Assembly (NCBI GenBank): GCA_951813565.1
Contig: OX638351.1
Coordinates: 4,992,001-5,056,000, forward strand
DNA: 64,000 nt
Source of the DNA: an uncultured Poribacteria bacterium
GTDB lineage: Bacteria > Poribacteria > WGA-4E > WGA-3G
Direction: 5' to 3'
The stretch's first letter is position 1, and each line of letters opens with the position of its first letter. Made by a program: the position numbers and the translations under genes. The notes under the pieces are model-generated. The model was not told where the DNA came from and searched no databases. It saw nothing but the letters and a program-made list of their open reading frames with translations. Shown here piece by piece: positions 1 to 64,000 of this stretch.

Positions 1-137
1 AAGTGCGCTTGGCGTTGATTTGGCAATGAATTGCGCGACTACAAACGCTTTTTTTCTTAAATTGACAGTTATGGAGCGGTTAGGAAACCGCTCCTACCGT
101 CCGGAAAATCCGATAAATCCCGTTAATTTGGTATTAT
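1..137. repeat. Right part of composite repeat element, near-identical to 63187-63323
   Basis: 1-137 matches 63187-63323 with about 2 mismatches. Contains the GTTGATTTG module end, a CTTAAATTGAC inverted-repeat end and a GGAGCGGTT/AACCGCTCC hairpin. Confidence 0.9.
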
Positions 138-229
138 AGGTTATAGAAAAACTATAATTAAAAGTATGGAACCATATATCAAATTTAAGGTGTCTGAAGT
201 GTTGAAACAAGACGTGTAGGAAAGAGAGA

Positions 230-301
230 AGCCGATGAGAGGATTTGAACCTCCGACCTACTGATTACGAATCAGTTGCTCTTCCACTGAGCTACACCGG
301 C
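230..301 (-). tRNA. tRNA-Thr(CGT)
   Basis: Reverse complement GCCGGTGTAGCTCAGTGGAAGAGC-ACTGA-TTCGTAA-TCAGT-AGGTCGGAGGTTCAAATCCTCTCATCGGC folds as a cloverleaf with anticodon CGT; CCA not encoded. Confidence 0.95.
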
Positions 302-323
302 TTGACATATTATAAAAAAGAAA

Positions 324-396
324 TGCCGAGAGGCAGAATCGAACTGCCGACACATAGATTTTCAGTCTACTGCTCTACCGACTGAGCTATCTCGGC
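324..396 (-). tRNA. tRNA-Phe(GAA)
   Basis: Reverse complement GCCGAGATAGCTCAGTCGGTAGAGCA-GTAGA-CTGAAAA-TCTAT-GTGTCGGCAGTTCGATTCTGCCTCTCGGCA; anticodon GAA. Confidence 0.95.
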
Positions 397-406
397 TCAA
401 CGATAT

Positions 407-435
407 ATTTTATCATTAAATGATATGATTGTCAA
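407..435 (-). promoter_or_regulatory. Sigma70-type promoter of the tRNA-Phe/tRNA-Thr pair
   Basis: Minus strand TTGACA-17 nt-TAAAAT with an extended -10 TG, about 10 nt upstream of tRNA-Phe. Confidence 0.8.
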
Positions 436-451
436 GTTTTTTGACAATTTT

Positions 452-1498
452 TTATTCGGACCAAATACCAATTTCTTTATAGAAACGGATCGCACCGGGG
501 TGAAAGGGCGTGCCTACATCTTTGACGGCATTTTTCTCATTGATGGCTTTGCCAGCTTTATGTGCCTTGACAACTTCAGCACGATGTGTATACAAGGTCT
601 TCGTAAAATGGTAAACCGTGTCTTCATCTGCATTCTCAGAAGTAATCAGATGCATCGAACCGACATTCATAGTATCAAAAGGTTCCGTCAGTACATTTTT
701 ATAGGCAGACGCAGGGATAGTCATAGAATTAAAGAAGGGGTACTTGTCAACAAGAGCCTGTTTCGCAGTTTCATCAAACGGAATAAAGAGAATATCTTGA
801 GTAGCGGAGGCTTGCTCAACCGCTGGCGTTGGAACTGCACCGCCGATAAACGCTGCGGCTGCAGAACGGTCTGCTAACAGATTTACGGCAGCACTGTATA
901 TATCGTTGAGGGGCGTAAAATCGTCATAAGTAACACCGTGCTCAGCTAATATTGGTCCGAGGAAATACTCAAAACCTGCTCCTGCAGGCCCAACAACGAC
1001 GCGTTTTCCTTTCAAATCAGCCATTGTGCGGATACCAGAGGATTTTGGTGTTACAAATAAGGCAACATTTGGAGCGAGTGTCATGACAGCACGGATAGGT
1101 TGTTCGGTTTGCCAAGCACCTTCCCCGCGAACTGCAAAGTAAGAAATTGCAGCATTGGCAAGCGCGAATTCTAAAGTAGCATCTTTCCTAACAAGAAGTC
1201 GTATGTTTTCTTGCGTGCCTTTAGTTCCCTCAGCGGTTACTTCCCAATTTTTATCAGTAATGTTCCGACTGACAACATCAGCAATTGCGCCACCGATAGT
1301 GTAAAAAGCGCCACCTAATGTGCCAGTACCGATACTGATAAAGCGGCGTTTCGATGTATTATTATCATCTGTTTTGGCAGCTGTATCACCTTGCTCATTT
1401 TTGGTATCGCTTTGCTTTGATGCGTTATCGCATCCGATTCCGAAACTCAAAGCAATAATAAAAAACAAAATAGATAAATACGATGTGATGAATTTCAT
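452..1498 (-). CDS. TAXI family TRAP transporter solute-binding lipoprotein
   Basis: Lipobox GIGC; SIGTGTLGGAFY, TKGTQENI, DLKGKRVVVGPAGAG and C-terminal PFHPGAIRFYKE are typical TAXI motifs. Confidence 0.9.
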   Translation of the reverse strand: MKFITSYLSILFFIIALSFGIGCDNASKQSDTKNEQGDTAAKTDDNNTSKRRFISIGTGTLGGAFYTIGGAIADVVSRNITDKNWEVTAEGTKGTQENIRLLVRKDATLEFALANAAISYFAVRGEGAWQTEQPIRAVMTLAPNVALFVTPKSSGIRTMADLKGKRVVVGPAGAGFEYFLGPILAEHGVTYDDFTPLNDIYSAAVNLLADRSAAAAFIGGAVPTPAVEQASATQDILFIPFDETAKQALVDKYPFFNSMTIPASAYKNVLTEPFDTMNVGSMHLITSENADEDTVYHFTKTLYTHRAEVVKAHKAGKAINEKNAVKDVGTPFHPGAIRFYKEIGIWSE

Positions 1499-1600
1499 AA
1501 ATGTTCTCCTATAAGGCTAATGCCAATAAAATTTTAATCAAAATGATGGGATATTACATGTTCTAACTGATATAACTCTAAATGTATGTGTTGTGCAATT

Positions 1601-2890
1601 TCACTGTGTAGCAGAACCAAGCGGCACCTCAGGTGGAAAATAACACATCTTTGACATCGCTGGAAAGATGTGTGTTACGTCTCGTCTATAAACATCTCCA
1701 CTTAAGATGTCTACGATGCCACCAAGATGTTGGGGATATTCTGACAGGAACCGTGCAAAACTAAATTCCTTTGTATAGAAAGCATAAACCAGCTTACGAA
1801 ATGCCTCCATTCCGTTAACAAACGTTTGTCCGAAACTTCCCAACCGTGTTTCAGAAAAATCATTTTCTCGGAACGCTTCAATGATTGCATCTGCAGCCAT
1901 TTCACCAGATTTGAGTGCTAAAAACAGACCTGTTGAATACACCGGGTCTAAGAACCCGAACGCGTCCCCTATTAACACCCAATTCTCGCCTGCAATTCGG
2001 CTTGCACGATACGAAAAATCCTTTGTTGTTTGAATAGGATACAGTTGTTTTGCACCTTCAAGCCGTTGCTTCAAAGGTTGGCATTTCTGCAATTCTTCGT
2101 CAAATATTTTCTGTGCGTTGAGTTTACCGTCAGGTTCTCTACGATTTTGGAGTAGGTAGTCCAACTCACCGACTACCCCGATGCTGGTACGATTGTACGG
2201 TAACGGAATTGACCAGAACCAGGAATCTTTATCTTCAGTATGCAGAATAAGTGTCGCACCTTCGTCAATTCCTTCGTCCCGATGCCCTCCTTCGTAATGC
2301 GTAAATAGAGATGCCTTCTTCAGATTCGGTTCTATGGTGTTGAGGTCTAACTGTCTTCCTATGAGAGAACGTTGTCCAGTTGAATCCACAATAACGGTTC
2401 CGTGTATTGTTTCAAGGTTATTATTTCCATCTCTGGGAGGTCTTCCTTGTGCGACAACACCGATCGCCTTTTCACCTTCAAAAAGCACTTTACGGACACT
2501 GATACCTCTGCGTACTTCTACCCCCTTCTCCGCCGCATTGTCCAAAAGCATCTGGTCAAACTCGCTACGCAGGACCTGCCATGTAACAGCACTTTCATGC
2601 GGATTGGTATCAAAGAAGTAGAATGGATTAGTAGCCTTACCCGTGCGCGTAAAAAACTGCACACTGAACTTCTGTGGAAAATGACTCGCTCGTAGTTTGT
2701 CAAGCATACCGAGTCGTTTGAACGTCCAGTACGTGGCAGGAATCAACGATTCACCGATTTTGAAAGTTGGTTCTGCGTAGCGTTCAAGGAGTAGAACCCG
2801 GTAACCTTTCTCCGCAATGAGCGTAGCAGCAGTGCTTCCTGCAGGCCCGCCGCCGATAATAATAGTGTCGTAGTTTTGGTACGTGTTCAT
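1601..2890 (-). CDS. FAD-dependent oxidoreductase, flavin-dependent halogenase-like
   Basis: GGGPAG Rossmann motif, KIGESL, WFWSIP (WxWxIP halogenase motif), GDAFGFLDPVYSTG. Confidence 0.8.
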   Translation of the reverse strand: MNTYQNYDTIIIGGGPAGSTAATLIAEKGYRVLLLERYAEPTFKIGESLIPATYWTFKRLGMLDKLRASHFPQKFSVQFFTRTGKATNPFYFFDTNPHESAVTWQVLRSEFDQMLLDNAAEKGVEVRRGISVRKVLFEGEKAIGVVAQGRPPRDGNNNLETIHGTVIVDSTGQRSLIGRQLDLNTIEPNLKKASLFTHYEGGHRDEGIDEGATLILHTEDKDSWFWSIPLPYNRTSIGVVGELDYLLQNRREPDGKLNAQKIFDEELQKCQPLKQRLEGAKQLYPIQTTKDFSYRASRIAGENWVLIGDAFGFLDPVYSTGLFLALKSGEMAADAIIEAFRENDFSETRLGSFGQTFVNGMEAFRKLVYAFYTKEFSFARFLSEYPQHLGGIVDILSGDVYRRDVTHIFPAMSKMCYFPPEVPLGSATQ

Positions 2891-2950
2891 AGGACGCTTT
2901 CAATAGGGAAAGTTTGTCTCAAGTTTTCTTGATGTTTTTTTAGTAGAAAT

Positions 2951-3157
2951 TCAATAGTTAATCCGCTGCTTTTCCGTCGGTAGTTTTGACGGGTTTCGGA
3001 TTTTTAGGTGGTGGATCTGCAAATTTGTATTTACCAGATTTACGATACTCTTCTCTAATGCTTGATAGTGCGCAACCAATTTACCCATATCGTGGTTGAA
3101 TTTCGCGGATATCTCTCGGCGTATCCTGTGAATTTCATCAAGTTCATAGTCTGCCAT
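2951..3157 (-). CDS. Small hypothetical protein, possibly frameshifted near 3050
   Basis: RBS AAGGAG before ATG at 3157 (MADYELDEIHRIRREISA). An alternative frame after LEK reads EYRKSGKYKFAD, suggesting a 1-nt loss. Confidence 0.45.
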   Translation of the reverse strand: MADYELDEIHRIRREISAKFNHDMGKLVAHYQALEKSIVNLVNTNLQIHHLKIRNPSKLPTEKQRINY

Positions 3158-3225
3158 TTTTGTTCTCCTTGTCAAACAATTATAGCCTCTCAAGGATTGA
3201 ATTGTCAAGGAAAATGCTTGTTCAT

Positions 3226-4476
3226 CTATAGGGAACGCTCATCGGTGAATCGCTTGGATTTAAGTTCATATCTCGGCAAAGTTCCAAGCGGTACAACTTT
3301 CACGATTGTGCGTAAACCTAACGCATTCCGAATAGCGTTTCCAACAGCAGTTGCAGTATCAGCAGGATTTGCGTTAGTAGATTCAATCTGAATTTCAAGT
3401 TCATCAAGTGTTTCCGTTCGGTAAGCACGAACTGCAAATTCACATACATCGGAAAACTTAAGGATGATATTTTCAATTGTGGCGGGATATAGGTTCAAAC
3501 CACGTATTATAATAGCGTTGTCTAACCGTCCGATAACACCACCATCAAGGACACGATGTTGGCTTCCACATTCGCAAGGTGTGGGTTTGAGTTTGACATA
3601 ATCACCTGTCCGATAACGAATTACTGGCATGCCAATTCGACCTAAATTGGTAATGACTAACTCCCCTTCGTTTGATGGATTACCCGTTTTTGTATCAAGT
3701 ACTTCACAGATAAACTCATCTTCGTTGAGGTGAACCCCTGCTTGCGGTTGGCACATTACACCCCATGCCCCAACTTCCGTAGCTCCTGCATGGTCGTAAG
3801 CACGTGCTCCCCAACCATCTTCAATACGTTTTTTTGTTGCAGATAGACTTGCACCGGGTTCACCCGCGTGGATTGTTACGCAAACTTTAGAATCTTTGCT
3901 GAGGTTAACTCCCTCTTGCGCTGCGACTTCGGCGAGGCGTAATGCATAGGTCGGTGTGCAAATTACTACCGTCACATCGTTACTGAGGATAGCACGTATC
4001 CGTTGCTCAGAAGTCAACCCGCCGTTTGCGATGGTGAGTGCACCGAGCTGCTGCGCGCCGTGATATGCACTCCAGAAACCGATAAATGGACCGAAAGAAA
4101 ACGCCATCATGAGTCGATCTGACGATGTCACCCCTGCAGCAGTATAAATGTCTCTCCAGCATTTTCCCCACCAGTCCCATGATTCTCTTGTATCCAACCA
4201 GCGCAATGGTGAACCTGTTGTCCCAGAGGTCTGATGTAGGCAGGTGTATTGTTCCAGCGGAAAGGTGAGATTTGTGCCGTAAGGTGGATGCGACACTTGA
4301 TCTGCACTGAGTTCGTCTTTTGTGGTAAAGGGGAGTTGCTGATAGTCTGATAGCGTTTGAATGTCGTTAGGATGGGCAATTCCAGCTTCGATAAGTTTTT
4401 TTTTGTAGAATGCGTTTGTTTCTAATGCCGGAGCGAGCATTTCGCGCAGGCGGTGTAATTGTGTTTTTTTATCCAT
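3226..4476 (-). CDS. Phenylacetate-CoA ligase family (ANL superfamily) protein
   Basis: LPFTTK, HQTSGTTG P-loop, GEPG, HAGATE, PVIRYRTGD, GRLD. Confidence 0.85.
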   Translation of the reverse strand: MDKKTQLHRLREMLAPALETNAFYKKKLIEAGIAHPNDIQTLSDYQQLPFTTKDELSADQVSHPPYGTNLTFPLEQYTCLHQTSGTTGSPLRWLDTRESWDWWGKCWRDIYTAAGVTSSDRLMMAFSFGPFIGFWSAYHGAQQLGALTIANGGLTSEQRIRAILSNDVTVVICTPTYALRLAEVAAQEGVNLSKDSKVCVTIHAGEPGASLSATKKRIEDGWGARAYDHAGATEVGAWGVMCQPQAGVHLNEDEFICEVLDTKTGNPSNEGELVITNLGRIGMPVIRYRTGDYVKLKPTPCECGSQHRVLDGGVIGRLDNAIIIRGLNLYPATIENIILKFSDVCEFAVRAYRTETLDELEIQIESTNANPADTATAVGNAIRNALGLRTIVKVVPLGTLPRYELKSKRFTDERSL

Positions 4477-4487
4477 GCTTGTTGAGA

Positions 4488-4697
4488 TTAACTCGTAGAA
4501 TTGAGAGTATGAGCTGCAAAATGAAATGCTGCGAGCACACCCTCATGAGTAAGACGAGGATAAGATTCAAGCAATTGTTCAATTGTTTCACCTGCGGCAA
4601 ATTTTTCCAATATTAATTCAACAGGAATACGGGTGCCAGCAATAACAGGTTTACCCATCATAATTGATGGATTACATTCAATGAGTTTTGTATTCAT
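4488..4697 (-). CDS. DUF433 domain protein (antitoxin-like)
   Basis: NPSIMMGKPVIAGTRIPV...GETIEQLLESYP. Confidence 0.85.
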   Translation of the reverse strand: MNTKLIECNPSIMMGKPVIAGTRIPVELILEKFAAGETIEQLLESYPRLTHEGVLAAFHFAAHTLNSTS

Positions 4698-4745
4698 GTT
4701 TTCATTCCTTCCATGAGAAAAAATATATCTGTTGAATCAGGTTGC

Positions 4746-6086
4746 TTAGGTATATCGCGTATTCTGATATTCAGGCGCATAAAACGCTGGAAGCAAACTA
4801 TCAACTTGCAGCAGTCCACGTTGGGTTAGTTGGATAGTATCGGCTGCAGCATCAACGTGCAACATACCATCGTTTTGCAGTTTTTCATAAGCATCAGCGT
4901 AAAGTGTTAGGATATCTACGTTGAATTTGGTTTGGAAATAGGAAGGCTTTATTTTTCCAAGTTTGAGCTGCAGGATCATCTCACGTGTCAACCTTTCCGC
5001 TTCTGTAGGTTTCAACGCGCGATAGATAGGTAGGTTATTTTCCTCAAGGTTACTGAGATAGTCTCCCCATGATGGTGCGTTTTGAAAGTGAATCCCACTG
5101 AGATGTGAAAAAGATGCAACGCCTGTACCTATCATATCGCTTCCTTGCCACACAGCATCACGATAGACGAACTGACACGGTTTGTCTTTTTTAAGTACTG
5201 TATAAGCACTGGATTGTGTGTAACCGACTTCCGCAAATTGTTCAAAAGCGTACTGATGCCATTCCCGCTTCAGTTTCCAATCTGCCACAGGCAACGCATC
5301 TCCACCAAGAATATCTTTGGAATAGACGGTGTTGAACGGCAATTCAAGTTGATAGACGGTGATGCTGTCAGGATCAAGTTCAATCGTCTTTTTAACAGTC
5401 TCGCGCCAACTTTCCCATGTTTCCCCAATCATACCAGAGATAAGGTCAATGTTAACTTGGTCAAATGCCAATTCCTTGATCCAAGGGTCAATGCGATATA
5501 CTTCTTTTGAGAGGTGTGCCCTACCGTTTTCAGCAAGAATTTCGTCATTCAAATTCTCAACACCAAGACTCAAACGGGTCACGCCGATCGCTTTGATGGC
5601 TTCTAATTTCTTTTGGGTTAACGTACCGGGTTCACACTCAAAAGCGACCTCTTCTGCAGCATCCCACGGCAGCACATTCTTCACTCTGTCAACCAATGTT
5701 GTCAGATGTTTGACACTAATGTATGAAGGAGTGCCACCACCGAAATACACAAACCGCAAAGGTCTACCTGCAATAGCCGGTTGTTTGCTGTATAGTTCAA
5801 CCTCTTTAGCGAGGGTGTTTAGGTAAGTGTCAATTTCTGAACTGTTTTTGTCTGTATATACCCGAAAGTAGCAGAATTTGCAACGTTTGCGGCAGAAGGG
5901 AATGTGCAAGTAAAGTCCAAGTGTAGCATCCGGGCGCGGTTCTTCACCGAGCGCGCGATGCACCTCCGTAACTGCTGGTTCGTTCCATGTAGAATACGGT
6001 GGATAGTTGGAAACAAAAACGCTACCAACTGTTGTCTGTTTTGATTCTATTCCTGCTGTCGCAGGTTCCGGTTTTGTTGTAGACAT
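4746..6086 (-). CDS. HemN-like (coproporphyrinogen III oxidase family) radical SAM protein
   Basis: LYLHIPFCRKRCKFC (CxxxCxxC), YFGGGTPS, RLSLGV, NIDLI. Confidence 0.85.
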   Translation of the reverse strand: MSTTKPEPATAGIESKQTTVGSVFVSNYPPYSTWNEPAVTEVHRALGEEPRPDATLGLYLHIPFCRKRCKFCYFRVYTDKNSSEIDTYLNTLAKEVELYSKQPAIAGRPLRFVYFGGGTPSYISVKHLTTLVDRVKNVLPWDAAEEVAFECEPGTLTQKKLEAIKAIGVTRLSLGVENLNDEILAENGRAHLSKEVYRIDPWIKELAFDQVNIDLISGMIGETWESWRETVKKTIELDPDSITVYQLELPFNTVYSKDILGGDALPVADWKLKREWHQYAFEQFAEVGYTQSSAYTVLKKDKPCQFVYRDAVWQGSDMIGTGVASFSHLSGIHFQNAPSWGDYLSNLEENNLPIYRALKPTEAERLTREMILQLKLGKIKPSYFQTKFNVDILTLYADAYEKLQNDGMLHVDAAADTIQLTQRGLLQVDSLLPAFYAPEYQNTRYT

Positions 6087-7255
6087 TATTTCTTTTCTCC
6101 AAAGCAGTAGAGGACTCCATCCTCATTTCCGATATATATTTTTCCACCAGCAACGCTGGGTGATGCTACAATAGACGATGCCGTTTCAAATTCCCACACT
6201 TGTTCTCCGGTAGTTATATCCAAGGCAATGAACACGCCACGAGTTGTTCCAAAAAAGACGCGTTTCCCAACGATGACCGGAGAAGACTCAATTCTGGATT
6301 TAGCGGTAAAAGTCCATTGTGGTTCACCTTTTTCTGGTGAAAGCGCATGTACCATCTTATCACGTCCGCCAATAATAACAAGGTCTTCTGTTACAGCAGC
6401 TGAAGCAAAAAATGGTAACTTCCGCTCCGGATGTTCATACCGCCACGCAATTTCACCAGATGTAAGGTTAACTCCCAACACTTCGTTACCGTACGTTCCG
6501 CAATATACACGAACTTCAGATCCAATTGATGAGTCAGTGTTTGTGTTTAAAATTGCGGGACTCGCGCCGACGTACGCGCCAAGGTTTACCTGTTGTGTCT
6601 CAGTCCCATCGTCAATATTGATAACGCGTAAATAACTATCGCATCCTGTAACAATAACTAAATTTCCGAAAATTGCAGGTGTACCGTGTACATATCCTTC
6701 GGTTTCAAATTTCCATACCAATTCACCATTTTCTATGTTAAGACAGTATAGAAATCCATCATACGAACCGAATAGCACCCGGTTACCAGCAAAATTCGCT
6801 GATGAAATAATCTCACCCTCCGCGCTAAACTGCCATTTCTTTTTTTCGGTGGCAATATCCACAGCATGAAAAATGCCTTCACCATCCCCAAAGTAGATAA
6901 CATTATTATGTACAGAAGGTGAAGATTTTATCGGACCGGTTGCCTGATACTTCCACTTGCTTTTACCGGTTTGTGCGTCAATTGCATAGAGGAATCCATC
7001 TGAAGCTCCGAGATATACAGTGCTATCAACGATTGTAGCGGTAGACTCAATCATATCCCCTGCTTTGAATGCCCAGAGCAACTCAAGCTTATCGGGAAGT
7101 TGTGAATCAGCGACACCCGTGAGCTGCGGATTACCTCGAAAACTTGCCCAATTGCCAAATGCAGAACGCATTATAGGCACCAACACAAAAAATAAGATAG
7201 CAACAGACACACTCCAATATGGTAATGTCTTCGACTTTTCAATAAATTTGTTCAT
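6086..7255 (-). CDS. PQQ-binding-like (BamB-type) beta-propeller protein
   Basis: Repeated SSP...G..DG.LY..D..TG...W motifs; N-terminal hydrophobic segment. Confidence 0.85.
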   Translation of the reverse strand: MNKFIEKSKTLPYWSVSVAILFFVLVPIMRSAFGNWASFRGNPQLTGVADSQLPDKLELLWAFKAGDMIESTATIVDSTVYLGASDGFLYAIDAQTGKSKWKYQATGPIKSSPSVHNNVIYFGDGEGIFHAVDIATEKKKWQFSAEGEIISSANFAGNRVLFGSYDGFLYCLNIENGELVWKFETEGYVHGTPAIFGNLVIVTGCDSYLRVINIDDGTETQQVNLGAYVGASPAILNTNTDSSIGSEVRVYCGTYGNEVLGVNLTSGEIAWRYEHPERKLPFFASAAVTEDLVIIGGRDKMVHALSPEKGEPQWTFTAKSRIESSPVIVGKRVFFGTTRGVFIALDITTGEQVWEFETASSIVASPSVAGGKIYIGNEDGVLYCFGEKK

Positions 7256-8360
7256 ATAGTCTCATAAAATCGTGTATACTCAAAGAGCGCGGGTTAAACT
7301 GCGCGGTCCACTGTCCAGCGGCTTCTTTTGCCAATGTAGCTATGTCAGTTGATTTTATATGATGTTGGACAGGGCAATCTTGTAATGTGTTCGGTAAATC
7401 ACCTGTTTGCATTAACGCTTCAATTCTGTCGGCCAAATTTCCGTCCGGATAAAGTTCGTGATAAGCTTCATCTGCGATTGTCTTGTTAAACCGAATGACA
7501 TGCGGTAACATCAAGGCAACAGCGATGCCGTGTGTGATGCCATATCTTGCTGTCAACGGATTGGCACACGCGTGCGCGGCTCCCAGCATTGAATTTTCTA
7601 TCGCAACCCCAGCGAGATAAGCACCAAGTAACATTTTTCCGCGCGCTTCACTATTTTTGGCATCAAGTGCCAATTCGAAATTAGTATCTAAAAGTTGCCA
7701 TGCGCGTAACGAAAACATTTGTGACATTGGGTTGCATCTCGTTGAGACAAAACTCTCAATTGCGTGTGCGATGGCGTCTATGCCTGTGATTGCAGCAACC
7801 AATCTCGGTAAAGTCTCGGTTAATAGTGGATCTAAAATTACAGTGCCAAATTGCGCTTTTTTATCACCACACGCCATTTTGATATGTGTATCTTCCTGTG
7901 CAATTAGGGCAAAAGATTGTGCGTCACTTCCTGTACCAATTGTTGTTGGAATACCGATAGATGGAAGCATCGGTTGTGTTGCTTTGTTTGTTCCCCAGTA
8001 GTCCTGCATTTTACCACCGTTGGTGAGTAGGAAATTTGCGCCTTTTGCACAATCCATCGCACTTCCCCCACCGAGTCCGATGATCAGGTCAATCGGTGCG
8101 TTTGCCTTGGCAAATTGAACCGCAGCGTCAACATGTTTCGTCGTCGGGTTTGGATCAACACCAGTGAAAACGTAACATGGAATCTTCTCACTATTCAGTG
8201 CTGAATATGCGCGTTTGAGGATGCCTGCCTCTTCAATACCAGGGTCCGTGACGAGTAAAACGCGATTACCTCCAAGAAAAATCGTAGATTCAGCAAGTTT
8301 TTCAATACTGTTTTCGCCAAAGATAACGCGTTGTGCCAAATTTGAGTCAAAAGAAACCAT
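7239..8360 (-). CDS. Iron-containing alcohol dehydrogenase
   Basis: GLGGGSAMD, PTTIGTGS, DAIAHAIE, HACANP, HG metal ligands. Confidence 0.9.
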   Translation of the reverse strand: MVSFDSNLAQRVIFGENSIEKLAESTIFLGGNRVLLVTDPGIEEAGILKRAYSALNSEKIPCYVFTGVDPNPTTKHVDAAVQFAKANAPIDLIIGLGGGSAMDCAKGANFLLTNGGKMQDYWGTNKATQPMLPSIGIPTTIGTGSDAQSFALIAQEDTHIKMACGDKKAQFGTVILDPLLTETLPRLVAAITGIDAIAHAIESFVSTRCNPMSQMFSLRAWQLLDTNFELALDAKNSEARGKMLLGAYLAGVAIENSMLGAAHACANPLTARYGITHGIAVALMLPHVIRFNKTIADEAYHELYPDGNLADRIEALMQTGDLPNTLQDCPVQHHIKSTDIATLAKEAAGQWTAQFNPRSLSIHDFMRLYEQIY

Positions 8361-8465
8361 ATTAATGTCGTTTCCGATTTGTTAGACATAAAACGGGTTT
8401 AGATACTGTCTGTATGTTAAATTATATCAGATATTGGTTAAGGTATCAAGGAAAGAAAGTAGGTA

Positions 8466-9106
8466 GGGTGTGTAAATATTTGGTTACATAGGTTCAATTT
8501 GCAATGATTACGCGGCGTTTTCCACTGTAGAGCGGGGTCCCGGGGAATGCCATAAGGCATTCATACCCGGTGAATAACTAAATGTTATTCATACCGTTGA
8601 TTTCTTGATTTGGTGCCCCATAGCCGTCAATTTAAGGATATACCCTCTTGTGGGAGCGAATCAACGCAGCATGCGCGTATGGCATGCTGCCAAATCAACG
8701 CCAAATGCGACGAGTGCCATACGCGCGCTCGGCGTTGATTCTGCTTTTGGCATTTGTCCAAATCAACGCAGCATGCGCGTGTGGCATGCTGCCAAATCAA
8801 CGCCAAATGCGCTTTTTGGCATTTGGCGGGTTTTCAACCCCGATAAATACATATAAATCGGGCTTATAAAGCCCTCCCACAAGAGGTAATACCAAATTAC
8901 CCAAAATCGTAGGGGCGGGTCTCTGTGCCCGCCCGTGTTCTCAGCAGTGAAAACAATACAAAACTCGTTAATTTGGTATAATCTGGTAATTGTGTGCTTA
9001 AATTGACGCCTATGGGCGGGGTCCCGGGGAATGCCTTTTGGCATTCCCCGGAGACCCGCCCCTACAATAGGAGTTGTGCGGATTTCTACAAAAACTTTAC
9101 ACACCC
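8466..9106. mobile_element. Non-autonomous MITE (641 bp) with 11-bp TIR and 9-bp target-site duplication
   Basis: Ends GGGTGTGTAAA / TTTACACACCC; direct repeat AAGTAGGTA at 8457-8465 and 9107-9115; no transposase inside. Confidence 0.85.
8619..9014. repeat. Inner inverted-repeat-bounded element (GTCAATTTAAG family)
   Basis: CATAGCCGTCAATTTAAG ... CTTAAATTGACGCCTATG (17/18 inverted match). 8625-8844 is near-identical to 62868-63088. Confidence 0.8.
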
Positions 9107-9176
9107 AAGTAGGTATGCCACCACTTGTTTCATTACAAACGAACTTTGAGAAGGTTTAAAAAAAATAGACTTAAAA

Positions 9177-9214
9177 AATAAAAACGGCGAACGAGAATAT
9201 TACTCCATTCGCCG
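9177..9214 (-). terminator. Probable intrinsic terminator of the 9267-10097 gene
   Basis: CGGCGAA...TTCGCCG stem followed by a T-run on the minus strand. Confidence 0.6.
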
Positions 9215-9266
9215 CTCAGGTGTTTCAAAGGCTGTGCATTACAGTTGTTGTATTAATTGCGAACAA

Positions 9267-10097
9267 CTATTTACGTTTTATATCTGCCCAGATAGTAGTT
9301 AACTTTGCTGCAGGCTCAACAGGTAGAACGCGGTCAACTTCTTTGAAGAATTCGGCTTTACTGTTGGCTTTATCTGGGTAGATTTTAACAGTATCGTGTG
9401 TAGCATCGTCAAAATGGAGGTTCATATACGCACTACCGCCACCTTCTGTCACTCTATAAAGAAGAACATTTGCTCCTTTTTTAAAGGACACCTCAACGTT
9501 AAAATGAACCTTTTGTGCACCACCTGTCCAGGTAGGATGGTTGTACCATTTCTCACCGTTAATCCATATCTGTGCATAGTTATCGTGCGCGGGAGACATG
9601 ACAGATTTCATTGCTTTAGGCGCGTCAATTACGATGATACCGTAGGTGTCAATACTGTCTGCGGGTCCCCCTCTGTTCATATTGTTTCCATCTGCAGGAT
9701 TCAATTCAAAAACAGTCCATTCTCGGGTGCCGCCGTGTGCATTATCCCAATTAATTTCTGTTATTTTGTTTTCTGTCTTCAGCAAACCATTAATTGTAGA
9801 GAGTTCCTCTTGCGTTAGTTTGCCGTCGGTTCCCATCTCAATTAGTTCATTGCTATGATTCGGTTCGTTACCGTTGTTTGTATAGTTGCCATCTGGCCCA
9901 TACCATTTGCGTATCCACGTGTTATATCCTGAATGGTCTTCGTCTACTGCATTAGGCTGAGTAGCAAAGAGTTCATTATCTTTCAAAGGACCATCCTTGA
10001 GGTTAGGTTCGCCTATTGCAAGAGCGAGATTTGCCATATTGCAGACAAAACCTAAACTTAGCGTGATTGTTAGGAAAAAAAGGTAAAATCTTTTCAT
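9267..10097 (-). CDS. Secreted hypothetical protein with C-terminal VEPxxKLxxxW motif
   Basis: Signal peptide, RBS AGGAG, C-terminus LPVEPAAKLTTIWADIKRK shared with the LamG proteins in this window. Confidence 0.75.
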   Translation of the reverse strand: MKRFYLFFLTITLSLGFVCNMANLALAIGEPNLKDGPLKDNELFATQPNAVDEDHSGYNTWIRKWYGPDGNYTNNGNEPNHSNELIEMGTDGKLTQEELSTINGLLKTENKITEINWDNAHGGTREWTVFELNPADGNNMNRGGPADSIDTYGIIVIDAPKAMKSVMSPAHDNYAQIWINGEKWYNHPTWTGGAQKVHFNVEVSFKKGANVLLYRVTEGGGSAYMNLHFDDATHDTVKIYPDKANSKAEFFKEVDRVLPVEPAAKLTTIWADIKRK

Positions 10098-10212
10098 TTA
10101 TTGTCTCCTTTAAACATAGATTTTTATGATTATCTGTTGATAGAGTCAACAGGATGCCATTTTTAGAATATCAGTAAACGGTATTACTTATTTTGCATTT
10201 CAAGTATTCTGT

Positions 10213-12030
10213 TTAAGTTGGATACGTATCTAATGCATTATGCCACTTTGTAAGCTGCGCGACGCGCTGTGTAGAATCTGTTGGAATTTCAAGAGGTCTT
10301 CCACGCGTGTCAATAACGAGTCCTACCACCCCACCCATCGCTTCTGTTTCGACTGACGTTCCATGCCCCGCCCCAAGGTCAAATCGTCGAGATGGTTGAA
10401 GTTTCAACGATGCTTTCTCATCTAATCCGAGCGGATAGAGTCGTAATTCGCCAAACGGTATTTCATCTGCGACGGTCGGTTTGTCTGGATAATGGATTTC
10501 AATGGAGAGGCACGCATCACCTGCTTTTCCAACACCAACAGGCGCAATACAAGTCCCCAAGTGAATTAGACAATCCCGTTCAAAAACTTGGGTTGCTGCC
10601 TCGGCGTTAACTTGTGCCAAGACTCCGAGTTGGGGCATCATAAAGATACTATCTACTGCAAGATGTGTCAGTCCTTCGGGTTGAAATGCATCAATCATCA
10701 TCAGCATTGATTGCTGGCGGCGCGGTGCGTGCGATAGAACACCCCCGCTGCCGACTAACATATCTAAAGAGAGCATGTTGACAAGCGTTTGCCCGCTTTC
10801 TGCTTGGTCGAATGCCTCGGAGATTGTACGTTGTTGTTGCACCCCTCGCAATTCTACCGCTAATTGCTTGTGCTGTTCAAAAGCCAATCTGAGCGCTTCA
10901 CGCGCAATTGCTTGTTCCAGAACTAATTCTTGTAAGGTTTGCGGGATTGTCGTTGGACGAATCATCTTGTTTTTGACACGATTCCGAAGATCACCTACCT
11001 CAATATCAAAAGGCACCCATCGTAAGACGTTGTTTATACCGGCTTCGGCAAGCACGTTAGAAACGCTATAACTCATGCCGAGGTTAGCACTGACGGTTCG
11101 GTTGAAAACCGCTTCTGCATCGTGGTTTTTAAAGACAGAAAATACATCTGTCGTCGCGCCGCCAATGTCAACACCGATTACCTGAATATCCTGTTGCGAT
11201 GAAACCGTTTGGATAATTTCACCGACTGCACCTGGCGTTGGCATGATTGGGGCATCTGTCCAGTCTATGAGTTTTTTATATCCAGGGGCATGTGCCATCA
11301 CGTGTTCAAGAAATTGGTCCTGAATCTTGTGACGTGTTGGCATTAAGTTTTCACGTTCTAAGACGGGACGGAGATTGTCTACTATCTCCAGAGACATCAC
11401 ATCGTCCAAACATTCTCGAATCAGTTCACGAGCGTCTTTGTTACCAGCATAAATAAGTGGCAGTTCATAAGCAATACCGAGACGTGGTTGTGGACGCGCT
11501 GCTGCGATAATCTCTGCCAATTCAACTACGTGTGAGGTCGTACCACCATCAACACCGCCAGAGAGAAGGAACATATCGGGACGAAGATGTCTAATCCGCT
11601 CTATTTTTTCATGTGGTAGCCGTTTGTCATTAGATGCAATGACATCCATGACAATAGCCCCAGCACCAAGTGCTGCACGTTCAGCGCTTTCCCCAGTCAT
11701 ATTACGTACAACACCTGCTACCATCATTTGCAATCCACCACCTGCACTACTTGTTGAAATATAGATGTCAACACCCTCTTCTCCGTTTTGTGGTTTGATG
11801 ATTACACCGTTGTCAAGGAGTTTGCGTCCAGCAAGTTCCTCAACTTCTGTTACTGCATTGATTACGCCTGCTGTTACGTCTTCTACGGGTGCTTCAACAG
11901 TTGTCGGTGCTTCGCCGCGTACGATGAGCTGATACTCGTCACCGCGTTTTTCAATAAGGATTGCTTTGGTGGTTGTGCTGCCACAATCTGTAGCAAGAAT
12001 GGAGCGGAGTTCGCCCCCCGATTCATTCAT
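10213..12030 (-). CDS. Glutamate mutase L (GlmL/MutL) family actin-like ATPase
   Basis: ATDCGSTTTK, STSSAGGGL, LSGGVDGG, MPTPGAV, VDIGGATTDVFS, GSGGVLSH. Confidence 0.8.
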   Translation of the reverse strand: MNESGGELRSILATDCGSTTTKAILIEKRGDEYQLIVRGEAPTTVEAPVEDVTAGVINAVTEVEELAGRKLLDNGVIIKPQNGEEGVDIYISTSSAGGGLQMMVAGVVRNMTGESAERAALGAGAIVMDVIASNDKRLPHEKIERIRHLRPDMFLLSGGVDGGTTSHVVELAEIIAAARPQPRLGIAYELPLIYAGNKDARELIRECLDDVMSLEIVDNLRPVLERENLMPTRHKIQDQFLEHVMAHAPGYKKLIDWTDAPIMPTPGAVGEIIQTVSSQQDIQVIGVDIGGATTDVFSVFKNHDAEAVFNRTVSANLGMSYSVSNVLAEAGINNVLRWVPFDIEVGDLRNRVKNKMIRPTTIPQTLQELVLEQAIAREALRLAFEQHKQLAVELRGVQQQRTISEAFDQAESGQTLVNMLSLDMLVGSGGVLSHAPRRQQSMLMMIDAFQPEGLTHLAVDSIFMMPQLGVLAQVNAEAATQVFERDCLIHLGTCIAPVGVGKAGDACLSIEIHYPDKPTVADEIPFGELRLYPLGLDEKASLKLQPSRRFDLGAGHGTSVETEAMGGVVGLVIDTRGRPLEIPTDSTQRVAQLTKWHNALDTYPT

Positions 12031-12229
12031 ATAGTTCGTCTCCTATTCCATTTTACTGACAAAATTAATTGCGTTCTTTTCTCAATCTTCTAAAGTTTGA
12101 ATGTCCCGGAAAGGCGTTTGTCTAAATCTTCAACTGTTAATGCCGCGAACGCAGATACGTTATAACATAAAAGCCTACGATCATAAAAACCAAACTTAAC
12201 CTTTTCATAACGTTCTCTTCATATTGACT

Positions 12230-13021
12230 TCAATATCCCAATTGTCGTAAATATTCACGGTTAACGGTCACCCGTTCTTCATCCGTGCGGTCTTCAACCA
12301 TACCTGGACAAGCGGTAATCCATCGGTCATAGTCGAGTTCTTCCAAAGTGGACATAATTCTGGGAAAGTCCATCGCGTCTCCACTGCCGACATCAACCCA
12401 ATCCACATTATAATTGCTACCATCTCCACCAGTGTAGCTTGAATAATCTTGAAGATGGACGTAGATAAGGACATCACGATAACGACGGATAGATTCAATC
12501 GGATCAAATCCCCAGAGTGCGGAATGTGATACATCAATGCACAGTTTACACTTGCGGAGTAGACTCATATATTTTGCCCAATCTTCTATGGAATCTACCG
12601 TTGTATTGGTATGGATATGATAACAGATATCTAATCCGTATCGTGCTGCGTATTCTGCCCATTCTTCGGAAACATCAGCAAGCTTGGTGAGATCAGCGTT
12701 GTTTACTGGTCGGTCATCTGGTTTTCCTGCGCCCATGAACATGAAACAATCCGCTCCAACCTCTGCTGCGAAGTCAATTCTTCGCTTATTAAGTTCCATC
12801 TGTTCAAAATTTTTGTCAATCGGCAACCCACGTGCTGTGACTGCAGCGATAGGCATGTCAACATTTTCACACATCCGCCGAATACGTCGCGGTGTGCCTG
12901 CCCAGTCTAAAGATTGCCGCATCTCCCAACCATCCCAACCGGCATCTTTAAGTTGCGTCAACAGTTTCTCAAAATCTGGTTGTTGCCATCGTAACGTACT
13001 ATATCCAAATTTGAAACCCAT
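12230..13021 (-). CDS. Sugar phosphate isomerase/epimerase (xylose-isomerase-like TIM barrel)
   Basis: GWDGWE, CYHIH, LCIDVSH, YVHLQD, VGSGD.MDF. Confidence 0.8.
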   Translation of the reverse strand: MGFKFGYSTLRWQQPDFEKLLTQLKDAGWDGWEMRQSLDWAGTPRRIRRMCENVDMPIAAVTARGLPIDKNFEQMELNKRRIDFAAEVGADCFMFMGAGKPDDRPVNNADLTKLADVSEEWAEYAARYGLDICYHIHTNTTVDSIEDWAKYMSLLRKCKLCIDVSHSALWGFDPIESIRRYRDVLIYVHLQDYSSYTGGDGSNYNVDWVDVGSGDAMDFPRIMSTLEELDYDRWITACPGMVEDRTDEERVTVNREYLRQLGY

Positions 13022-13194
13022 ATTTTTCTCCTCTTCGGTGTTCTACTTTATCAGAAGCATTCAAGTATAATTATAGCAGATTTTCATATTGCTTGCAATA
13101 AATGTTCGTTTTTGCTAAACTATTAAAAACTTCACGGATTTTCCGTTACGACCTATTTAAACGTGAGTTCGAATAATAAAATTCAAATGTAGAT

Positions 13195-13474
13195 GTAGGT
13201 TGGGTAGAGCGCAGCGAAACCTATACGTGTCAATTTTAGGATATATCTTCTTGTGGGAGTGAATCAACGCAGCATGCGCGTGTGGCATGCTGCGGGTTTT
13301 TAACCCCGATTGGACAGTTTGAGATTCACAAATCGCGCGGACAAAGCGCTCCCACAAGAGAATATCCAGCAAATTTTTTCTTAAGTTGACACCTATGGGT
13401 AGAGCGCAGCGAAACCCAACAATTCAACTGTTAGAGTATAAAAAGTTGGGTTTCACGTTGTTCTACCCAACCTA
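13195..13474. repeat. REP-like inverted pair containing an inner GTCAATT-type element (13222-13397)
   Basis: GTAGGTTGGGTAGAGCGCAGCGAAACC ... GGTTTCACGTTGTTCTACCCAACCTAC. Inner TATACGTGTCAATTTTAG ... CTTAAGTTGACACCTATG holds one AATCAAC-hairpin module. Confidence 0.75.
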
Positions 13475-13511
13475 CGGTATTTTTTGGCTCACGTTATTTG
13501 AAGGAGAAAGT

Positions 13512-14477
13512 ATGGACAAAGTTAAACTCGGTTTTATCGGTACAGGTGGCATGGCAGGCGCACACATGCGCAACCTAAAAGATAATTTTGAAGATGTTGA
13601 ATTCTGTGCCATGTGTGATATTTCTGAAGATCGTGCGAAAGGGCGCGCCGAAGAGTTTGGCGGCAATGCTTACACCGATTTTCGTGTGATGTACGATAAA
13701 GAGGATTTGGACGCCGTGTACATTTGTACGCCCCCGTTTGCGCACGGTGAACAAGAACGGATCGCTTGCGAAAAAGGCGTCGCGATGTTTATTGAGAAAC
13801 CGATCCATTCCGAACTTGAGCCAGCAATTATCATCAATGATTACATTAAAGAAACTGGCACTATCACAAGTGTCGGTTACCATTGGCGTTACGGTGGCAA
13901 TGCACAAAATGCAAAGAAGATGCTTGAAGAGCAACCGCAAATCCTCGGTGCGCTCGGCTATTGGATGGGTGGCATGCCCGGAACACCATGGTGGCGCGTG
14001 CGTGCGCAATCTGGTGGACAGCACGTTGAACAGACGACTCACATTTTCGATCTTTGCCGTTTTCTCGTTGGCAGTGACGGTAAAACCGTACACGGTGTCG
14101 CGAATAGTGGGAGTATGACGCATATTGAAAACTATGATGTTGACGACATCAGCATGGTAAACATTGAGTTTGAGAACGGCGCTGTTGCGAATATCGTTTC
14201 TGCTTGTGCGTTAGAAGGTTTTGGTCGTGTGCATCTTGAGGTGTTCACTCGTGGACTCGTTGTTACCGTCGGTGGACCGAACAATGTGAACCGTAAAGGT
14301 GAAACGCAGCCGCTTATTGGTGAAGGTGGACAAGACAGAGATCGCGTCTTTATTGATGCTGTTAAGAGTGGAGACGACTCAAAAATTCTATCTCCCTATA
14401 GCGACGCGTTGCAGACACTCCGTATAATGCTTGCCGCCAGCACATCGTTTGAAACTGGCAAAGCTATTGACCTTTAA
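13512..14477 (+). CDS. Gfo/Idh/MocA family oxidoreductase
   Basis: RBS AAGGAG, LGFIGTGGMA, EKP motif, EQTTHIFD. The upstream ORF extension lies in repeat DNA. Confidence 0.9.
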   Translation: MDKVKLGFIGTGGMAGAHMRNLKDNFEDVEFCAMCDISEDRAKGRAEEFGGNAYTDFRVMYDKEDLDAVYICTPPFAHGEQERIACEKGVAMFIEKPIHSELEPAIIINDYIKETGTITSVGYHWRYGGNAQNAKKMLEEQPQILGALGYWMGGMPGTPWWRVRAQSGGQHVEQTTHIFDLCRFLVGSDGKTVHGVANSGSMTHIENYDVDDISMVNIEFENGAVANIVSACALEGFGRVHLEVFTRGLVVTVGGPNNVNRKGETQPLIGEGGQDRDRVFIDAVKSGDDSKILSPYSDALQTLRIMLAASTSFETGKAIDL

Positions 14478-14543
14478 AACATAGTAGGCACGCATTGCGT
14501 GCCTAATCACATAAAAAATTTATACGAAAAGAGAGAAAGAATT

Positions 14544-15299
14544 ATGCCAATTAATCAATCCATCTGTTTTGGTGGTTTCCGGCGCGACAGGGAGCCGGAA
14601 GATGTAATTAAAAAAGCAGCTGAAATCGGCTACAAATCGGTTGAGATGCTGCCTGCCGATCTCTGGTCCGTTGTTCAAGATCACGGAATGCGGGTTGCAA
14701 TCATCGTTGGGCATTCGTCCCTTCCGTCTGGCTTGAACGATCCGAGCAATCATGACCGGATTGAGGATGAACTGCTCAAAAATATTGACATTGCAGCAGA
14801 TAACGACATTCCCGGTCTTATCTGTTTTTCTGGTAACCGAGAAGGCAGGTCTGACGAGGAAGGTCGTGATAACACAATAGCCGGTTTGTCGCGTGTAACG
14901 AAAGCTGCTGAGGAGAAGGGCGTTAACTTGTGCGTTGAACTGCTCAATAGCAAAGTGAACCATCCCGATTATCAATGTGATAAGACAGAGTGGGGTGTTG
15001 AAGTGTGTAAAGGTGTCGGTTCACCGCGGGCACAGCTACTCCACGACATCTATCACATGCAGATTATGGAAGGTGATCTTATCCGCAACATTACGGATTA
15101 TATTGAATATATCGGGCATTTCCACACAGCTGGCAATCCTGGGCGTCGCGACCTTGATGACGAACAGGAAATCTATTATCCTGCTGTGATGCGTGCTATT
15201 GCTAACACAGACTATGACCTATATGTAGGGCACGAGTTTAGTCCGAAAGGTGATGCGTTTGATGCGATGCAGCACGCTTATGATGTGTGTAATGTTTAG
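14544..15299 (+). CDS. Hydroxypyruvate isomerase family TIM-barrel protein
   Basis: ICFSGNR, ELLNSKVNHPDY, DIYHMQIMEGD, HFHTAGNPGR. Confidence 0.85.
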   Translation: MPINQSICFGGFRRDREPEDVIKKAAEIGYKSVEMLPADLWSVVQDHGMRVAIIVGHSSLPSGLNDPSNHDRIEDELLKNIDIAADNDIPGLICFSGNREGRSDEEGRDNTIAGLSRVTKAAEEKGVNLCVELLNSKVNHPDYQCDKTEWGVEVCKGVGSPRAQLLHDIYHMQIMEGDLIRNITDYIEYIGHFHTAGNPGRRDLDDEQEIYYPAVMRAIANTDYDLYVGHEFSPKGDAFDAMQHAYDVCNV

Positions 15300-15355
15300 G
15301 CTATTTAGAGATTGTGGGCGGGTTTCAATGTCCGTCCACGCTAATTATATCTAAA

Positions 15356-17773
15356 ATGACAACCGAAGCCGAAGCACGTCAAATCATAGATAGCATGCTG
15401 GAAGAGTCTGGATGGCAGATTCAAAATTATGCTGAACGTGCAACAGATGCTTCTCTTGGTGTTGCTGTCCGTGAATATCCGTTAAGGTTTAATCAGAGAG
15501 CAGATTACCTTCTCTTTATCGGTGGCGTGGCAGTTGGCGTTATAGAAGCCAAATCAGAAGGAACAACACTTAGTGGAGCCCTCCAACAAGCAGAACGGTA
15601 TCGAGCAAATTTGCCAAATGATTTGCCCAACCGCACCAGATTTTTCTATTCTTATGCGTCAACAGGGATTGAGACATACTTTCGTGATTTTCGAGACCCG
15701 GATTCACGTTCTCGACAAGTCTTTATATTTCATACACCTCAAGCACTTTTTAATGCTTTCAATCAACCTCAAACGTTGCGAGAGAGACTCAAAACAGGGA
15801 TGCTGCCATTAAAAAAAGACAACTTGAGAGTTTGTCAATTTGAGGCGATAAGGCAGCTTGAGAGATCTTTGGCAGAAGCACGTCAGCGTGCTTTAATTCA
15901 GATGGCAACAGGCAGCGGAAAAACTTATGTCGCTGTCAGCAGTGTATACCGACTCATCAAATTTGCTAACGTCAAACGGGTTATTTTTCTGGTAGACCGT
16001 AACAATCTCGGTAGACAAGCTCTGCGTGAGTTTCAAAATTACACGACTCCCGATGATGGCAGGAAATTTACTGAACTCTACAACGTTCAACACCTTTCCA
16101 GCAATGTTATTGACGAAACAAGCTCGGTTTGTATTACCACTATCCAACGTCTTTACGCAATGTTGACAGGTGAACCCGACTATGAATCGGACGATGAGGA
16201 AAGTTCCGATTTTGAACAGGAAACTGAAGATTCACCTCCACAAGAAGTTGTCTATAATCCGAACATTCCTATTGATACGTTTGACCTTATCATCGTTGAT
16301 GAATGTCACCGCTCTATCTACGGTAAGTGGCGGCACGTATTAGAATACTTTGACGCTTTCATTCTCGGTCTCACTGCTACGCCATATAACCAAACGCTCA
16401 ATTTTTTCAATCAGAATCTTGTTTATGAATACCGTCACGAACAGGCTATTCAAGACGATGTAAATGTCGGTTATTATGTCTATCGGATTAAGACTGAAAT
16501 TACAGAAAGTGGTAGCACAGTTGCGGAGGGGAGTTATGTTGCAAGACGGGATAGGGTTAGTCGAAGACTTACCTGGGAGGAGTTGGATGAAGATGAAGAA
16601 TACACAGGAAATCAGTTAGACCGGGAGGTTGTGGCAGAAGACCAGATTCGGACAGTTATTCAGACTTTCAAGGATAAACTCAGGACAGAACTCTTTCCGA
16701 GTAGGACGATTGTTCCCAAAACACTTATCTTTGCAAAAGACGACTCGCATGCCGAGGATATTGTCAAAATTGTTCGGGAGGTATTTGCCAAAGGCGATGA
16801 TTTCTGCCAAAAGATTACCTACCAGAGCGATAGACCGGAAGACCTTATCAGAAGATTCCGCACAGACCCGATTTTCCGAATCGCTGTGAGCGTTGATATG
16901 ATTTCTACTGGCACCGATATTAAACCGCTTGAGTGTTTAGTCTTTATGCGTTCTGTCCGTTCAAGCGGGTATTTTGAGCAGATGAAGGGGCGCGGTATGC
17001 GTACTATTAAACCTGAAGATTTGCGATCTGTCACAGGTGATGCGACTGCAAAAACGCACTTCATTATTGTTGATGCTGTCGGTGTGTGTGAATCCATCAA
17101 AACTGATTCCCAGTCACGTCCAGGTGAGCCATCTTCTAATGGATCAAACGGACCACCAGAAAGAAACCCCGACCAACTCATGGATGATGTAAGCATAGAC
17201 CGTGTTATTGAAACCGGGTTTGAGCCTGAAAGTTTTGCACAAGCATCTACAGTGATCCACGACTTCAAGCGGTTTATTAATGAACACATAGCTGAATTGC
17301 CAGCGTTACAAATTTTGTGTGAACGTCCAGAAGCACAAGGCACACTGACTGAAAACAACTTAAAAGAGCTGGAAGAAGCATTGCAACAGCATTCCAGCAG
17401 TCTCAGTCGTGAGTCATTATGGATGGCTTATAAAAGACGGTCACCAGAGAACGTTCATGGAACCACAAAACGACGGACAGACCTTATATCACTGGTGCGT
17501 TTTGCCATGGGGTATACTCGTATTTTAGAACCGTTTAGTGCAATCGTCACCCGACATTTTGGAGAATGGTTAGAGGGTAAAGATTTCACACCAGAACAAG
17601 TCAACTGGCTTGAATGGATTCAGGAATACATTGCCACATCACTCGGTTTTCGAATAACTGATTTTGAGTACACACCTTTTGCACAGCGTGGCGGTGTAGC
17701 AAGAGCCATGCAACTCTTTGGTGATGAGTTGGAGGATATGCTAAAAGATCTTACAGAGAAATTGGTTTCTTAA
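15356..17773 (+). CDS. hsdR: Type I restriction enzyme R subunit
   Basis: Nuclease motif ADY...VIEAK, QMATGSGKT, LVDRNNL, DECHRS, GLTATP, QMKGRGMR, EcoEI_R_C-like C-terminus. Confidence 0.92.
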   Translation: MTTEAEARQIIDSMLEESGWQIQNYAERATDASLGVAVREYPLRFNQRADYLLFIGGVAVGVIEAKSEGTTLSGALQQAERYRANLPNDLPNRTRFFYSYASTGIETYFRDFRDPDSRSRQVFIFHTPQALFNAFNQPQTLRERLKTGMLPLKKDNLRVCQFEAIRQLERSLAEARQRALIQMATGSGKTYVAVSSVYRLIKFANVKRVIFLVDRNNLGRQALREFQNYTTPDDGRKFTELYNVQHLSSNVIDETSSVCITTIQRLYAMLTGEPDYESDDEESSDFEQETEDSPPQEVVYNPNIPIDTFDLIIVDECHRSIYGKWRHVLEYFDAFILGLTATPYNQTLNFFNQNLVYEYRHEQAIQDDVNVGYYVYRIKTEITESGSTVAEGSYVARRDRVSRRLTWEELDEDEEYTGNQLDREVVAEDQIRTVIQTFKDKLRTELFPSRTIVPKTLIFAKDDSHAEDIVKIVREVFAKGDDFCQKITYQSDRPEDLIRRFRTDPIFRIAVSVDMISTGTDIKPLECLVFMRSVRSSGYFEQMKGRGMRTIKPEDLRSVTGDATAKTHFIIVDAVGVCESIKTDSQSRPGEPSSNGSNGPPERNPDQLMDDVSIDRVIETGFEPESFAQASTVIHDFKRFINEHIAELPALQILCERPEAQGTLTENNLKELEEALQQHSSSLSRESLWMAYKRRSPENVHGTTKRRTDLISLVRFAMGYTRILEPFSAIVTRHFGEWLEGKDFTPEQVNWLEWIQEYIATSLGFRITDFEYTPFAQRGGVARAMQLFGDELEDMLKDLTEKLVS

Positions 17774-17822
17774 TTCTGCTTTTTAATAGGCACCTCTGGG
17801 CGCGATTGCTTGTCTAAAACGC

Positions 17823-17851
17823 TTGAATTCGCATACAGTTTGTGCTAAAAT
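17823..17851 (+). promoter_or_regulatory. Internal sigma70-type promoter upstream of the Argonaute fusion and hsdS
   Basis: TTGAAT-17 nt-TAAAAT with an extended -10 TG, about 60 nt before the ATG at 17913. Confidence 0.6.
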
Positions 17852-17912
17852 AAAAACTGTGCGGTGTCTGTTTTATCACAATTTTGAAAACACGTCAGAG
17901 AGGTATCTGAAA

Positions 17913-20900
17913 ATGCCAACACCAACACCAAAAGAGGTTTTTGATAATCCTTTACAATATCTTAATTTCCTACAATCCGACAAATTTGAAGGGCAATATT
18001 TCGAGCGGAATGAGGTCCGGCTTGAGAAAAACCAGATTAATGTGTTGAAAGATAGCATTAAGCCTTGTCTATCTGCATTCGCAAATACAAACAAAGAGGG
18101 AGGATTAGTTGTCCTGGGTATTGCTAACGACGGTACTATCAAAGGGATTCAGCACGTTGATGAACAGAAACTTAACGAAATATTGCAAGTTAGAGAATCT
18201 TTAAAAAACCACGTGACGGATCCAAAACATGTCAGTCTGCAAGATCCTAATAAGAACCAATTATATCTTTTATATACACATGAGACACCAAATGCAATTT
18301 GTGAAACAACAGGAGTTTTTCCAAAAGCTTGGAAAAGAGTTGGACCTCAGAATCGTCCTATGACTGAACAAGAACGGGATCAGTTAAAACGGAACAAAAA
18401 AATAGTTGATTTTGAGAACACCTATTGCTGTCCGCACGATCCTAATGAACTTGACGAAGGAGTGGTTGAAGAATTTAAGAAGGCTTTTCTTGAAGAGAGA
18501 GGTGCCCAGTACGGTCATAGCACCGAAGAAGTTCTATACCAAGCAGGTGCACTCATTAAAACGGAAGAAAATGGAAAATATGTGATTAACAATGCTGGTT
18601 ATCTATTTTTTTCCTCAAACCCTCGCAAGCGTTTTGGAAGCGCATTCGTAAGGTTACTACGTTATGATGTCCGCGCTGAAGAGTTAAGAAACCGTGGCGG
18701 AATGACTTTAGATAAAGATTTTGACGGTCCTCTTCCAAACATTATTCGTGGCCTTCGGAGCTTTTTAAAAGATTCCGCACTTTTTCGGATTTTGTCAAAA
18801 CGGAATCCTGATGGTGGATTCACTGATGAACCCGAATTTCCTTTCATAGCAGTTGATGAAGCACTCGTTAACGCCATTGTACATAGAGAATATGCTGTTA
18901 CTACACCAATTTTCTGTATTGTTTATAGAGATAAATTGGAAGTTAGAAATCCAGGAGACATACCACAGTCTGTTCCTAAGAAATTTAGTCTTGATGAACA
19001 AAGCTTAGACCCTGTGCCTCGGAATCCGAAAATTGTTGAGTGGATGCGTATCATGAAAGATGAGAGAGGTTCCATTTTTGTTCATGGATTGAGTGAAGGT
19101 ACTAGACGAATGAAGGAAGAGATGGAAAATTTGGGATTACCGGCTCCACACTATCATACAGATCAATACACAACCGTCACACTCTACAGTAAATTTGATG
19201 AACGCTTGGAAAAGTATACTCTAAAAACGGTCACTGAAACACAAGAATATGCTAATCTTTTTCCAATTGAACAGTCAAGAGAAAGAATGTCACGAAGCGA
19301 ATTTATAGAAGTTCGTGGAAATATACTCACAGCGATTAAAGACGCGCTCTTAAACCACGGATGGTTTATAGACCGTTTTTCATTTGGTCGCATCGTTGCC
19401 CATCGACAAGGTACATCCTTGTCCCTATCTCCTCAAGTTAAAGCTGTTGTACAAATATATCCAGCGTATGAATTACAAATTAGACAGTACGCTGAAGATC
19501 TCTATCTATGTGTTGATTACAAAGCTGAGTTGAAAAATATTCTGAAAGTAGGCTCTTTGCTTGATTACTTTACTGTTGATGATTTAGTTGGTAAACATGC
19601 TGTGGCAAAATACTCTGGACAATGGGAACGCGGAGAAATCTTAGAAATCGACTCGGAAACTACTAAATTAGCATTGTCTGATTTAGACACGGAAGTGAAT
19701 ATTCCAAATAATGATGTTATTCCATCCATTGGGAAAACTGCAATTAAAAAGATTTTGACAAAGAAAAACATAGCTCACGATCTTGATCAAAAAATTAAGG
19801 AACACGCTTTAGTGTCGCAGAGGAATGCTGCTAAAACCCGCGCTGAAAAAACTATCAGGATCGTTCAACATCTTGCCGATGAAGTGTTCCCTATTACAGT
19901 CAACAACTTAACACTTAAGTTGTCTAAAATCCCAGCTTCTCTAAAAACACCTCTATCTGGAGGTTCCTCGCAAGATGTTAAGCCTCTCACTGTGTTTCAT
20001 GAATCCGAGGAACCTTCAGTTCAATTCTATAATGACAAGGTTGATGCCAACATATTAGAAGGATTAACAAAATATAGTTCTTACGATGCAGGTATAAAAG
20101 ATATTGAGTTAATCCCTATTTGTACTCCGGATCTACGTGGGGGGATGCGGCAGCTAATTGAGAGACTTAAACATGGAAAATACAAATATCGCGGTACTGA
20201 ATGGACTTTTAAGACAAAGCTAACTTATCCTAATGTCAACCCAGCACCTATAGAAGAATTTCAAAGTGAATGTGTTCGATTATTAGAAGAGAATCCTAAT
20301 TGGATAGGAAACAAAGATTTGAATCGGCTTTTCCTTGTGTATGTTCCAGAAGACAGGTTCCCAATCACCGATCTCAATTCTCCATACTACACAATTAAGG
20401 AATTTCTGTTATCTAAAGGAATTCCTGTCCAAATGGTGGACACGCCTATTCTTAAGAATCCTGATTGGAAGGATTTCAATCTTGCTTTGAACATCACTGC
20501 GAAATGCGGTGTCGTCCCTTGGGTTTTACCAGGCGCATTACCAGATGCTGATTTCTTTGTTGGTTTGTCATATACCCAACATCCTGATAGGAAAATAGAC
20601 AGACACATGGCGTTTGCTAATGTGTTCAGTAATTTTGGACGCTGGAAATTCTACCAAGGAAATGCTAAACCGTTTAATTATGATGAGAGACACGAATACT
20701 ACAAAGTACTCGTCCGATCAACGTTGGAAAGGCTTGACCTTCGCGAATCTCCATCAATACATTTTCACTACTCAGCGAAGTTTTCTGCGGAAGACATATC
20801 TGCAATTTTGGAAGCTGCAAAATTAGTTCGCCCGAATGGTAGATATACATTTGTATGGATAAATAGTTCACATATCGTTCGGTTTTACGATCCATCTCCA

Positions 20901-21254
20901 CAAACAGATGGAAGTTTACAACGTGGTAAATACGTGATTGGCTGGCCTAAACAATTCTATTTATCAACTACTGGCTATAATACTTACCATAAGTCACTTG
21001 GCACTCCCCATCCTCTTGAAGTTAATGTATGGACTGAACCTTACGATCCCTCAAATCCACCGGATCTGAGAGTTGTTGCCAAGCAATTAATCTCTCTGAC
21101 AAAGTTGAATTGGGCATCAACCCGTTCATTTTGTGGCACGCCTATCACCATAAAATACGCACGTGACATTGCCCGTTTTGCATCGGCGTTTATTGAGCGT
21201 AGCGGAAAGTTTGAACTACATGAAGTCTTGGAGAAAACCCCATGGTTCATCTAA
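17913..21254 (+). CDS. Schlafen/AlbA_2 - HATPase_c_4 (GHKL) - long prokaryotic Argonaute fusion, PIWI catalytically inactive
   Basis: N-terminal EGQYFER...SAFANTNKEGGLVVLGIANDG (AlbA_2). Middle EALVNAIVHREY...EVRNPG...RNPKI...EGTRRM (HATPase_c_4). Ago part: EEPSVQF, GLTKYSSYD, MID YYTIK...GIPVQMV...NITAKCGVVPW, PIWI FVGLSY, LTKLNW, PITIKYAR, C-terminal PWFI. RBS GAGAGG before ATG. Confidence 0.88.
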   Translation: MPTPTPKEVFDNPLQYLNFLQSDKFEGQYFERNEVRLEKNQINVLKDSIKPCLSAFANTNKEGGLVVLGIANDGTIKGIQHVDEQKLNEILQVRESLKNHVTDPKHVSLQDPNKNQLYLLYTHETPNAICETTGVFPKAWKRVGPQNRPMTEQERDQLKRNKKIVDFENTYCCPHDPNELDEGVVEEFKKAFLEERGAQYGHSTEEVLYQAGALIKTEENGKYVINNAGYLFFSSNPRKRFGSAFVRLLRYDVRAEELRNRGGMTLDKDFDGPLPNIIRGLRSFLKDSALFRILSKRNPDGGFTDEPEFPFIAVDEALVNAIVHREYAVTTPIFCIVYRDKLEVRNPGDIPQSVPKKFSLDEQSLDPVPRNPKIVEWMRIMKDERGSIFVHGLSEGTRRMKEEMENLGLPAPHYHTDQYTTVTLYSKFDERLEKYTLKTVTETQEYANLFPIEQSRERMSRSEFIEVRGNILTAIKDALLNHGWFIDRFSFGRIVAHRQGTSLSLSPQVKAVVQIYPAYELQIRQYAEDLYLCVDYKAELKNILKVGSLLDYFTVDDLVGKHAVAKYSGQWERGEILEIDSETTKLALSDLDTEVNIPNNDVIPSIGKTAIKKILTKKNIAHDLDQKIKEHALVSQRNAAKTRAEKTIRIVQHLADEVFPITVNNLTLKLSKIPASLKTPLSGGSSQDVKPLTVFHESEEPSVQFYNDKVDANILEGLTKYSSYDAGIKDIELIPICTPDLRGGMRQLIERLKHGKYKYRGTEWTFKTKLTYPNVNPAPIEEFQSECVRLLEENPNWIGNKDLNRLFLVYVPEDRFPITDLNSPYYTIKEFLLSKGIPVQMVDTPILKNPDWKDFNLALNITAKCGVVPWVLPGALPDADFFVGLSYTQHPDRKIDRHMAFANVFSNFGRWKFYQGNAKPFNYDERHEYYKVLVRSTLERLDLRESPSIHFHYSAKFSAEDISAILEAAKLVRPNGRYTFVWINSSHIVRFYDPSPQTDGSLQRGKYVIGWPKQFYLSTTGYNTYHKSLGTPHPLEVNVWTEPYDPSNPPDLRVVAKQLISLTKLNWASTRSFCGTPITIKYARDIARFASAFIERSGKFELHEVLEKTPWFI

Positions 21255-22681
21255 CTCCAATTTCTGGTGATTTGCCAAAAGGGTGGGTGTGGACAACATT
21301 AGAAGAAATTGGTGAAATCATATTAGGGCAATCCCCTCCGTCTTCTACCTACAATACAGATGGAGACGGACTCCCTTTTTATCAAGGTAAACTTGAATTC
21401 GGGAAACTCTATCCTGCACCTCGAAAATGGTGTACCGCTCCGAAGAAAATTGCTGAAAAAGGGGACGTTTTCATTTCTATTCGCGCGCCTGTAGGACCTA
21501 CAAATATTTGCCCCGAAAAATCTGCTGTGGGAAGAGGACTCGCAGCAATTCGCGGGTTAGGCGGAATTGAGTCGTTTTTCATTCTTTATTTAATGCATGC
21601 CTATGCAAATAAGATTGCAAGCAGAGGAACGGGGACAACTTTTGATGCAATTACGGGAAACCAACTTAAGACATTTGAAATCCCACTTCCACCACTGACA
21701 GAACAACGCCGCATCGTAGCCAAGTTAGAGATACTATTTACACATTTAGACGCAGCAGTTGAAAACCTCAAAAAAGCACAAGTGCAGTTGCAGCGGTATC
21801 GTCAATCAGTTCTCAAAGCTGCTTTTGAAGGGGAGTTGACGAGGGAGTGGCGAGAAGGGTATTCGGGTGAATTAGAACCGATGTCGGTTTCAGAAGTTTC
21901 TGAGATGGACAATTTACCTGAGCTGCCTGATGGTTGGGTGTGGACGAAGGTTAAGGACATTTCAGAATTTATTCGCGGTGTGTCCTATAAAAAGAATCAA
22001 TCATCTAAAACCCCAATAGATGATTATGTTCCTATATTGCGGGCGAACAATATCAATACACAATTGAACTATGAAGACCTTGTTTATGTTCAGCGAGAAA
22101 AGGTTAAAGATGAACAATTTGTAAAGATTTATGATATTATCATCGCGATGTCGAGTGGTAGTAAACACCTCGTAGGTAAAGCAGCGCAAGCTTATCAGGA
22201 TTTTGAAGGGGGTTTTGGCACTTTTTGTGGGTTGGTCAGAGTTTCGGAAGAAGTAAATAAAAAATTCATTGGTTTATTTTTCCAAAGTCCTGTTTATAGA
22301 AATGAAATATCTCGTCTCTCTATTGGAATAAACATCAATAACCTTCGGAGAGAAAACATAGAGACAATGCTTATACCGCTTCCACCGCTTGCCGAACAGG
22401 AACAGATTGTCTCTGAACTTGAGCGGCACCTTTCAGTCGCTGATGCGGCAGAGGCAACCCTTGATGCCGCACTGAAGCGCGCGGAACGTTTGCGGCAGTC
22501 TATCCTCAAACATGCGTTTTCTGGTAAACTTGTTCCGCAAGACCCGAACGATGAACCGGCAAGCGTGTTGCTTGAGAAAATCAGAGATGAGAAAGATCAG
22601 CAACAACCAAAGCGAAAAAAGACTACAACAAAATCGAAAAACACATCTTCGGCACAGCAATTGTCCCTTCCACTTGACTAA
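21242..22681 (+). CDS. hsdS: Type I restriction-modification specificity subunit
   Basis: Two TRDs each preceded by LPxGWVWT and followed by IPLPPLxEQ; RQSxLKxAFxG; QDPNDEPASVLLEKI. Confidence 0.93.
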   Translation: MVHLTPISGDLPKGWVWTTLEEIGEIILGQSPPSSTYNTDGDGLPFYQGKLEFGKLYPAPRKWCTAPKKIAEKGDVFISIRAPVGPTNICPEKSAVGRGLAAIRGLGGIESFFILYLMHAYANKIASRGTGTTFDAITGNQLKTFEIPLPPLTEQRRIVAKLEILFTHLDAAVENLKKAQVQLQRYRQSVLKAAFEGELTREWREGYSGELEPMSVSEVSEMDNLPELPDGWVWTKVKDISEFIRGVSYKKNQSSKTPIDDYVPILRANNINTQLNYEDLVYVQREKVKDEQFVKIYDIIIAMSSGSKHLVGKAAQAYQDFEGGFGTFCGLVRVSEEVNKKFIGLFFQSPVYRNEISRLSIGININNLRRENIETMLIPLPPLAEQEQIVSELERHLSVADAAEATLDAALKRAERLRQSILKHAFSGKLVPQDPNDEPASVLLEKIRDEKDQQQPKRKKTTTKSKNTSSAQQLSLPLD

Positions 22682-22800
22682 ACTAAAGTTGAAACTTCGT
22701 TTTGTTTTTAATGCAGATTTATGGTAAAATATCAATGTAAAGCAACTGTACAATCTGTTCATTAAAAGTTTTAATTTAAGTTTTTAAGGAAATATTAGAG

Positions 22801-23085
22801 ATGACACTTAAGATTACAGACTGCACGGATAGAGATGAAAAAACGCGGGAGACCGATCCGCTTCTCGCATTAGCAGGTACGCTTAAATGGAATAATATAA
22901 GTGGCCCCAACGCCGTATTGATACCGGAAATACTCGTGATTAAAGGCGCACACGAAGATCACCCGGATCCGCTCATCGCCTTGCTGGGAACGTTGGAATG
23001 TGATGTCACAGACATCGGCGAACGTCACGATGATTATATCAGAGACGCACTTTTAGCAGAATTATGGGGAAATGAAGATGAATGA
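22801..23085 (+). CDS. Small hypothetical protein with internal repeat, antitoxin-like
   Basis: DPLLALAGTL / DPLIALLGTL repeat; DIGERHDDYI tail; putative promoter TTGTTT-17-TAAAAT at 22702-22730. Confidence 0.55.
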   Translation: MTLKITDCTDRDEKTRETDPLLALAGTLKWNNISGPNAVLIPEILVIKGAHEDHPDPLIALLGTLECDVTDIGERHDDYIRDALLAELWGNEDE

Positions 23086-23119
23086 GGAACTTACCTTAAA
23101 CTTGCGTAGGTGAAATAAT

Positions 23120-23533
23120 ATGAAAACTGAAGAAAAAGAACATAATCTCCCTCTACCGCCAGCAGATAAAACACTATTTCGCAAACAAGTGCAGCGCGAA
23201 TTAGACGAAATTCGACAAGAAGCTGAGGAGGCTTATACCTTGGATAACGAGATTGATCCTGTGCCGGATTCGGCTTACAATGACACGCTTGTTTTGTTAA
23301 AGTTCCTTTGTAATTACAATCTGCCCATGCCAGATTTTAGTTGGGCAGAAGATGGTAGCCTTAGTGTTGGGTGGTACCCAGATAATGGCATGGTAACAAT
23401 GGGAATATATGGGGACAATCTTGTCATCTATAATGCATTTTTTGAAGAAAAACGTCAATTTGAAGGAATCTGTGAACTGTCAGATACCGCGGTGTTGTCA
23501 GGTTTTCTCACAACGTTGGCAAATATCCTCTAA
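23120..23533 (+). CDS. Acidic hypothetical protein (module gene A, copy 1)
   Basis: Paralog of 26521-26919 and 27120-27539 (PxxAYN, PMP, EDGxxxxxW, GICxLS). Confidence 0.75.
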   Translation: MKTEEKEHNLPLPPADKTLFRKQVQRELDEIRQEAEEAYTLDNEIDPVPDSAYNDTLVLLKFLCNYNLPMPDFSWAEDGSLSVGWYPDNGMVTMGIYGDNLVIYNAFFEEKRQFEGICELSDTAVLSGFLTTLANIL

Positions 23534-23547
23534 TAAGGATTGTTGTT

Positions 23548-23967
23548 ATGAATGTTTCACCGGGTGAGACACTCACTCGTTTTATTCGTTATAACAGTCA
23601 TTTTTCCGTTGTAACTAACAGAGTTAAACCTGACGCTTTTCTTCCACACAGAAAGCGTATTGATGTATCCGTGTTTCGCATTTCCGAACTCAATGACAGT
23701 GAAAAACTCTCAGAAAACGAGATATGGCAAATTGGGCGGGAATATGTTCAAACAGAAGAAAGACTGATAAAGGCAAGGGCTGATCTTTTGGCTGCCGTTG
23801 TTTATCAGAATAATCTTGAAGTTGTTCCAGATGAGCCGCCTCAAAGGCACGCGAACATAACGCCTTTTCCGATAGAGAAAAGTCCTACAGACAGGAAAGC
23901 ACGTAGATCCATCGCAACGAAACTTGCTAACGCAAGTAAATTAGCTGTTCAACCAGAAAAGATATGA
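23548..23967 (+). CDS. Hypothetical protein (module gene B, copy 1), possible ART-like fold
   Basis: Paralog of 27550-27954; conserved RFI, AFxP, SVF, EIWxIGR, KARADL, HANIT. Confidence 0.75.
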   Translation: MNVSPGETLTRFIRYNSHFSVVTNRVKPDAFLPHRKRIDVSVFRISELNDSEKLSENEIWQIGREYVQTEERLIKARADLLAAVVYQNNLEVVPDEPPQRHANITPFPIEKSPTDRKARRSIATKLANASKLAVQPEKI

Positions 23968-23996
23968 TTTCAGTACGATCAAATTGAGATACACAC

Positions 23997-25463
23997 ATGT
24001 CCAACGAATCCACAACAATCGTTCAAAAACTATGGAATTTCTGCAATGTGCTCCGAGATGATGGGGTCAGTTACGGAGATTACGTGGAGCAACTCACGTA
24101 TCTGCTTTTTCTCAAACTCGCTGATGAACAGCGCAACCTACCTACTAACACATCAACTCAAATCCCTGCTGGTTTGGATTGGGAAAGTTTACTCAAAGAG
24201 AGTGGTGCTGCGTTAGAAGAGCAGTATGTTAAAACCCTTCGTGAATTGAGTAATGAGAAAGGGTTGCTTGGTGTTATTTTTAGAAAATCGCAAAACCGCA
24301 TTCAGACACCCGCGCACCTCCAACGACTTATCAAGCTTATTGATGCCGAAAACTGGAGCGGAATGGCAGCCGATGTCAAAGGCACAATTTACGAGGGACT
24401 TTTACAGAAAAACGCTGAAGACACCAAAAGCGGTGCAGGGCAGTACTTCACACCTCGTCCACTCATCAAAGCGATAGTAGCTGTAATGCAACCTAAACCG
24501 ATGAAAACGATCTGCGATCCTGCATGCGGCACAGGCGGTTTTTTCCTCGCTGCTTATGAGTATATATCCGAAACATATCGCACAACATTAACTCGTGAAC
24601 AGAAGAAGTTCCTCAGATTTGATACTTTCGCCGGAACAGACATCGTTGATAACGTAGTCCGTCTCTGTGTTATGAATCTATATCTGCACGGTATTGATGG
24701 GGAGGAAAGTCCAATTACAACCAACGATAGTCTCGGCAAAGATCCGGGAGAACGTTACGATATGGTGCTGACCAATCCACCGTTTGGTAACAAGAGTAGT
24801 GTTACAATCACTACTGATGGCGAAAAACGTAGCAACGCATCCGTCACGTATGAACGCGATGATTTTTGGGCGACAACTTCAAATAAACAGTTTAACTTCC
24901 TACAGCACATTAAGACAATTTTGAAGGAAAATGGTCGCGCCGCTGTGGTACTACCTGATAACGTTCTCTTTGAACGTGGCGCGGGTGAAACAATTCGCAG
25001 GCAACTGCTAAAACTGTTTGATGTCCATACCTTGTTACGATTGCCTACTGGTATTTTCTACGCGCAAGGTGTAAAGGCAAACGTTCTCTTTTTCGACAAA
25101 CGTCCGGCACGTGAGGAACCGTGGACACAAAAACTTTGGATATACGATCTCCGTACAAATAAACGTTTTACGCTTAAGACGAATCCCTTACGCGATGCCG
25201 ACCTACAGGATTTTATTACTGCCTATAATCCAAAGAACCGTCACGAACGGGTTGAAACTGAACGTTTTCACGCCTTCACTTACGAGGAACTTACCAAGCG
25301 GGAACATGTTAACCTTGATATTTTCTGGTTGAAAGAGGATTCACTTGAAGATATAGCAGACCTTCCCACGCCTGATGTATTAGCGGGGGAAATCACACAG
25401 AATTTAGAGACTGCTTTGGGATTGTTTCAGAATATTCAGACAGAATTAGGTGACAGTGACTAA
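23997..25463 (+). CDS. hsdM: Type I restriction-modification N6-adenine methyltransferase subunit
   Basis: KLWNFCNVLRDDG, GQYFTPR, DPACGTGGF (motif I), TNPPF (motif IV), LRLPTGIFY. Confidence 0.95.
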   Translation: MSNESTTIVQKLWNFCNVLRDDGVSYGDYVEQLTYLLFLKLADEQRNLPTNTSTQIPAGLDWESLLKESGAALEEQYVKTLRELSNEKGLLGVIFRKSQNRIQTPAHLQRLIKLIDAENWSGMAADVKGTIYEGLLQKNAEDTKSGAGQYFTPRPLIKAIVAVMQPKPMKTICDPACGTGGFFLAAYEYISETYRTTLTREQKKFLRFDTFAGTDIVDNVVRLCVMNLYLHGIDGEESPITTNDSLGKDPGERYDMVLTNPPFGNKSSVTITTDGEKRSNASVTYERDDFWATTSNKQFNFLQHIKTILKENGRAAVVLPDNVLFERGAGETIRRQLLKLFDVHTLLRLPTGIFYAQGVKANVLFFDKRPAREEPWTQKLWIYDLRTNKRFTLKTNPLRDADLQDFITAYNPKNRHERVETERFHAFTYEELTKREHVNLDIFWLKEDSLEDIADLPTPDVLAGEITQNLETALGLFQNIQTELGDSD

Positions 25464-25613
25464 ACTACGTTACTGTCTGTTTTTAAGTGAAAACATAGGG
25501 AGAGGATATTGACAAAAGACTAAATTTCGGAGACGTTTTGTGCAGAATTATATTCTTGTAACCAATAACGTCTCCACGACCTTTACTTTTGAAAACCTAA
25601 GGAGGAATTCAAA

Positions 25614-26432
25614 ATGCGCAATCAACTTACACTGACACTCTTCACCCTTATCATTGCTGTCCTTTTCTGTTCTATTGCAGTAGCAAGTTTGCAAAATGGG
25701 TTAATTGTCTATTATCCATTTGATGAAGCAGATGGAAAAACAGCGTCTGATAAAAGCAAAAACAACAATGATGCGGAACTTATGGGTAACGCCGCTTGGG
25801 CACCTAAGGAAGGTAAAATTGGCGGTGCCATCAGATTTGATGGTGGTGATAGTTCTGCTGTAGACGAAAACGGTGCAGATTATATCAATGAACTTGAGGC
25901 TTTTACCATCTCTGTTTGGGTAAAATCTGATTCAGTTGGACACGACAGAGGTATTGTCTTTGCTATAGACCCCGATGGAGGCGATAATGTTTTCGGTTTA
26001 CGCTACGATGCCGCAAGTTGGTCCACAAAGGGTGGGACAAATCTTCTCAAAGGCGCGATTACGACAACGGGCGGCGGTCAAGCGTATGAGGGTAAAAGCG
26101 ATGTGCAAACAACTGAGTGGCAATACCTCGCGTTTACTTGGAAAAGTGGTGAACAACTTGCCCTTTATATTGATGGTGAACTTGATGATAATCCTACACA
26201 CAATGATGGTGGAAAAGAGGGTAAAATTTCTGGTGCCACCAAATTAATCGTAGGTAAAGGTGCTAAAGATAATAATGGCACCTCATGGCCCGGTCTCATT
26301 GACGACTTTCGACTCTACGATAGAGTTTTAGAGGCGAGAGAGATTTCAGATTTAGCTTCAGGTGTCCTACCAGTTGAACCGGCTGGAAAGCTAGCAACGA
26401 CTTGGGCGAACTTTAAGCAAAAACGAAATTAA
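25614..26432 (+). CDS. Secreted LamG-like jellyroll domain protein
   Basis: Signal peptide; YYPFDE, FTISVWVK, LYIDGE, IDDFRLYDRVL; C-terminal VEPAGKLATTW. Confidence 0.88.
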   Translation: MRNQLTLTLFTLIIAVLFCSIAVASLQNGLIVYYPFDEADGKTASDKSKNNNDAELMGNAAWAPKEGKIGGAIRFDGGDSSAVDENGADYINELEAFTISVWVKSDSVGHDRGIVFAIDPDGGDNVFGLRYDAASWSTKGGTNLLKGAITTTGGGQAYEGKSDVQTTEWQYLAFTWKSGEQLALYIDGELDDNPTHNDGGKEGKISGATKLIVGKGAKDNNGTSWPGLIDDFRLYDRVLEAREISDLASGVLPVEPAGKLATTWANFKQKRN

Positions 26433-26520
26433 TCGGTCTATGTGTTCTAAATAAGCAGTCGCGTCTTCATCTGGTAGAGACATTGAGGCGCGCCTGCATA
26501 GTAATAGGTTGGTAAAAATT

Positions 26521-26919
26521 ATGCAATTACATCTTGAGATGCCGCAGGCAGATGAGGGGACGTTCCGATATAGTATCAAACGCGAATTAGCGGAACTATA
26601 TAAAAAAGAAGATGGAGTGTATGCAAAGGATAGCATAATTGATGCTATGCCTGAGTCAGCATATAATGATGCCCTCTTTTTGCTTGAGTTTCTTTTTAAT
26701 TCGGGTGTTCCTATGCCAAACATCAATCGGACAAAACACGGTAGCCTCAGCTTAAGTTGGTATCCTGAAGAAGGTACAGCGAAGATGGAACTCTGTGGTG
26801 ATGGACTTGTTGTCTATAATGCATTTTTCGATGAAGATCGTCAGGATGAAGGTGCTTGTGTTTTGACAGATATTGCTGCGCTGGATGAACTTCTTGGCGC
26901 GTTGCGCTGCGTTTTTTGA
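26521..26919 (+). CDS. Acidic hypothetical protein (module gene A, solo copy)
   Basis: PESAYNDAL...PMPN...GSLSLSWYP...YNAFFDE, paralog of 23120-23533; start uncertain. Confidence 0.65.
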   Translation: MQLHLEMPQADEGTFRYSIKRELAELYKKEDGVYAKDSIIDAMPESAYNDALFLLEFLFNSGVPMPNINRTKHGSLSLSWYPEEGTAKMELCGDGLVVYNAFFDEDRQDEGACVLTDIAALDELLGALRCVF

Positions 26920-26954
26920 TAATAGCGTTTTATTAGCTTTATAGCGGATTCTAC

Positions 26955-27042
26955 AATTAACTGGACATCTGAGCTGTCCGAGGGAACTCCGATTCCCGAC
27001 TAACAGTGGTTTCGTCGCGATTCGGAGATCGCTCCTACAGAA
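26955..27042. repeat. REP-like palindromic pair, empty-site version of 54106-54230
   Basis: GTCCGAGGGAACTCCGATTCCCGAC ... TCGCGATTCGGAGATCGCTCCTACAG. Confidence 0.8.
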
Positions 27043-27119
27043 TATATGTGAACTTATTTACATAATTTACTATAATGTTGTTGCGGATGTTACAATGATG
27101 ATCATATAGGTGACACACT

Positions 27120-27539
27120 ATGGATACCTCACACTCACAAAAAGAACCTGATTTTGCTCGGTCCCCTGCTGACAAGATACTGTTTCTAAAACATGTCCAA
27201 AGCGAATTAGGCGAAATTCGTGAGGAAGTTGAAGAAACTTGTGCAGTGACTACCGACGTTATACCTGTACCGGAACAGGCTTATAATAATACATTATCTT
27301 TGATGGAACAGATGCCCGATGACATACCGATGCCAGACATGATGTGGTTGGAAGATGGTGGTATTGGATTAGAATGGAGGCCAGGAGAAGGTATCGCAAC
27401 AATAAGTCTATACGGTGACGGAAACGTTATTTACGGTATTTTTTTTAGTGATAAGTGTGAGACTAGTGGAATCTGTGCCTTGTCAAACTATGCACTTCTC
27501 CATGGATTTCTTACGACGTTAAGCCTACTCTTTCAATAA
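27120..27539 (+). CDS. Acidic hypothetical protein (module gene A, copy 2)
   Basis: PADKxLF..VQ.EL.EIR, PVPEQAYN, PMPD, EDGGIGLEW. Confidence 0.75.
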   Translation: MDTSHSQKEPDFARSPADKILFLKHVQSELGEIREEVEETCAVTTDVIPVPEQAYNNTLSLMEQMPDDIPMPDMMWLEDGGIGLEWRPGEGIATISLYGDGNVIYGIFFSDKCETSGICALSNYALLHGFLTTLSLLFQ

Positions 27540-27549
27540 AGGATACGGT

Positions 27550-27954
27550 ATGGATTTATCGAGAGGCGATATTCTTAGTCGCTTCATTTTTTCTAAAAGA
27601 CACTTTTCAATAGAAAATTCGACTGTCAAATATGGAGCATTTATTCCGCCTCCAAATAGTGCTGATTTATCTGTGTTTTCTGTTTCATCCCTTACTAACA
27701 GCGAAATATGGGAAATCGGACGTAAATATGTCCAAACGAATGAAAGAAAACTAAAGGCAAGAGCCGATCTTCCTGTTGAAAAAGTTTATGCTGTTAATCT
27801 AAAAGTTGTCCCAGATACTCAACCTCACGAACTACATGCCAATATCACATCTTTTCCATTAGACAAGAGGGAGCGTACTGATCTTGCAAGAAAACTTGCA
27901 GTCGTTAGTAGGTTGGAAATTATACCACCTGAAGATACTGATTCTGATCGTTAA
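27550..27954 (+). CDS. Hypothetical protein (module gene B, copy 2)
   Basis: Paralog of 23548-23967, in the same order behind gene A. Confidence 0.75.
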   Translation: MDLSRGDILSRFIFSKRHFSIENSTVKYGAFIPPPNSADLSVFSVSSLTNSEIWEIGRKYVQTNERKLKARADLPVEKVYAVNLKVVPDTQPHELHANITSFPLDKRERTDLARKLAVVSRLEIIPPEDTDSDR

Positions 27955-28041
27955 ATACAATTTTGGATAGTGTTTAAACCAATGCGACTCATCAACCTAC
28001 TGCTATTGTGATGCCCTCAGGATACCTAAAGGAATAACTAA

Positions 28042-30498
28042 ATGAAAAGCGACGCGCACGCTTCCAAAGCGCGCCTACCGGAAGATATAGTATCTATTAT
28101 TGAAAACATCCTCGGTTGCAAACTTGAAGATGTAACTGTAGGAATGGATTTTACCCCTGATGCCCTACAAACCCTCCTCACCACGCCCCCTACAGACTCT
28201 CTTGAAAACTATCTTACACCACAATGGGTAGTGCTTGCTGCTGGCAAAGGCACTCGCATTGATCCTACAGGACGATTGAGCAAGACGTTGGACATTATGT
28301 TCGGCGGGCAGAACATGCTGCAATGGTCATGTCGTTTTCTGCCGGGCAACCGTCCACATATTGTTGTTATCAACCCACAAATGGCAACCCGAATAGCCGA
28401 AAGTGGATCACCTGAACAGTTGTTAGGTGAAAATGCGATTCCTTGTATCCAACAAGAAATGAACGGTACTGGTGGTGCGTTGCAAGCGGCACTGCCTGCA
28501 CTTCGCGATTCTGATGCCGAATGGATCGGCGTAGCATTTGGCGATGAACCTTTTTTACAAAGAGCCATCTTTGCACAAACGTTGCTATCTCATTTTCTTT
28601 CTGGTGCGGATGTGACACTATGTGGTAAGATACCTGAAACAGTGGTTGATAAAGGCGGTCTCTTTTTTGATGCAGATGGCAAATTTATTGGCACAAAAGA
28701 GTGGTATGATATGACAGAGCCTGAAAAAGCAGGGATGTGGCAACGTTTGGAGCGTGGTGAGGCATATACCAATACCGGTATCACGATTATCCGAAAAAGT
28801 GTATTGTTGGAACGGATAGATCAGTTGGAACCGCACACGAACCGAAACGGTGAACTCCATCACGTTGATCTGATTCGTCTCTGTTATGAAGATGGCTTGA
28901 AAACAAACGCTTATATCTATCGTGGTGGTGTGTTGTCAGGCGTTAATCGTTGGTCAAACGTTTTATCAGGTGAAGATGTAATGTTTAAACAGACCAGGGA
29001 ATTCCTTGCACAGAAAGGTGTCCGTGTTGATCCATCAGCGCAGATAACGTTGGATAGTGAAGATATTGAGATCGGCACTGCATGCTATCTTATCGGCAGA
29101 ATACATATCGGAAAAGGTGTGAAGATAGCGGATTATTGTAGACTTGAAAATGTCACACTGCGCAGTGCTACAAGCGTTGGAGCTTCCGTTGGGCTGCAGA
29201 ATGTGTCTGCAAAGGATACAACATTTGAATCAAATCAGTTACCTGCAACTTTGGCAAAACCTGTTAGTGGAATTGCAACTGTCAGCACAGTAAAAAATTG
29301 CACTTTTGATGCAGTTACAGTAGGAAGCAGCGTTCAACTTTCAGATATTCAAGCACATGCAACTGTGATATCATCAAACATTAAACTAAAAAATCAAACG
29401 TTAGGTGTACCACTTGCAGAATCACCACTGGGTGTGCCGAGACCGCTTTTCAACCAAATTATTCCTGCAGATTATAGACCAGGTGTTTTTACTTTTGGCG
29501 AAAAGAAGGATTTGCCAGATTGGGAGAACCTTCGGAAGCATGTTAGTTCGCATAGTGCTACGGAGTTGATTCCGCGTGCGACGCGCAATTCACAATTGCA
29601 ACAAGTTGTGTGCAACGCAGTAGATATGCTTTTGGACATGCGGCGTGCAAATGGAGATTATCTGATTGAAGCCCTCACACCTGAAGAACTGTGGGGAACT
29701 ATCTTTGAGATGGTGAAACTGTATACTGGTAACCCGAATCCTTATCATCACGATAAACTAAAAGCACGCCGGACTGCACTTGCACTTCTGCCAGAATTTT
29801 GGAACGATGATTGGTTAACACGGTTAAAGCTTGTTGTTGCAGGGAATGTGATTGATTACAGCAGTGCTCGGGTAGTCCAAAAAGTGAATGCTAATCCTGA
29901 CTATTTTTCTGAAGCACTAAGTGCAGCGGTTGATACACCTTTTGCCATTGATTGTTATGAACTGTTCCATGAGAAAGTTATTGATGCTTTTCCTCAGCAG
30001 ATTGTGTGGCTTGCAGACAACGATGGCGAAATCATTTTTGATGTTGCTTTCATTCAGGACCTCGTTCAATGTGGACATCGTCTATGTATAGTAGGAAAAA
30101 CCGATAACGCAAGCAACGACGTTACGTTGACAGATTTGCATGATATTACAAACTATCCACAATTTGAAGAACTTCAACGCGCAATGCAAGATGGGGTTGT
30201 TACGCTGATGTCGTCAGGCGCTAAGACGATCGGGACCAATCTTTATAATGCTACACCCGAATTTATTAATGCATTATTAGACGCTGACCTTGTTATATCT
30301 AAGGGACAAGGCAATTTCTTCACGACACCGGGATGGCATAAAGATACCTTTTATCTCCTTCTCTCCAAAGGTATGACAGCTGAGCGAAGCACAGGTGTTA
30401 TAGCGGATAAAAATCTGCCAGTTGATGGACTTATTTTGGGGTATCTGCCGAGTGGAACAAAACGGGTTGCAACGTTACGAGACCTATGTAATCCTTGA
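28042..30498 (+). CDS. GlmU-like nucleotidyltransferase/left-handed beta-helix fused to a DUF89 (ARMT1-like) phosphatase domain
   Basis: VLAAGKGTR, NGTGGAL, GDEP; hexapeptide-like repeats; GNVIDY, LADNDGE, NDVT, ISKGQGNF. Confidence 0.75.
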   Translation: MKSDAHASKARLPEDIVSIIENILGCKLEDVTVGMDFTPDALQTLLTTPPTDSLENYLTPQWVVLAAGKGTRIDPTGRLSKTLDIMFGGQNMLQWSCRFLPGNRPHIVVINPQMATRIAESGSPEQLLGENAIPCIQQEMNGTGGALQAALPALRDSDAEWIGVAFGDEPFLQRAIFAQTLLSHFLSGADVTLCGKIPETVVDKGGLFFDADGKFIGTKEWYDMTEPEKAGMWQRLERGEAYTNTGITIIRKSVLLERIDQLEPHTNRNGELHHVDLIRLCYEDGLKTNAYIYRGGVLSGVNRWSNVLSGEDVMFKQTREFLAQKGVRVDPSAQITLDSEDIEIGTACYLIGRIHIGKGVKIADYCRLENVTLRSATSVGASVGLQNVSAKDTTFESNQLPATLAKPVSGIATVSTVKNCTFDAVTVGSSVQLSDIQAHATVISSNIKLKNQTLGVPLAESPLGVPRPLFNQIIPADYRPGVFTFGEKKDLPDWENLRKHVSSHSATELIPRATRNSQLQQVVCNAVDMLLDMRRANGDYLIEALTPEELWGTIFEMVKLYTGNPNPYHHDKLKARRTALALLPEFWNDDWLTRLKLVVAGNVIDYSSARVVQKVNANPDYFSEALSAAVDTPFAIDCYELFHEKVIDAFPQQIVWLADNDGEIIFDVAFIQDLVQCGHRLCIVGKTDNASNDVTLTDLHDITNYPQFEELQRAMQDGVVTLMSSGAKTIGTNLYNATPEFINALLDADLVISKGQGNFFTTPGWHKDTFYLLLSKGMTAERSTGVIADKNLPVDGLILGYLPSGTKRVATLRDLCNP

Positions 30499-30548
30499 AA
30501 TCAAGAATAATCGAGCTTAGAAAGCCTTCCCACAAGTCGTTGTGCGAT

Positions 30549-31916
30549 TTATGTAACCTTCGAAATCGTAAATTCTCTTTTCCCTGACTTTGAAAGTGGA
30601 ATCTCATCCGCAAATTCTATCTGGACAGATACTTCTGCACCGAGCGCATCCTGGATTTTCTGGACGATATAATTACTTGTTTCCGCTGTCCATTGCTCGT
30701 TAACAACGAGTTTTAAAACACACTCCTGCAGCGTCTCCTGAATTAATTGAAATTGAGTTACACCGACAATGTTATAGAACTGTTGCGTGAAATAGCCTCC
30801 GTGTATCAATGTCCTTGTTTTCGTACGGAAGGTTGCAGTACTGCGCCCGAGAAGTTCTCCTAAGATGGGTAATTGGTTACCGCACGGACACCTCTCATCT
30901 GATAGGCGACCAATATCGCCAATTCTATAGCGGATAAACGGCATTGTGTAGTTGTTCAGTTGTGTAACAAATAAATCACCCGGTTTGGTATAAGGATCAG
31001 CACTGTCCACCTCAAGAAAAATGTCTCGGCAGTTGATATGCATACGTCCTTCTGCACATTCCATAGCGATTAATCCGACCTCCCGCCCACCATATCGGTT
31101 ATAAACCTTTGTACCAAAGACTGTTTCGGCAAGTGAACGGTAGTGTGGGTGCAGCATCTCCGCGGATGAGATAATGCCTTTCAGTTCCCATTGTGGAGTC
31201 AGTTTGTTCTCTGAGATAAATTTGGCAAATTGATATAGCGATGAAGGATAGGCAAGAATTGCCGTAGGTTGCCACCGTTGCATCTTCGCGAATGTTGTGT
31301 GTATCGCTGAATCTGTGAGGTGGAATCCATTAAGCCAGTGCTGATTTCGCCAATAGCGGTTTAATTTCTGTTTCCAATTAACATCACCGTTGACATCAGC
31401 GGGTGCGCCCCAGATGATTAACTGCGGTTCACCGAAATCCCATCCTGCCCACCTATCAAAATAATAGACGCTAATATTCCGCTGATTCCAATAATGTCTA
31501 TCCTGATAAAACTGCAGCGGTGTCCCTGTAGAGCCGCCTGTAGCATTCTCAATTCGCTGATATGTAGGAAATAATTCCGAACAAAGATTTTTCAGTTGTT
31601 TCCGTATAACGCGTTTTTCGAGTGGTAGAATTTGCGATATGTCAATAAAATCAGGATTAATTTTTTGGAGCAGGTCGTTTTGCTTCAATCCAAAGCCTTT
31701 AAACAGATCACGGTAGTATGGTGTCGTGCGTACAGCATGCTGAATAAGTTGCTTTAGACGTTCCCGCTGAAACTTTAAAATCGTTTCGAGCGGCGCGTTG
31801 AACAATTCAGTTGTTTTTGATAGTTGGGTACTGTAGAAAAAACCTTTACGATGTGTATTGTATGCGTGCCAAGCAGCTTTTGAGAAAATCTTTTTGGTTG
31901 AGCGACGGATTGACAT
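30549..31916 (-). CDS. Phenylacetate-CoA ligase family (CapK-like) protein
   Basis: TGGSTGTP, SAEML, YGGRE, PFIRYRIGD, GRS, SGK. Confidence 0.85.
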   Translation of the reverse strand: MSIRRSTKKIFSKAAWHAYNTHRKGFFYSTQLSKTTELFNAPLETILKFQRERLKQLIQHAVRTTPYYRDLFKGFGLKQNDLLQKINPDFIDISQILPLEKRVIRKQLKNLCSELFPTYQRIENATGGSTGTPLQFYQDRHYWNQRNISVYYFDRWAGWDFGEPQLIIWGAPADVNGDVNWKQKLNRYWRNQHWLNGFHLTDSAIHTTFAKMQRWQPTAILAYPSSLYQFAKFISENKLTPQWELKGIISSAEMLHPHYRSLAETVFGTKVYNRYGGREVGLIAMECAEGRMHINCRDIFLEVDSADPYTKPGDLFVTQLNNYTMPFIRYRIGDIGRLSDERCPCGNQLPILGELLGRSTATFRTKTRTLIHGGYFTQQFYNIVGVTQFQLIQETLQECVLKLVVNEQWTAETSNYIVQKIQDALGAEVSVQIEFADEIPLSKSGKREFTISKVT

Positions 31917-32000
31917 GATTCAATTTATAAATCCGAGATGTCCAAATAATTCAAACATCTCAGATTTTCTTTTCGGTAGTAAGAGAGGTCTGGAGGAATG

Positions 32001-33488
32001 TCAAGAACGTCCTCTGATGGTATCAATATGTGGTATATACCCTGGCGGAAACTGATCACTTGACGAACGCCCATCTTGGAACAGCTGATCTGCATCAGGA
32101 TTTTCAGGTTCTATTGGTGCCGGGAATTCACGCCATCTATTACCGTCAAGTGGAACGTCATAACTATCTTCGCTGAACCAGTTAATCAATTGTTCCCGAT
32201 ACTCTCTAAGCGTTCGCCCATAAGCTGGATTACCAGCAAGATTTCGCTCATCAAGCTTGCCAGATAAACGTCTAAAAAGCCATTCCTTTCGGTCAGCAGC
32301 AGAGTAAATATATTTATATTCAGATGTCAAATACATATATAACCCTCTGCTTTCACCTGACAATTGCCCTATGATTGCATCTCGTTCCATATTGCCGGTA
32401 GCAATACCTGCCAAATCAACGCCGCTATGATCCGAAGTAGGTGTTAACCCTGCAGCGCCTAAACTCGTTGGCAGCACGTCAACAAGACTCGTTGGTGTAT
32501 CGCACTGCACGTTTGCCTCAAAACGTTCGGGATAGCGTACCAGCAGTGGAACACGGGCAGCTGCGTCAAGAAATGAACGTTTCCCATAGCAGTCGTAATC
32601 GCCAAGTAATTCTCCATGGTCTGAAGTATAAAGTATCAAGGTATTATCAAGTTCACCTTCCGATTCAAGGTAGTCAAGGATTCGACCAACTTGATAGTCG
32701 ATGAAAGAAATAGCAGCATAATAAGCAGCTCGCATTGTTCGCAGAAGATTCATATCTCTACCTTGATCGCGATATTTGTAGCGATTTTGATGTCGATTCC
32801 AATGCGTGTGCAAATGCTCATAATCTGGCGGCAAGAACGGTAACGGCATTTCCACTGTCCTGTAGAGTCTGTTCCAGGGCACAGGTGATTCAAATGGGGG
32901 ATGCGGCTTGATAAAACTGCTCCAACACAAAAAGGGTCTGCTTGTGTCGCGTTGAGAGAGGAACTGTAACGTTTTATCCCCTACCCACTGCGTATGGTGT
33001 AGCCGGGCAGGAAGTTGTGAAGGTTGTGGGATATAGTAGTATTCACTCCGTTCACCGTGTGGTGCAATAATATGGTCATAGCCGTTTTCATGGAGGGACT
33101 GTGTAAAGTCGTCAGGACCGGCACCTTCCTCTGAAAAATCTCTGGTTTCAAACCCCCACATTTTGCGTCCTTGTGGCGTAAAGTGCATTTTGCCGATACC
33201 GTGTGTCTGATACCCTACCTCATTCAACAACTCCATAACTGACGGACGCTCCTGCGGCATTGCGGAATTGGTCGTACAGCCTGTTTCATGCGGCCACTGC
33301 CCGAGCAGGAAACTACAACGAGATGCTACACATACAGGGGAAGGACAGTATGCAGAAGTAAAACTTGTGCCTTCACGAACAATTCTATCAAGTGCGGGTG
33401 TCTGAATAATAGGGTTCCCAAGTGCGCCAACGGTATCAAAACGCTGCTGATCAGTCATCAAGAATATTATATTTGGTTTTTTTCCCAT
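32001..33488 (-). CDS. Sulfatase family protein
   Basis: PNIIFLMTDQQR, CVASR (formylglycine motif variant), GKMH, KPHPP, SDHG; start could be up to 33566. Confidence 0.9.
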   Translation of the reverse strand: MGKKPNIIFLMTDQQRFDTVGALGNPIIQTPALDRIVREGTSFTSAYCPSPVCVASRCSFLLGQWPHETGCTTNSAMPQERPSVMELLNEVGYQTHGIGKMHFTPQGRKMWGFETRDFSEEGAGPDDFTQSLHENGYDHIIAPHGERSEYYYIPQPSQLPARLHHTQWVGDKTLQFLSQRDTSRPFLCWSSFIKPHPPFESPVPWNRLYRTVEMPLPFLPPDYEHLHTHWNRHQNRYKYRDQGRDMNLLRTMRAAYYAAISFIDYQVGRILDYLESEGELDNTLILYTSDHGELLGDYDCYGKRSFLDAAARVPLLVRYPERFEANVQCDTPTSLVDVLPTSLGAAGLTPTSDHSGVDLAGIATGNMERDAIIGQLSGESRGLYMYLTSEYKYIYSAADRKEWLFRRLSGKLDERNLAGNPAYGRTLREYREQLINWFSEDSYDVPLDGNRWREFPAPIEPENPDADQLFQDGRSSSDQFPPGYIPHIDTIRGRS

Positions 33489-34031
33489 GTGATGTTCCGG
33501 TCCTTTAGAAGAAAATGTTCTGATGTGATTATGAAATAGCATAGCACCTTTTTTGAATGAACGCAATAATATTCATTTGTTAGCTTAGGGAAGCAAGTTT
33601 TAAAAGATTAAACTCTCTTTCGATATAGATAATTTCTGATTTACCCAGTTTTTGTAGAAACAAATGTGCATAAGGTTTTTTAACGTGAGTTTGATAAATA
33701 TTTTGGCTCTTGTAAAGAATGAGTGCTTTTTCTTTATTTGTGCTATAGTATAGTATATGGATTTTCCAATACTTTCTTTAATTGATCCCACATTCCGCAG
33801 TTGTTTAATCAGAATTTAATATTTATAGGACAAACCCGTGTCACGAAAGGATCCGTACCGGATAATAGAGATTTGGTGCCGTGAATTAAGATTCCACTTG
33901 TCACTTTTCTTTTTCTCTAATTCACCTGAAATTGCTTGCTCGATGTAGGTGCCACGCAGGTTTGAGAAATAAATATCGAAAATCGGAAATTCGAAGTGCG
34001 GAATGTAGGATAAAACCATTGTCAATCTCTA

Positions 34032-35042
34032 TTATTCCACTATCTCAAAATCAAGAATTCTAAATTCTATTTTTCCTCCGTCTTTTACCATTGATGGGAC
34101 TCCATCACCAAAAACATTTATTTCAACACGCCTTGCCAACCCCGCTGGAATCGTAGATCTGTAAGTTTCTATTTCCACATCAATTGGATCACCTAATTTG
34201 TCGTAAAAAATTATGTAATAATGGACATCCTCCACATTTTGACGAAGATGGTTACGCAGTGAATAAGACAACTCCCAAGAACGATAGCCCCACAATATCT
34301 TGCCTGCGGTTATTCCTTTTGTGCCTTTACCACCAAGATCTGCAAAAATAGAACTTTTTGATCCAGTAGGTTTCTCTTTTGGGAACGGTTTTACAGGTCC
34401 TATCTGTTCCATCAATTTTTTAAGATAGCTTGACGGAATAGCAAAATTAAGATTTTGTCCTCCGCGGAAAGTTGCCACAGACACACCAATAACTTATCCT
34501 TTGTCATTTAGCACAGGTCCGCCGCTACTCCCTGGAGAGATCGGAGCAGTGAGTTGCAGAATCTTGTCTGTTCCAACCTTACGGATACTACTGATAATTC
34601 CTTGTGAGAACGTGCCTTCCAATCCTCGTGGATTTCCCACGGCATAAATAGGCGCGCCAACTTGAACTGTCCCACTATCACCAAGCGAAATTGCTTTTGC
34701 CCCAGGTACCGAAATCTTCAGAATAACCAAATCGCGTTCTACATCAACTGCTGTGATGCCTTCAATGTCGTACTTTGTTTTTTGAGTTACCAGTTTTGCG
34801 TAACCTCGTGATGCCCCTTTAACAACATGAAGGTTCGTTGCAACTTGACCACTGCGGATAAAGAATCCACTGCCAAGTGAAAGCGGTTGACCGTTAGCAT
34901 CTTCCATGACCAAAAGCACTGTAGAAGTTAACGCCTTTTTGGCAATTTGCTGTGGACTTTGGGCATGTGCAGTAGTTATCCCACAAAATAGGAAAAGTGC
35001 TAAACATAAGCAATGCCAAAACAATTTTTTGTTTCGTTCCAT
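34032..35042 (-). pseudogene. Trypsin-like (S1C) serine protease interrupted by an in-frame TAA
   Basis: RBS AAGGAGG, signal peptide, GSGF, TNLHV, DLVIL, GSSGGP. Then NDKG-TAA(34494-34496)-VIGVSVATFRGGQNLNFAIP continues in the same frame. Confidence 0.85.
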
Positions 35043-35118
35043 TATATCCTCCTTATCCATCAAGTTATTGAAATTAAATATTAAGGGAGCAATCCGTGTT
35101 GATTTGACAGTGGGTTTA

Positions 35119-36475
35119 GTGATACCACCCACTACCTAAAGGTAGGGGCTTCGGTTTCATCGCGATTGCGCTGTTTCCGAAGAAATCAGCGTCTTACTTT
35201 CGCTCCACCAGCAGGCTCTTATGCCGTATCAGAACGGTTTTATCGTGCATTATCACACGGGTACCCCAGCCTGCAATATATTGATAGCAGCGTTGATGTC
35301 TCTATCGTGATGCGTCTGACATTGTTGGCACGTCCAGTGCCTATCGGTGAGTTGTAAATCGTTGTTGTTGTGTCCGCAATGATAACACGGTTTGGTTGTG
35401 GGTTGCCATTTACCTGTTTTGGCAAGCACTTTCCCATATTTTTGGCAAGTCCATTCAAGAATGAGTGCAAACTCACCGAAGGCAATATCGGAGACTTTAC
35501 GACCCCACAATCGTTTCATCGCATCAAGATGAAGCGTTTCAATCGCAATGTAATCATATTTGTGAACGAGACGCAATGCTACCTTGAAAAACCAGTCTCT
35601 TCGTTGATTCGCTATCTTCTTATACGCGCGAGAAAGGTGGCGTTTCGCTTTATACCATCCATTAGATAAGTATGTCTTGCGAGATAACCCCTTGTGCGCA
35701 CAACGGATAGCCCTGAGACTGTTCTTATAGAACTCGGGAGACTTTATCTGCGTGCCATCTGACAATGTGAGAAATGTTTTGAGACCAAAATCTATCCCTG
35801 CTCTATGACCTGTCTTGGGAAGATGTGCTATCGGTTCAGATGCATTACAAGTCAGTATAAGATAATAATCCCCGACATTATCACGCTTGATCGTGACGGT
35901 TTTGATTTGACCCGTCCAATCGCGATGTTTCCAAAAAGTAAACCACTTTTTTAGACAACTGATATAGATACGATTACCTTCAATCTTATAGCCCGCTTGT
36001 GTGAATGTCATGGAGTTATATTTATGTTGTGGTTTGATATGCGGTTTACCGATCCTTTTGGTCGTTTTACCGGATCGACGGTCTTCTATGTTTTGAAAAA
36101 ACCTATGGTAGCCTTTATCAATACGAAACACAACATCTTGAATAACTTGGCTCGGTAGTTGGTTCCAATGTGGTTTTGTCCGGTTCTTCAACTTCGCAAT
36201 ATGCTTGTTCATTGTATACACAGGTATGTATTTGCCAAATAGACGATAATAACGCCTTTGCAACTTCAGAACATGCACATGCACCTGATGTAGATCATCA
36301 AGCAGGTTGCCAAGTCGGATTAGATTAGATTGGTGAGATAACTCGTATTTATACGCTTTCATTGGTCGGTAAGTATATCATATCTATGAGGATAGACAAG
36401 GTTTTTTGTGTAAATAGTGGTCTGAGCCCGTCTACATCCCACAAGCTGAAGCATGGGGATTTGACGGGAAGGTGT
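35119..36475 (-). mobile_element. IS200/IS605-family element carrying only tnpB (IS1341-like)
   Basis: Left-end hairpin CCCGTC...GACGGG at 36427-36468; right-end hairpin GAAGCCCCTACCTTTAGGTAGTGGG ending TCAC; no tnpA. Boundaries approximate. Confidence 0.75.
35253..36362 (-). CDS. tnpB: RNA-guided endonuclease TnpB
   Basis: MKAYKYEL start, RuvC GIDFGLK / IAIETL / DRDINAAINI, zinc finger CYHC...CQQC. Confidence 0.93.
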   Translation of the reverse strand: MKAYKYELSHQSNLIRLGNLLDDLHQVHVHVLKLQRRYYRLFGKYIPVYTMNKHIAKLKNRTKPHWNQLPSQVIQDVVFRIDKGYHRFFQNIEDRRSGKTTKRIGKPHIKPQHKYNSMTFTQAGYKIEGNRIYISCLKKWFTFWKHRDWTGQIKTVTIKRDNVGDYYLILTCNASEPIAHLPKTGHRAGIDFGLKTFLTLSDGTQIKSPEFYKNSLRAIRCAHKGLSRKTYLSNGWYKAKRHLSRAYKKIANQRRDWFFKVALRLVHKYDYIAIETLHLDAMKRLWGRKVSDIAFGEFALILEWTCQKYGKVLAKTGKWQPTTKPCYHCGHNNNDLQLTDRHWTCQQCQTHHDRDINAAINILQAGVPV

Positions 36476-36575
36476 TAAAAATCCGCGTAATCAGTGTAAT
36501 CCGCGCAAATCCGCGATTCAGAAAATACAAACACTTAACATCACAAAAAACATGCAATGCAGAAAAATCTACTAC

Positions 36576-37553
36576 CTAAAACCCGTCAGTCGGCCAAAAG
36601 ATGTGATGCGACCGGATGTCTTGTTTTAAAGCTTCCGATTGACTATGGAGAAGGTCCGGGAGCGCATCAGATAGTTCTTGCCTCATTTTTGGTGGGAACG
36701 CAGCAGGTAGAATAACACGATACATCGTACTTCCATAAGACTCAACTTTCGCGGCATTGAATCCATCAGCAATCGGCGCGGGATACGCTACTTCAAGTTC
36801 CTCCGCATCCATCTGCGCGATTATATCAGATAGCATAACTTCAAAAAAGACTGTGGCACTGTCCTCTGCAAACAACGCCTCTGACGCGGCAAATTCCTTG
36901 ACACCCAATTCTCCACCCCGCCTTCTAACGGAAACATAACCATCAATGACACCATCACGTTCAGCAACCCATGCCTGCGGCGATTCGGTCTGCACCCAGT
37001 CTGTCCAATACGTTATCTCATCTCTAACAAAAATGCCGTTGAATTTGCGGGAATAGGTGTTGTAGAGAGAGGCAAGCTGCGCAACTTCGTTGTTATCTTC
37101 AAAATTGACTGGACGGATATGCCACGCCTGCTGTTTTCTACCGAGAAGGGTTCTTTTGGCGTAATAACGTGGAACACTTTCCCAACCCTCTACCGAATAG
37201 ATACGTTGGCTTCCGTGGAGCATAGAGATCGCTATTCCACGGTTTTCCATGAACTGAATTGAATCTTTAAGAAGTTGTGTGGCAAGTCCGTGCTTACGGT
37301 ATTCTGGACGTGTGCTAACTTCACCAATGCCACCAACAGAAATAGGTTCACCGTGAAAGAACATCTTACGGATAAAAACCCGCACCGTGCTGACAATTTT
37401 GCCATCATCAACTGCGACTCGGATACCTTGGACATCTTTCCACGGATCGTTATACCAATGGTTGGAAAAATACTGGCGGCTTGCTGAAAAGACGTGAGTG
37501 ACATGGTCAAGCCATGCCTCTAATTCATCAGGATAAAGTGATCGGAACTCCAT
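36576..37553 (-). CDS. GNAT family N-acetyltransferase (Eis-like)
   Basis: GGIGEVSTRPEYRKHGLATQLL acetyl-CoA motif; tandem GNAT organisation. Confidence 0.85.
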   Translation of the reverse strand: MEFRSLYPDELEAWLDHVTHVFSASRQYFSNHWYNDPWKDVQGIRVAVDDGKIVSTVRVFIRKMFFHGEPISVGGIGEVSTRPEYRKHGLATQLLKDSIQFMENRGIAISMLHGSQRIYSVEGWESVPRYYAKRTLLGRKQQAWHIRPVNFEDNNEVAQLASLYNTYSRKFNGIFVRDEITYWTDWVQTESPQAWVAERDGVIDGYVSVRRRGGELGVKEFAASEALFAEDSATVFFEVMLSDIIAQMDAEELEVAYPAPIADGFNAAKVESYGSTMYRVILPAAFPPKMRQELSDALPDLLHSQSEALKQDIRSHHIFWPTDGF

Positions 37554-37650
37554 ATCTTATATTACGGACGCAGAAATCGGGCAGACAAGGTCTCCCTCCC
37601 ACAAGAACTTTTAGCGATAATTGAATGACGCTTTTGAATTATGACTAAAC

Positions 37651-39690
37651 TTAAAACTTTATTGTCAATTCACCGAGGAACTGTCGTGCTTGATTGCGAC
37701 TCCCAAAAACCTCATACAGATCGCCTGAAACATCGTAAAATCTACGGATAAAATTGCGACTCGTCTCTGCAGGATTGAGGTCTGCGTAACGGAGCCATAG
37801 ATTTGTACGTGACCAGATATCCCAATTGAGTTCAATCACTGTAGAGTTTGCATCACCAGAATCAACCCTATGTTGTTTATTTAGATCAGGAAAAAGTGCA
37901 TCTTGCGTCAGATCAGAGGTGCCGTCAACACGTCCAACTGATAAGTTCAACTCCTTATACCGATACGGATTCGGATTAGTAATGTATTTCAGATTCACAG
38001 CGAATGCATTCTCTAACGCCTGAGTTTCAAAGTCAAAACTATCCTCTATTTTGGCAGGCGTGGTATATCGCTCGTCCTGTTCGCTGTATGTCAATTCATC
38101 AAGGAAAGTTAAATGCCAACGTTCGGAAAGACTATATGTCCAACCGAACAAGTTTTTGAGTTCCAGCTGATTGAGTTCATCCTGGACATCAGTTGAAAAG
38201 TCAATGTCCTCATAATCTTCCAGATAGTTATTACTAAAATTTGCGACGCGGGTACTATAAAAGCCGTTCATGTGGGAAGGTTTTACGGTAAATCCGGTAA
38301 CAGAATATTGTGCTATTGTAAAATCGCTGGTGTCTCGCAAATAGAGATAGCCTGATGGGTCAAGATCAAGAAAAGTTAGATCGTGTTTTTCCTCACTCAG
38401 TTGATCTGTTTCATAAATAATCCGTCCAATATACCTGCCGTTGTTATCAAATTTCTGAACGCGTGAGATAACATTATGAAACAGCGTCAGCCGAATATCA
38501 GCCCGTTTAAGTTCTTCGGATAGTTCCTCTTTCTCCTCATTGTCATAATCGTTGTCATCATAGTATCTGCGATATTCTGCTTCTTCAAGCAGGCGTAAAC
38601 GTCTGTTTAGAGAGGCAGTATCAACTTTTCCCGTAGCGTTTTGGGCAAACGGACCGTATTGTGGACGGGTTGCATCCGTAATCGTATTGCCAAGGTCTGC
38701 TTGACCGGATGTGCTTTCTGTCAACTGCGTCAATGTTGGAGAAAGCGCAATAACTTCCGGCAATCCGCCGACTTTCCTACGGAATCGGCTTGCATCTTTG
38801 ACTAAAATCTCGCCTGTAGGCAGGGTGACAAGTACCATCGGTTTAACAAATTCACCATTGTCGCGTCCTTTTCTGCCGAAACTTTGAACAAATTTTCCAT
38901 CGCCATTAAATTTTACGATACGGTGGTTACCTGTATCTGCAACAAAGACGTTTCCGCGAGCATCAATTGCGATGTCAGCAGCATCTCTATCAAATTCACC
39001 ATCGCCTGCACCATACCTACCGAAAGTCAGAAGTTTTTTACCGTCAACACCAAACTTGTGGATACGTCCCTGTTTTGCGTCCAAAACGTAGAGTTGGTTT
39101 TGGGTATTGACAGCAACGCGAAGGGAACGGTCGTGTCCAGTCGACTGGATTCCCCATGCAGTTTTACCATTTTCATCTATCATGGGTTTTGTGAGTAAAA
39201 CCACACCGGGTTTTTGATTCACAGGGTCCACAAAATAGGTGTCTAAAAACTCACCTGTTGGACTGAATTTATGTACACATGGTGCAAAGATATATATTTT
39301 CGGATTGGCGGTTTCAGCGATATGGTGTGCGGTTACATCTGCGACATAGATATTTCCCAGGTCATCTACAGCGAGGTGTCCCGGTTTCCTTAAGATATTA
39401 TCAATGGATTCTGGGTCTGCGGGGATTTGTAAGAGGAATTCGCCTGATGGTGAAAGTTTCTGAATAAGCCGGTTTTCAGTATCACTGACGTAGATATTCT
39501 GCTTAAATGCCAGGTGAATGTCTTTGCTAAAAGCACCTTGAGACGAACCTTTGCCTGAAAATTCACGTTCTAATTTGATAAAGTCTACTGCAAACGCAGA
39601 ACTAAAAATTGTGTTTTGAAAAAGGAATGTAATTGTGAGTAATAGCAGGATGGAAAATTGAAATGATTTCGTGAGGATTATTTTATTCAT
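37651..39690 (-). CDS. Secreted NHL-repeat protein with a possible C-terminal beta-barrel
   Basis: Signal peptide; repeats IYVSDTENRLIQK, VFVADTGNHRIVKF, FGRxGxxxGEF; C-terminal ...LGELTIKF. Confidence 0.8.
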   Translation of the reverse strand: MNKIILTKSFQFSILLLLTITFLFQNTIFSSAFAVDFIKLEREFSGKGSSQGAFSKDIHLAFKQNIYVSDTENRLIQKLSPSGEFLLQIPADPESIDNILRKPGHLAVDDLGNIYVADVTAHHIAETANPKIYIFAPCVHKFSPTGEFLDTYFVDPVNQKPGVVLLTKPMIDENGKTAWGIQSTGHDRSLRVAVNTQNQLYVLDAKQGRIHKFGVDGKKLLTFGRYGAGDGEFDRDAADIAIDARGNVFVADTGNHRIVKFNGDGKFVQSFGRKGRDNGEFVKPMVLVTLPTGEILVKDASRFRRKVGGLPEVIALSPTLTQLTESTSGQADLGNTITDATRPQYGPFAQNATGKVDTASLNRRLRLLEEAEYRRYYDDNDYDNEEKEELSEELKRADIRLTLFHNVISRVQKFDNNGRYIGRIIYETDQLSEEKHDLTFLDLDPSGYLYLRDTSDFTIAQYSVTGFTVKPSHMNGFYSTRVANFSNNYLEDYEDIDFSTDVQDELNQLELKNLFGWTYSLSERWHLTFLDELTYSEQDERYTTPAKIEDSFDFETQALENAFAVNLKYITNPNPYRYKELNLSVGRVDGTSDLTQDALFPDLNKQHRVDSGDANSTVIELNWDIWSRTNLWLRYADLNPAETSRNFIRRFYDVSGDLYEVFGSRNQARQFLGELTIKF

Positions 39691-39884
39691 GCTTAACCTT
39701 TGCTGTTTTTGTTACATAATATCAATTATCTGTTCAGATGTCAAGAGTTAAATAAAAATGGCGTAAAAGCAGAACTAATTACATTAATTCATATTGCGTA
39801 AAAATGTCTGAAATGTTATGATTATCTTATCAACAATTTTCAAACATTAAACCTTCTTCCACATTTACTAAGGAGGAAATCGTT

Positions 39885-40805
39885 ATGAAAAGACTAATGT
39901 TCGTTCTAATATTAATGCTGATTATCATCACAATGAATGCCACTATACATGCTGCAACTATTGTAACAGATGGGTTAGTAAGTTATTGGACCTTCGATTT
40001 ACATGATGTTAACGATGGTATTGCTAAAGATGTATGGGGTGAAAACGATGCGACGATAAAGGGAAACCCGAAAATTGTAAATGGGCACTTAAGACAAGGA
40101 CTCAAATTTGGTGGAACAGGGGATTATGTAATCTTAGATAACCTCAGCAATTTTCAAAGTCGAATTGGCGCATCTTCCTTTGAATTCTGGGTAAAAACCA
40201 GTTATGATAAACGAAATATATTATTCAAAGTTATAGAAGTACTCTGTGAAGGAGATCAACGCTGGACTGATAAAGGTTGGGGGATACATCTCAATGCTTC
40301 AATTCAGGCACCAAACTTTCATAATAGACCTGATAATATTCCTCAAGGAGGAGGTGGAATAATTCAAAGAGATGAAAGAATACTCGTCGAATATGCTGAA
40401 AAAAGGGGGAAGGGATGTGGTCATTCTGCAAGATCATCCCCAGCGTCGATTTCAGATGACAAATGGCATCACATTGTATATATGTATAATTGGTATATAG
40501 ACGAGTTTGGTAGTGGTAGGGATGAAAAAGTAATCTATATTGACAGCATAAGGAAATCGTTAGGCAGAGGTACTTCTAAGAACCTACCCAAAAATGAACC
40601 GTTTACTCAACCTGTGTTTCTTGGTGCAATCAATGATAATGGTAAGGCAAGGAGGTTTTTTCATGGTGTCTTTGACGAAGTCCGTGTTTATGACCGTATG
40701 CTCACTGATGAAGAGGTATTACAAAATTTTCAATCTGGTGTCGGTCTCAATGTTGAACCCGTCGAAAAGTTGTCAACGGTCTGGGGTGCACTGAAGAAAA
40801 GATAG
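39885..40805 (+). CDS. Secreted LamG-like domain protein
   Basis: IVTDGLVSYWTFD, FEFWVKT, WHHIV, FDEVRVYDR; C-terminal VEPVEKLSTVWG; promoter TTGCGT-17-TATGAT upstream. Confidence 0.88.
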   Translation: MKRLMFVLILMLIIITMNATIHAATIVTDGLVSYWTFDLHDVNDGIAKDVWGENDATIKGNPKIVNGHLRQGLKFGGTGDYVILDNLSNFQSRIGASSFEFWVKTSYDKRNILFKVIEVLCEGDQRWTDKGWGIHLNASIQAPNFHNRPDNIPQGGGGIIQRDERILVEYAEKRGKGCGHSARSSPASISDDKWHHIVYMYNWYIDEFGSGRDEKVIYIDSIRKSLGRGTSKNLPKNEPFTQPVFLGAINDNGKARRFFHGVFDEVRVYDRMLTDEEVLQNFQSGVGLNVEPVEKLSTVWGALKKR

Positions 40806-40967
40806 TTACCCACCTTACTCTATGTTTGCAGTTCACTGCCCTCTTAATTCAGATACAAGGCAGGTGGACTCTGCTATGCCTACCTTCCCTCCTAAAAAGT
40901 TAATTCCTCTCTACCTCAGAGCCATTCAACTGTCGTGAAGCACTTTTGTGAGCTCTTTAAATCTCAT

Positions 40968-41127
40968 CTCTTCTGTAGGAGCGAGTTCCAGCTCGCGACA
41001 TCACCCAAATCTGTGATTCAAAAATTATCAGAAACTTTATAAACTGTTGCCGCAGAGCCATCCAGTATTTGTGTTTTTTTACAATTTGGACAGGGTCGCG
41101 AGCTGGAGCTCGCTCTTACAGGAAGAG
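40968..41127. repeat. GTAG-type REP inverted pair (REPIN-like)
   Basis: CTGTAGGAGCGAGTTCCAGCTCGCGAC (to 40999) and GTCGCGAGCTGGAGCTCGCTCTTACAG (from 41095); related copy at ~63095-63140. Confidence 0.8.
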
Positions 41128-41272
41128 GTTTGGGAAAAGATAGAAATTATTGGAGAATTGAATGGTTCTACCTCTATCCAAATTTATATTGTGTAAAATA
41201 ATCAATAATGTTATGATTAATACCAAACATTTTACGCAAGTACGGAAACTCCCTTGTTTCTAAAAGGATAGA

Positions 41273-42118
41273 ATGATGAAAAAACTATTATATTTCCTTA
41301 CAATTGCGATGATTAGTGTTACGATTGCTTTTTACGCTACTGCTAAAACGATTGTAACTGACGGTTTGGTGAGTTATTGGACGTTTGACGGACAAGATAT
41401 TACGGATAACACAGTCAAAGATGTCTGGGGTAAAAACAGTGGCACGATTGTTGGGAACCCAAAGGTTGTTGCTGGACGTGTGGGCGATGCTCTGGAATTT
41501 GACGGTTCTGACGATTATGTAAACCTAACAAATTTGGGTGATTTTGGCAGTAAAGTTGGCACATCAACATTTGAGGCGTGGGTCAAAACAGATTTCAAGA
41601 AGGATTGGACAACGCTCTTCAAAGTGCTTGATGACGGTTGCAATATGGCGTGGGCAATTGATGTCAACCGTAGCGCGAAAGCCGGTTTTCCGCTGGCACA
41701 AGATATTGTTCATTACTATGTCCGCCATCAAGCTGCCGCTGGGTGTATTGATAATGCTGTTGAAATTGAGTTTGCACTATCAGATGGAAAATGGCATCAT
41801 GTCGTTTTTGCAATTGAAGATGCAGGTGAACCGAAAATTAGTATCTATATGGATGGCAATCCACAGGAAGTAATTGTTGGGAAAGAATCAAAGTTAGACA
41901 ACTTTGTACCTTTTGTGCGACCTGTCTATATTGGTGCAGCGAACAATCGTGGTAATGTAGAAAGGTTCTTTCCCGGTGTGATTGATGAGGTCCGTATTTA
42001 TGACCGTCCCCTCACAGCAGAAGAAGTGAATCGCAATTTTGAATCCAAAGTTGGACTCGCTGTTGAACCTCACGATAAGCTGCCGCTTGTATGGGGATTT
42101 TTGAAGAATAAACTATAA
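41273..42118 (+). CDS. Secreted LamG-like domain protein (paralog of 39885-40805)
   Basis: IVTDGLVSYWTFD, IDEVRIYDRPL; C-terminal VEPHDKLPLVWG; promoter TTGTGT-17-TATGAT upstream. Confidence 0.88.
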   Translation: MMKKLLYFLTIAMISVTIAFYATAKTIVTDGLVSYWTFDGQDITDNTVKDVWGKNSGTIVGNPKVVAGRVGDALEFDGSDDYVNLTNLGDFGSKVGTSTFEAWVKTDFKKDWTTLFKVLDDGCNMAWAIDVNRSAKAGFPLAQDIVHYYVRHQAAAGCIDNAVEIEFALSDGKWHHVVFAIEDAGEPKISIYMDGNPQEVIVGKESKLDNFVPFVRPVYIGAANNRGNVERFFPGVIDEVRIYDRPLTAEEVNRNFESKVGLAVEPHDKLPLVWGFLKNKL

Positions 42119-42220
42119 GGAAATGGTTAGGCATCTCCTTTTATCTTTCAATTATGTAAGACACCTTGCCTTAAACATAAAACCTCTTTCATCGTCTTAA
42201 AACTACAAAAACACATATAA

Positions 42221-43558
42221 ATGTGTAGGAGGAATAAAAATTTGCGCTATTGCAAACCGACCTTTTGTCGGCTATTCATCTTTTTTCTTTTAATTGCTAT
42301 TCCAATGTCCACCACTGCCAGCGATTGGCCAAGTTGGCGAGGACCTAACCAGGATGGCACATCTGAAGAAACTGAACTAATATCTAACTGGTCTGTTGAA
42401 GGAGAAAACCTGCTCTGGCAGGCAGATTTTATCGGACGTTCCACACCGGTAGTTCTCAACGATAGAGTTTATGTTATGGGGCGTATCGGCAAGGATATAA
42501 CCGAACAGGAACGCATCGCTTGTTTTGATGCAAAAACCGGTGACCTGTTGTGGAATCATCAAATGAACGTATTTCATACCACTATCACCTTCAACCGCGT
42601 CGGTTGGACAAATCCTGTCGGTGATACGGAAACCGGTAATATCTACATCCACGGCATCCAAGGGCTTTTTATCTGCTTTGATAAGGATGGAAACATTGTC
42701 TGGTCACGCTCTCTAACTGAGGAATATGGGCGGATTTCTGGATACGGCGGACGTGTTCACACCCCGATTATTGCTGGCAATCTTGTGGTTATCAGTTATC
42801 TGAATGTAGGATGGGGAAATCAATCTATCCCTCGGCACCGTTATTTTGCTTTTGACAAACGGAACGGCGACTTGATTTGGGTATCAACCCCCGGCGGTAG
42901 ACCGCTTGATACTACGTACTCTACGCCAGTTGTCACCGAGATCAATGGACAGTCACTTATTATTGGCGGCAATGCTGATGGCAGCATTTACGCTATGAAG
43001 CAGACGACTGGTGAGATGGTCTGGGGGTTTAAGTTGAGTAAACGTGGAATCAATACCTCAGTCATTGTTGCTGGCACAAAGGTTTACGCTACACATAGCG
43101 AAGAAAATTTTGATACTACCGCGATGGGGCGCGTTGTCTGTATTGATGCAACGGGAACTGGAGATGTTACCGCAACCCATGAAGTGTGGCGATATGATGG
43201 AGTCGGCGTTGGATACGCTTCGCCTACACTCAAAAATGGACAACTCTACGTGGTAGATAACTCAGCAAATATGCATTGTCTCAATGCTGAAACTGGTAAA
43301 CTCTTATGGCAGCACAGCATCGGGACCGTCGGCAAAGGGTCGCCTGTGTGGGCAGATGGAAAATTGTACGCCACTGAAGTCAATGGCAAATTCCATATCC
43401 TTCAACCCGGCGCGGACAAGTGTGAGTCGCTCAGTGTCCAGGAGATAAACCGAGAAGAAGATGATCACTACGTTGAAATCTACGGTTCACCTGCTATTGC
43501 TGATGGACGCATCTATTTCACCACTGAAGAACATGTCTATTGTATCGGGAGGAAATAA
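42221..43558 (+). CDS. PQQ-binding-like beta-propeller protein
   Basis: DWPSWRGP, STPV, D..TG...W repeats, GSPAIADGRIY. Confidence 0.85.
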   Translation: MCRRNKNLRYCKPTFCRLFIFFLLIAIPMSTTASDWPSWRGPNQDGTSEETELISNWSVEGENLLWQADFIGRSTPVVLNDRVYVMGRIGKDITEQERIACFDAKTGDLLWNHQMNVFHTTITFNRVGWTNPVGDTETGNIYIHGIQGLFICFDKDGNIVWSRSLTEEYGRISGYGGRVHTPIIAGNLVVISYLNVGWGNQSIPRHRYFAFDKRNGDLIWVSTPGGRPLDTTYSTPVVTEINGQSLIIGGNADGSIYAMKQTTGEMVWGFKLSKRGINTSVIVAGTKVYATHSEENFDTTAMGRVVCIDATGTGDVTATHEVWRYDGVGVGYASPTLKNGQLYVVDNSANMHCLNAETGKLLWQHSIGTVGKGSPVWADGKLYATEVNGKFHILQPGADKCESLSVQEINREEDDHYVEIYGSPAIADGRIYFTTEEHVYCIGRK

Positions 43559-44511
43559 TGAAAAAAATTTGTTTTACAACGAGGCAGAAAAATTATGTTT
43601 TCGGACGACATATTTTCTACGCAGGCTTGATAATCTGTCTTCTCGTCGCAGGTTGTGCAAGCAAAGAGATCGCAGCGCCTGAAATGAGTAATGAACCTGC
43701 TGTTACACTCCTGCTCACCCCAGCAGAAACCATTACATCAGGCGAACCCGTTGCTTTCAACGTCATAGGGTTTGATGTAAATGGGAAACGCACAAGTGCG
43801 ATTGGTACAATAGAATGGACGCTAACTGGTTTAACTGGAACACTTGAGGATAACCAATTCACACCAGATAAAAGTGCTGGAGCGCATGCAGGCACTGTCA
43901 CTGCACAATCGGGAGAGTTAAAGGCAACTGCCCGAATTCGCGTGATTCCTCCACTGCCATGGACAGAAGATTTTGAAAATGTTGAACTTGAAAAAGCCCC
44001 CTCACACTGGATCGCTGCTACAAACAAATATTTTGTTCGTGAAAAAGATGGCAACAAGATATTAGTTAAAACACCTGTCCAGCGAGGTTTAGACAAGTCT
44101 AATGTTTACATCGGTCCGCCAACAATGAAAAACTATCAGATTCAGGTTGACCTGATGGGAACGAGAAACAAACGCCGTTTGCCAGATATGGGCTTAATTG
44201 CTAATCGTTATACGTTGGATATGCAAGGTAGACAGCAACGTTTGCAGATCCGATCATGGGCATCTGATTTGCGCATGGCAAAAACGATAGACTTTGCATG
44301 GGAAACAGATGTCTGGTATACCATGAAAATGAAGGTAGATATTGTTGACGATAAAGCGGTAATTAGAGGAAAGGTGTGGCGCAAGGGTGAAGATGAACCG
44401 GATGAATGGACTATTACTGCCGAAGACCCACTTCCGAATCGTGAAGGCAGCCCCGGTATCTACGCTTACTCCGTAACTGAAATCTATTATGATAATTTGA
44501 AGGTATGGTGA
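43558..44511 (+). CDS. Lipoprotein with Ig-like and jellyroll-like domains
   Basis: TAATG coupling to the upstream gene; lipobox LVAGC; WYTMKMKV, GKVW, GSPGIY. Confidence 0.65.
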   Translation: MKKICFTTRQKNYVFGRHIFYAGLIICLLVAGCASKEIAAPEMSNEPAVTLLLTPAETITSGEPVAFNVIGFDVNGKRTSAIGTIEWTLTGLTGTLEDNQFTPDKSAGAHAGTVTAQSGELKATARIRVIPPLPWTEDFENVELEKAPSHWIAATNKYFVREKDGNKILVKTPVQRGLDKSNVYIGPPTMKNYQIQVDLMGTRNKRRLPDMGLIANRYTLDMQGRQQRLQIRSWASDLRMAKTIDFAWETDVWYTMKMKVDIVDDKAVIRGKVWRKGEDEPDEWTITAEDPLPNREGSPGIYAYSVTEIYYDNLKVW

Positions 44512-44658
44512 TATATGTTTTTTGAATGTAAAGGCGGTGCTAAAGGCATCGCTATGTTTTCTGGTGTCTTAACTAAACTTATTCGCAAATTAAATTACAT
44601 GCCAAGTAGATTAAATTTATCATACACGCGCACCTATGCTGAAAAGTATAGTTATAGA

Positions 44659-46113
44659 ATGCGTTCGTATTCATTTGCCATTTTCATATTCGGTCTACTC
44701 AGTATTTTTCAAGTGTCCAACAGTTTTGCAGATAGCCATTTGTCTGCTAAGAAAGAAATAGCACTATGGGGTGGGTCGTTAAGCCGTAACATGGTCTCAG
44801 ATGAGAAAGACATCCCAGTAGAATGGGATTTGGCGACAGGCGAAAATATCAAATGGACAGCAGAACTCGGTTCACAAAGTTATGCAGGACCTCTCGTTGT
44901 CGGGGGCAAAGTTTTTGTCGGAACAAACAATGAAGCGCTAAAAAATCCAAAATTGACTGGGGACCGTGGAAATCTCATGGCGTTTCGTGAATCCGATGGT
45001 GCATTTCTGTGGCAAATCACACACACGAAACTCCCTTCTGGACGCGTAAACGATTGGCCTCTGCAGGGAATCTGTTCTACCCCATATATTGAAGGTGATC
45101 GGCTCTACTACATCTCTAACCGGTGTGAGGTTGTCTGTGTTGATACGGAAGGTTTTCTGGATGGCGAAAATGACGGTCCCTTTAAAGAGGAAACCGAAAC
45201 CAGCGAAATTGACGGGGACATTATCTGGATTTACGATATGATGGATGAGTTGGATGTCTTTCCACATAACCTCGCTACCTGTTCTCCGCTTGTTATTGGT
45301 GATCTACTCTTTTTGGAAACAAGCAACGGTGTTGATGAAACGCACATCCACATCCCTGTTCCTGATGCTCCAAGTTTTATTGCATTGAATAAAAACACAG
45401 GTGAACTTGTTTGGGAAGATGCCTCTCCTGGTGAAAATATACTACATGGGCAGTGGTCAAACCCAGCTTATGGCGTTATCAAAGGCGTTCCACAGGTTAT
45501 CATTCCAGGTGGTGATGGTTGGGTGTATGCCTTTGAACCTGAAACCGGCAACATCATCTGGAAGTTTGACTGCAACCCGAAAGACTCTGAATGGGAACTC
45601 GGTGGTCGTGGCACACGGAACAATATTATCTCAACCCCAGTCGTTCATGATGACAAAGTCTATCTCGCTGTTGGACAAGACCCTGAACACGGCGAAGGCG
45701 TAGGACACCTCTGGTGCATTGATGCCTCACAAACAGGCGATATTACCTCAACCGCTGTGGTCTGGCACTTTGGAAATGAACAGTTCAATCGCACAATGTC
45801 CACCGTTGCTATCCATGACGGACTTCTCTATATCTCCGACTTAAGCGGTTTCCTTTATTGCTTGGATGTTAAAACAGGCGACCTTTACTGGACGCATGAT
45901 ACCTTTGCTGCCATCTGGGGGTCGCCCTATGTAGTAGACGGTAAAGTCTACCTCGGTAATGAAGATGGCGATGTTGTCATTTTAAAAACGGGTAAAACCA
46001 AAGAAGTATTGTATGAAACCAATATGGGGAGTTCAGTTTATACTACGCCCGTGGCCAAGGATGGTGTGCTTTACATCGTAACCCGTAATCAGTTGATTGC
46101 AATTTCTGAATAG
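44659..46113 (+). CDS. PQQ-binding-like beta-propeller protein
   Basis: Signal peptide from MRSYSF; NIKWTAELGSQSY, CSTP, WSNP, WGSP repeats; start could be up to 44515. Confidence 0.85.
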   Translation: MRSYSFAIFIFGLLSIFQVSNSFADSHLSAKKEIALWGGSLSRNMVSDEKDIPVEWDLATGENIKWTAELGSQSYAGPLVVGGKVFVGTNNEALKNPKLTGDRGNLMAFRESDGAFLWQITHTKLPSGRVNDWPLQGICSTPYIEGDRLYYISNRCEVVCVDTEGFLDGENDGPFKEETETSEIDGDIIWIYDMMDELDVFPHNLATCSPLVIGDLLFLETSNGVDETHIHIPVPDAPSFIALNKNTGELVWEDASPGENILHGQWSNPAYGVIKGVPQVIIPGGDGWVYAFEPETGNIIWKFDCNPKDSEWELGGRGTRNNIISTPVVHDDKVYLAVGQDPEHGEGVGHLWCIDASQTGDITSTAVVWHFGNEQFNRTMSTVAIHDGLLYISDLSGFLYCLDVKTGDLYWTHDTFAAIWGSPYVVDGKVYLGNEDGDVVILKTGKTKEVLYETNMGSSVYTTPVAKDGVLYIVTRNQLIAISE

Positions 46114-46149
46114 AATTCTGATTAACACCAGAGTCATTAGAAGAATTTT

Positions 46150-47229
46150 ATGCAAAAAACCCTTTCTCAAAAAATAGAAAATGCGCGAACCGCACTTGAT
46201 GCGCATGTGCGAAAAATTGTCAACTGGCACTTTAGTCCAGAAACTGGATGTCCCTTCTGGTTAGAATTCGCAGAAAACTTAGATTTTGATCCGAGAAAAG
46301 AGATCGGTGGATATGCCGATCTCAAATGCCTTGGACATTTCCAAGATGAATGGCTACGGGGTGGGCCGGTTCGACGCTGGGTACCGAAAGCGTATGCTGA
46401 TCAACCGATTTATGTTTTTGAAACCGGCGGCTCAACAGGTGTGCCGAAATGTCGCATCAGTATCCGAGATTTCCATATTGATTACGAGTTGTTCAGTCAA
46501 ACGTTATCCGACGAAAGTTTTCCACGCGGTAGCGATTGGCTGATGTTGGGTCCGACAGGACCGCGCCGATTACGGCTTGCGGTTGAACATCTCGCACAAC
46601 ATCGTGGCGGCATCTGTTTCCTTGTTGATCTTGACCCGCGTTGGGTAAATCAACTTGTCCGTTACGGAAAACATCAGGAATTGGACGCTTATAAGAGCCA
46701 CGTCATCTCGCAAGCACTAAACGTCCTAAAAGCGCACGAAAACGTTCAATGTCTCTTTACCACACCGAAACTGCTTGAAGCGTTATGTGAAAAAATCTCC
46801 TTACAAAAGGTGGGGATTAAAGGCATCTTTTGTGGCGGCACTGAAATGGACGCACAATTTCACCGTTTTGCCAGGGAAGAACTCGTACCGGGAATTGATT
46901 TTGTGCCGACCTACGGTAATACTCTCATGGGATTAGCCACATGTAAACCCTTTGATCCTGCTGATAACTACGCGATAATTTATTATCCTCCACAACCGCG
47001 CGCTGTAATTGAGTTGGTTAATCCACAAAACCCTGATGAGCCAGTAGATTATGGCGAAACGGGACGCGTCATGCTCACAACATTGACAAAGGAATTTTTT
47101 GTCCCGAGATTTCTTGAGCGTGACGAAGCAGAGCGCGCTGAACCAATTCCAGAATATCCTTGGGATGGCGTTGAAAATCTCCGTCTGCTTTCTGAACTCC
47201 AAGAAAGTGTTGTTGTGGGTGTCTATTAA
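46150..47229 (+). CDS. Adenylate-forming (LuxE/ANL-like) hypothetical protein
   Basis: FETGGSTGVPK P-loop-like motif, GGTE, PTYGNT, VDYGETGRV, PRFLERD (variant of RYxxGD). Confidence 0.6.
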   Translation: MQKTLSQKIENARTALDAHVRKIVNWHFSPETGCPFWLEFAENLDFDPRKEIGGYADLKCLGHFQDEWLRGGPVRRWVPKAYADQPIYVFETGGSTGVPKCRISIRDFHIDYELFSQTLSDESFPRGSDWLMLGPTGPRRLRLAVEHLAQHRGGICFLVDLDPRWVNQLVRYGKHQELDAYKSHVISQALNVLKAHENVQCLFTTPKLLEALCEKISLQKVGIKGIFCGGTEMDAQFHRFAREELVPGIDFVPTYGNTLMGLATCKPFDPADNYAIIYYPPQPRAVIELVNPQNPDEPVDYGETGRVMLTTLTKEFFVPRFLERDEAERAEPIPEYPWDGVENLRLLSELQESVVVGVY

Positions 47230-47254
47230 AGTCTCTTATTCAAAGGAGATAAAC

Positions 47255-47584
47255 ATGGAACAGATTCAAATTATTGAAATAGAAGATCCAGTATACGAAG
47301 AAGCCTATGCCGCCCATATCCAAAAAAATGGGGAAAAGTGGATCGGATGGATACCGGAAGTTCCTGAAGTGAAGTGTGAAGAAAACACACAAGAAGAATT
47401 GCTGAAAACACTTGCAAAAGAACTCCACAAAGCCTTAGAAGCGGAACAGGAAGCATGGGAAAAGCAGCTTGAAGAAAATGTGAAAGCAGGGCATCTTGAT
47501 CATCTCTTAGAAAAAGCAGAAAAGAATTTCAAAGCCGGCAGATACTACAAGATAGAAGACCTCCAGAAATTACTGGAGAAGTAG
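47255..47584 (+). CDS. Putative antitoxin (HicB-like N-terminus)
   Basis: WIGWIPEVPEVKC...EELL; WEKQLEENVKAGHLD; directly upstream of a ParE-like toxin. Confidence 0.65.
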   Translation: MEQIQIIEIEDPVYEEAYAAHIQKNGEKWIGWIPEVPEVKCEENTQEELLKTLAKELHKALEAEQEAWEKQLEENVKAGHLDHLLEKAEKNFKAGRYYKIEDLQKLLEK

Positions 47585-47592
47585 TTTGTTAC

Positions 47593-47853
47593 ATGAATCA
47601 TATTCTGAATGTAGATTTTTGGAGGTTTTGCACGAGACTGCCTCCAGAAATTCAGAGACGTGTTCCGCAGAAATTTCAACTGCTAAGACAAAATCCAAGA
47701 CATCCTTCTCTTCGTTTCAAAAAAGTTGGGATTCTTTGGGCAATCCGAATCGGTAAGGGATACAGAGCTTTAGCACGAAAAAAGGAAAGGGTGTTCGACT
47801 GGTTTTGGATTGGAAAACACGATGAGTATATGAGGCGGATCCGAGAAAATTGA
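47593..47853 (+). CDS. ParE/RelE-like toxin
   Basis: FW...LP.EIQ...KF.LL..NP.HPSLRFKKVG...RIG.GYRALA...WFWIGKHDEY. Confidence 0.8.
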   Translation: MNHILNVDFWRFCTRLPPEIQRRVPQKFQLLRQNPRHPSLRFKKVGILWAIRIGKGYRALARKKERVFDWFWIGKHDEYMRRIREN

Positions 47854-47875
47854 AGAATAGATATTTTATATCCAT

Positions 47876-47980
47876 CTTCTTGAACGCGCTAAACCGATTC
47901 TCGAATATCCGTGGGATGGCGTTGAAAGCTTGTGCCTGCTTTCTGAATTGCAAGAAACCGTCGTAGTAGGTGTTTATTAA
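47876..47980 (+). repeat. Degenerate duplicate of the 3' end of gene 46150-47229
   Basis: Similar to ~47110-47229 (GAATATCC.TGGGATGGCGTTGAAA...GGTGT.TATTAA), followed by the same CTCTTATTCAAAGGAGATAAACATG. Confidence 0.8.
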
Positions 47981-48006
47981 CACTCTCTTATTCAAAGGAG
48001 ATAAAC

Positions 48007-48309
48007 ATGGAACAGATTCAAATTATTGAAATAAAAGATACAGTATATGAAGAAACCTATGCTGCCCATATTCAGAAAAATGGGGCAAAGTGGATCGGAT
48101 GGGTCCCAGAAGTTCCCGATGTAAAGTGTCAAGAAAACACACAGGAAGAATTGCTGAAAATGCTTGAAAAGAAACTGCATGAAGCCTTAGTCGCTGAGGA
48201 TGAGGCGTGGGAAAAGCAGTTTGAGGAAGACGTGAAGGCTGGACATCTTGACACTCTTCGCGAGGAAGCTCTTGAGGATTTACGAGCAGGAAAATGTATT
48301 GATCTATAG
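48007..48309 (+). CDS. Putative antitoxin, tandem paralog of 47255-47584
   Basis: MEQIQIIEI...AAHIQKNG.KWIGW shared. Confidence 0.7.
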   Translation: MEQIQIIEIKDTVYEETYAAHIQKNGAKWIGWVPEVPDVKCQENTQEELLKMLEKKLHEALVAEDEAWEKQFEEDVKAGHLDTLREEALEDLRAGKCIDL

Positions 48310-48557
48310 GACTAACCGTAAATTTTGGGAGTATTATCATGCCCTTCCTGAAGAGATTCAAAAACGTGCAGATGAGAAGTTTGAACTGCTAAAGCGGGAT
48401 TCAAAACATCCTTCCCTGCGATTGAAAAGGTTGGACCAGATTGGGTTGTACGTATCAGCAAAGACTACCGGGCTTTGGCAACCGAAGAAGACAGAGTTTA
48501 GTTTGGTATTGGATCGGAAAACACGATGAGTATATGAGGCGTATCAGGGAAAGCTGA
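48299..48557 (+). pseudogene. Frameshifted ParE/RelE-like toxin (paralog of 47593-47853)
   Basis: IYRTNRKFWEYY...HPSLRLK, then VGPDWVVRISKDYRALA and WYWIGKHDEYMRRIRES in other frames (two shifts). Confidence 0.8.
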
Positions 48558-48607
48558 CGTGGGAGTTTCTGATGTTTCCTTTTTTGGAACGCGCGAGCCG
48601 AAAATAA

Positions 48608-48949
48608 ATGATGCCTGACACACATCCGAGAGAACTGGAAGTCTACCAGACTCAAAATGGCAAAGAACCTTTCACTGAATGGTTGGCATCAATTCGAGAG
48701 CAAAGGACACGAACCAGAATTAGAGATAGACTTGAACGGCTTGAAATCGGGAACTTTGGGGATTGCGGGGCTGTTGGTGGAGGTGTTTTTGAGATGCGCC
48801 TCCATTTCGGAGCAGGTTATCGTATCTATTTTGGTGAAGTTAATAACACGATTGTTCTTCTGCTCTGTGGTGGTGATAAATCATCGCAGGCACGGGATAT
48901 TGAACGTGCCAAAACCTATTGGTTGGAATACAAGGAGGCAGACAGATGA
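48608..48949 (+). CDS. RelE/HigB-type addiction module killer protein
   Basis: GKEPFTEWL...RLEIGNFGD...VGGGVFEMR..FGAGYRIYF...LLLCGGDKSSQ. Confidence 0.9.
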   Translation: MMPDTHPRELEVYQTQNGKEPFTEWLASIREQRTRTRIRDRLERLEIGNFGDCGAVGGGVFEMRLHFGAGYRIYFGEVNNTIVLLLCGGDKSSQARDIERAKTYWLEYKEADR

Positions 48950-49341
48950 AAAAATATCGCACATGGCACGAGGTCTTAGTTGAACAACTGACAAGTCGAG
49001 ATGAAGCACTTGACTATCTCCAATTTGCCTTAGAAGAATACCAAGTAAATGGAGACAAACCATTTTTTTTACGAGCTCTCCGAACAGTTTTTGAAGCACA
49101 AGGTGAAATTGTGAAGAAAACAAGCGTTGTCCCTGAAACTCTCTCGGAAGTACTGTCCAGTGACGAGTCACCAAGCATTGACGCGCTCGTTACCATTCTC
49201 AATGCGTTTGGATGGCGACTCTCTATTGAACCGATAGCGGGCGCGTATCCCGATCTGGAAGTTTCAGGCAACAAAGAAGTAGACTTGAACGCGTCAACGG
49301 AAAAAATTGCAGAGTCCGTTGTTGAAGTACCACCATCTTGA
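48946..49341 (+). CDS. Addiction module antidote (XRE-type HTH) protein
   Basis: ATGA overlap with the toxin; YLQFALEE...FLRALRTV.EAQG...LS....PSIDAL. Confidence 0.8.
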   Translation: MKKYRTWHEVLVEQLTSRDEALDYLQFALEEYQVNGDKPFFLRALRTVFEAQGEIVKKTSVVPETLSEVLSSDESPSIDALVTILNAFGWRLSIEPIAGAYPDLEVSGNKEVDLNASTEKIAESVVEVPPS

Positions 49342-49355
49342 TGAGGAATCTTAAA

Positions 49356-50057
49356 ATGCCAACAAATATTCAAAAAGTCTTTCGTTCACCCTACTCAGTC
49401 CCAAACGGTTTACAGGTTACAAACGATGGTTTGTGGATAGTAGACCAAATCACCGACAGAGTCGCTTTAGTTGAAATTGTTTGCGATCCAGAGTATCACG
49501 TGCCGAAACATATCCGTGACATACCGAGCGAATCCTCCAACACAAGCGGCATGGCGTTTGGTGGCGGCGTGTTGTGGTTAGCTGCAAACGGTCCTGGGGA
49601 TCGGTGGCGTGCTGTCCGAGATACAGATGCCAAACCAGGGACGGGTGAGATTTTTCAAGTTGACCCAGCCACTGGTGAAACACTTGGTCGTTTTCCTGTT
49701 CCAGAAGGCGGCGGCACACACGGTGTCGAATATGACAACTACGATGAAGGGCATCTCTGGGTACAGACTCTTAAAAATCAGGAGATACACAAAGTTCGGA
49801 TATCTGATTGGTCGATCCAACACACATTACCTTTACCCTACGGCAGAGCACACGGTACTGTGCGCGTTGAAGACGGACTGTGGGTAACACACACCTCTGA
49901 TCGGGTTATCGTCAAACTTGACCTTGAAGATGGAACAATCTTGGATAAGATTGAAGTATCAGAAGATTACCCTGAACCGCACGGTTTATCCATCTACGGT
50001 GATGATTTCCTCTATTGTGATGCATCTTCTGGGTGGGTTGCAAAAATCACAAGGTAA
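49356..50057 (+). CDS. Beta-propeller protein (NHL/glutaminyl-cyclase-like)
   Basis: PNGL, SGMAFG, HGVEY, AHG, PHGL blade repeats. Confidence 0.65.
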   Translation: MPTNIQKVFRSPYSVPNGLQVTNDGLWIVDQITDRVALVEIVCDPEYHVPKHIRDIPSESSNTSGMAFGGGVLWLAANGPGDRWRAVRDTDAKPGTGEIFQVDPATGETLGRFPVPEGGGTHGVEYDNYDEGHLWVQTLKNQEIHKVRISDWSIQHTLPLPYGRAHGTVRVEDGLWVTHTSDRVIVKLDLEDGTILDKIEVSEDYPEPHGLSIYGDDFLYCDASSGWVAKITR

Positions 50058-50240
50058 TAAACATTCTCTCTTTTAGGAGGGCTTTGTAAGCCGATATTCT
50101 TGTAGTTCGCAAAGATTACAAGGTAGAATCATACCATCAAGGTTAACCTCTTTCCACGGTAAATAAGGTATAATCATACACTCTTGTGGGAGCGGTTTTC
50201 AACCGCGATATGGTCATTATGTGGCAACCTAACAAAAACA

Positions 50241-51647
50241 ATGAAACACATCCCAATTTTACGCGCTGGACGTTCTTACAGAAGTTTGAAAACCGTCAGC
50301 GTTCCCCACATTAAAACAGGCGAAACTTTAGTTGAAGTCAGCCAAGCCAATACTGGTTTGATAGCCAAAGACCTCCGCGACTTGCCACTCCACAAGCAAA
50401 CACTTGCACAACATTCTGTAAAAGAATTGATTTCAATGTGCAGCGATGCTGCGCGCCTATTCACAACTGCTGACTTACCACTTGATAGTGGCACGCAATC
50501 ACCGACAGATTATATCCAACAAGTTTCTGGAACAACAGGTTTACCTGAAACCCTTTGTCAGCAAAACATGGGAAAGATACAAGGTGTTTTGGAAAATATA
50601 GAAACGGTTCTGAACGGCTTGACACGCGGACTTGACCTGGATATCATAGACACAGGATGGGGTGTGCAAAGCGGTCGGACGTTGAGTTACGTTTGTGAAA
50701 CGGATGCGCTTGGTGCAGTGCTGCCGAGTAATTCTCCTGGTGTCCACTCTCTGTGGATTCCTGCTGTCCCTTTAAAAGTACCACTGGTGCTTAAACCGGG
50801 GCGTGAGGAACCGTGGACTCCCTATCGGATAGCACAAGCTTTTATAGAAGCGGGTGTACCTCCAGAAACGTTCAGTTTTTACCCAACCGATTATCCCGGT
50901 GCTAACGAAATCCTTTTCCGTTGTGGCAGATCCATGCTGTTTGGTGGTGGTTCGACTGTAGCACCATGGTTAAATGACCCACGCGTGGAAATCCACGGAC
51001 CGGGACGCAGCAAAATTATCATCCATGAAGGACAGAATGGGAACTGGGAAGACCATCTCAATCTCATCGTAGAATCGGTAGTTAAAAACGGTGGTAGGTC
51101 ATGTATAAATGCTTCTGGCGTGTGGGTAACGGCACATGGCAATGATATTGCCGCAGCATTAGCAGAACGTTTGGCAAGTATTGAACCGAAACCACTTGAC
51201 CATCCCGAAGCAGGAATTGCTGCGTGGGCAAATCCGAAAGCAGCGCACAGTATCTCTGCACTGATTGACAGTCATCTCAAACAACCCGGCGCGACTGAAT
51301 TAACAACGGGTGAACGGGTGATTGAATTAGATGGTTGCACATTCCTTAGACCGACGGTGATATGGTGTGAAGACCCTGAACACCCCTTGGCAAACACGGA
51401 ATTCCCATTTCCATTTGTGAGTGTCGTTGAAGTGCCAGCAGCACAATTAGTCGAATCCATTGGAGCGACATTAGTTGCCACCGTTATTACCGAAGATGTG
51501 GTACTAACCCAAGCACTCTTAACAACACCTCTTGTTGATCGACTAAATATAGGTGCGATCCCGACAAATCAGATTTCTTGGGATAGTCCGCATGAAGGAA
51601 ATCTGTTCGAGCATCTCTATCGACAACGTGCATTTCAGCAGGGATGA
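50241..51647 (+). CDS. Aldehyde dehydrogenase family (LuxC/acyl-CoA reductase-like) protein
   Basis: LPSNSPG, LKPG, FGG, HGPGRSK, GRSCINAS (catalytic Cys), EFPFPF. Confidence 0.8.
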   Translation: MKHIPILRAGRSYRSLKTVSVPHIKTGETLVEVSQANTGLIAKDLRDLPLHKQTLAQHSVKELISMCSDAARLFTTADLPLDSGTQSPTDYIQQVSGTTGLPETLCQQNMGKIQGVLENIETVLNGLTRGLDLDIIDTGWGVQSGRTLSYVCETDALGAVLPSNSPGVHSLWIPAVPLKVPLVLKPGREEPWTPYRIAQAFIEAGVPPETFSFYPTDYPGANEILFRCGRSMLFGGGSTVAPWLNDPRVEIHGPGRSKIIIHEGQNGNWEDHLNLIVESVVKNGGRSCINASGVWVTAHGNDIAAALAERLASIEPKPLDHPEAGIAAWANPKAAHSISALIDSHLKQPGATELTTGERVIELDGCTFLRPTVIWCEDPEHPLANTEFPFPFVSVVEVPAAQLVESIGATLVATVITEDVVLTQALLTTPLVDRLNIGAIPTNQISWDSPHEGNLFEHLYRQRAFQQG

Positions 51648-51746
51648 TTTCTATAAACTTCTTATCAATGCGTTGTATCTGTTGTATCAGTTTAACTTAC
51701 CAAGGCAACGTAAGGATAAATAATCTGATTAAGGTTTTCTCAAAAT

Positions 51747-52147
51747 TTGAAATCGACGGCATATTTTAATCACGTCCGGCAGAGACCTGACCGCGCAAAA
51801 ATCAAAACTGAATGGATTATAGAGACTATCAGAAATCCTGTCTATACAGAAATGCAAGTTGATGGTAGAATAACCCAAGTTGCTACCTATATCGCGAATG
51901 CTCTTGTAGGAGGGGTTTCTAACCCCGATTTAAAAAAGAAAGCATAAGAATTAGCTGGAAATCCTTGTTTTTCAGTAAAAAGCAATGTCTACAAGCTTGA
52001 AATCTTGTCCGTAGCAACTTAGGTTAGAATAAGAAATGGAGATTGATTTCCGAAAAAGGTAAGTTTCTCAGAGTGATTTTGCTGGAGGATGGCGAAACAG
52101 TTCATAACGCTTTTTTCGATAGGAATTTTAAAAGAAGACCACAATGA
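51747..52147 (+). pseudogene. Toxin-like small gene disrupted by a MITE
   Basis: N-half ...NPVYTEMQVDGRI; C-half WRLISEKGKFLRVILLEDGETVHNAFFDRNF ending with an ATGA overlap to the DUF2283 gene. Confidence 0.75.
51873..52024. mobile_element. 152-bp MITE with IS982-like ends
   Basis: TIR ACCCAAGTTGCTAC / GTAGCAACTTAGGT (13/14); duplication TAGAATA at 51866-51872 and 52025-52031. Confidence 0.85.
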
Positions 52148-52386
52148 AAATAGAATATTTCCATGACACTGGCACAGCACTCATTGAATTTTCAACCCAT
52201 CCTATTACCGAAACAAAAGAAATCAATGAAAACATATATATAGACCTGGATTCTAAGGGAAATCTTGTTGCAATCACAATTGAACATGCCAACTTACAGG
52301 CGAATTTACCTGAATTGTTTTATGAGCAGATAGGTGCACCGGAATCACAACCACTATTGCATGAAAAGGCAAAACCTCCCATATAA
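52144..52386 (+). CDS. DUF2283 domain protein (antitoxin-like)
   Basis: MKIEYF.DT.T..IEF...I.ET.EINENIYIDLD..GNLV.ITIEHA. Confidence 0.85.
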   Translation: MKIEYFHDTGTALIEFSTHPITETKEINENIYIDLDSKGNLVAITIEHANLQANLPELFYEQIGAPESQPLLHEKAKPPI

Positions 52387-52387
52387 T

Positions 52388-53887
52388 ATGACTAACAACC
52401 CTAATGTAATTCTCATATTCGCAGACGACCTTGGGCGTGGTATGCTAAGTTGTTATGGACAGCAACATTTTGAGACGCCCAATATCGACCGCCTTGCAAA
52501 CGAAGGAATGCGATTCAATCACGCCTACGGTTGTGCGTTCTGCGCACCCTCCCGCGCAAGCATGTTGACCGGGATCCACGATTGCCATCAAGACACATGG
52601 ACATATACCAAGGCTGGAATCTACAAAAGCATAAGTACTGGTCAAATGATGCCAAGTGAAATTTCGGAGTTGATTCATACCACCGGGTTACAGGCGGGTG
52701 CCGACGATGTTTTCTTAGCTGAAGTCGCAGAGGAAGCGGATTATGTGACGGGACAGATCGGGAAACTTGAATGGGGTTTTGCCACAACAGCAGAACGTAT
52801 TCGCCGCCACGGGTGGCAGTATCACTACGGTTATTATGACCACCAGCGTTGCCACGGATTTTATCCGCCTTTTCTCTTCGAAAATGGGGAATTGACGAAC
52901 ATTCAAGGCAATACCCATGCAGACTGCGCGAAGCACCCAAATACAGAATCCATTGAAAATATGGAGATTCGTAGGAATCGTCAAGGGAAAGCAGTGTATT
53001 CTCAGGACATTTTCAACGAAAAAATCATTGAATTCCTTCGCGCTCACAAGAATAAACCTTTCTTTCTCTATCACCCTTCTCAGCTGCCACACGGACCAAT
53101 TGCAATACCTGACATCCATCCATCAGTGAAAGAATCTTCGGAATTGACGACGTATGAGAAAGAATACGCTTCCATGATCCTAAAACTGGATGAAACCGTT
53201 GGGATCATTTTGGATGAACTCCAACGGCTTGGAATCGATGATCGTACGATGATTGTCTTTTGCTCTGATAACGGTCACGAAGTGTATTACCGGCAAGAAG
53301 GGCGGACTTCTGGTCGTCAAAGGGATTTGGATAGGAACCCCTTTGACGAGATCACAACGAAATTCTATTCGGAGACAGGCGGAGACGTATTCAACGGAAA
53401 CGACGGTATGGGAGGATTGAAGTTTTCAAGTTGGGAAGGCGGCACGCGAATCCCTTATCTTGTCCGTTTTCCCGGCACGATTACACCTGACCGCGTGTCA
53501 AATCACATGCTCGCTAACTACGATTTGATGCCGACCCTTGCCGATCTCATCGGCGTAGAATTGCCGCAAGCCAAAGACGGTGTGTCCTTCTTACCGACTT
53601 TGTTGGAACAGGATGATGCGCAACAGAACCATGACTGGATTGTATACGCCTCTCGACTTGGGCCCGCGTTAGTAACGTCTGATGGTTGGAAACTACGCTA
53701 TATCAACAAAATGGATAGTTTCCAACTATACCATCTCCCTCACGACTACCGCGAAGAAAACGACATTTCTGCAGAACATCCCGACATTGTTTCCCAACTC
53801 AGTGAATGGCTATTGAATGCTTGTGATGGCGATTACCATAATGGCACACCACAAGCACATTTCGCTGCATATCCTGACAACAACTGA
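52388..53887 (+). CDS. Sulfatase family protein
   Basis: PNVILIFADDLG, CAPSR, LPH, SDNG, WEGGTRIP. Confidence 0.9.
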   Translation: MTNNPNVILIFADDLGRGMLSCYGQQHFETPNIDRLANEGMRFNHAYGCAFCAPSRASMLTGIHDCHQDTWTYTKAGIYKSISTGQMMPSEISELIHTTGLQAGADDVFLAEVAEEADYVTGQIGKLEWGFATTAERIRRHGWQYHYGYYDHQRCHGFYPPFLFENGELTNIQGNTHADCAKHPNTESIENMEIRRNRQGKAVYSQDIFNEKIIEFLRAHKNKPFFLYHPSQLPHGPIAIPDIHPSVKESSELTTYEKEYASMILKLDETVGIILDELQRLGIDDRTMIVFCSDNGHEVYYRQEGRTSGRQRDLDRNPFDEITTKFYSETGGDVFNGNDGMGGLKFSSWEGGTRIPYLVRFPGTITPDRVSNHMLANYDLMPTLADLIGVELPQAKDGVSFLPTLLEQDDAQQNHDWIVYASRLGPALVTSDGWKLRYINKMDSFQLYHLPHDYREENDISAEHPDIVSQLSEWLLNACDGDYHNGTPQAHFAAYPDNN

Positions 53888-54010
53888 CTGCTATAAAATA
53901 CCACAATTGCTGACAGGGTCATGGAGTCAAATCAACCTACCTATAAGAAGCATTCAATTTCCAGTTTTGAGTACAGAAGTGTGAAACAACACCTCAAAAG
54001 CCGTTAAAAA

Positions 54011-54375
54011 GAGGCGCAATGAATCGCGCGACTACAAACGCACATGTTCACATGTTTTTAGGATGACGCTAATACAAACGGATTGCTGCTATAGTGAACT
54101 TTAGAATTAACAGGACATTTTGAGTTGTCCGAGGGAACTCCGGGGAATGCCAAAAGGCATTCATACCGTTGATTTGGATTCCCGACTATCAGTGAATTTC
54201 ATCGCGATTCGGAGATCGCTCCTACAGAAAATGTGCCTCTTTAATTTCAAGGTTCACCATAATTTATTTTGAACTAAAATCGGGCGGACAAGGTTTCCCT
54301 CCCACAAGAGGAAATCCAGCAATTTTTTCTTAAATTGACACTTATGGGTGGCGCTATTGCTGTACCCAACCTACA
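54011..54375. repeat. Intergenic cluster of REP-like palindromes and inverted-repeat elements
   Basis: GAGGCGCAATGAATCGCGCGACTACAA; ATAGTGAACTTTAGAATTAA...TTAATTTCAAGGTTCACCAT; filled REP 54127-54230; CTCCCACAAGAG; CTTAAATTGACAC. Confidence 0.75.
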
Positions 54376-54416
54376 AGAACTTGTGGACGGAAACCCACTG
54401 CGTGCGCCTACTACCT

Positions 54417-55475
54417 TTAAGTCAAATCCGTTAGTTGCGGCATCACTTCATTCTTTAGAAGTTCCATTGAATGCGTCCACTGCTCCTTAGGTTCCCATTC
54501 GTGTCCCATAGCAAGCAACACACCGAACCCACCGACATCTTCATAAAGTTGGCGCAAACGATTTGCAACATGATCAGGACTACCAACAATCCATAGTGTA
54601 TCTAATAAGTACTCCAAACACGTTTCTACGTCGGGAATGTCAGGATTCATCTTGAATTTTTCCCATCCAAAGAGCCTAAACCAATAATCCCGAAAATCGC
54701 GTCCGAGTGTGCCTTCAATAGCCTCTTTCCGCGCCTGCTCATCGGTATCCGCAACGTATACCTCGCGGGCGATGCGCCATGTAGATCGCGATGGGGAGAG
54801 TCCAGTTTTCGCAGCGCCCTCTTCAACAGCATCCCAATGCGTCTTTATTACGTGGACAGGCGCAAGATTGATACTCATCGGAATCCAGCCACGCTCACCA
54901 GCAAAAATAAGCGTGTCCGATTTAGTTGACGATCCTGCCAGTGCAATCGGGGGGTGCGGTTTCTGATACGGCTTCATGTGAATGCTAACGATGTCTGGAT
55001 GGCCTTCAGGTATCTTAAATTCCCAGAAATCGCTTTTATAATGACCCGGTTCAGGATCCGTCCAAATTTTGAGAACAGCATCAATTCCTTCCCGAGTTGC
55101 CTTCCGTCTGTCAGCAGATGCCATGAACATTTCCGCATCACTCGGTGTGGAACTTGACCCAATGCCCCAGTGAAAACGTCCGTGTGCAAGATGATCTAAC
55201 TGCGCAATGCGATGCGCGACAACTGCTGGGTTATGTATCGGCATACACGTTATCCCAGTGCCAAATATGATGTTTTCTGTCATCGCAAGTGCTTTTGCGA
55301 TAAAGAGGTCAGGAGACGGAATATTTTCCCATGTAAACGTAAAATGTTCACCAATATAAGCTTCTTTATAGCCTAATTTGTCTAATGTCACCACCTGTTC
55401 AAGATCGTCGTCTAATGTTTTCGTTGTGTTACTACCAGGCGGGTGCAAAGGCATTGTGAAAAATCCGAGTTCCAT
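54417..55475 (-). CDS. LLM class flavin-dependent oxidoreductase (luciferase-like monooxygenase)
   Basis: LGFFTMPLHP, IGEH, QLDHLAHGRF, PYQKPHPPI, IVGSPD. Confidence 0.9.
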   Translation of the reverse strand: MELGFFTMPLHPPGSNTTKTLDDDLEQVVTLDKLGYKEAYIGEHFTFTWENIPSPDLFIAKALAMTENIIFGTGITCMPIHNPAVVAHRIAQLDHLAHGRFHWGIGSSSTPSDAEMFMASADRRKATREGIDAVLKIWTDPEPGHYKSDFWEFKIPEGHPDIVSIHMKPYQKPHPPIALAGSSTKSDTLIFAGERGWIPMSINLAPVHVIKTHWDAVEEGAAKTGLSPSRSTWRIAREVYVADTDEQARKEAIEGTLGRDFRDYWFRLFGWEKFKMNPDIPDVETCLEYLLDTLWIVGSPDHVANRLRQLYEDVGGFGVLLAMGHEWEPKEQWTHSMELLKNEVMPQLTDLT

Positions 55476-55728
55476 AGATAAACTCCTTTGTATGTATAAA
55501 ACGAACGGAGTAAGTAAAAGATTCTTGTCTGTGCTTCTGTAAGTCGTGGACTATGTTTATTGAAACGCGTTCTGTTGTGTTGGATAAGGCAATTTGAGGA
55601 TATATTTCTGAACTTGACAAGATCAAAGGAATCTGTTATTGTTTTCACAAGTCTTAAAATTCTATCAAAACTTTACCATAAATCAACATATTTTTCAAGT
55701 GTTTTACGCGAAGGGGAGATTGCATATA

Positions 55729-56919
55729 ATGAATACAAAAAATTTTGTCTTGACTTCAGTTATCTTGTTGGCAGTTCTAAGTATATCTCTATTAGGATGT
55801 GAAAAAATTGATCAGATGATTCCAACCGACACCACACCTCCGATGGATACCACGTTAAAAATTGGCGTGATTCAACCGGCACATAGCTACACGACTTTTA
55901 GTCAGGGTGCTGAAACCGCTCGTGTCCAAATTAATAAAAATGGTGGTGTACTCGGCATGGAGGTAGAGTTTATCACCCGAAATAACCAGCTTGTAGCAGA
56001 TGAACCACCAACATCGGAAGCAAGCATCAGTGCAGCAAATGAACTGATTGAGATGGAAAACGTTTTTGCACTTCTCGGTCCCGTTCGCTCAACCATGGCT
56101 CTTGAGGTTGGCCCAATTGCGCAGCAGGCACAGCGACTCATGCTCCCCGGTTCAAGCGGTTCAAATGTACCAGAATCGGGAGATTATATTTTTCTCATCA
56201 CGGTGCCAAACCCTTTTCAAGGGAAAGTGATGGCAAGTTTCGCTATGAATCCTGACGAACTTGGGGCAAAAACTGCAGCGACAATCTATGAGGCGGACGA
56301 TAGTTATTCTGCTGATCTCGTCCAAGCATTTGAAGCATCTTTTAAGGACATCGGTGGTCAAATCGTTCACAGCGGTTCATATTCAGCTGGTGAGACTACT
56401 TTCACTACACTACTCACGGAAATTCAAGGCGCTACACCGGACGTCATTTTTTGCCCCAGTCATCAACCAGAAGTGCCACGTTTGATAAACGAAGCACAGC
56501 AAATCGGTATCAAAGCAACTTTTCTCGGCGGCAGCGCATGGGATGACAGAGAGCTATTCCTTGACATCTTAGAGGATAGCACTGTATTGGACGGCAGTTA
56601 TTATCCGACTAATTTCTCCGTAGCCACACAAGATACATCTGTTCAGGAATTTGTGAACGGATACATGACGTTGTACGATAGCCCACCTGATGGCGTTGCA
56701 GCGTCTGGCTACGATGCGATGCGGCTTTTGGCACGCGCTATAGAGAAGGCAGGTTCGCTTGATCCGGCTGCTGTTCGTAATGCCTTTGCAGAAGTCAAAG
56801 ATTACAAAGGTGCTACAACTATTTCGCATTACGATGCAAACCGCCATCCAGTCAAAAGCCTTGCAATTCAGGTAATTCGTGGTGGACAGGTTGAACACTA
56901 CAAAGTTGTAGCGCCATAA
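55729..56919 (+). CDS. Branched-chain amino-acid-type ABC transporter substrate-binding lipoprotein
   Basis: Lipobox LLGC; IN..GGVLG, GYDAM.LL..AIEKAGS.D. Confidence 0.85.
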   Translation: MNTKNFVLTSVILLAVLSISLLGCEKIDQMIPTDTTPPMDTTLKIGVIQPAHSYTTFSQGAETARVQINKNGGVLGMEVEFITRNNQLVADEPPTSEASISAANELIEMENVFALLGPVRSTMALEVGPIAQQAQRLMLPGSSGSNVPESGDYIFLITVPNPFQGKVMASFAMNPDELGAKTAATIYEADDSYSADLVQAFEASFKDIGGQIVHSGSYSAGETTFTTLLTEIQGATPDVIFCPSHQPEVPRLINEAQQIGIKATFLGGSAWDDRELFLDILEDSTVLDGSYYPTNFSVATQDTSVQEFVNGYMTLYDSPPDGVAASGYDAMRLLARAIEKAGSLDPAAVRNAFAEVKDYKGATTISHYDANRHPVKSLAIQVIRGGQVEHYKVVAP

Positions 56920-56940
56920 CATAGGTAGGATACTCGCCAG

Positions 56941-57975
56941 ATGACAAACCAAATCATTCAACTCGGAGTCGTCGGGTGCGGATGGGCAGGCTGCCAAGCT
57001 ATCCACGCCGCCAATGCTACATCTCGACTGAACGTCATCGCTATTGCAGAACGCGATCCAACCCGTCGTGAACAAGCAGGGGACGACTACGCAGTACCAC
57101 ATCGCTACGTTGACTATCGCGAACTCCTTGATGACTCCGCTGTTGATGCAGTTTATCTCGCTACTTCTCCAGATGGCAGACTCCAACAAGTCTTGGATAC
57201 GCTCGCCGCAGGCAAACATGTTTTAGTCCAAAAACCGCACGCAATCCGAGCACCTGAAATTTTAGAGATGGAAGCAGCAGCGCAACAGTCCGACAAAACG
57301 CTCCAATTCTGCTATTTTATGCATCACTTTCCGCACAACCGCCAAATTCGGAGCGCAATTCGGAATGGCGCAATTGGGGACCCATTTCATGCCCGCGTTT
57401 TTGGAAAATTCAACTTTATTCCAACCCTTGATGCCAACAGTAGATGGCTACATGTTTATGGACAGAAAGGTGGTTCATTAGGACAACACTATTCACACGA
57501 ACTCAATCTGACATGGTGGTGGATGGGATGTCCGAAACCGATATGGGCATTTGCATCAAAGCATGTGCTTTATCCACAGTACGATGGACCGGAGGGCGCA
57601 GCAGAAGACTATTTCACTGGTCTCCTCGGATGTGAAGGTGGCAAAACTATCCAGATTGACTGTTCACGGATGAGTCATTCAGACTCTGGCAGTGTTGTAG
57701 AACTTTACGGCACCACTGGCGCAATCACAAATGGCGGTATATCACGATTCAAAGATGGTGAATTTGTCCGAGAACCGATTGATGAACCTATTGAAATTGA
57801 TCACGGAGAACTGCCTGAAGATGTGCCTGTTTTCTACTACGAACTCAACCATTTCGCCATGGCTATTGCAGGCGAAGTCGCACCAGATGTTGATGCATCT
57901 AATGCTTATACCTTTATGCAAATATTGGATGCACTTTACGACAGTGCAAAGAGTGGTGAAAAGGTTTATATTTGA
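56941..57975 (+). CDS. Gfo/Idh/MocA family oxidoreductase
   Basis: GVVGCG, VDAVYLAT, GKHVLVQKP. Confidence 0.88.
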   Translation: MTNQIIQLGVVGCGWAGCQAIHAANATSRLNVIAIAERDPTRREQAGDDYAVPHRYVDYRELLDDSAVDAVYLATSPDGRLQQVLDTLAAGKHVLVQKPHAIRAPEILEMEAAAQQSDKTLQFCYFMHHFPHNRQIRSAIRNGAIGDPFHARVFGKFNFIPTLDANSRWLHVYGQKGGSLGQHYSHELNLTWWWMGCPKPIWAFASKHVLYPQYDGPEGAAEDYFTGLLGCEGGKTIQIDCSRMSHSDSGSVVELYGTTGAITNGGISRFKDGEFVREPIDEPIEIDHGELPEDVPVFYYELNHFAMAIAGEVAPDVDASNAYTFMQILDALYDSAKSGEKVYI

Positions 57976-58000
57976 CAAAAACACATCTTTCTGTTAATCT
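57972..58000 (+). promoter_or_regulatory. Sigma70-type promoter upstream of the oxidoreductase array
   Basis: TTGACA-17 nt-TAATCT with an extended -10 TG. Confidence 0.55.
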
Positions 58001-58079
58001 ATACCGAAATGATATATTCCTCATATACGAGAATACTTTATTTATAAAACTAATAGACACCTAAATGTGGAGACATTCC

Positions 58080-59120
58080 ATGTATAAAACTGCGATGTTA
58101 GGGTGTGGTGGTCGCGCCCGTGGGCACGTAGATGCTTATCGCTTCGTCAAACGTGGAAAACTCGCTGCACTCTGCGATATGGACGAAGAGCGACTCAACA
58201 GATTCGGAGATGACTTCGGTATATCTTCGTGTTACACCGACTTGGACGAAATGCTTGAAAAAGAGAAACCTGATGTCCTTCACATCGTCACAAGCCCTGT
58301 CATTCCGAGTAGTGAGGAACGTATTCGTTATCCGTTGATGAAACAGGTTTCAGACCATGGCGTGCCAGCGGCAATTGTTGAAAAACCGGTCGCTATTGAA
58401 GGCGAAGATTGGAAACAGATTGCCGGGTTAGCAGAAGAGACGAAAACGAAATTTGTCGTTAATACACAACTTAACTTCCACCCGAAAAATCTTGAGTTAA
58501 AACAAGATGTCGCAGAAGGACGTATCGGCGAGATCAGGTTTATTGATGCCAGTGTGCGTAGTAGACCTGCCGAGCAGGGAGCACATATGCTACAGTTAGT
58601 GTCCTCGTACATTGACAACTCACGTCCTGTGCGGATTCTTGGACAAATCGCTGGAAGCGAGAATTTGAATTCTGATACGCATCCCGCTCCGCAGCATGCA
58701 GTCGGGCATGTTTTGTATGAGAACGGGCTCCATGTCTCTCTTGCGTTTGGAACAGAGATGGCACAAATGGCATCCGATGATCCGGGTATCTATGGTCATA
58801 AACGTGTTTTTGTTGCTGGGACGAAGGGCTTTGTGCATTGGCGTTTCAGCAGTTGGGAACGCGCAACGTTAGAGGATGGCTATGAGGGAGGCCAGCTGAA
58901 CTATGGAGAGCAAGATGTCGTAGCGCAGGCTAACTTCACTGAAGCCATTTTTGATTGGTTAGACGATGAGAGCAATGTCCATCCGACGCATCTCAAACAA
59001 TCGCTGGCAGAGTTTAACCTCATCTTAGGGATGTACTACAGTGGGATAACAAACAAGATCATTGAACTGCCATTTGTACCTCCCGATGGGTTAATGGACT
59101 CACTCCGGGAAAAGTTGTAA
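58080..59120 (+). CDS. Gfo/Idh/MocA family oxidoreductase, tandem paralog 1
   Basis: MYKTAMLGCGGRA, EKPD, VEKP; RBS GGAG. Confidence 0.88.
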   Translation: MYKTAMLGCGGRARGHVDAYRFVKRGKLAALCDMDEERLNRFGDDFGISSCYTDLDEMLEKEKPDVLHIVTSPVIPSSEERIRYPLMKQVSDHGVPAAIVEKPVAIEGEDWKQIAGLAEETKTKFVVNTQLNFHPKNLELKQDVAEGRIGEIRFIDASVRSRPAEQGAHMLQLVSSYIDNSRPVRILGQIAGSENLNSDTHPAPQHAVGHVLYENGLHVSLAFGTEMAQMASDDPGIYGHKRVFVAGTKGFVHWRFSSWERATLEDGYEGGQLNYGEQDVVAQANFTEAIFDWLDDESNVHPTHLKQSLAEFNLILGMYYSGITNKIIELPFVPPDGLMDSLREKL

Positions 59121-59225
59121 TTTGATATGAATTAGTATTGTGGGTGAGGTCACTACGCCTTCACCCTATGCTATGTTCTGGTACGCTGCTGGCGTACCAT
59201 TGTTAACATTAGAGGAGATAGTTTT

Positions 59226-60263
59226 ATGTATAAAAGTGCGATGTTAGGGTGCGGTGGACGCGCCCGAGGCCATGCAAGTGCCTATCGCTTTGTTAAAGGT
59301 GGTAAACTCGCAGCAATCTGCGATATGAACGAAGAACGTCTCAACGACTTCGGCGATAATTTCGATATTTCTTCTCGCTATACAGATTTAGATGAGATGC
59401 TTGAGAAGGAAAAACCTGACCTGCTTCACATTGTTACGGCTCCTGTGCTACGCGGTTCTAATGAACGAATTCGGTATTCGCTAATGAAGCAAGCATCAGA
59501 CCAGGGCGTGCCAGCAGCGATTGTGGAAAAACCTATTGCTGTTGAAAGCGAAGATTGGAAACAGATTGCAGGGTTAGCAGAAGAAACAAAAACAAAGTTT
59601 GTTGTCAATACACAACTTAACTTCCATCCGAAAAACCTTGAACTAAAGCGAGATGTCGCAGACGGTAAAATAGGTGAGCTAAAGTTCATTGATGCAAGCG
59701 CGCGCAGCACACCAGTAGATCAAGGTCCACACGTACTTCAGTTGGTATCATCCTACATTGATAATTCCAGACCTGTGAGTGTGCTTGGGCAAATCTCAGG
59801 AAGAGAACATCTGGATTCAGCGCAACCTTCACCGATGCATGCTGCAGCACAGGTTATATATGAAAATGGACTTCATGTTTCACTCGCTTTTGGGCAGGGC
59901 ATGGGGACGATGGCATCCGATAATCAAGGTATTTATTGCCACAAGCGTGTCTTTGTTGTTGGAACAGAAGGGTTCGTGCATTGGCGGTTTAGTAGTTGGG
60001 AACGCGCAACGCAAAAAGGTGGCTACGAAGGTGGTCCACTCAACTATGGAGAACAGGATGTTGAAGCACAAGGCAACCTGACAGAGGCTGTATTTGATTG
60101 GCTTGACGATGAAAACAAAGAACATCCGACACATCTCAAACAATCCCTTGCTGAGTTCAATCTCCTTTTAGGCATGTACCATAGTGGTACAACGAATCAA
60201 ATTATCGATCTTCCGTTTGATCCACCAGATGGGTTAATGGATACACTTAGAGAACGGTTATAA
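59226..60263 (+). CDS. Gfo/Idh/MocA family oxidoreductase, tandem paralog 2
   Basis: MYKSAMLGCGGRA; closely similar to its neighbours. Confidence 0.88.
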   Translation: MYKSAMLGCGGRARGHASAYRFVKGGKLAAICDMNEERLNDFGDNFDISSRYTDLDEMLEKEKPDLLHIVTAPVLRGSNERIRYSLMKQASDQGVPAAIVEKPIAVESEDWKQIAGLAEETKTKFVVNTQLNFHPKNLELKRDVADGKIGELKFIDASARSTPVDQGPHVLQLVSSYIDNSRPVSVLGQISGREHLDSAQPSPMHAAAQVIYENGLHVSLAFGQGMGTMASDNQGIYCHKRVFVVGTEGFVHWRFSSWERATQKGGYEGGPLNYGEQDVEAQGNLTEAVFDWLDDENKEHPTHLKQSLAEFNLLLGMYHSGTTNQIIDLPFDPPDGLMDTLRERL

Positions 60264-60396
60264 ATCAACTAAAGATTTTCCTTATGTAAAGATTAGCGGT
60301 AGCAGCGAATATCTTTGCCACTATCGCTAATTATTATATACCGTGTGTAGAATATTTATGTTTGCACAGTTCAAAAACGTATAAGGAGCAATTTCC

Positions 60397-61434
60397 ATGT
60401 ATAAAAGTGCATTTTTAGGATGTGGTGGGCGTGCCCGTGCACATGCCAGCGCATACCGTTTTGTTAAAGGCGGCAAAATTGGCGCAATATGTGATATGAA
60501 TGAGGAACTCCTCAATAAGTTCGGTGATGACTTTGATGTTTCTTCCCGCTACACAGATTTAGATGAGATGCTTGAAAAAGAGAAACCTGATCTTCTCCAC
60601 ATCGTCACCGCGCCAGTATTACGCGGTACCAATCAGCGCATCCGATATCCGTTGATGAAGCAGGCCTCTGACCATGGCGTGCCAGCAGCGATTGTAGAAA
60701 AACCGATTGCTGTTGAAAGTGAAGACTGGAAACAGATCGCTGGGTTAGCAGAAGAGACGAAAACAAAGTTTATTGTCAACACACAACTAAACTTTCACCC
60801 CAAAAACCTTGAACTGAAGCGGGATGTGGCTGAGGGTAAAATCGGTGAGATCAAGTTTATTGATGCCAGTGCACGCAGTACACCTGTTGACCAAGCACCG
60901 CATGTATTGCAGTTGGTATCGTCATATATCGATAACTCGCGTCCGGTCAAAGTGTTAGGTCAAATTGCAGGTAGAGAACAGTTAGACTCAGCGCAGCCCT
61001 CTCCGATGCATGCTGCCGGACAGGCAATATATGAAAATGGTCTACACGTTTCACTTGCGTTTGGCACAGGCATGGGGACGTTGGCGTCTGAGAGTGGAGG
61101 CACAGTAACACATAAACGTGTTTTTGTAGTGGGAACAAAAGGTTTTGTGCATTGGCGGTTCAGTAGCTGGGAACGGTCTACACATGAAGGTGGTTACGAG
61201 GGAGGCCCACTCAATTATGGCGAGCAAGATACCCAAGCACAGGGCAACCTTACAGAAGCAGCTTTTGATTGGCTTGACGATGAGAACAAAGAACATCCGA
61301 CACATCTCAAGCAATCCCTTGCAGAATTTAATCTGCTGTTAGGTATTTACTATAGCGGGATAACAAATCAGATTATTGATCTTCCGTTTGACCCACCAGA
61401 TGGGCTAATGAATTCTCTGAAGGACCATCTGTAA
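60397..61434 (+). CDS. Gfo/Idh/MocA family oxidoreductase, tandem paralog 3
   Basis: MYKSAFLGCGGRA. Confidence 0.88.
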   Translation: MYKSAFLGCGGRARAHASAYRFVKGGKIGAICDMNEELLNKFGDDFDVSSRYTDLDEMLEKEKPDLLHIVTAPVLRGTNQRIRYPLMKQASDHGVPAAIVEKPIAVESEDWKQIAGLAEETKTKFIVNTQLNFHPKNLELKRDVAEGKIGEIKFIDASARSTPVDQAPHVLQLVSSYIDNSRPVKVLGQIAGREQLDSAQPSPMHAAGQAIYENGLHVSLAFGTGMGTLASESGGTVTHKRVFVVGTKGFVHWRFSSWERSTHEGGYEGGPLNYGEQDTQAQGNLTEAAFDWLDDENKEHPTHLKQSLAEFNLLLGIYYSGITNQIIDLPFDPPDGLMNSLKDHL

Positions 61435-61604
61435 ACTAATAAAATAGCGTGGAGGTAGATAAGTCTCTGCCTCCAGAGCTGCCCACACGGGTATGTATGT
61501 TTTCATTAACTAAAGTTCCCTCTTGTAGGAGGGGTTTCTAACCCCGATTTATTATGTGCCATAAGTTCATATCCTACCTGTGTCAAAATTAAAGGAGACA
61601 TTCT

Positions 61605-62642
61605 ATGTATAAAACAGCGATGTTAGGGTGCGGTGGTCGTGCCCGTGCACATGCTGACGCGTATCGCTTTGTTAAAGGTGGCAAACTCGCAGCAATCTGC
61701 GATATGAATGAGGAATTGCTTACCAACTTCGGCAATGATTTCGGTATCTCTTCCCGCTACACAGATTTAGATGAGATGCTTGAAAAAGAGAAACCCGATG
61801 TCCTTCATATCGTCACAGCACCTGTTTTACGCGGGACCAGGGAACGGATTCGGTACCCGTTGATGAAGCAAGCATCAGATCACGGTGTACCAGCAGCGAT
61901 TGTGGAAAAACCGATTGCTGTTGAAAGCGAAGACTGGAAGCAGCTTGCTGGATTAGCAGAAGAGACTAAAACGAAGTTTGTCGTTAACACACAACTGAAT
62001 TTTCATCCCAAAAACTTAGAATTAAAACGAGATGTCGCAGAGGGCAAAATTGGTGAGATAAAGTTTATTGATGCAAGCGCACGCAGCACGCCTGTTGACC
62101 AGGCGCCTCACGTGTTGCAACTTGTCTCTTCCTACATAGATAACTCGCGTCCAGTGCGGGTGCTCGGACAGGTTTCTGGGGCTCAGGATTTGGACTCCAC
62201 TCAGCCCTCCCCTATGCATGCTGCCGCTCAGGCTGTATATGAAAATGGCCTTCACGTCTCTCTTGCGTTCGGGGCAAGTGTAGGGACGCGAGTGCCTATA
62301 GATTCGGGTAATCACACCCACAAACGTGTCTTTGTCGTAGGCACAAAAGGTTTCGTGCATTGGCGGTTCAGCAGCTGGGAACGCGCAACACCAGAAGGTG
62401 GTTACGAAAGCGGTCCACTTGACTATGGAGAGCAAGACGTCGTCGCGCAGGGTAATCTTACCAATGCTGTTTTCGATTGGCTTGACGATGAGAACAATGT
62501 GCATCCGACGCATCTTAAACAATCCCTTGCGGAATTCAATCTCCTCCTCGGTATATACTACAGCGGCGTAACGAATCAGATTATTGACCTCCCGTTTGAA
62601 CCGCCCGATGGCTTGATTGATATCTTGCGAAAAAAACTATAA
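61605..62642 (+). CDS. Gfo/Idh/MocA family oxidoreductase, tandem paralog 4
   Basis: MYKTAMLGCGGRA. Confidence 0.88.
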   Translation: MYKTAMLGCGGRARAHADAYRFVKGGKLAAICDMNEELLTNFGNDFGISSRYTDLDEMLEKEKPDVLHIVTAPVLRGTRERIRYPLMKQASDHGVPAAIVEKPIAVESEDWKQLAGLAEETKTKFVVNTQLNFHPKNLELKRDVAEGKIGEIKFIDASARSTPVDQAPHVLQLVSSYIDNSRPVRVLGQVSGAQDLDSTQPSPMHAAAQAVYENGLHVSLAFGASVGTRVPIDSGNHTHKRVFVVGTKGFVHWRFSSWERATPEGGYESGPLDYGEQDVVAQGNLTNAVFDWLDDENNVHPTHLKQSLAEFNLLLGIYYSGVTNQIIDLPFEPPDGLIDILRKKL

Positions 62643-62812
62643 AACGGTAACTTATACTATTTCTGAATGATCGTTTTCATTGACAAAAAACCCGTTCGTA
62701 GTCGTGCAATTCATTACGCCTCGGACATTCTTCACTTCAGTGTGAACTCAAAATCTTGTAATGAGATTTTATTCTTCAGAATAGGTGTTACATTGTGCTG
62801 TTAACACTACTT

Positions 62813-63323
62813 ATACCACATTAACTTGATTCATATTTATGGAGCAGTTAGGAAAACGCACCTTATGCGTCAATTTAAGGATATACCCTCTTGTGGGAGC
62901 GAATCAACGCAGCATGCGCGTTTGGCATGCTGCCAAATCAACACCAAATGCGACGAGTGCCATACGCGCGCTCGGCGTTGATTCTGCTTTTTGGCATTTG
63001 TCCAAATCAACGCAGCATGCGCGTCCGGCATGCTGCCAAATCAACACCAAATGCGCTTTTTGGCATTTGTCGGGTTTTCAACCCCGATTTTCTTCTGTAG
63101 GAGCGACCTCCCGGTCGCGAGCTGGAGCTCCCTCCTACAGAATGTCCGAGGCGACAAGTCATGGCGAATACCAAGCGTATTCGCCCAAGTGCGCTTGGCG
63201 TTGATTTGGCAATGAATTGCGCGACTACAAACGCTTTTTTTCTTAAATTGACAGTTATGGAGCGGTTAGGAAACCGCTCCTACCGTCCGGAAAATGCGAT
63301 AAATCCCATTAATTTGGTATTAT
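62813..63323. repeat. Composite nested repeat element (GTCAATTTAAG-bounded core ~62863-63259)
   Basis: Shares 62868-63088 with 8625-8844 and 63187-63323 with 1-137; several CAAATCAAC-hairpin modules. Confidence 0.85.
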
Positions 63324-63361
63324 TTGGGTTCAAATCAGAATACTATAAAGGAGACATTTTT

Positions 63362-64000
63362 ATGTATAAAAGTGCGATGTTAGGGTGTGGTGGTCGTGCC
63401 CGTGCGCATGCCGATGCCTATCGCTTTGTGAAAGGTGGTAAACTCGCAGCAATCTGCGATATGAATGAGGAATTGCTCAACAGATTCGGAGATGACTTCG
63501 GTATCTCTTCACGCTATACAGACTTAGATGAGATGCTTGAGAAAGAGAAACCAGATGTCCTTCATATCGTCACGGCACCAGTGCTACGTGGTTCCAATGA
63601 GCGTATTCGGTATCCGCTAATGAAGCAAGCATCTGATCACGGTGTGCCAGCAGCGATTGTGGAGAAACCGATTGCCGTTGAAAGCGAGGACTGGAAACAG
63701 ATAGCCGGATTGGCAGAAGAGACTAAAACGAAGTTTGTTGTCAACACGCAGCTTAACTTTCATCCACAAAATCTTGAATTGAAACGGGATGTTGCAGAGG
63801 GCAAAATCGGTGAAATAAAGTTTATTGATGCAAGTGCGCGCAGCACACCCGTTGACCAAGGACCGCACGTCCTTCAGTTAGTGTCATCCTATATTGACAA
63901 TTCACGTCCAGTTAGGGTATTAGGACAAATTTCTGGCGGTGCACATTTAGATTCTGCACAGCCATCTCCGCAATACGCCGCAGCACGAGTCCAATACGAG
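63362..64000 (+). CDS. Gfo/Idh/MocA family oxidoreductase, tandem paralog 5 (runs off the window end)
   Basis: RBS AAGGAG; ATG TAT AAA AGT GCG ATG TTA GGG TGT (MYKSAMLGC); appears open to 64000; absent from the ORF track. Confidence 0.88.
   Translation, partial: MYKSAMLGCGGRARAHADAYRFVKGGKLAAICDMNEELLNRFGDDFGISSRYTDLDEMLEKEKPDVLHIVTAPVLRGSNERIRYPLMKQASDHGVPAAIVEKPIAVESEDWKQIAGLAEETKTKFVVNTQLNFHPQNLELKRDVAEGKIGEIKFIDASARSTPVDQGPHVLQLVSSYIDNSRPVRVLGQISGGAHLDSAQPSPQYAAARVQYE

Follow-up and report, generated by a model that had tools for sequence, protein, structure and literature searches.

Gene content of the locus

We analysed a window of 64,000 nucleotides from an uncultured sponge-symbiont bacterium (Poribacteria). 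According to the list of open reading frames and to Pfam and PADLOC domain calls, the plus strand carries, in this order, hsdR, a gene joining Schlafen, GHKL and prokaryotic Argonaute (pAgo) domains (SLFN-pAgo), hsdS, three small ORFs and hsdM, with the following features:

15314..17773, + strand, hsdR, Type I restriction subunit, EcoAI/EcoEI-like (819 aa; ResIII, HSDR_N, EcoEI_R_C; PADLOC REase_I)
17823..17851, + strand, promoter-like site in the 139-nt hsdR/pAgo spacer (TTGAAT, 17 nt, extended -10 TGcTAAAAT)
17913..21254, + strand, SLFN-pAgo, one polypeptide uniting a Schlafen RNase with a GHKL ATPase and a long-B-type pAgo core (1113 aa)
18042..18365, + strand, Schlafen AlbA_2 domain (about aa 44-151 from ATG 17913; residues 74-181 of the TTG-start translation)
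18912..19181, + strand, GHKL (HATPase_c_4) ATPase core (about aa 334-423; N-box E316/N320 just before)
19377..21254, + strand, pAgo core (about aa 489-1113; MID-PIWI from about aa 696; PADLOC pAgo_II and MID-PIWI models)
21242..22681, + strand, hsdS, specificity subunit (479 aa; two Methylase_S stretches; GGAGA Shine-Dalgarno)
22801..23085, + strand, 94-aa ORF, antitoxin-like orphan (homologs in L002 and L004)
23120..23533, + strand, 137-aa ORF, possible immunity/chaperone-like partner in a two-gene module (AF2 model, pLDDT 87.2)
23548..23967, + strand, 139-aa ORF, candidate ADP-ribosyltransferase-fold toxin (AF2 model, pLDDT 87.9)
23997..25463, + strand, hsdM, methyltransferase (488 aa; N6_Mtase 231.8 bits, HsdM_N 49 bits)
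25452..25477, + strand, terminator-like hairpin, hsdM 3' end (consensus match)

The restriction subunit is recognised by the Pfam models ResIII (130.9 bits), EcoEI_R_C (121.3) and HSDR_N (42.8), and its matches to NCBIfam EcoAI/FtnUII and PRK11448 fall below the curated cut-offs. The methyltransferase matches PADLOC MTase_I with 653.8 bits over profile positions 3-480 of 487. The SLFN-pAgo frame first opens at a TTG at 17823 and ends at 21254; we place the true start at ATG 17913, because of a GAGAGG Shine-Dalgarno-like site and because the PADLOC profile alignment starts there.

The end of SLFN-pAgo and the start of hsdS overlap by exactly 13 nt (21242-21254), the hsdS start lying inside the last SLFN-pAgo codons, and the two genes also overlap or abut in loci L001-L004 and L007. 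The hsdS N-terminus (M1...L11 P12 G14 W15) is invariant in 9/9 aligned rows. Promoter-like sites as a class are not in excess across the region (26, compared with 24.1 +/- 4.8 in shuffled sequences); the -10 block of the site at 17823-17851 and the GAGAGG Shine-Dalgarno are kept in 7/7 aligned orthologous Poribacterial loci, one of which (L005) has no restriction-modification (R-M) genes. The gene order on one strand, the 13-nt overlap and a promoter-like site belonging to the fusion had all been reported in the first-pass annotation and are borne out here. The only terminator-like site of the operon comes after hsdM. Given this, the overlap and the conserved promoter-like site, hsdS is probably on the same transcript as SLFN-pAgo, and the toxin-antitoxin-like genes downstream and hsdM perhaps are as well.

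The SLFN-pAgo protein and its known relatives

The protein aligns end to end with the PADLOC pAgo profile PDLC02394 (positions 2-1121 of 1121, 1473.5 bits), and Pfam detects in it SLFN_AlbA_2 (PF04326, 40.2 bits, cut-off 25.3) and HATPase_c_4 (PF13749, 39.9 bits, cut-off 26). An E26-x4-E31 motif lies upstream of the AlbA_2 domain and a SAFAN motif at S54-N58; in alignment A1, F56 is invariant and E26, A57 and N58 are near-invariant, with E or D at position 31 in 13/13 rows. The GHKL residues E316, A317, N320, G348, E395 and G396 are invariant in 28/28 rows of an alignment that takes in the Schlafen-ATPase modules (Schlatpases) found alone or fused to HsdS, and Y825, K829, Q840 and K864 of the MID domain are likewise invariant. 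In the pAgo core, a G-L-S-Y motif places S886, and no Asp, at what we take to be the site of the first slicer Asp.

We found 555 homologs at E<=1e-10, the nearest named ones being cyanobacterial (46-48% identity). The length of 1113 aa falls within the published family range of 1,071-1,187. From its full-length profile match, its Schlafen and GHKL domains, its conserved residues and its length, the gene is an ordinary, intact, full-length SLFN-pAgo.

By sequence, the closest solved structure is that of RsAgo from Rhodobacter sphaeroides (6d95/5awh), matched in the PIWI region (aa 808-1090, E 7.6e-07); it is also a long-B, non-slicing pAgo, without Schlafen or GHKL extension. SPARTA, SPARSA and SPARDA pair a short pAgo with an APAZ-TIR, APAZ-SIR2 or nuclease partner, either separate or fused; the pAgo is inactive and serves as a guide-dependent sensor, which switches on a toxic effector via oligomerisation and leads to abortive infection. 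The protein described here would share with them the design of an inactive, guide-dependent pAgo sensor switching on a toxic effector, and differs in having a long-B core, joined in one chain to a Schlafen RNase and a GHKL ATPase. The CRISPR-associated Schlafen Cash is reported to be a prokaryotic Schlafen tRNA-cleaving effector under a separate sensor module (Nat Commun 2026, PMC13462974); unlike here, that sensor is a cA4-binding Csx15 domain of type III CRISPR signalling rather than an Argonaute, and Cash is not known to contain a GHKL domain.

The family itself has been characterised with RzAgo of Runella zeae (Kuzmenko et al., May 2026, bioRxiv 10.64898/2026.05.29.728809). According to this preprint, RNA-guided DNA sensing by RzAgo sets off ATP-driven tetramer formation, tRNA cleavage and abortive infection; F. 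johnsoniae is protected by RzAgo on its own, and the D32A and E314A mutants lose protection. Both proteins have a SLFN AlbA_2 domain, a GHKL ATPase and a long-B pAgo core without slicer residues, belong to the same length class, and conserve the SAFAN motif, the acidic Schlafen residues, the GHKL N-box Glu and the MID pocket; E31, D73 and E316 here are tentatively equated with D32, D72 and E314 of RzAgo from motifs and numbering. They differ in setting, since RzAgo was tested alone and the present copy translationally overlaps hsdS inside a Type I operon. By analogy with the RzAgo experiments, the protein most likely works in the same way, and the proposal in the first-pass annotation of an inactive pAgo sensor joined to a Schlafen-GHKL abortive effector agrees with these experiments. 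That annotation also knew of no characterised case inside a Type I locus, which holds for experiments and not for the arrangement itself: the pairing of SLFN-pAgo with an R-M operon in Poribacteria is not new, being described in the text on Fig. 1f of the same preprint, along with sister operons in which the Schlatpase module is alone or fused to HsdS.

Linkage to restriction-modification genes

Outside Poribacteria, Type I genes were found near SLFN-pAgo in 3/52 sequence clusters and none were detected nearby in the other 49, with up to 3 ORFs per side scanned with Pfam in 51 clusters (193 ORFs) and every ORF of these loci also searched with HsdR, HsdM and HsdS queries. The linked copies are scattered on the tree and have sister branches without Type I neighbours. 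A Rubrobacter plasmid copy (49% identity) lies among toxin-antitoxin and transposase genes, with no R-M. Within Poribacteria, an intact ortholog with its promoter-like site occupies the same chromosomal spot without any R-M genes (G086/L005), and hsdS directly follows hsdR, leaving an empty site, in 11 of the best 30 orthologous R-M operons. The few linked clusters and the R-M-free ortholog indicate that guarding of an R-M enzyme, as the first-pass annotation had proposed, is not a family trait, and RzAgo protects by itself in a heterologous host.

The Rubrobacter copy, the 49 unlinked clusters, the scatter on the tree, G086/L005 and the empty sites point to a known system that is most likely autonomous. 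It is probably co-transcribed with its R-M neighbours, two defence layers sharing an operon. On this reading, the EcoAI/EcoEI-like Type I operon would carry SLFN-pAgo between hsdR and hsdS as an optional cassette, which brings its own conserved promoter and translationally overlaps hsdS. In the resulting 12.7-kb island, DNA restriction would form the first layer and RNA-guided abortive infection the second, the two sharing regulation and inheritance while remaining mechanistically independent of each other.

A closer tie is conceivable in this lineage. The Schlafen-GHKL tRNase could be physically attached to the Type I enzyme as an accessory, by docking on HsdS or by fusion to it, and be controlled by whether the R-M complex is inhibited by an anti-restriction protein or stalled, with the pAgo core serving as a further or a substitute sensor; such guarded restriction is the idea put forward in the first-pass annotation, and we hold it to be rather unlikely. 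Its precedent is PrrC of EcoprrI (Type Ic R-M), an NTPase-regulated tRNA-cutting enzyme encoded next to hsdS in a Type I cluster, which the R-M enzyme keeps latent until a phage anti-restriction factor triggers it (PMC1484252) and which is reported to be always R-M linked (PMC3458546). PrrC has no sequence or domain kinship with the present protein, combining an ABC-type NTPase with the PrrC nuclease, and SLFN-pAgo, mostly unlinked, has its own nucleic-acid sensor.

We surveyed 176 genomes of the Poribacteria phylum, of which 79 carry hsdR orthologs; these genomes are kin, and the following linkage counts are not independent events. Seven of the eight close SLFN-pAgos lie in this R-M operon. 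In 36 of the 79 genomes the Schlafen-ATPase module follows hsdR at a distance of no more than 7 kb, and 15 of the best 30 hsdR-ortholog loci have it precisely where hsdR meets hsdS, with one more after a 1.2-kb gap. In 43 genomes the pAgo core is lost and the module kept, just downstream of hsdR in 29. One locus (L008) retains a pAgo N-domain remnant between the Schlatpase gene and hsdS, and the solo Schlatpases nest inside the SLFN-pAgo tree, so the sensor appears to have been lost and the nuclease kept. In six of these 29 genomes the module is joined in frame to a complete HsdS (ORF of 920-1012 aa) with hsdR and hsdM intact; four of these fusions were checked and are in frame, and P0136, P0138 and P0173 share this architecture. 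Purifying selection acts on the module in all its forms: dN/dS is 0.13-0.15 when fused to HsdS and 0.11-0.14 when solo, no different from the 0.15-0.16 of pAgo-fused forms (overall 0.11-0.18). An independent overlap of hsdR and SLFN-pAgo occurs in L084.

The Poribacterial link is much tighter than ordinary co-residence in a defence island and argues for some functional tie, and these comparisons lend some support to a possible coupling, specific to this lineage, between the Schlafen-ATPase part and the operon. However, linkage is absent in 14 of the 43 Schlatpase-only genomes and in one of the eight with a close SLFN-pAgo, L011 has the module beside a decayed hsdS without hsdR or hsdM, and it is missing from roughly half of the R-M operons orthologous to this one. 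A single vertically inherited insertion may account for all Poribacterial cases, the fusions could be a mere by-product of deleting a pAgo core whose stop overlaps the hsdS start, and the preprint reports no conserved partner across the family.

Apart from autonomy and such an accessory role, DNA ends or fragments made by the Type I enzyme might raise guide production or expose targets for the Argonaute, the two systems acting in series on the same invader. Co-transcription is likely and both would act on foreign DNA, but RzAgo is guided by RNA and is active in a host that lacks this R-M (Kuzmenko et al.), and only 3/52 clusters are linked, which makes this improbable. That the gene regulates hsdS and hsdM expression instead of being a defence effector, as its place at the head of their transcription unit and source names of homologs ('predicted HTH transcriptional regulator', 'transcriptional regulator') might suggest, is scarcely credible, since Pfam finds no HTH domain in it, the residues for nuclease activity, ATPase activity and guide binding are conserved, empty-site R-M operons exist and the defence function of the family is shown experimentally for RzAgo in that preprint.

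The three small ORFs

The 94-aa ORF has no Pfam, PADLOC or NCBIfam match; in L002 and L004 a PIN-domain gene, absent here, comes directly after its homologs. For the model of the 139-aa ORF, the top VIA matches are KptA/Tpt1 (Z 6.9 and 6.5), then Tse2 (6.0) and AvrPphF ORF2 (5.9), with DarT, Scabin, TreX and RES below; as every Z is under 8, an ADP-ribosyltransferase-fold toxin is a lead and not proof. For the 137-aa ORF, VIA gives the TriTu immunity protein (Z 6.7, 76 aligned, rmsd 2.3) and the AvrPphF ORF1 chaperone (Z 4.3), and Foldseek gives 7zhm_C (prob 0.84, E 0.3), a weak lead to a putative immunity/chaperone-like partner. A paralogous pair lies at 27120-27954.

The operon and its Schlafen-GHKL-Argonaute protein

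The defence genes of the window form a 12.7-kb variable island between a xylose-isomerase-like gene that ends at 15299 and an NTP-transferase/ARMT1 gene that starts at 28042, both flanks being syntenic across species. The window itself corresponds to 4.99-5.06 Mb of a 5.43-Mb single-contig genome, which holds one SLFN-pAgo gene (Schlafen, GHKL ATPase and long-B pAgo core in a single polypeptide) and two distant Schlatpase paralogs (27% identity), Schlatpase being the same Schlafen-ATPase module without the pAgo core. The genes of 15314-25463, all on the + strand, are as follows.

Features of the Type I R-M operon
15314-17773, +, hsdR: 819 aa, intact like its orthologs, with ResIII, SWI2_SNF2, HSDR_N and EcoEI_R_C domains
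139 nt, spacer between hsdR and the SLFN-pAgo gene
17913 (start ATG) to 21254 (stop), +, SLFN-pAgo gene: 1113 aa
21242-22681, +, hsdS: Methylase_S in two stretches, PADLOC Specificity_I
22801-23085, 23120-23533 and 23548-23967, +, three small ORFs
23997-25463, +, hsdM: N6_Mtase (231.8 bits) and HsdM_N (49 bits), PADLOC MTase_I
directly 3' of hsdM, a terminator-like hairpin

Each element of the order read by the first-pass annotation, hsdR - fusion - hsdS - three small genes - hsdM on one strand, was borne out by ORFs, Pfam and PADLOC, and the 13-nt overlap it had reported matches the sequence exactly, hsdS starting 13 nt 5' of the SLFN-pAgo stop. All Type I R-M parts are present: HsdR with helicase/translocase and nuclease regions, HsdM, and HsdS with two target-recognition domains. 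The HsdR is EcoAI/EcoEI-like, with NCBIfam equivalog matches that fall under the curated cut-offs. At 25614-26432 a gene encoding a LamG domain and an N-terminus resembling a signal peptide lies 3' of hsdM here and 5' of hsdR in most related loci, a difference in position which indicates that the island has been rearranged.

The SLFN-pAgo frame opens at TTG 17823, and some residue counts use the translation from that codon; the ATG at 17913 has a GAGAGG site just 5' of it and is where the PADLOC profile alignment starts. The proposed Schlafen-GHKL-Argonaute fusion was upheld by the family tests: an N-terminal Schlafen SLFN_AlbA_2 domain (PF04326, 40.2 bits, cut-off 25.3, E 5.7e-10) is followed by a GHKL HATPase_c_4 domain (PF13749, 39.9 bits, cut-off 26), and the PADLOC pAgo model PDLC02394 matches with 1473.5 bits over profile positions 2-1121 of 1121, further PADLOC pAgo models matching aa 518-1143. 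The C-terminal core (MID, PIWI) is of the long-B type according to PADLOC, the RsAgo match and the MID residues, the closest solved structure by sequence being the non-slicing RsAgo (E 7.6e-07). Some homologs are labelled "HTH transcriptional regulator", a label that we rejected, as the Pfam scan of the SLFN-pAgo showed no HTH domain.

The protein was aligned to 12 full-length representatives that share 29-48% identity with it. Over these 13 rows E26 and the SAFAN motif are conserved and position 31 keeps an acidic residue; the N-box of the GHKL domain (E316, N320), G348 and E395-G396-T397 are conserved as well, and in the MID domain Y825, K829, Q840 and K864 are invariant. In PIWI, the presumed position of the first catalytic (slicer) Asp carries the motif G-L-S-Y, with a near-invariant S886 over the 13 rows. 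By motif and numbering, E31, D73 and E316 would be the equivalents of D32, D72 and E314 of RzAgo, the experimental model of the family, and the protein of the window looks functional.

A preprint of May 2026 (bioRxiv 10.64898/2026.05.29.728809) describes 78 SLFN-pAgos of 1,071-1,187 aa, a range that includes the 1113 aa found here, placed within the long-B clade, with N-terminal Schlafen and GHKL ATPase domains and a PIWI domain without the tetrad. There, RzAgo from Runella zeae (WP_028663822.1) uses RNA guides and DNA targets; the guide leads to inactive filaments, the target to their disassembly and then to ATP-driven tetramers and tRNA cleavage. RzAgo guarded a heterologous host against phage, and D32A and E314A abolished this protection. 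The same preprint states that the family as a whole has no conserved genetic partner, and already describes a Poribacterial SLFN-pAgo with its R-M operon, plus two sister operons whose Schlatpase either stands alone or forms a fusion with the specificity subunit of the Type I system. Schlafen-fused long-B pAgos had been catalogued in 2018, with HsdS among the pAgo-associated orthogroups (Ryazansky et al. 2018, PMC6299218).

The first-pass annotation knew of no characterised case embedded in a Type I locus. This stands for experiments, our literature searches having found none on an R-M-embedded SLFN-pAgo, and falls for the arrangement, which the preprint already contains. The family, its mechanism and its co-residence with R-M in Poribacteria are thus already known (10.64898/2026.05.29.728809); since they are in print, the finding counts as known, and a specialist would find the locus an unsurprising, well-annotated example of a family characterised in 2026. 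What interest remains rests on a possible coupling of the two systems. We consider it probable that the locus encodes an autonomous SLFN-pAgo abortive-infection system, lying in and co-transcribed with the Type I R-M operon, and that the layers are mechanistically independent. One operon would then carry two defence layers, R-M and SLFN-pAgo, neither depending on the other.

The junction downstream of hsdR in Poribacteria

Among 176 genomes of the Poribacteria phylum, 79 have an ortholog of the hsdR and 57 have SLFN-pAgo or its Schlatpase part. A close full-length SLFN-pAgo (69-100% identity) occurs in eight genomes: directly after hsdR in three, separated from it by a solo Schlatpase gene in three, and about 2 kb from it in one, from another family of the phylum; the remaining one, G086 (locus L005), has no R-M, yet its SLFN-pAgo occupies the same place in the chromosome. 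Members of a second, distant SLFN-pAgo clade (44-51% identity) are found in G142, G102, G073, G051, G054 and G097, beside the EcoAI-like hsdR in 0 of these 6 genomes. The Schlatpase part alone is present in 43 genomes, at most 600 nt downstream of hsdR and on the same strand in 23, within 7 kb of hsdR in 6 more, and unlinked or in a genome without an hsdR ortholog in 14. For the close Poribacterial clade, R-M linkage therefore amounts to 36 of 51 genomes (7/8 with the pAgo core, 29/43 without).

Six genomes have an open frame of 920-1012 aa joining Schlatpase to HsdS, and in each of the four inspected a single frame runs through Schlatpase and a complete HsdS, beside intact hsdR and hsdM genes. 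In L127 (G155), L128 (G080), L129 (G105) and L130 (G101) this fusion is the only specificity gene of an otherwise intact Type I operon, and the database proteins P0136, P0138 and P0173 share the architecture. At the 30 best hsdR-ortholog loci, the next gene is the start of a Schlatpase or SLFN-pAgo in 15 (and in one more after a 1.2-kb gap), hsdS directly follows in 11 (empty site), and a next gene was undetected in 3. A single junction in some 80 related genomes thus appears as an empty site, with Schlatpase, with Schlatpase fused to HsdS, or with Schlatpase plus Argonaute; this series, with its module forms under similar purifying selection, is what the present analysis adds.

We built a tree of the Schlatpase region from 28 chosen rows, rooted at the midpoint and leaving out the solo Schlatpase of L009. 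Poribacterial modules, whether pAgo-fused, solo or HsdS-fused, form one clade (100/99) nested among full-length SLFN-pAgos, in which the solo Schlatpases are spread over at least four subclades, of which one joins the protein of the window (99/98). The Schlafen and ATPase motifs are invariant in 28/28 rows across the three forms, including E316, A317 and N320 of the N-box. In L008, one of the Poribacterial loci, a short pAgo N-domain remnant lies between the Schlatpase stop and hsdS (11336-11780), which we read as the footprint of an Argonaute-core deletion. Together with the nesting, this remnant makes it most likely, by a parsimony argument on a midpoint root, that the solo and HsdS-fused forms arose by repeated loss of the pAgo core. 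In L006 (11324-11374), Schlatpase and hsdS are in the same frame with only stop codons between them. Pairwise NG86 dN/dS over 428-442 codons was 0.15-0.16 for pAgo-fused, 0.13-0.15 for HsdS-fused and 0.11-0.14 for solo pairs; by these ratios, the solo and HsdS-fused Schlatpases are not decaying.

As for the promoter-like site of its own that the fusion gene had been given (17823-17851), the region holds 26 sites of this kind, no excess over shuffled sequences; this one is nevertheless conserved, its extended -10 block and the ribosome-binding site being kept 5' of the Schlatpase/pAgo gene in 7/7 aligned loci. These include L005, where the upstream gene differs and the promoter-like block is still present, which indicates that the putative promoter travels with the cassette. 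Given the 13-nt overlap, the cassette promoter probably drives hsdS as well.

The junction series also bears on an alternative modelled on PrrC, the tRNase held latent by the Type I enzyme in EcoprrI. Here the Schlafen-GHKL tRNase module would share a promoter with HsdS and serve as a functional component of the Type I enzyme in this Poribacterial lineage, the restriction complex gating a suicidal tRNase, perhaps when blocked by an anti-restriction protein, and the operon of the window would be a two-sensor version in which Argonaute and R-M feed one effector. The series itself speaks for such coupling, as do the module's fusion, in at least six species, with the sole HsdS of an operon that is otherwise intact, and the purifying selection that persists on the module after loss of the Argonaute sensor; we nonetheless hold it to be unlikely, since unlinked copies of the module and empty-site R-M operons both exist and all these genomes share ancestry. 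A complex prediction for the Schlatpase part (aa 1-460) with HsdS (score 0.00, mark 0.32) argues neither for nor against it. PrrC-EcoprrI differs in combining an ABC-type NTPase with the PrrC nuclease, families absent from the Pfam, PADLOC and NCBIfam matches of the fusion protein, so a coupled Schlafen module would be a non-homologous analogue. Were it true, PrrC-type "guarding" of R-M would have evolved a second time from unrelated parts, and the junction series could show whether the restriction enzyme governs the Schlafen tRNase instead of, or alongside, the Argonaute.

Neighbours of SLFN-pAgo genes outside Poribacteria

Independence of the two layers, the reading that we favour, was also considered against the wider family. 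From a metagenome survey we took the best 80 of 254 relatives and called their ORFs, leaving out L018, a locus whose match is covered by no called ORF; the 79 SLFN-pAgos gave 54 clusters at 90% identity, 52 of them non-Poribacterial. Pfam was run on as many as three ORFs to either side (193 ORFs, 51/52 clusters), and every ORF of the surveyed loci was also searched with HsdR, HsdM and HsdS of three systems. Type I genes lie near SLFN-pAgo in 3 of the 52 non-Poribacterial clusters, although flanks of at least 3 kb on both sides are available in only 14/52, so that the absences are weaker than they sound. The three loci are:

L084: hsdM-hsdS-...-hsdR-SLFN-pAgo, with an overlap of hsdR stop and pAgo start
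L034: SLFN-pAgo followed downstream, past an oppositely oriented RtcB gene, by a complete Type I system
L022: HSDR_N-like ORF upstream of SLFN-pAgo, hsdM remnants downstream

In a full-length tree (53 rows, quick search, nine cluster representatives below 1000 aa left out), Type I-linked proteins stand at four separate places, with sisters that have no Type I neighbours. Among these best 80 of 254 relatives, embedding of homologs in hsdR/S/M loci, which the first-pass annotation had suggested scoring, is therefore scattered and is not a trait of the family. PrrC, by comparison, is obligatorily linked to Type I systems, whereas SLFN-pAgo is so placed in these few clusters, and SLFN-pAgo or its Schlatpase part in 36 of the 51 genomes of the close Poribacterial clade.

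Other neighbours include Type ISP, BREX, MmeI-like, GmrSD, Hachiman, AbiE and TA pairs, as well as reverse transcriptases, integrases and conjugation genes; generic defence-island and mobile-element surroundings are likewise reported in 10.64898/2026.05.29.728809. A plasmid collection gave five matching records, only one with a full-length relative, a Rubrobacter plasmid SLFN-pAgo (49% identity) that stands alone; another, H3, is a prophage-like Schlatpase relative and uninformative here. The 11 reference-genome loci are labelled Candidatus Poribacteria except for one "uncultured bacterium".

Several of these loci and proteins show individual features. The RtcB tRNA-ligase gene of L034 (8477-9649, -) adjoins SLFN-pAgo, between it and the Type I operon, and a tRNA repair enzyme next to a tRNA-cutting defence gene is suggestive. 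L065 has a "predicted pPIWI-associating nuclease" (pP_pnuc_1) gene directly 3' of SLFN-pAgo (11153-12343). L087 has, 5' of SLFN-pAgo and a large N6_N4 methylase, two more Schlatpase-like genes (3759-7020), one with DUF4062 and HATPase_c_4, the other with SLFN, HATPase_c_4 and Fic-like_C. L060 and L084 have SLFN-pAgos at least 90% identical and, upstream of these, share only the last 47 codons of hsdR (L060:3642-3782), beyond which the loci differ; this suggests recombination inside the 3' end of hsdR as the way in which the cassette moves. In the database protein P0157 (1199 aa) a pAgo core 35% identical to that of the window is fused with an ADP-ribosylglycohydrolase domain, the same Argonaute scaffold here bearing another effector or enzyme; P0167 is a fusion of a Schlatpase with leucine-rich repeats.

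The small genes between hsdS and hsdM

The three small ORFs (94, 137 and 139 aa) matched no family in Pfam, also with the threshold relaxed to E<=1, nor in PADLOC or NCBIfam, fell only in unnamed clusters of the Atlas, and gave nothing at E<=0.001 in Foldseek against the PDB. The 94-aa ORF (22801-23085) has two DPL[LI]AL..GTL repeats, and its homologs in the related loci L002 and L004 are directly followed by a PIN-domain gene that is absent in the window, so that the ORF resembles an antitoxin-like orphan. The 137- and 139-aa ORFs (23120-23967) form a two-gene module with a paralogous copy at 27120-27954, and related loci carry one to three copies of this module within the hsdS-hsdM interval. 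Their AF2 models are confident (pLDDT 87-88), and the fold matches are weak but coherent: the list for the 139-aa protein is led by KptA/Tpt1, Tse2, AvrPphF ORF2 and DarT (best Z 6.9), with about 30 of 50 rows being NAD-using ADP-ribosyltransferase-fold proteins by their entry titles, and that for the 137-aa protein includes the chaperone AvrPphF ORF1 alongside the TriTu immunity protein (Z 6.7). As a lead only, this suggests an unnamed toxin-immunity pair, in which the 139-aa protein would be a candidate ADP-ribosyltransferase-fold toxin.

Follow-up and report, generated by a model that had tools for sequence, protein, structure and literature searches.

A Schlafen-Argonaute fusion with an Asn-substituted nuclease motif inside a type I restriction-modification operon of an uncultured Poribacteria bacterium

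The window, the 64,000-nucleotide stretch of DNA from an uncultured Poribacteria bacterium analysed here, carries between hsdR and hsdS of a type I restriction-modification (RM) operon a gene whose product is a fusion of a Schlafen domain, a GHKL ATPase and a long-B Argonaute core (SLFN-pAgo). An earlier sequence-only reading of the same DNA had described the fusion; the type I RM genes on either side of it were not mentioned there. GC content was 39% in the gene versus 42-45% around it. The features are as follows.

15356..17773, plus strand: hsdR, type I restriction subunit, with recognisable nuclease, Walker A and DECH motifs (Pfam, PADLOC, NCBIfam)
17913..21254, plus strand: SLFN-pAgo gene, a single uninterrupted ORF of 1113 aa from ATG (Pfam, PADLOC, AlphaFold, Foldseek, VIA)
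17913..18392, plus strand: Schlafen (AlbA_2) domain, aa 1-160 (Pfam; VIA matches)
17988..18011, plus strand: nuclease motif E26-x4-E31-R-N33 (motif search, homologue alignment)
18072-18086, plus strand: SAFAN box, aa 54-58 (motif search)
18393..19202, plus strand: GHKL/HATPase_c_4 domain, about aa 161-430 (Pfam, homologue conservation)
19230..20072, plus strand: Argonaute core L1, PAZ and L2, about aa 440-720 (secondary structure, fold matches, preprint cited below)
20082..20528, plus strand: MID domain (homologue conservation, TtAgo mapping)
20529..21251, plus strand: PIWI domain lacking the catalytic tetrad (TtAgo mapping, spacing comparison)
20921..21122, plus strand: tract of about 200 bp holding all 45 differences from the near-identical strain L161 (strain comparison)
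21242..22681, plus strand: hsdS, specificity subunit, its start overlapping the final 13 nt of the SLFN-pAgo gene (Pfam, PADLOC)
22801..23967, plus strand: three small ORFs inside the RM operon (94, 137 and 139 aa), family unnamed
23997..25463, plus strand: hsdM, type I methyltransferase (Pfam, PADLOC)
26509-26919, 27120-27539 and 27550-27954: paralogues of the small ORFs

The two N-terminal domains proposed in the sequence-only reading on the basis of AlbA_2-like and HATPase_c_4 motifs both scored above the Pfam cut-offs (SLFN_AlbA_2 over aa 44-151, E 5e-10; HATPase_c_4 over aa 334-423, E 4e-10), and every motif that it had quoted was present. The motifs lie at aa 26-33 (EGQYFERN), 54 (SAFAN), 69 (GIAND), 315 (DEALVNA), 825 (YYTIK), 838 (PVQM), 861 (ITAK), 884 (GLSY), 951 (FHYSA) and 1082 (YARD), with a Gly/hydrophobic core, GGLVVLGI, at aa 63-70. 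The PADLOC full-length pAgo model covered aa 4-1113 with 1474 bits. An AlphaFold2 model of the 1113-aa protein, for which a 108-sequence alignment served as input (pLDDT 86.5), contains a MID-PIWI fold, its top fold match being RsAgo (Foldseek E 1.4e-29; by VIA, Z 30.7, rmsd 5.0 and 610 aligned residues for aa 443-1113). VIA on this model also matched the Schlafen domain to SLFN11, SLFN12 and SLFN5 (Z about 10) and aa 3-431 to the Schlafen-ATPase protein DIP2311 (3lmm; Z 22, rmsd 14.9, 368 aligned). Against PDB sequences, the Schlafen domain alone gave a weak match to SLFN5 (E 0.16), and the best PDB profile match was EcAgo 23wq (E 4e-20). The sequence-only reading had assigned a long pAgo with an N/L1/PAZ-like region, of which the long pAgo, L1 and PAZ were retained and the N domain was not: because only about 105 aa separate the ATPase from PAZ in the model, in which 610 of the 758 RsAgo residues aligned, and the preprint finds none in SLFN-pAgos, a canonical N domain is probably absent from the Argonaute core. 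In this the protein would be unlike RsAgo and EcAgo, with which it shares an inactive PIWI and a YK-type MID; these two also lack a Schlafen-ATPase fusion, the EcAgo-type effector being a separate protein (10.64898/2026.05.29.728809).

Schlafen-fused long-B pAgos were noted already in 2018 (10.1101/366930), and a preprint by Kuzmenko et al. (bioRxiv 10.64898/2026.05.29.728809) has since defined the SLFN-pAgo family, which lies in the long-B clade and comprises 78 proteins with lengths of 1071-1187 aa. This preprint was the only report on SLFN-pAgo, or on Poribacteria and Argonaute together, found in our literature search. According to the preprint text covered, its model member, RzAgo of Runella zeae, uses 5'-A RNA guides against DNA targets, has no N domain, is induced by guide to form inactive filaments which target DNA dissolves, tetramerises on ATP independently of guide, cuts tRNA and protects against phage (10.64898/2026.05.29.728809). 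The single-chain long-B sensor-effector proposed from sequence is thus supported and was already published as SLFN-pAgo, whereas the ATP-dependent signal transfer proposed with it does not agree with what that text describes for RzAgo, where ATP drives tetramerisation irrespective of guide and it is target DNA that dissolves the filaments. The window protein resembles RzAgo in domain order, with SLFN (PF04326) at the N-terminus followed by GHKL (PF13749) and a PAZ-MID-PIWI core, in its length within the family range, in its SAFAN box, in having no PIWI tetrad, in the ATPase E/N pair and in the MID Y/K pair (RzAgo Y828/K832 for Y825/K829), and the type I RM Poribacteria operon and the exchange of a 'Schlatpase' module are likewise described in the preprint text; it differs in its motif, Ex4ExN here versus Ex4(D/E)xK there. 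Architecture and mechanism are already published, and, but for the incomplete nuclease motif, the protein is well supported as a member of the SLFN-pAgo family. Among named relatives the nearest to the gene are Ca. Poribacteria records (up to 85% identity), with full-length homologues at 37-58% identity from many phyla; RzAgo itself was absent from the PDB sequences searched and was not recognisable among the named homologues.

The placement of the gene in its operon recurs among relatives. A match at E <= 1e-20 was found in 54 of the 112 family genomes, its own among them, and in ten of these it ran over the full length; in 32 of 56 loci from relatives the homologue either sat in the hsdR-hsdS interval or was joined to HsdS. 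This slot held a fusion alone in 3 of the 32 loci, a tandem in 3, an Ago-less protein in 20 and an HsdS-fused form in 6; in the tandems (3/56 loci) a short Schlafen-ATPase lies directly upstream of the fusion. The chromosomal site was the same in 38/56 loci. Only reference-matched genes entered the scoring of gene order, several loci are cut off by the end of a contig, and related genomes do not count as independent. In a close relative, L033, the fusion is present without RM genes. Type I RM genes also accompany the Poribacteria SLFN-pAgo described in the preprint, which adds two homologous operons whose Schlafen-ATPase is either free-standing or joined to HsdS, and which reports no conserved partner of SLFN-pAgo in the text covered (10.64898/2026.05.29.728809). 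The small ORFs of the operon gave blank Pfam and NCBIfam searches and fell into Atlas clusters of hypothetical proteins; against PADLOC PDC-M32A/B only weak matches were obtained, for 2/10 proteins and 1/8 homologues. A promoter/terminator scan stayed at chance level (23 found versus 22.6 expected), and no convincing repeats flanked the cassette. In the gene's own genome (95% complete, one contig) no close Schlafen-ATPase was found elsewhere, the five other Schlafen matches all being distant and the two of these with an ATPase match about 25% identical. The Ago part matched only this locus by tblastn, and Pfam Piwi had no match in that genome, not even the SLFN-pAgo gene itself; the Pfam search therefore cannot exclude a second divergent Argonaute.

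The residues expected to sense guide and bind ATP were invariant among homologues with a residue at the position: E316 (18858) and N320 (18870) of the ATPase in 118/118, and Y825, K829, Q840 and K864 of the MID pocket in 117/117 each. By motif and spacing E316/N320 correspond to RzAgo E314/N318. In an alignment to TtAgo fetched from its plasmid, TtAgo K422/Q433/K457 fell on K829/Q840/K864, which bears out the 5'-phosphate-binding pocket read as intact from sequence. Y828, K832 and Y1086 of a named Bacteroidota homologue fall in the columns of Y825, K829 and Y1082, and Y1082, assigned by spacing, is the likely counterpart of the RzAgo 5'-A contact Y1086. For PIWI the TtAgo catalytic numbering was used, its residues verified in the fetched sequence: D478, D546 and D660 aligned with S886, S954 and R1084, and E512 with about E925. 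The catalytic positions are substituted as the sequence-only reading had said, and the DEDX tetrad of long-A slicer pAgos was not found in PIWI by this alignment. The predicted protein thus combines intact sensor and ATPase residues with a PIWI that appears unable to slice.

The departure from the family lies in the Schlafen domain, where codon 18009-18011 is AAT (Asn) and the family residue is Lys (K33N). The motif reads E26-E31-N33, with both metal-binding carboxylates present, in place of the complete E(x)4(D/E)xK motif; as judged from the alignment, this bears on whether the site is an active Schlafen site and not on descent from the SLFN-pAgo family. Among 119 aligned homologues (120 listed minus the 99% identical P0002), 115 had a residue at position 33, Lys in 111 and Asn in 4. 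Lys was found in 89/89 other Schlafen domains of the fetched loci, in all three tandem fusions and in 96 of the 98 distant representatives (of 132) that cover the motif, with Asn in none. The 96 shorter proteins gave 89 Lys, 1 Met, 3 without motif coverage and 3 ERN, the last being P0122 (a 604-aa partial fusion) and the apparently Ago-less P0124 and P0125; these homologue, locus, distant and short-protein sets overlap. The Asn allele thus occurs also in seven other proteins with domains otherwise intact, and all eight have E, not D, at position 31. ERK without Asn is common (65/96 short proteins), so E31 needs no Asn partner.

The doubt that the sequence-only reading had cast on the Schlafen nuclease rested on ERN and on GIAND, and only the former was borne out. 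Columns 72 and 73, which follow G-I-x in GIAND, vary from one homologue to another (D in 26/116 and 38/116, respectively), and thus only ERN is a real departure. The Asp at this position is dispensable in RzAgo, whose D72A mutant protects better than wild type (10.64898/2026.05.29.728809), and in SLFN11 (PMC9482658), as the texts covered report; GIAND as a catalytic defect was ruled out by the D72A protection and the variable column. A sequencing error or recent pseudogene as the source of K33N was likewise ruled out, by the same Asn codon in L161, by the X4 contig, which spans the gene and differs from it by just 42 letters and 2 gaps, in agreement with the PIWI tract, and by the intact domain. 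The L161 and X4 data may have a common source; X1 shows no difference and may itself be where the window comes from.

K33N replaces a residue that related enzymes need, and the killing step may for that reason be weakened or switched off. In the texts covered, SLFN11 K216A is inactive (PMC9482658), as is CbCash K24A, in which the spacing E-x4-D-x-K is that of SLFN-pAgo (PMC13462974), and Ex4(E/D)xK is general among bacterial Schlafens (PMC13056530). SLFN11, CbCash and RorSlfn5 share with the window protein the Schlafen fold and the E-x4-(D/E) carboxylates, but they keep the essential Lys and are coupled to other sensors (a helicase, the cA4-binding Csx15 and an Ig-like domain). We found no report of a Lys-to-Asn mutant in the Schlafen literature covered and no RzAgo Lys mutant in the preprint text covered. 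On this evidence we lean towards weak or absent tRNA cleavage by the Asn allele.

We consider it possible, if rather doubtful, that the SLFN-pAgo is instead fully active, with K33N tolerated because the pocket is reshaped, for example by D31E or by an Arg close by, or with its tRNA specificity shifted. The Schlafen domain is under purifying selection (dN/dS 0.14 versus the nearest Lys allele, other domains 0.08-0.15), K33N and D31E are its sole departures among 43 well-conserved columns, and in each of the five full-length proteins with Asn 40-41 of the remaining 41 are conserved. The allele also persists in proteins 79-92% identical, in fused and short forms; its presence in the short, apparently Ago-less P0124 and P0125 would be odd if it were dead, and E at position 31 in all eight Asn proteins could be taken as compensation. 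Against full activity stand the Lys-to-Ala mutants of SLFN11 and CbCash, the frequency of ERK without Asn, and the window's branch, on which 5.5 nonsynonymous to 6.5 synonymous changes, versus 2.5 to 14.5 on the sister branch, give on small counts a hint of relaxation.

An improbable reading is that of a dead effector together with an Argonaute core that acts without it, by binding invader DNA to block transcription or help HsdR, the Schlafen domain serving as a tetramer scaffold. Such a role would accommodate the intact sensor and ATPase residues and the 13-nt overlap with hsdS, and would explain Schlafen conservation, since this domain forms about 60% of the RzAgo inter-dimer interface (10.64898/2026.05.29.728809). 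However, the same text reports protection severely diminished in the nuclease-dead RzAgo D32A (E314A impairs it too), and neither the lack of a conserved partner in the preprint nor the L033 fusion without RM genes favours a tie to HsdR. We judge it very unlikely that in a mixed oligomer the Asn protomer would be the half that binds RNA, with a Lys-type Schlafen-ATPase catalysing in trans, since, although inactive SLFN11 E214A stimulates wild type in the text covered (PMC9482658) and three loci have the tandem arrangement, the tandem fusions all have Lys and the window's own genome holds no close Schlafen-ATPase.

Identity to relatives jumps along the gene: at G065 an Ago-less protein is 83% identical in the Schlafen domain and the adjoining fusion 55-57%, and the Ago-less P0123 is 95% identical over aa 4-60, yet has Lys. 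A quick method was used to build trees from 78 rows chosen by hand, of which 38 were fused proteins, 22 came from the loci and 18 were taken from the 96 short proteins; database proteins were labelled from length only, so that P0204/P0205 may be truncated fusions. On these rows the Ago/non-Ago label changed 16 times on the Schlafen tree, 7 of the changes being forced by starred branches, versus twice on the GHKL C-half tree; because of this difference the exchanged unit is placed below the whole Schlafen-ATPase module and would often consist of the Schlafen domain plus no more than the first part of the ATPase. In the C-half tree, one group nested among fusions took in 29 of the 31 Ago-less rows (support 84, not starred), which, with the root set by two fused outgroups only, suggests that Ago-less forms arose by Argonaute loss. 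The 20921-21122 tract is a short recombination patch between two strains, and short-tract recombination of this kind can explain the scattered Asn allele, which required 3 changes on a 73-row tree (p-AU 0.051 for one clade, not rejected) and 4 on the 78-row tree. The K33N allele, the tandem arrangement and domain-level swapping were not found in the literature searched; the preprint text covered mentions neither a tandem Schlatpase and SLFN-pAgo nor Schlafen swapping apart from the ATPase C-half, and its figures may show them (10.64898/2026.05.29.728809).

We slightly favour a model in which the SLFN-pAgo is a back-up module in the type I RM operon that carries a detuned effector. Based on RzAgo, the MID pocket would load 5'-phosphorylated guide RNAs some 21 nt long, probably with 5'-A, and the guide-loaded protein would assemble into inactive filaments, which complementary single-stranded invader DNA would dissolve; ATP-bound GHKL domains would then keep together a tetramer whose paired Schlafen domains cut tRNA, so that the infection aborts. 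We infer guide loading, filament lock, target release and the ATP tetramer for the window protein via its conserved residues. Weak or no tRNA cleavage by the Asn allele would lower self-toxicity, and the effector setting could be changed by recombination with Lys-type alleles and with the Ago-less Schlafen-ATPases of the same slot. PrrC is an anticodon nuclease encoded inside a type I RM operon and kept inactive by the RM complex. As in the model above, a back-up effector that cuts tRNA is encoded there among hsd genes, but the sensor here would be a guide-loaded Argonaute, and any coupling to RM is putative.

A broader and more tentative proposal, to which we give a minority chance, is that allele swapping allows Poribacteria to adjust a suicide nuclease triggered by guides: a naturally disarmed or weakened Ex4ExN allele would circulate by short-tract recombination among Ago-fused, stand-alone and HsdS-fused forms in one slot, with tandem copies as donors and Ago-less forms generated by Argonaute loss. 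With this natural active-site variant the role of the catalytic Lys of Schlafen can be tested cleanly in SLFN-pAgo, and the well-sampled locus resolves exchange of the effector domain below the level of the entire Schlafen-ATPase module. Should the Asn allele have little nuclease activity and still be maintained, it would illustrate how the cost of abortive-infection effectors is kept down in cells or, alternatively, would point to a nuclease-independent role of the Argonaute beside type I RM.

Three Ago-less Schlafen-ATPases (at loci L182, L187 and L189) were found to carry Lys or Gly in place of the first Glu of the Schlafen nuclease motif while keeping its ERK ending, and this loss is, after the Asn allele, a second type of alteration to the nuclease site at this locus. 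In the PIWI domain, aa 1084 and 1088 of the window's SLFN-pAgo (approximately nt 21162-21176) were Arg in the poribacterial lineage and Gly and Tyr in most of the family; Arg at these positions might affect guide or target contacts. Besides this gene, the window's own genome has five Schlafen matches, and two of these (G000:C1:3670873 and 971474) contain internal stop codons.

The full SLFN-pAgo was immediately preceded by a short Schlafen-ATPase (423-431 aa) at three relatives' loci, L034, L035 and L036 (genomes G089, G094 and G065 respectively). Contigs of equal size, the sole basis in this case, suggest four further tandem pairs among the database homologues (P0173/P0021, P0175/P0028, P0180/P0029 and P0181/P0026). 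A second, more distant SLFN-pAgo lineage (approximately 46-49% identity) was present in relatives at L037, L038, L039, L192 and L193, with another type I RM set, or fragments of one, as its neighbours, and at L040 (genome G033) a SLFN-pAgo of this lineage was split into several ORFs, with DNA insertions. A full-length homologue of 1138 aa, with 61% MID-PIWI identity, was located on a Rubrobacter radiotolerans plasmid (L206:3640-7056), where it adjoins a toxin-antitoxin pair and a Tn3 transposase.

Within the RM operon and downstream of it, members of two unnamed small protein families (approximately 137 and 139 aa) are found in pairs that recur, with multiple copies per locus, in the following parts of the window:

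23120-23967
26509-26919
27120-27954

Such pairs were also present at many of the relatives' loci. Both families gave weak PADLOC matches to PDC-M32A/B, and the pairs may be toxin-antitoxin-like or defence cargo.
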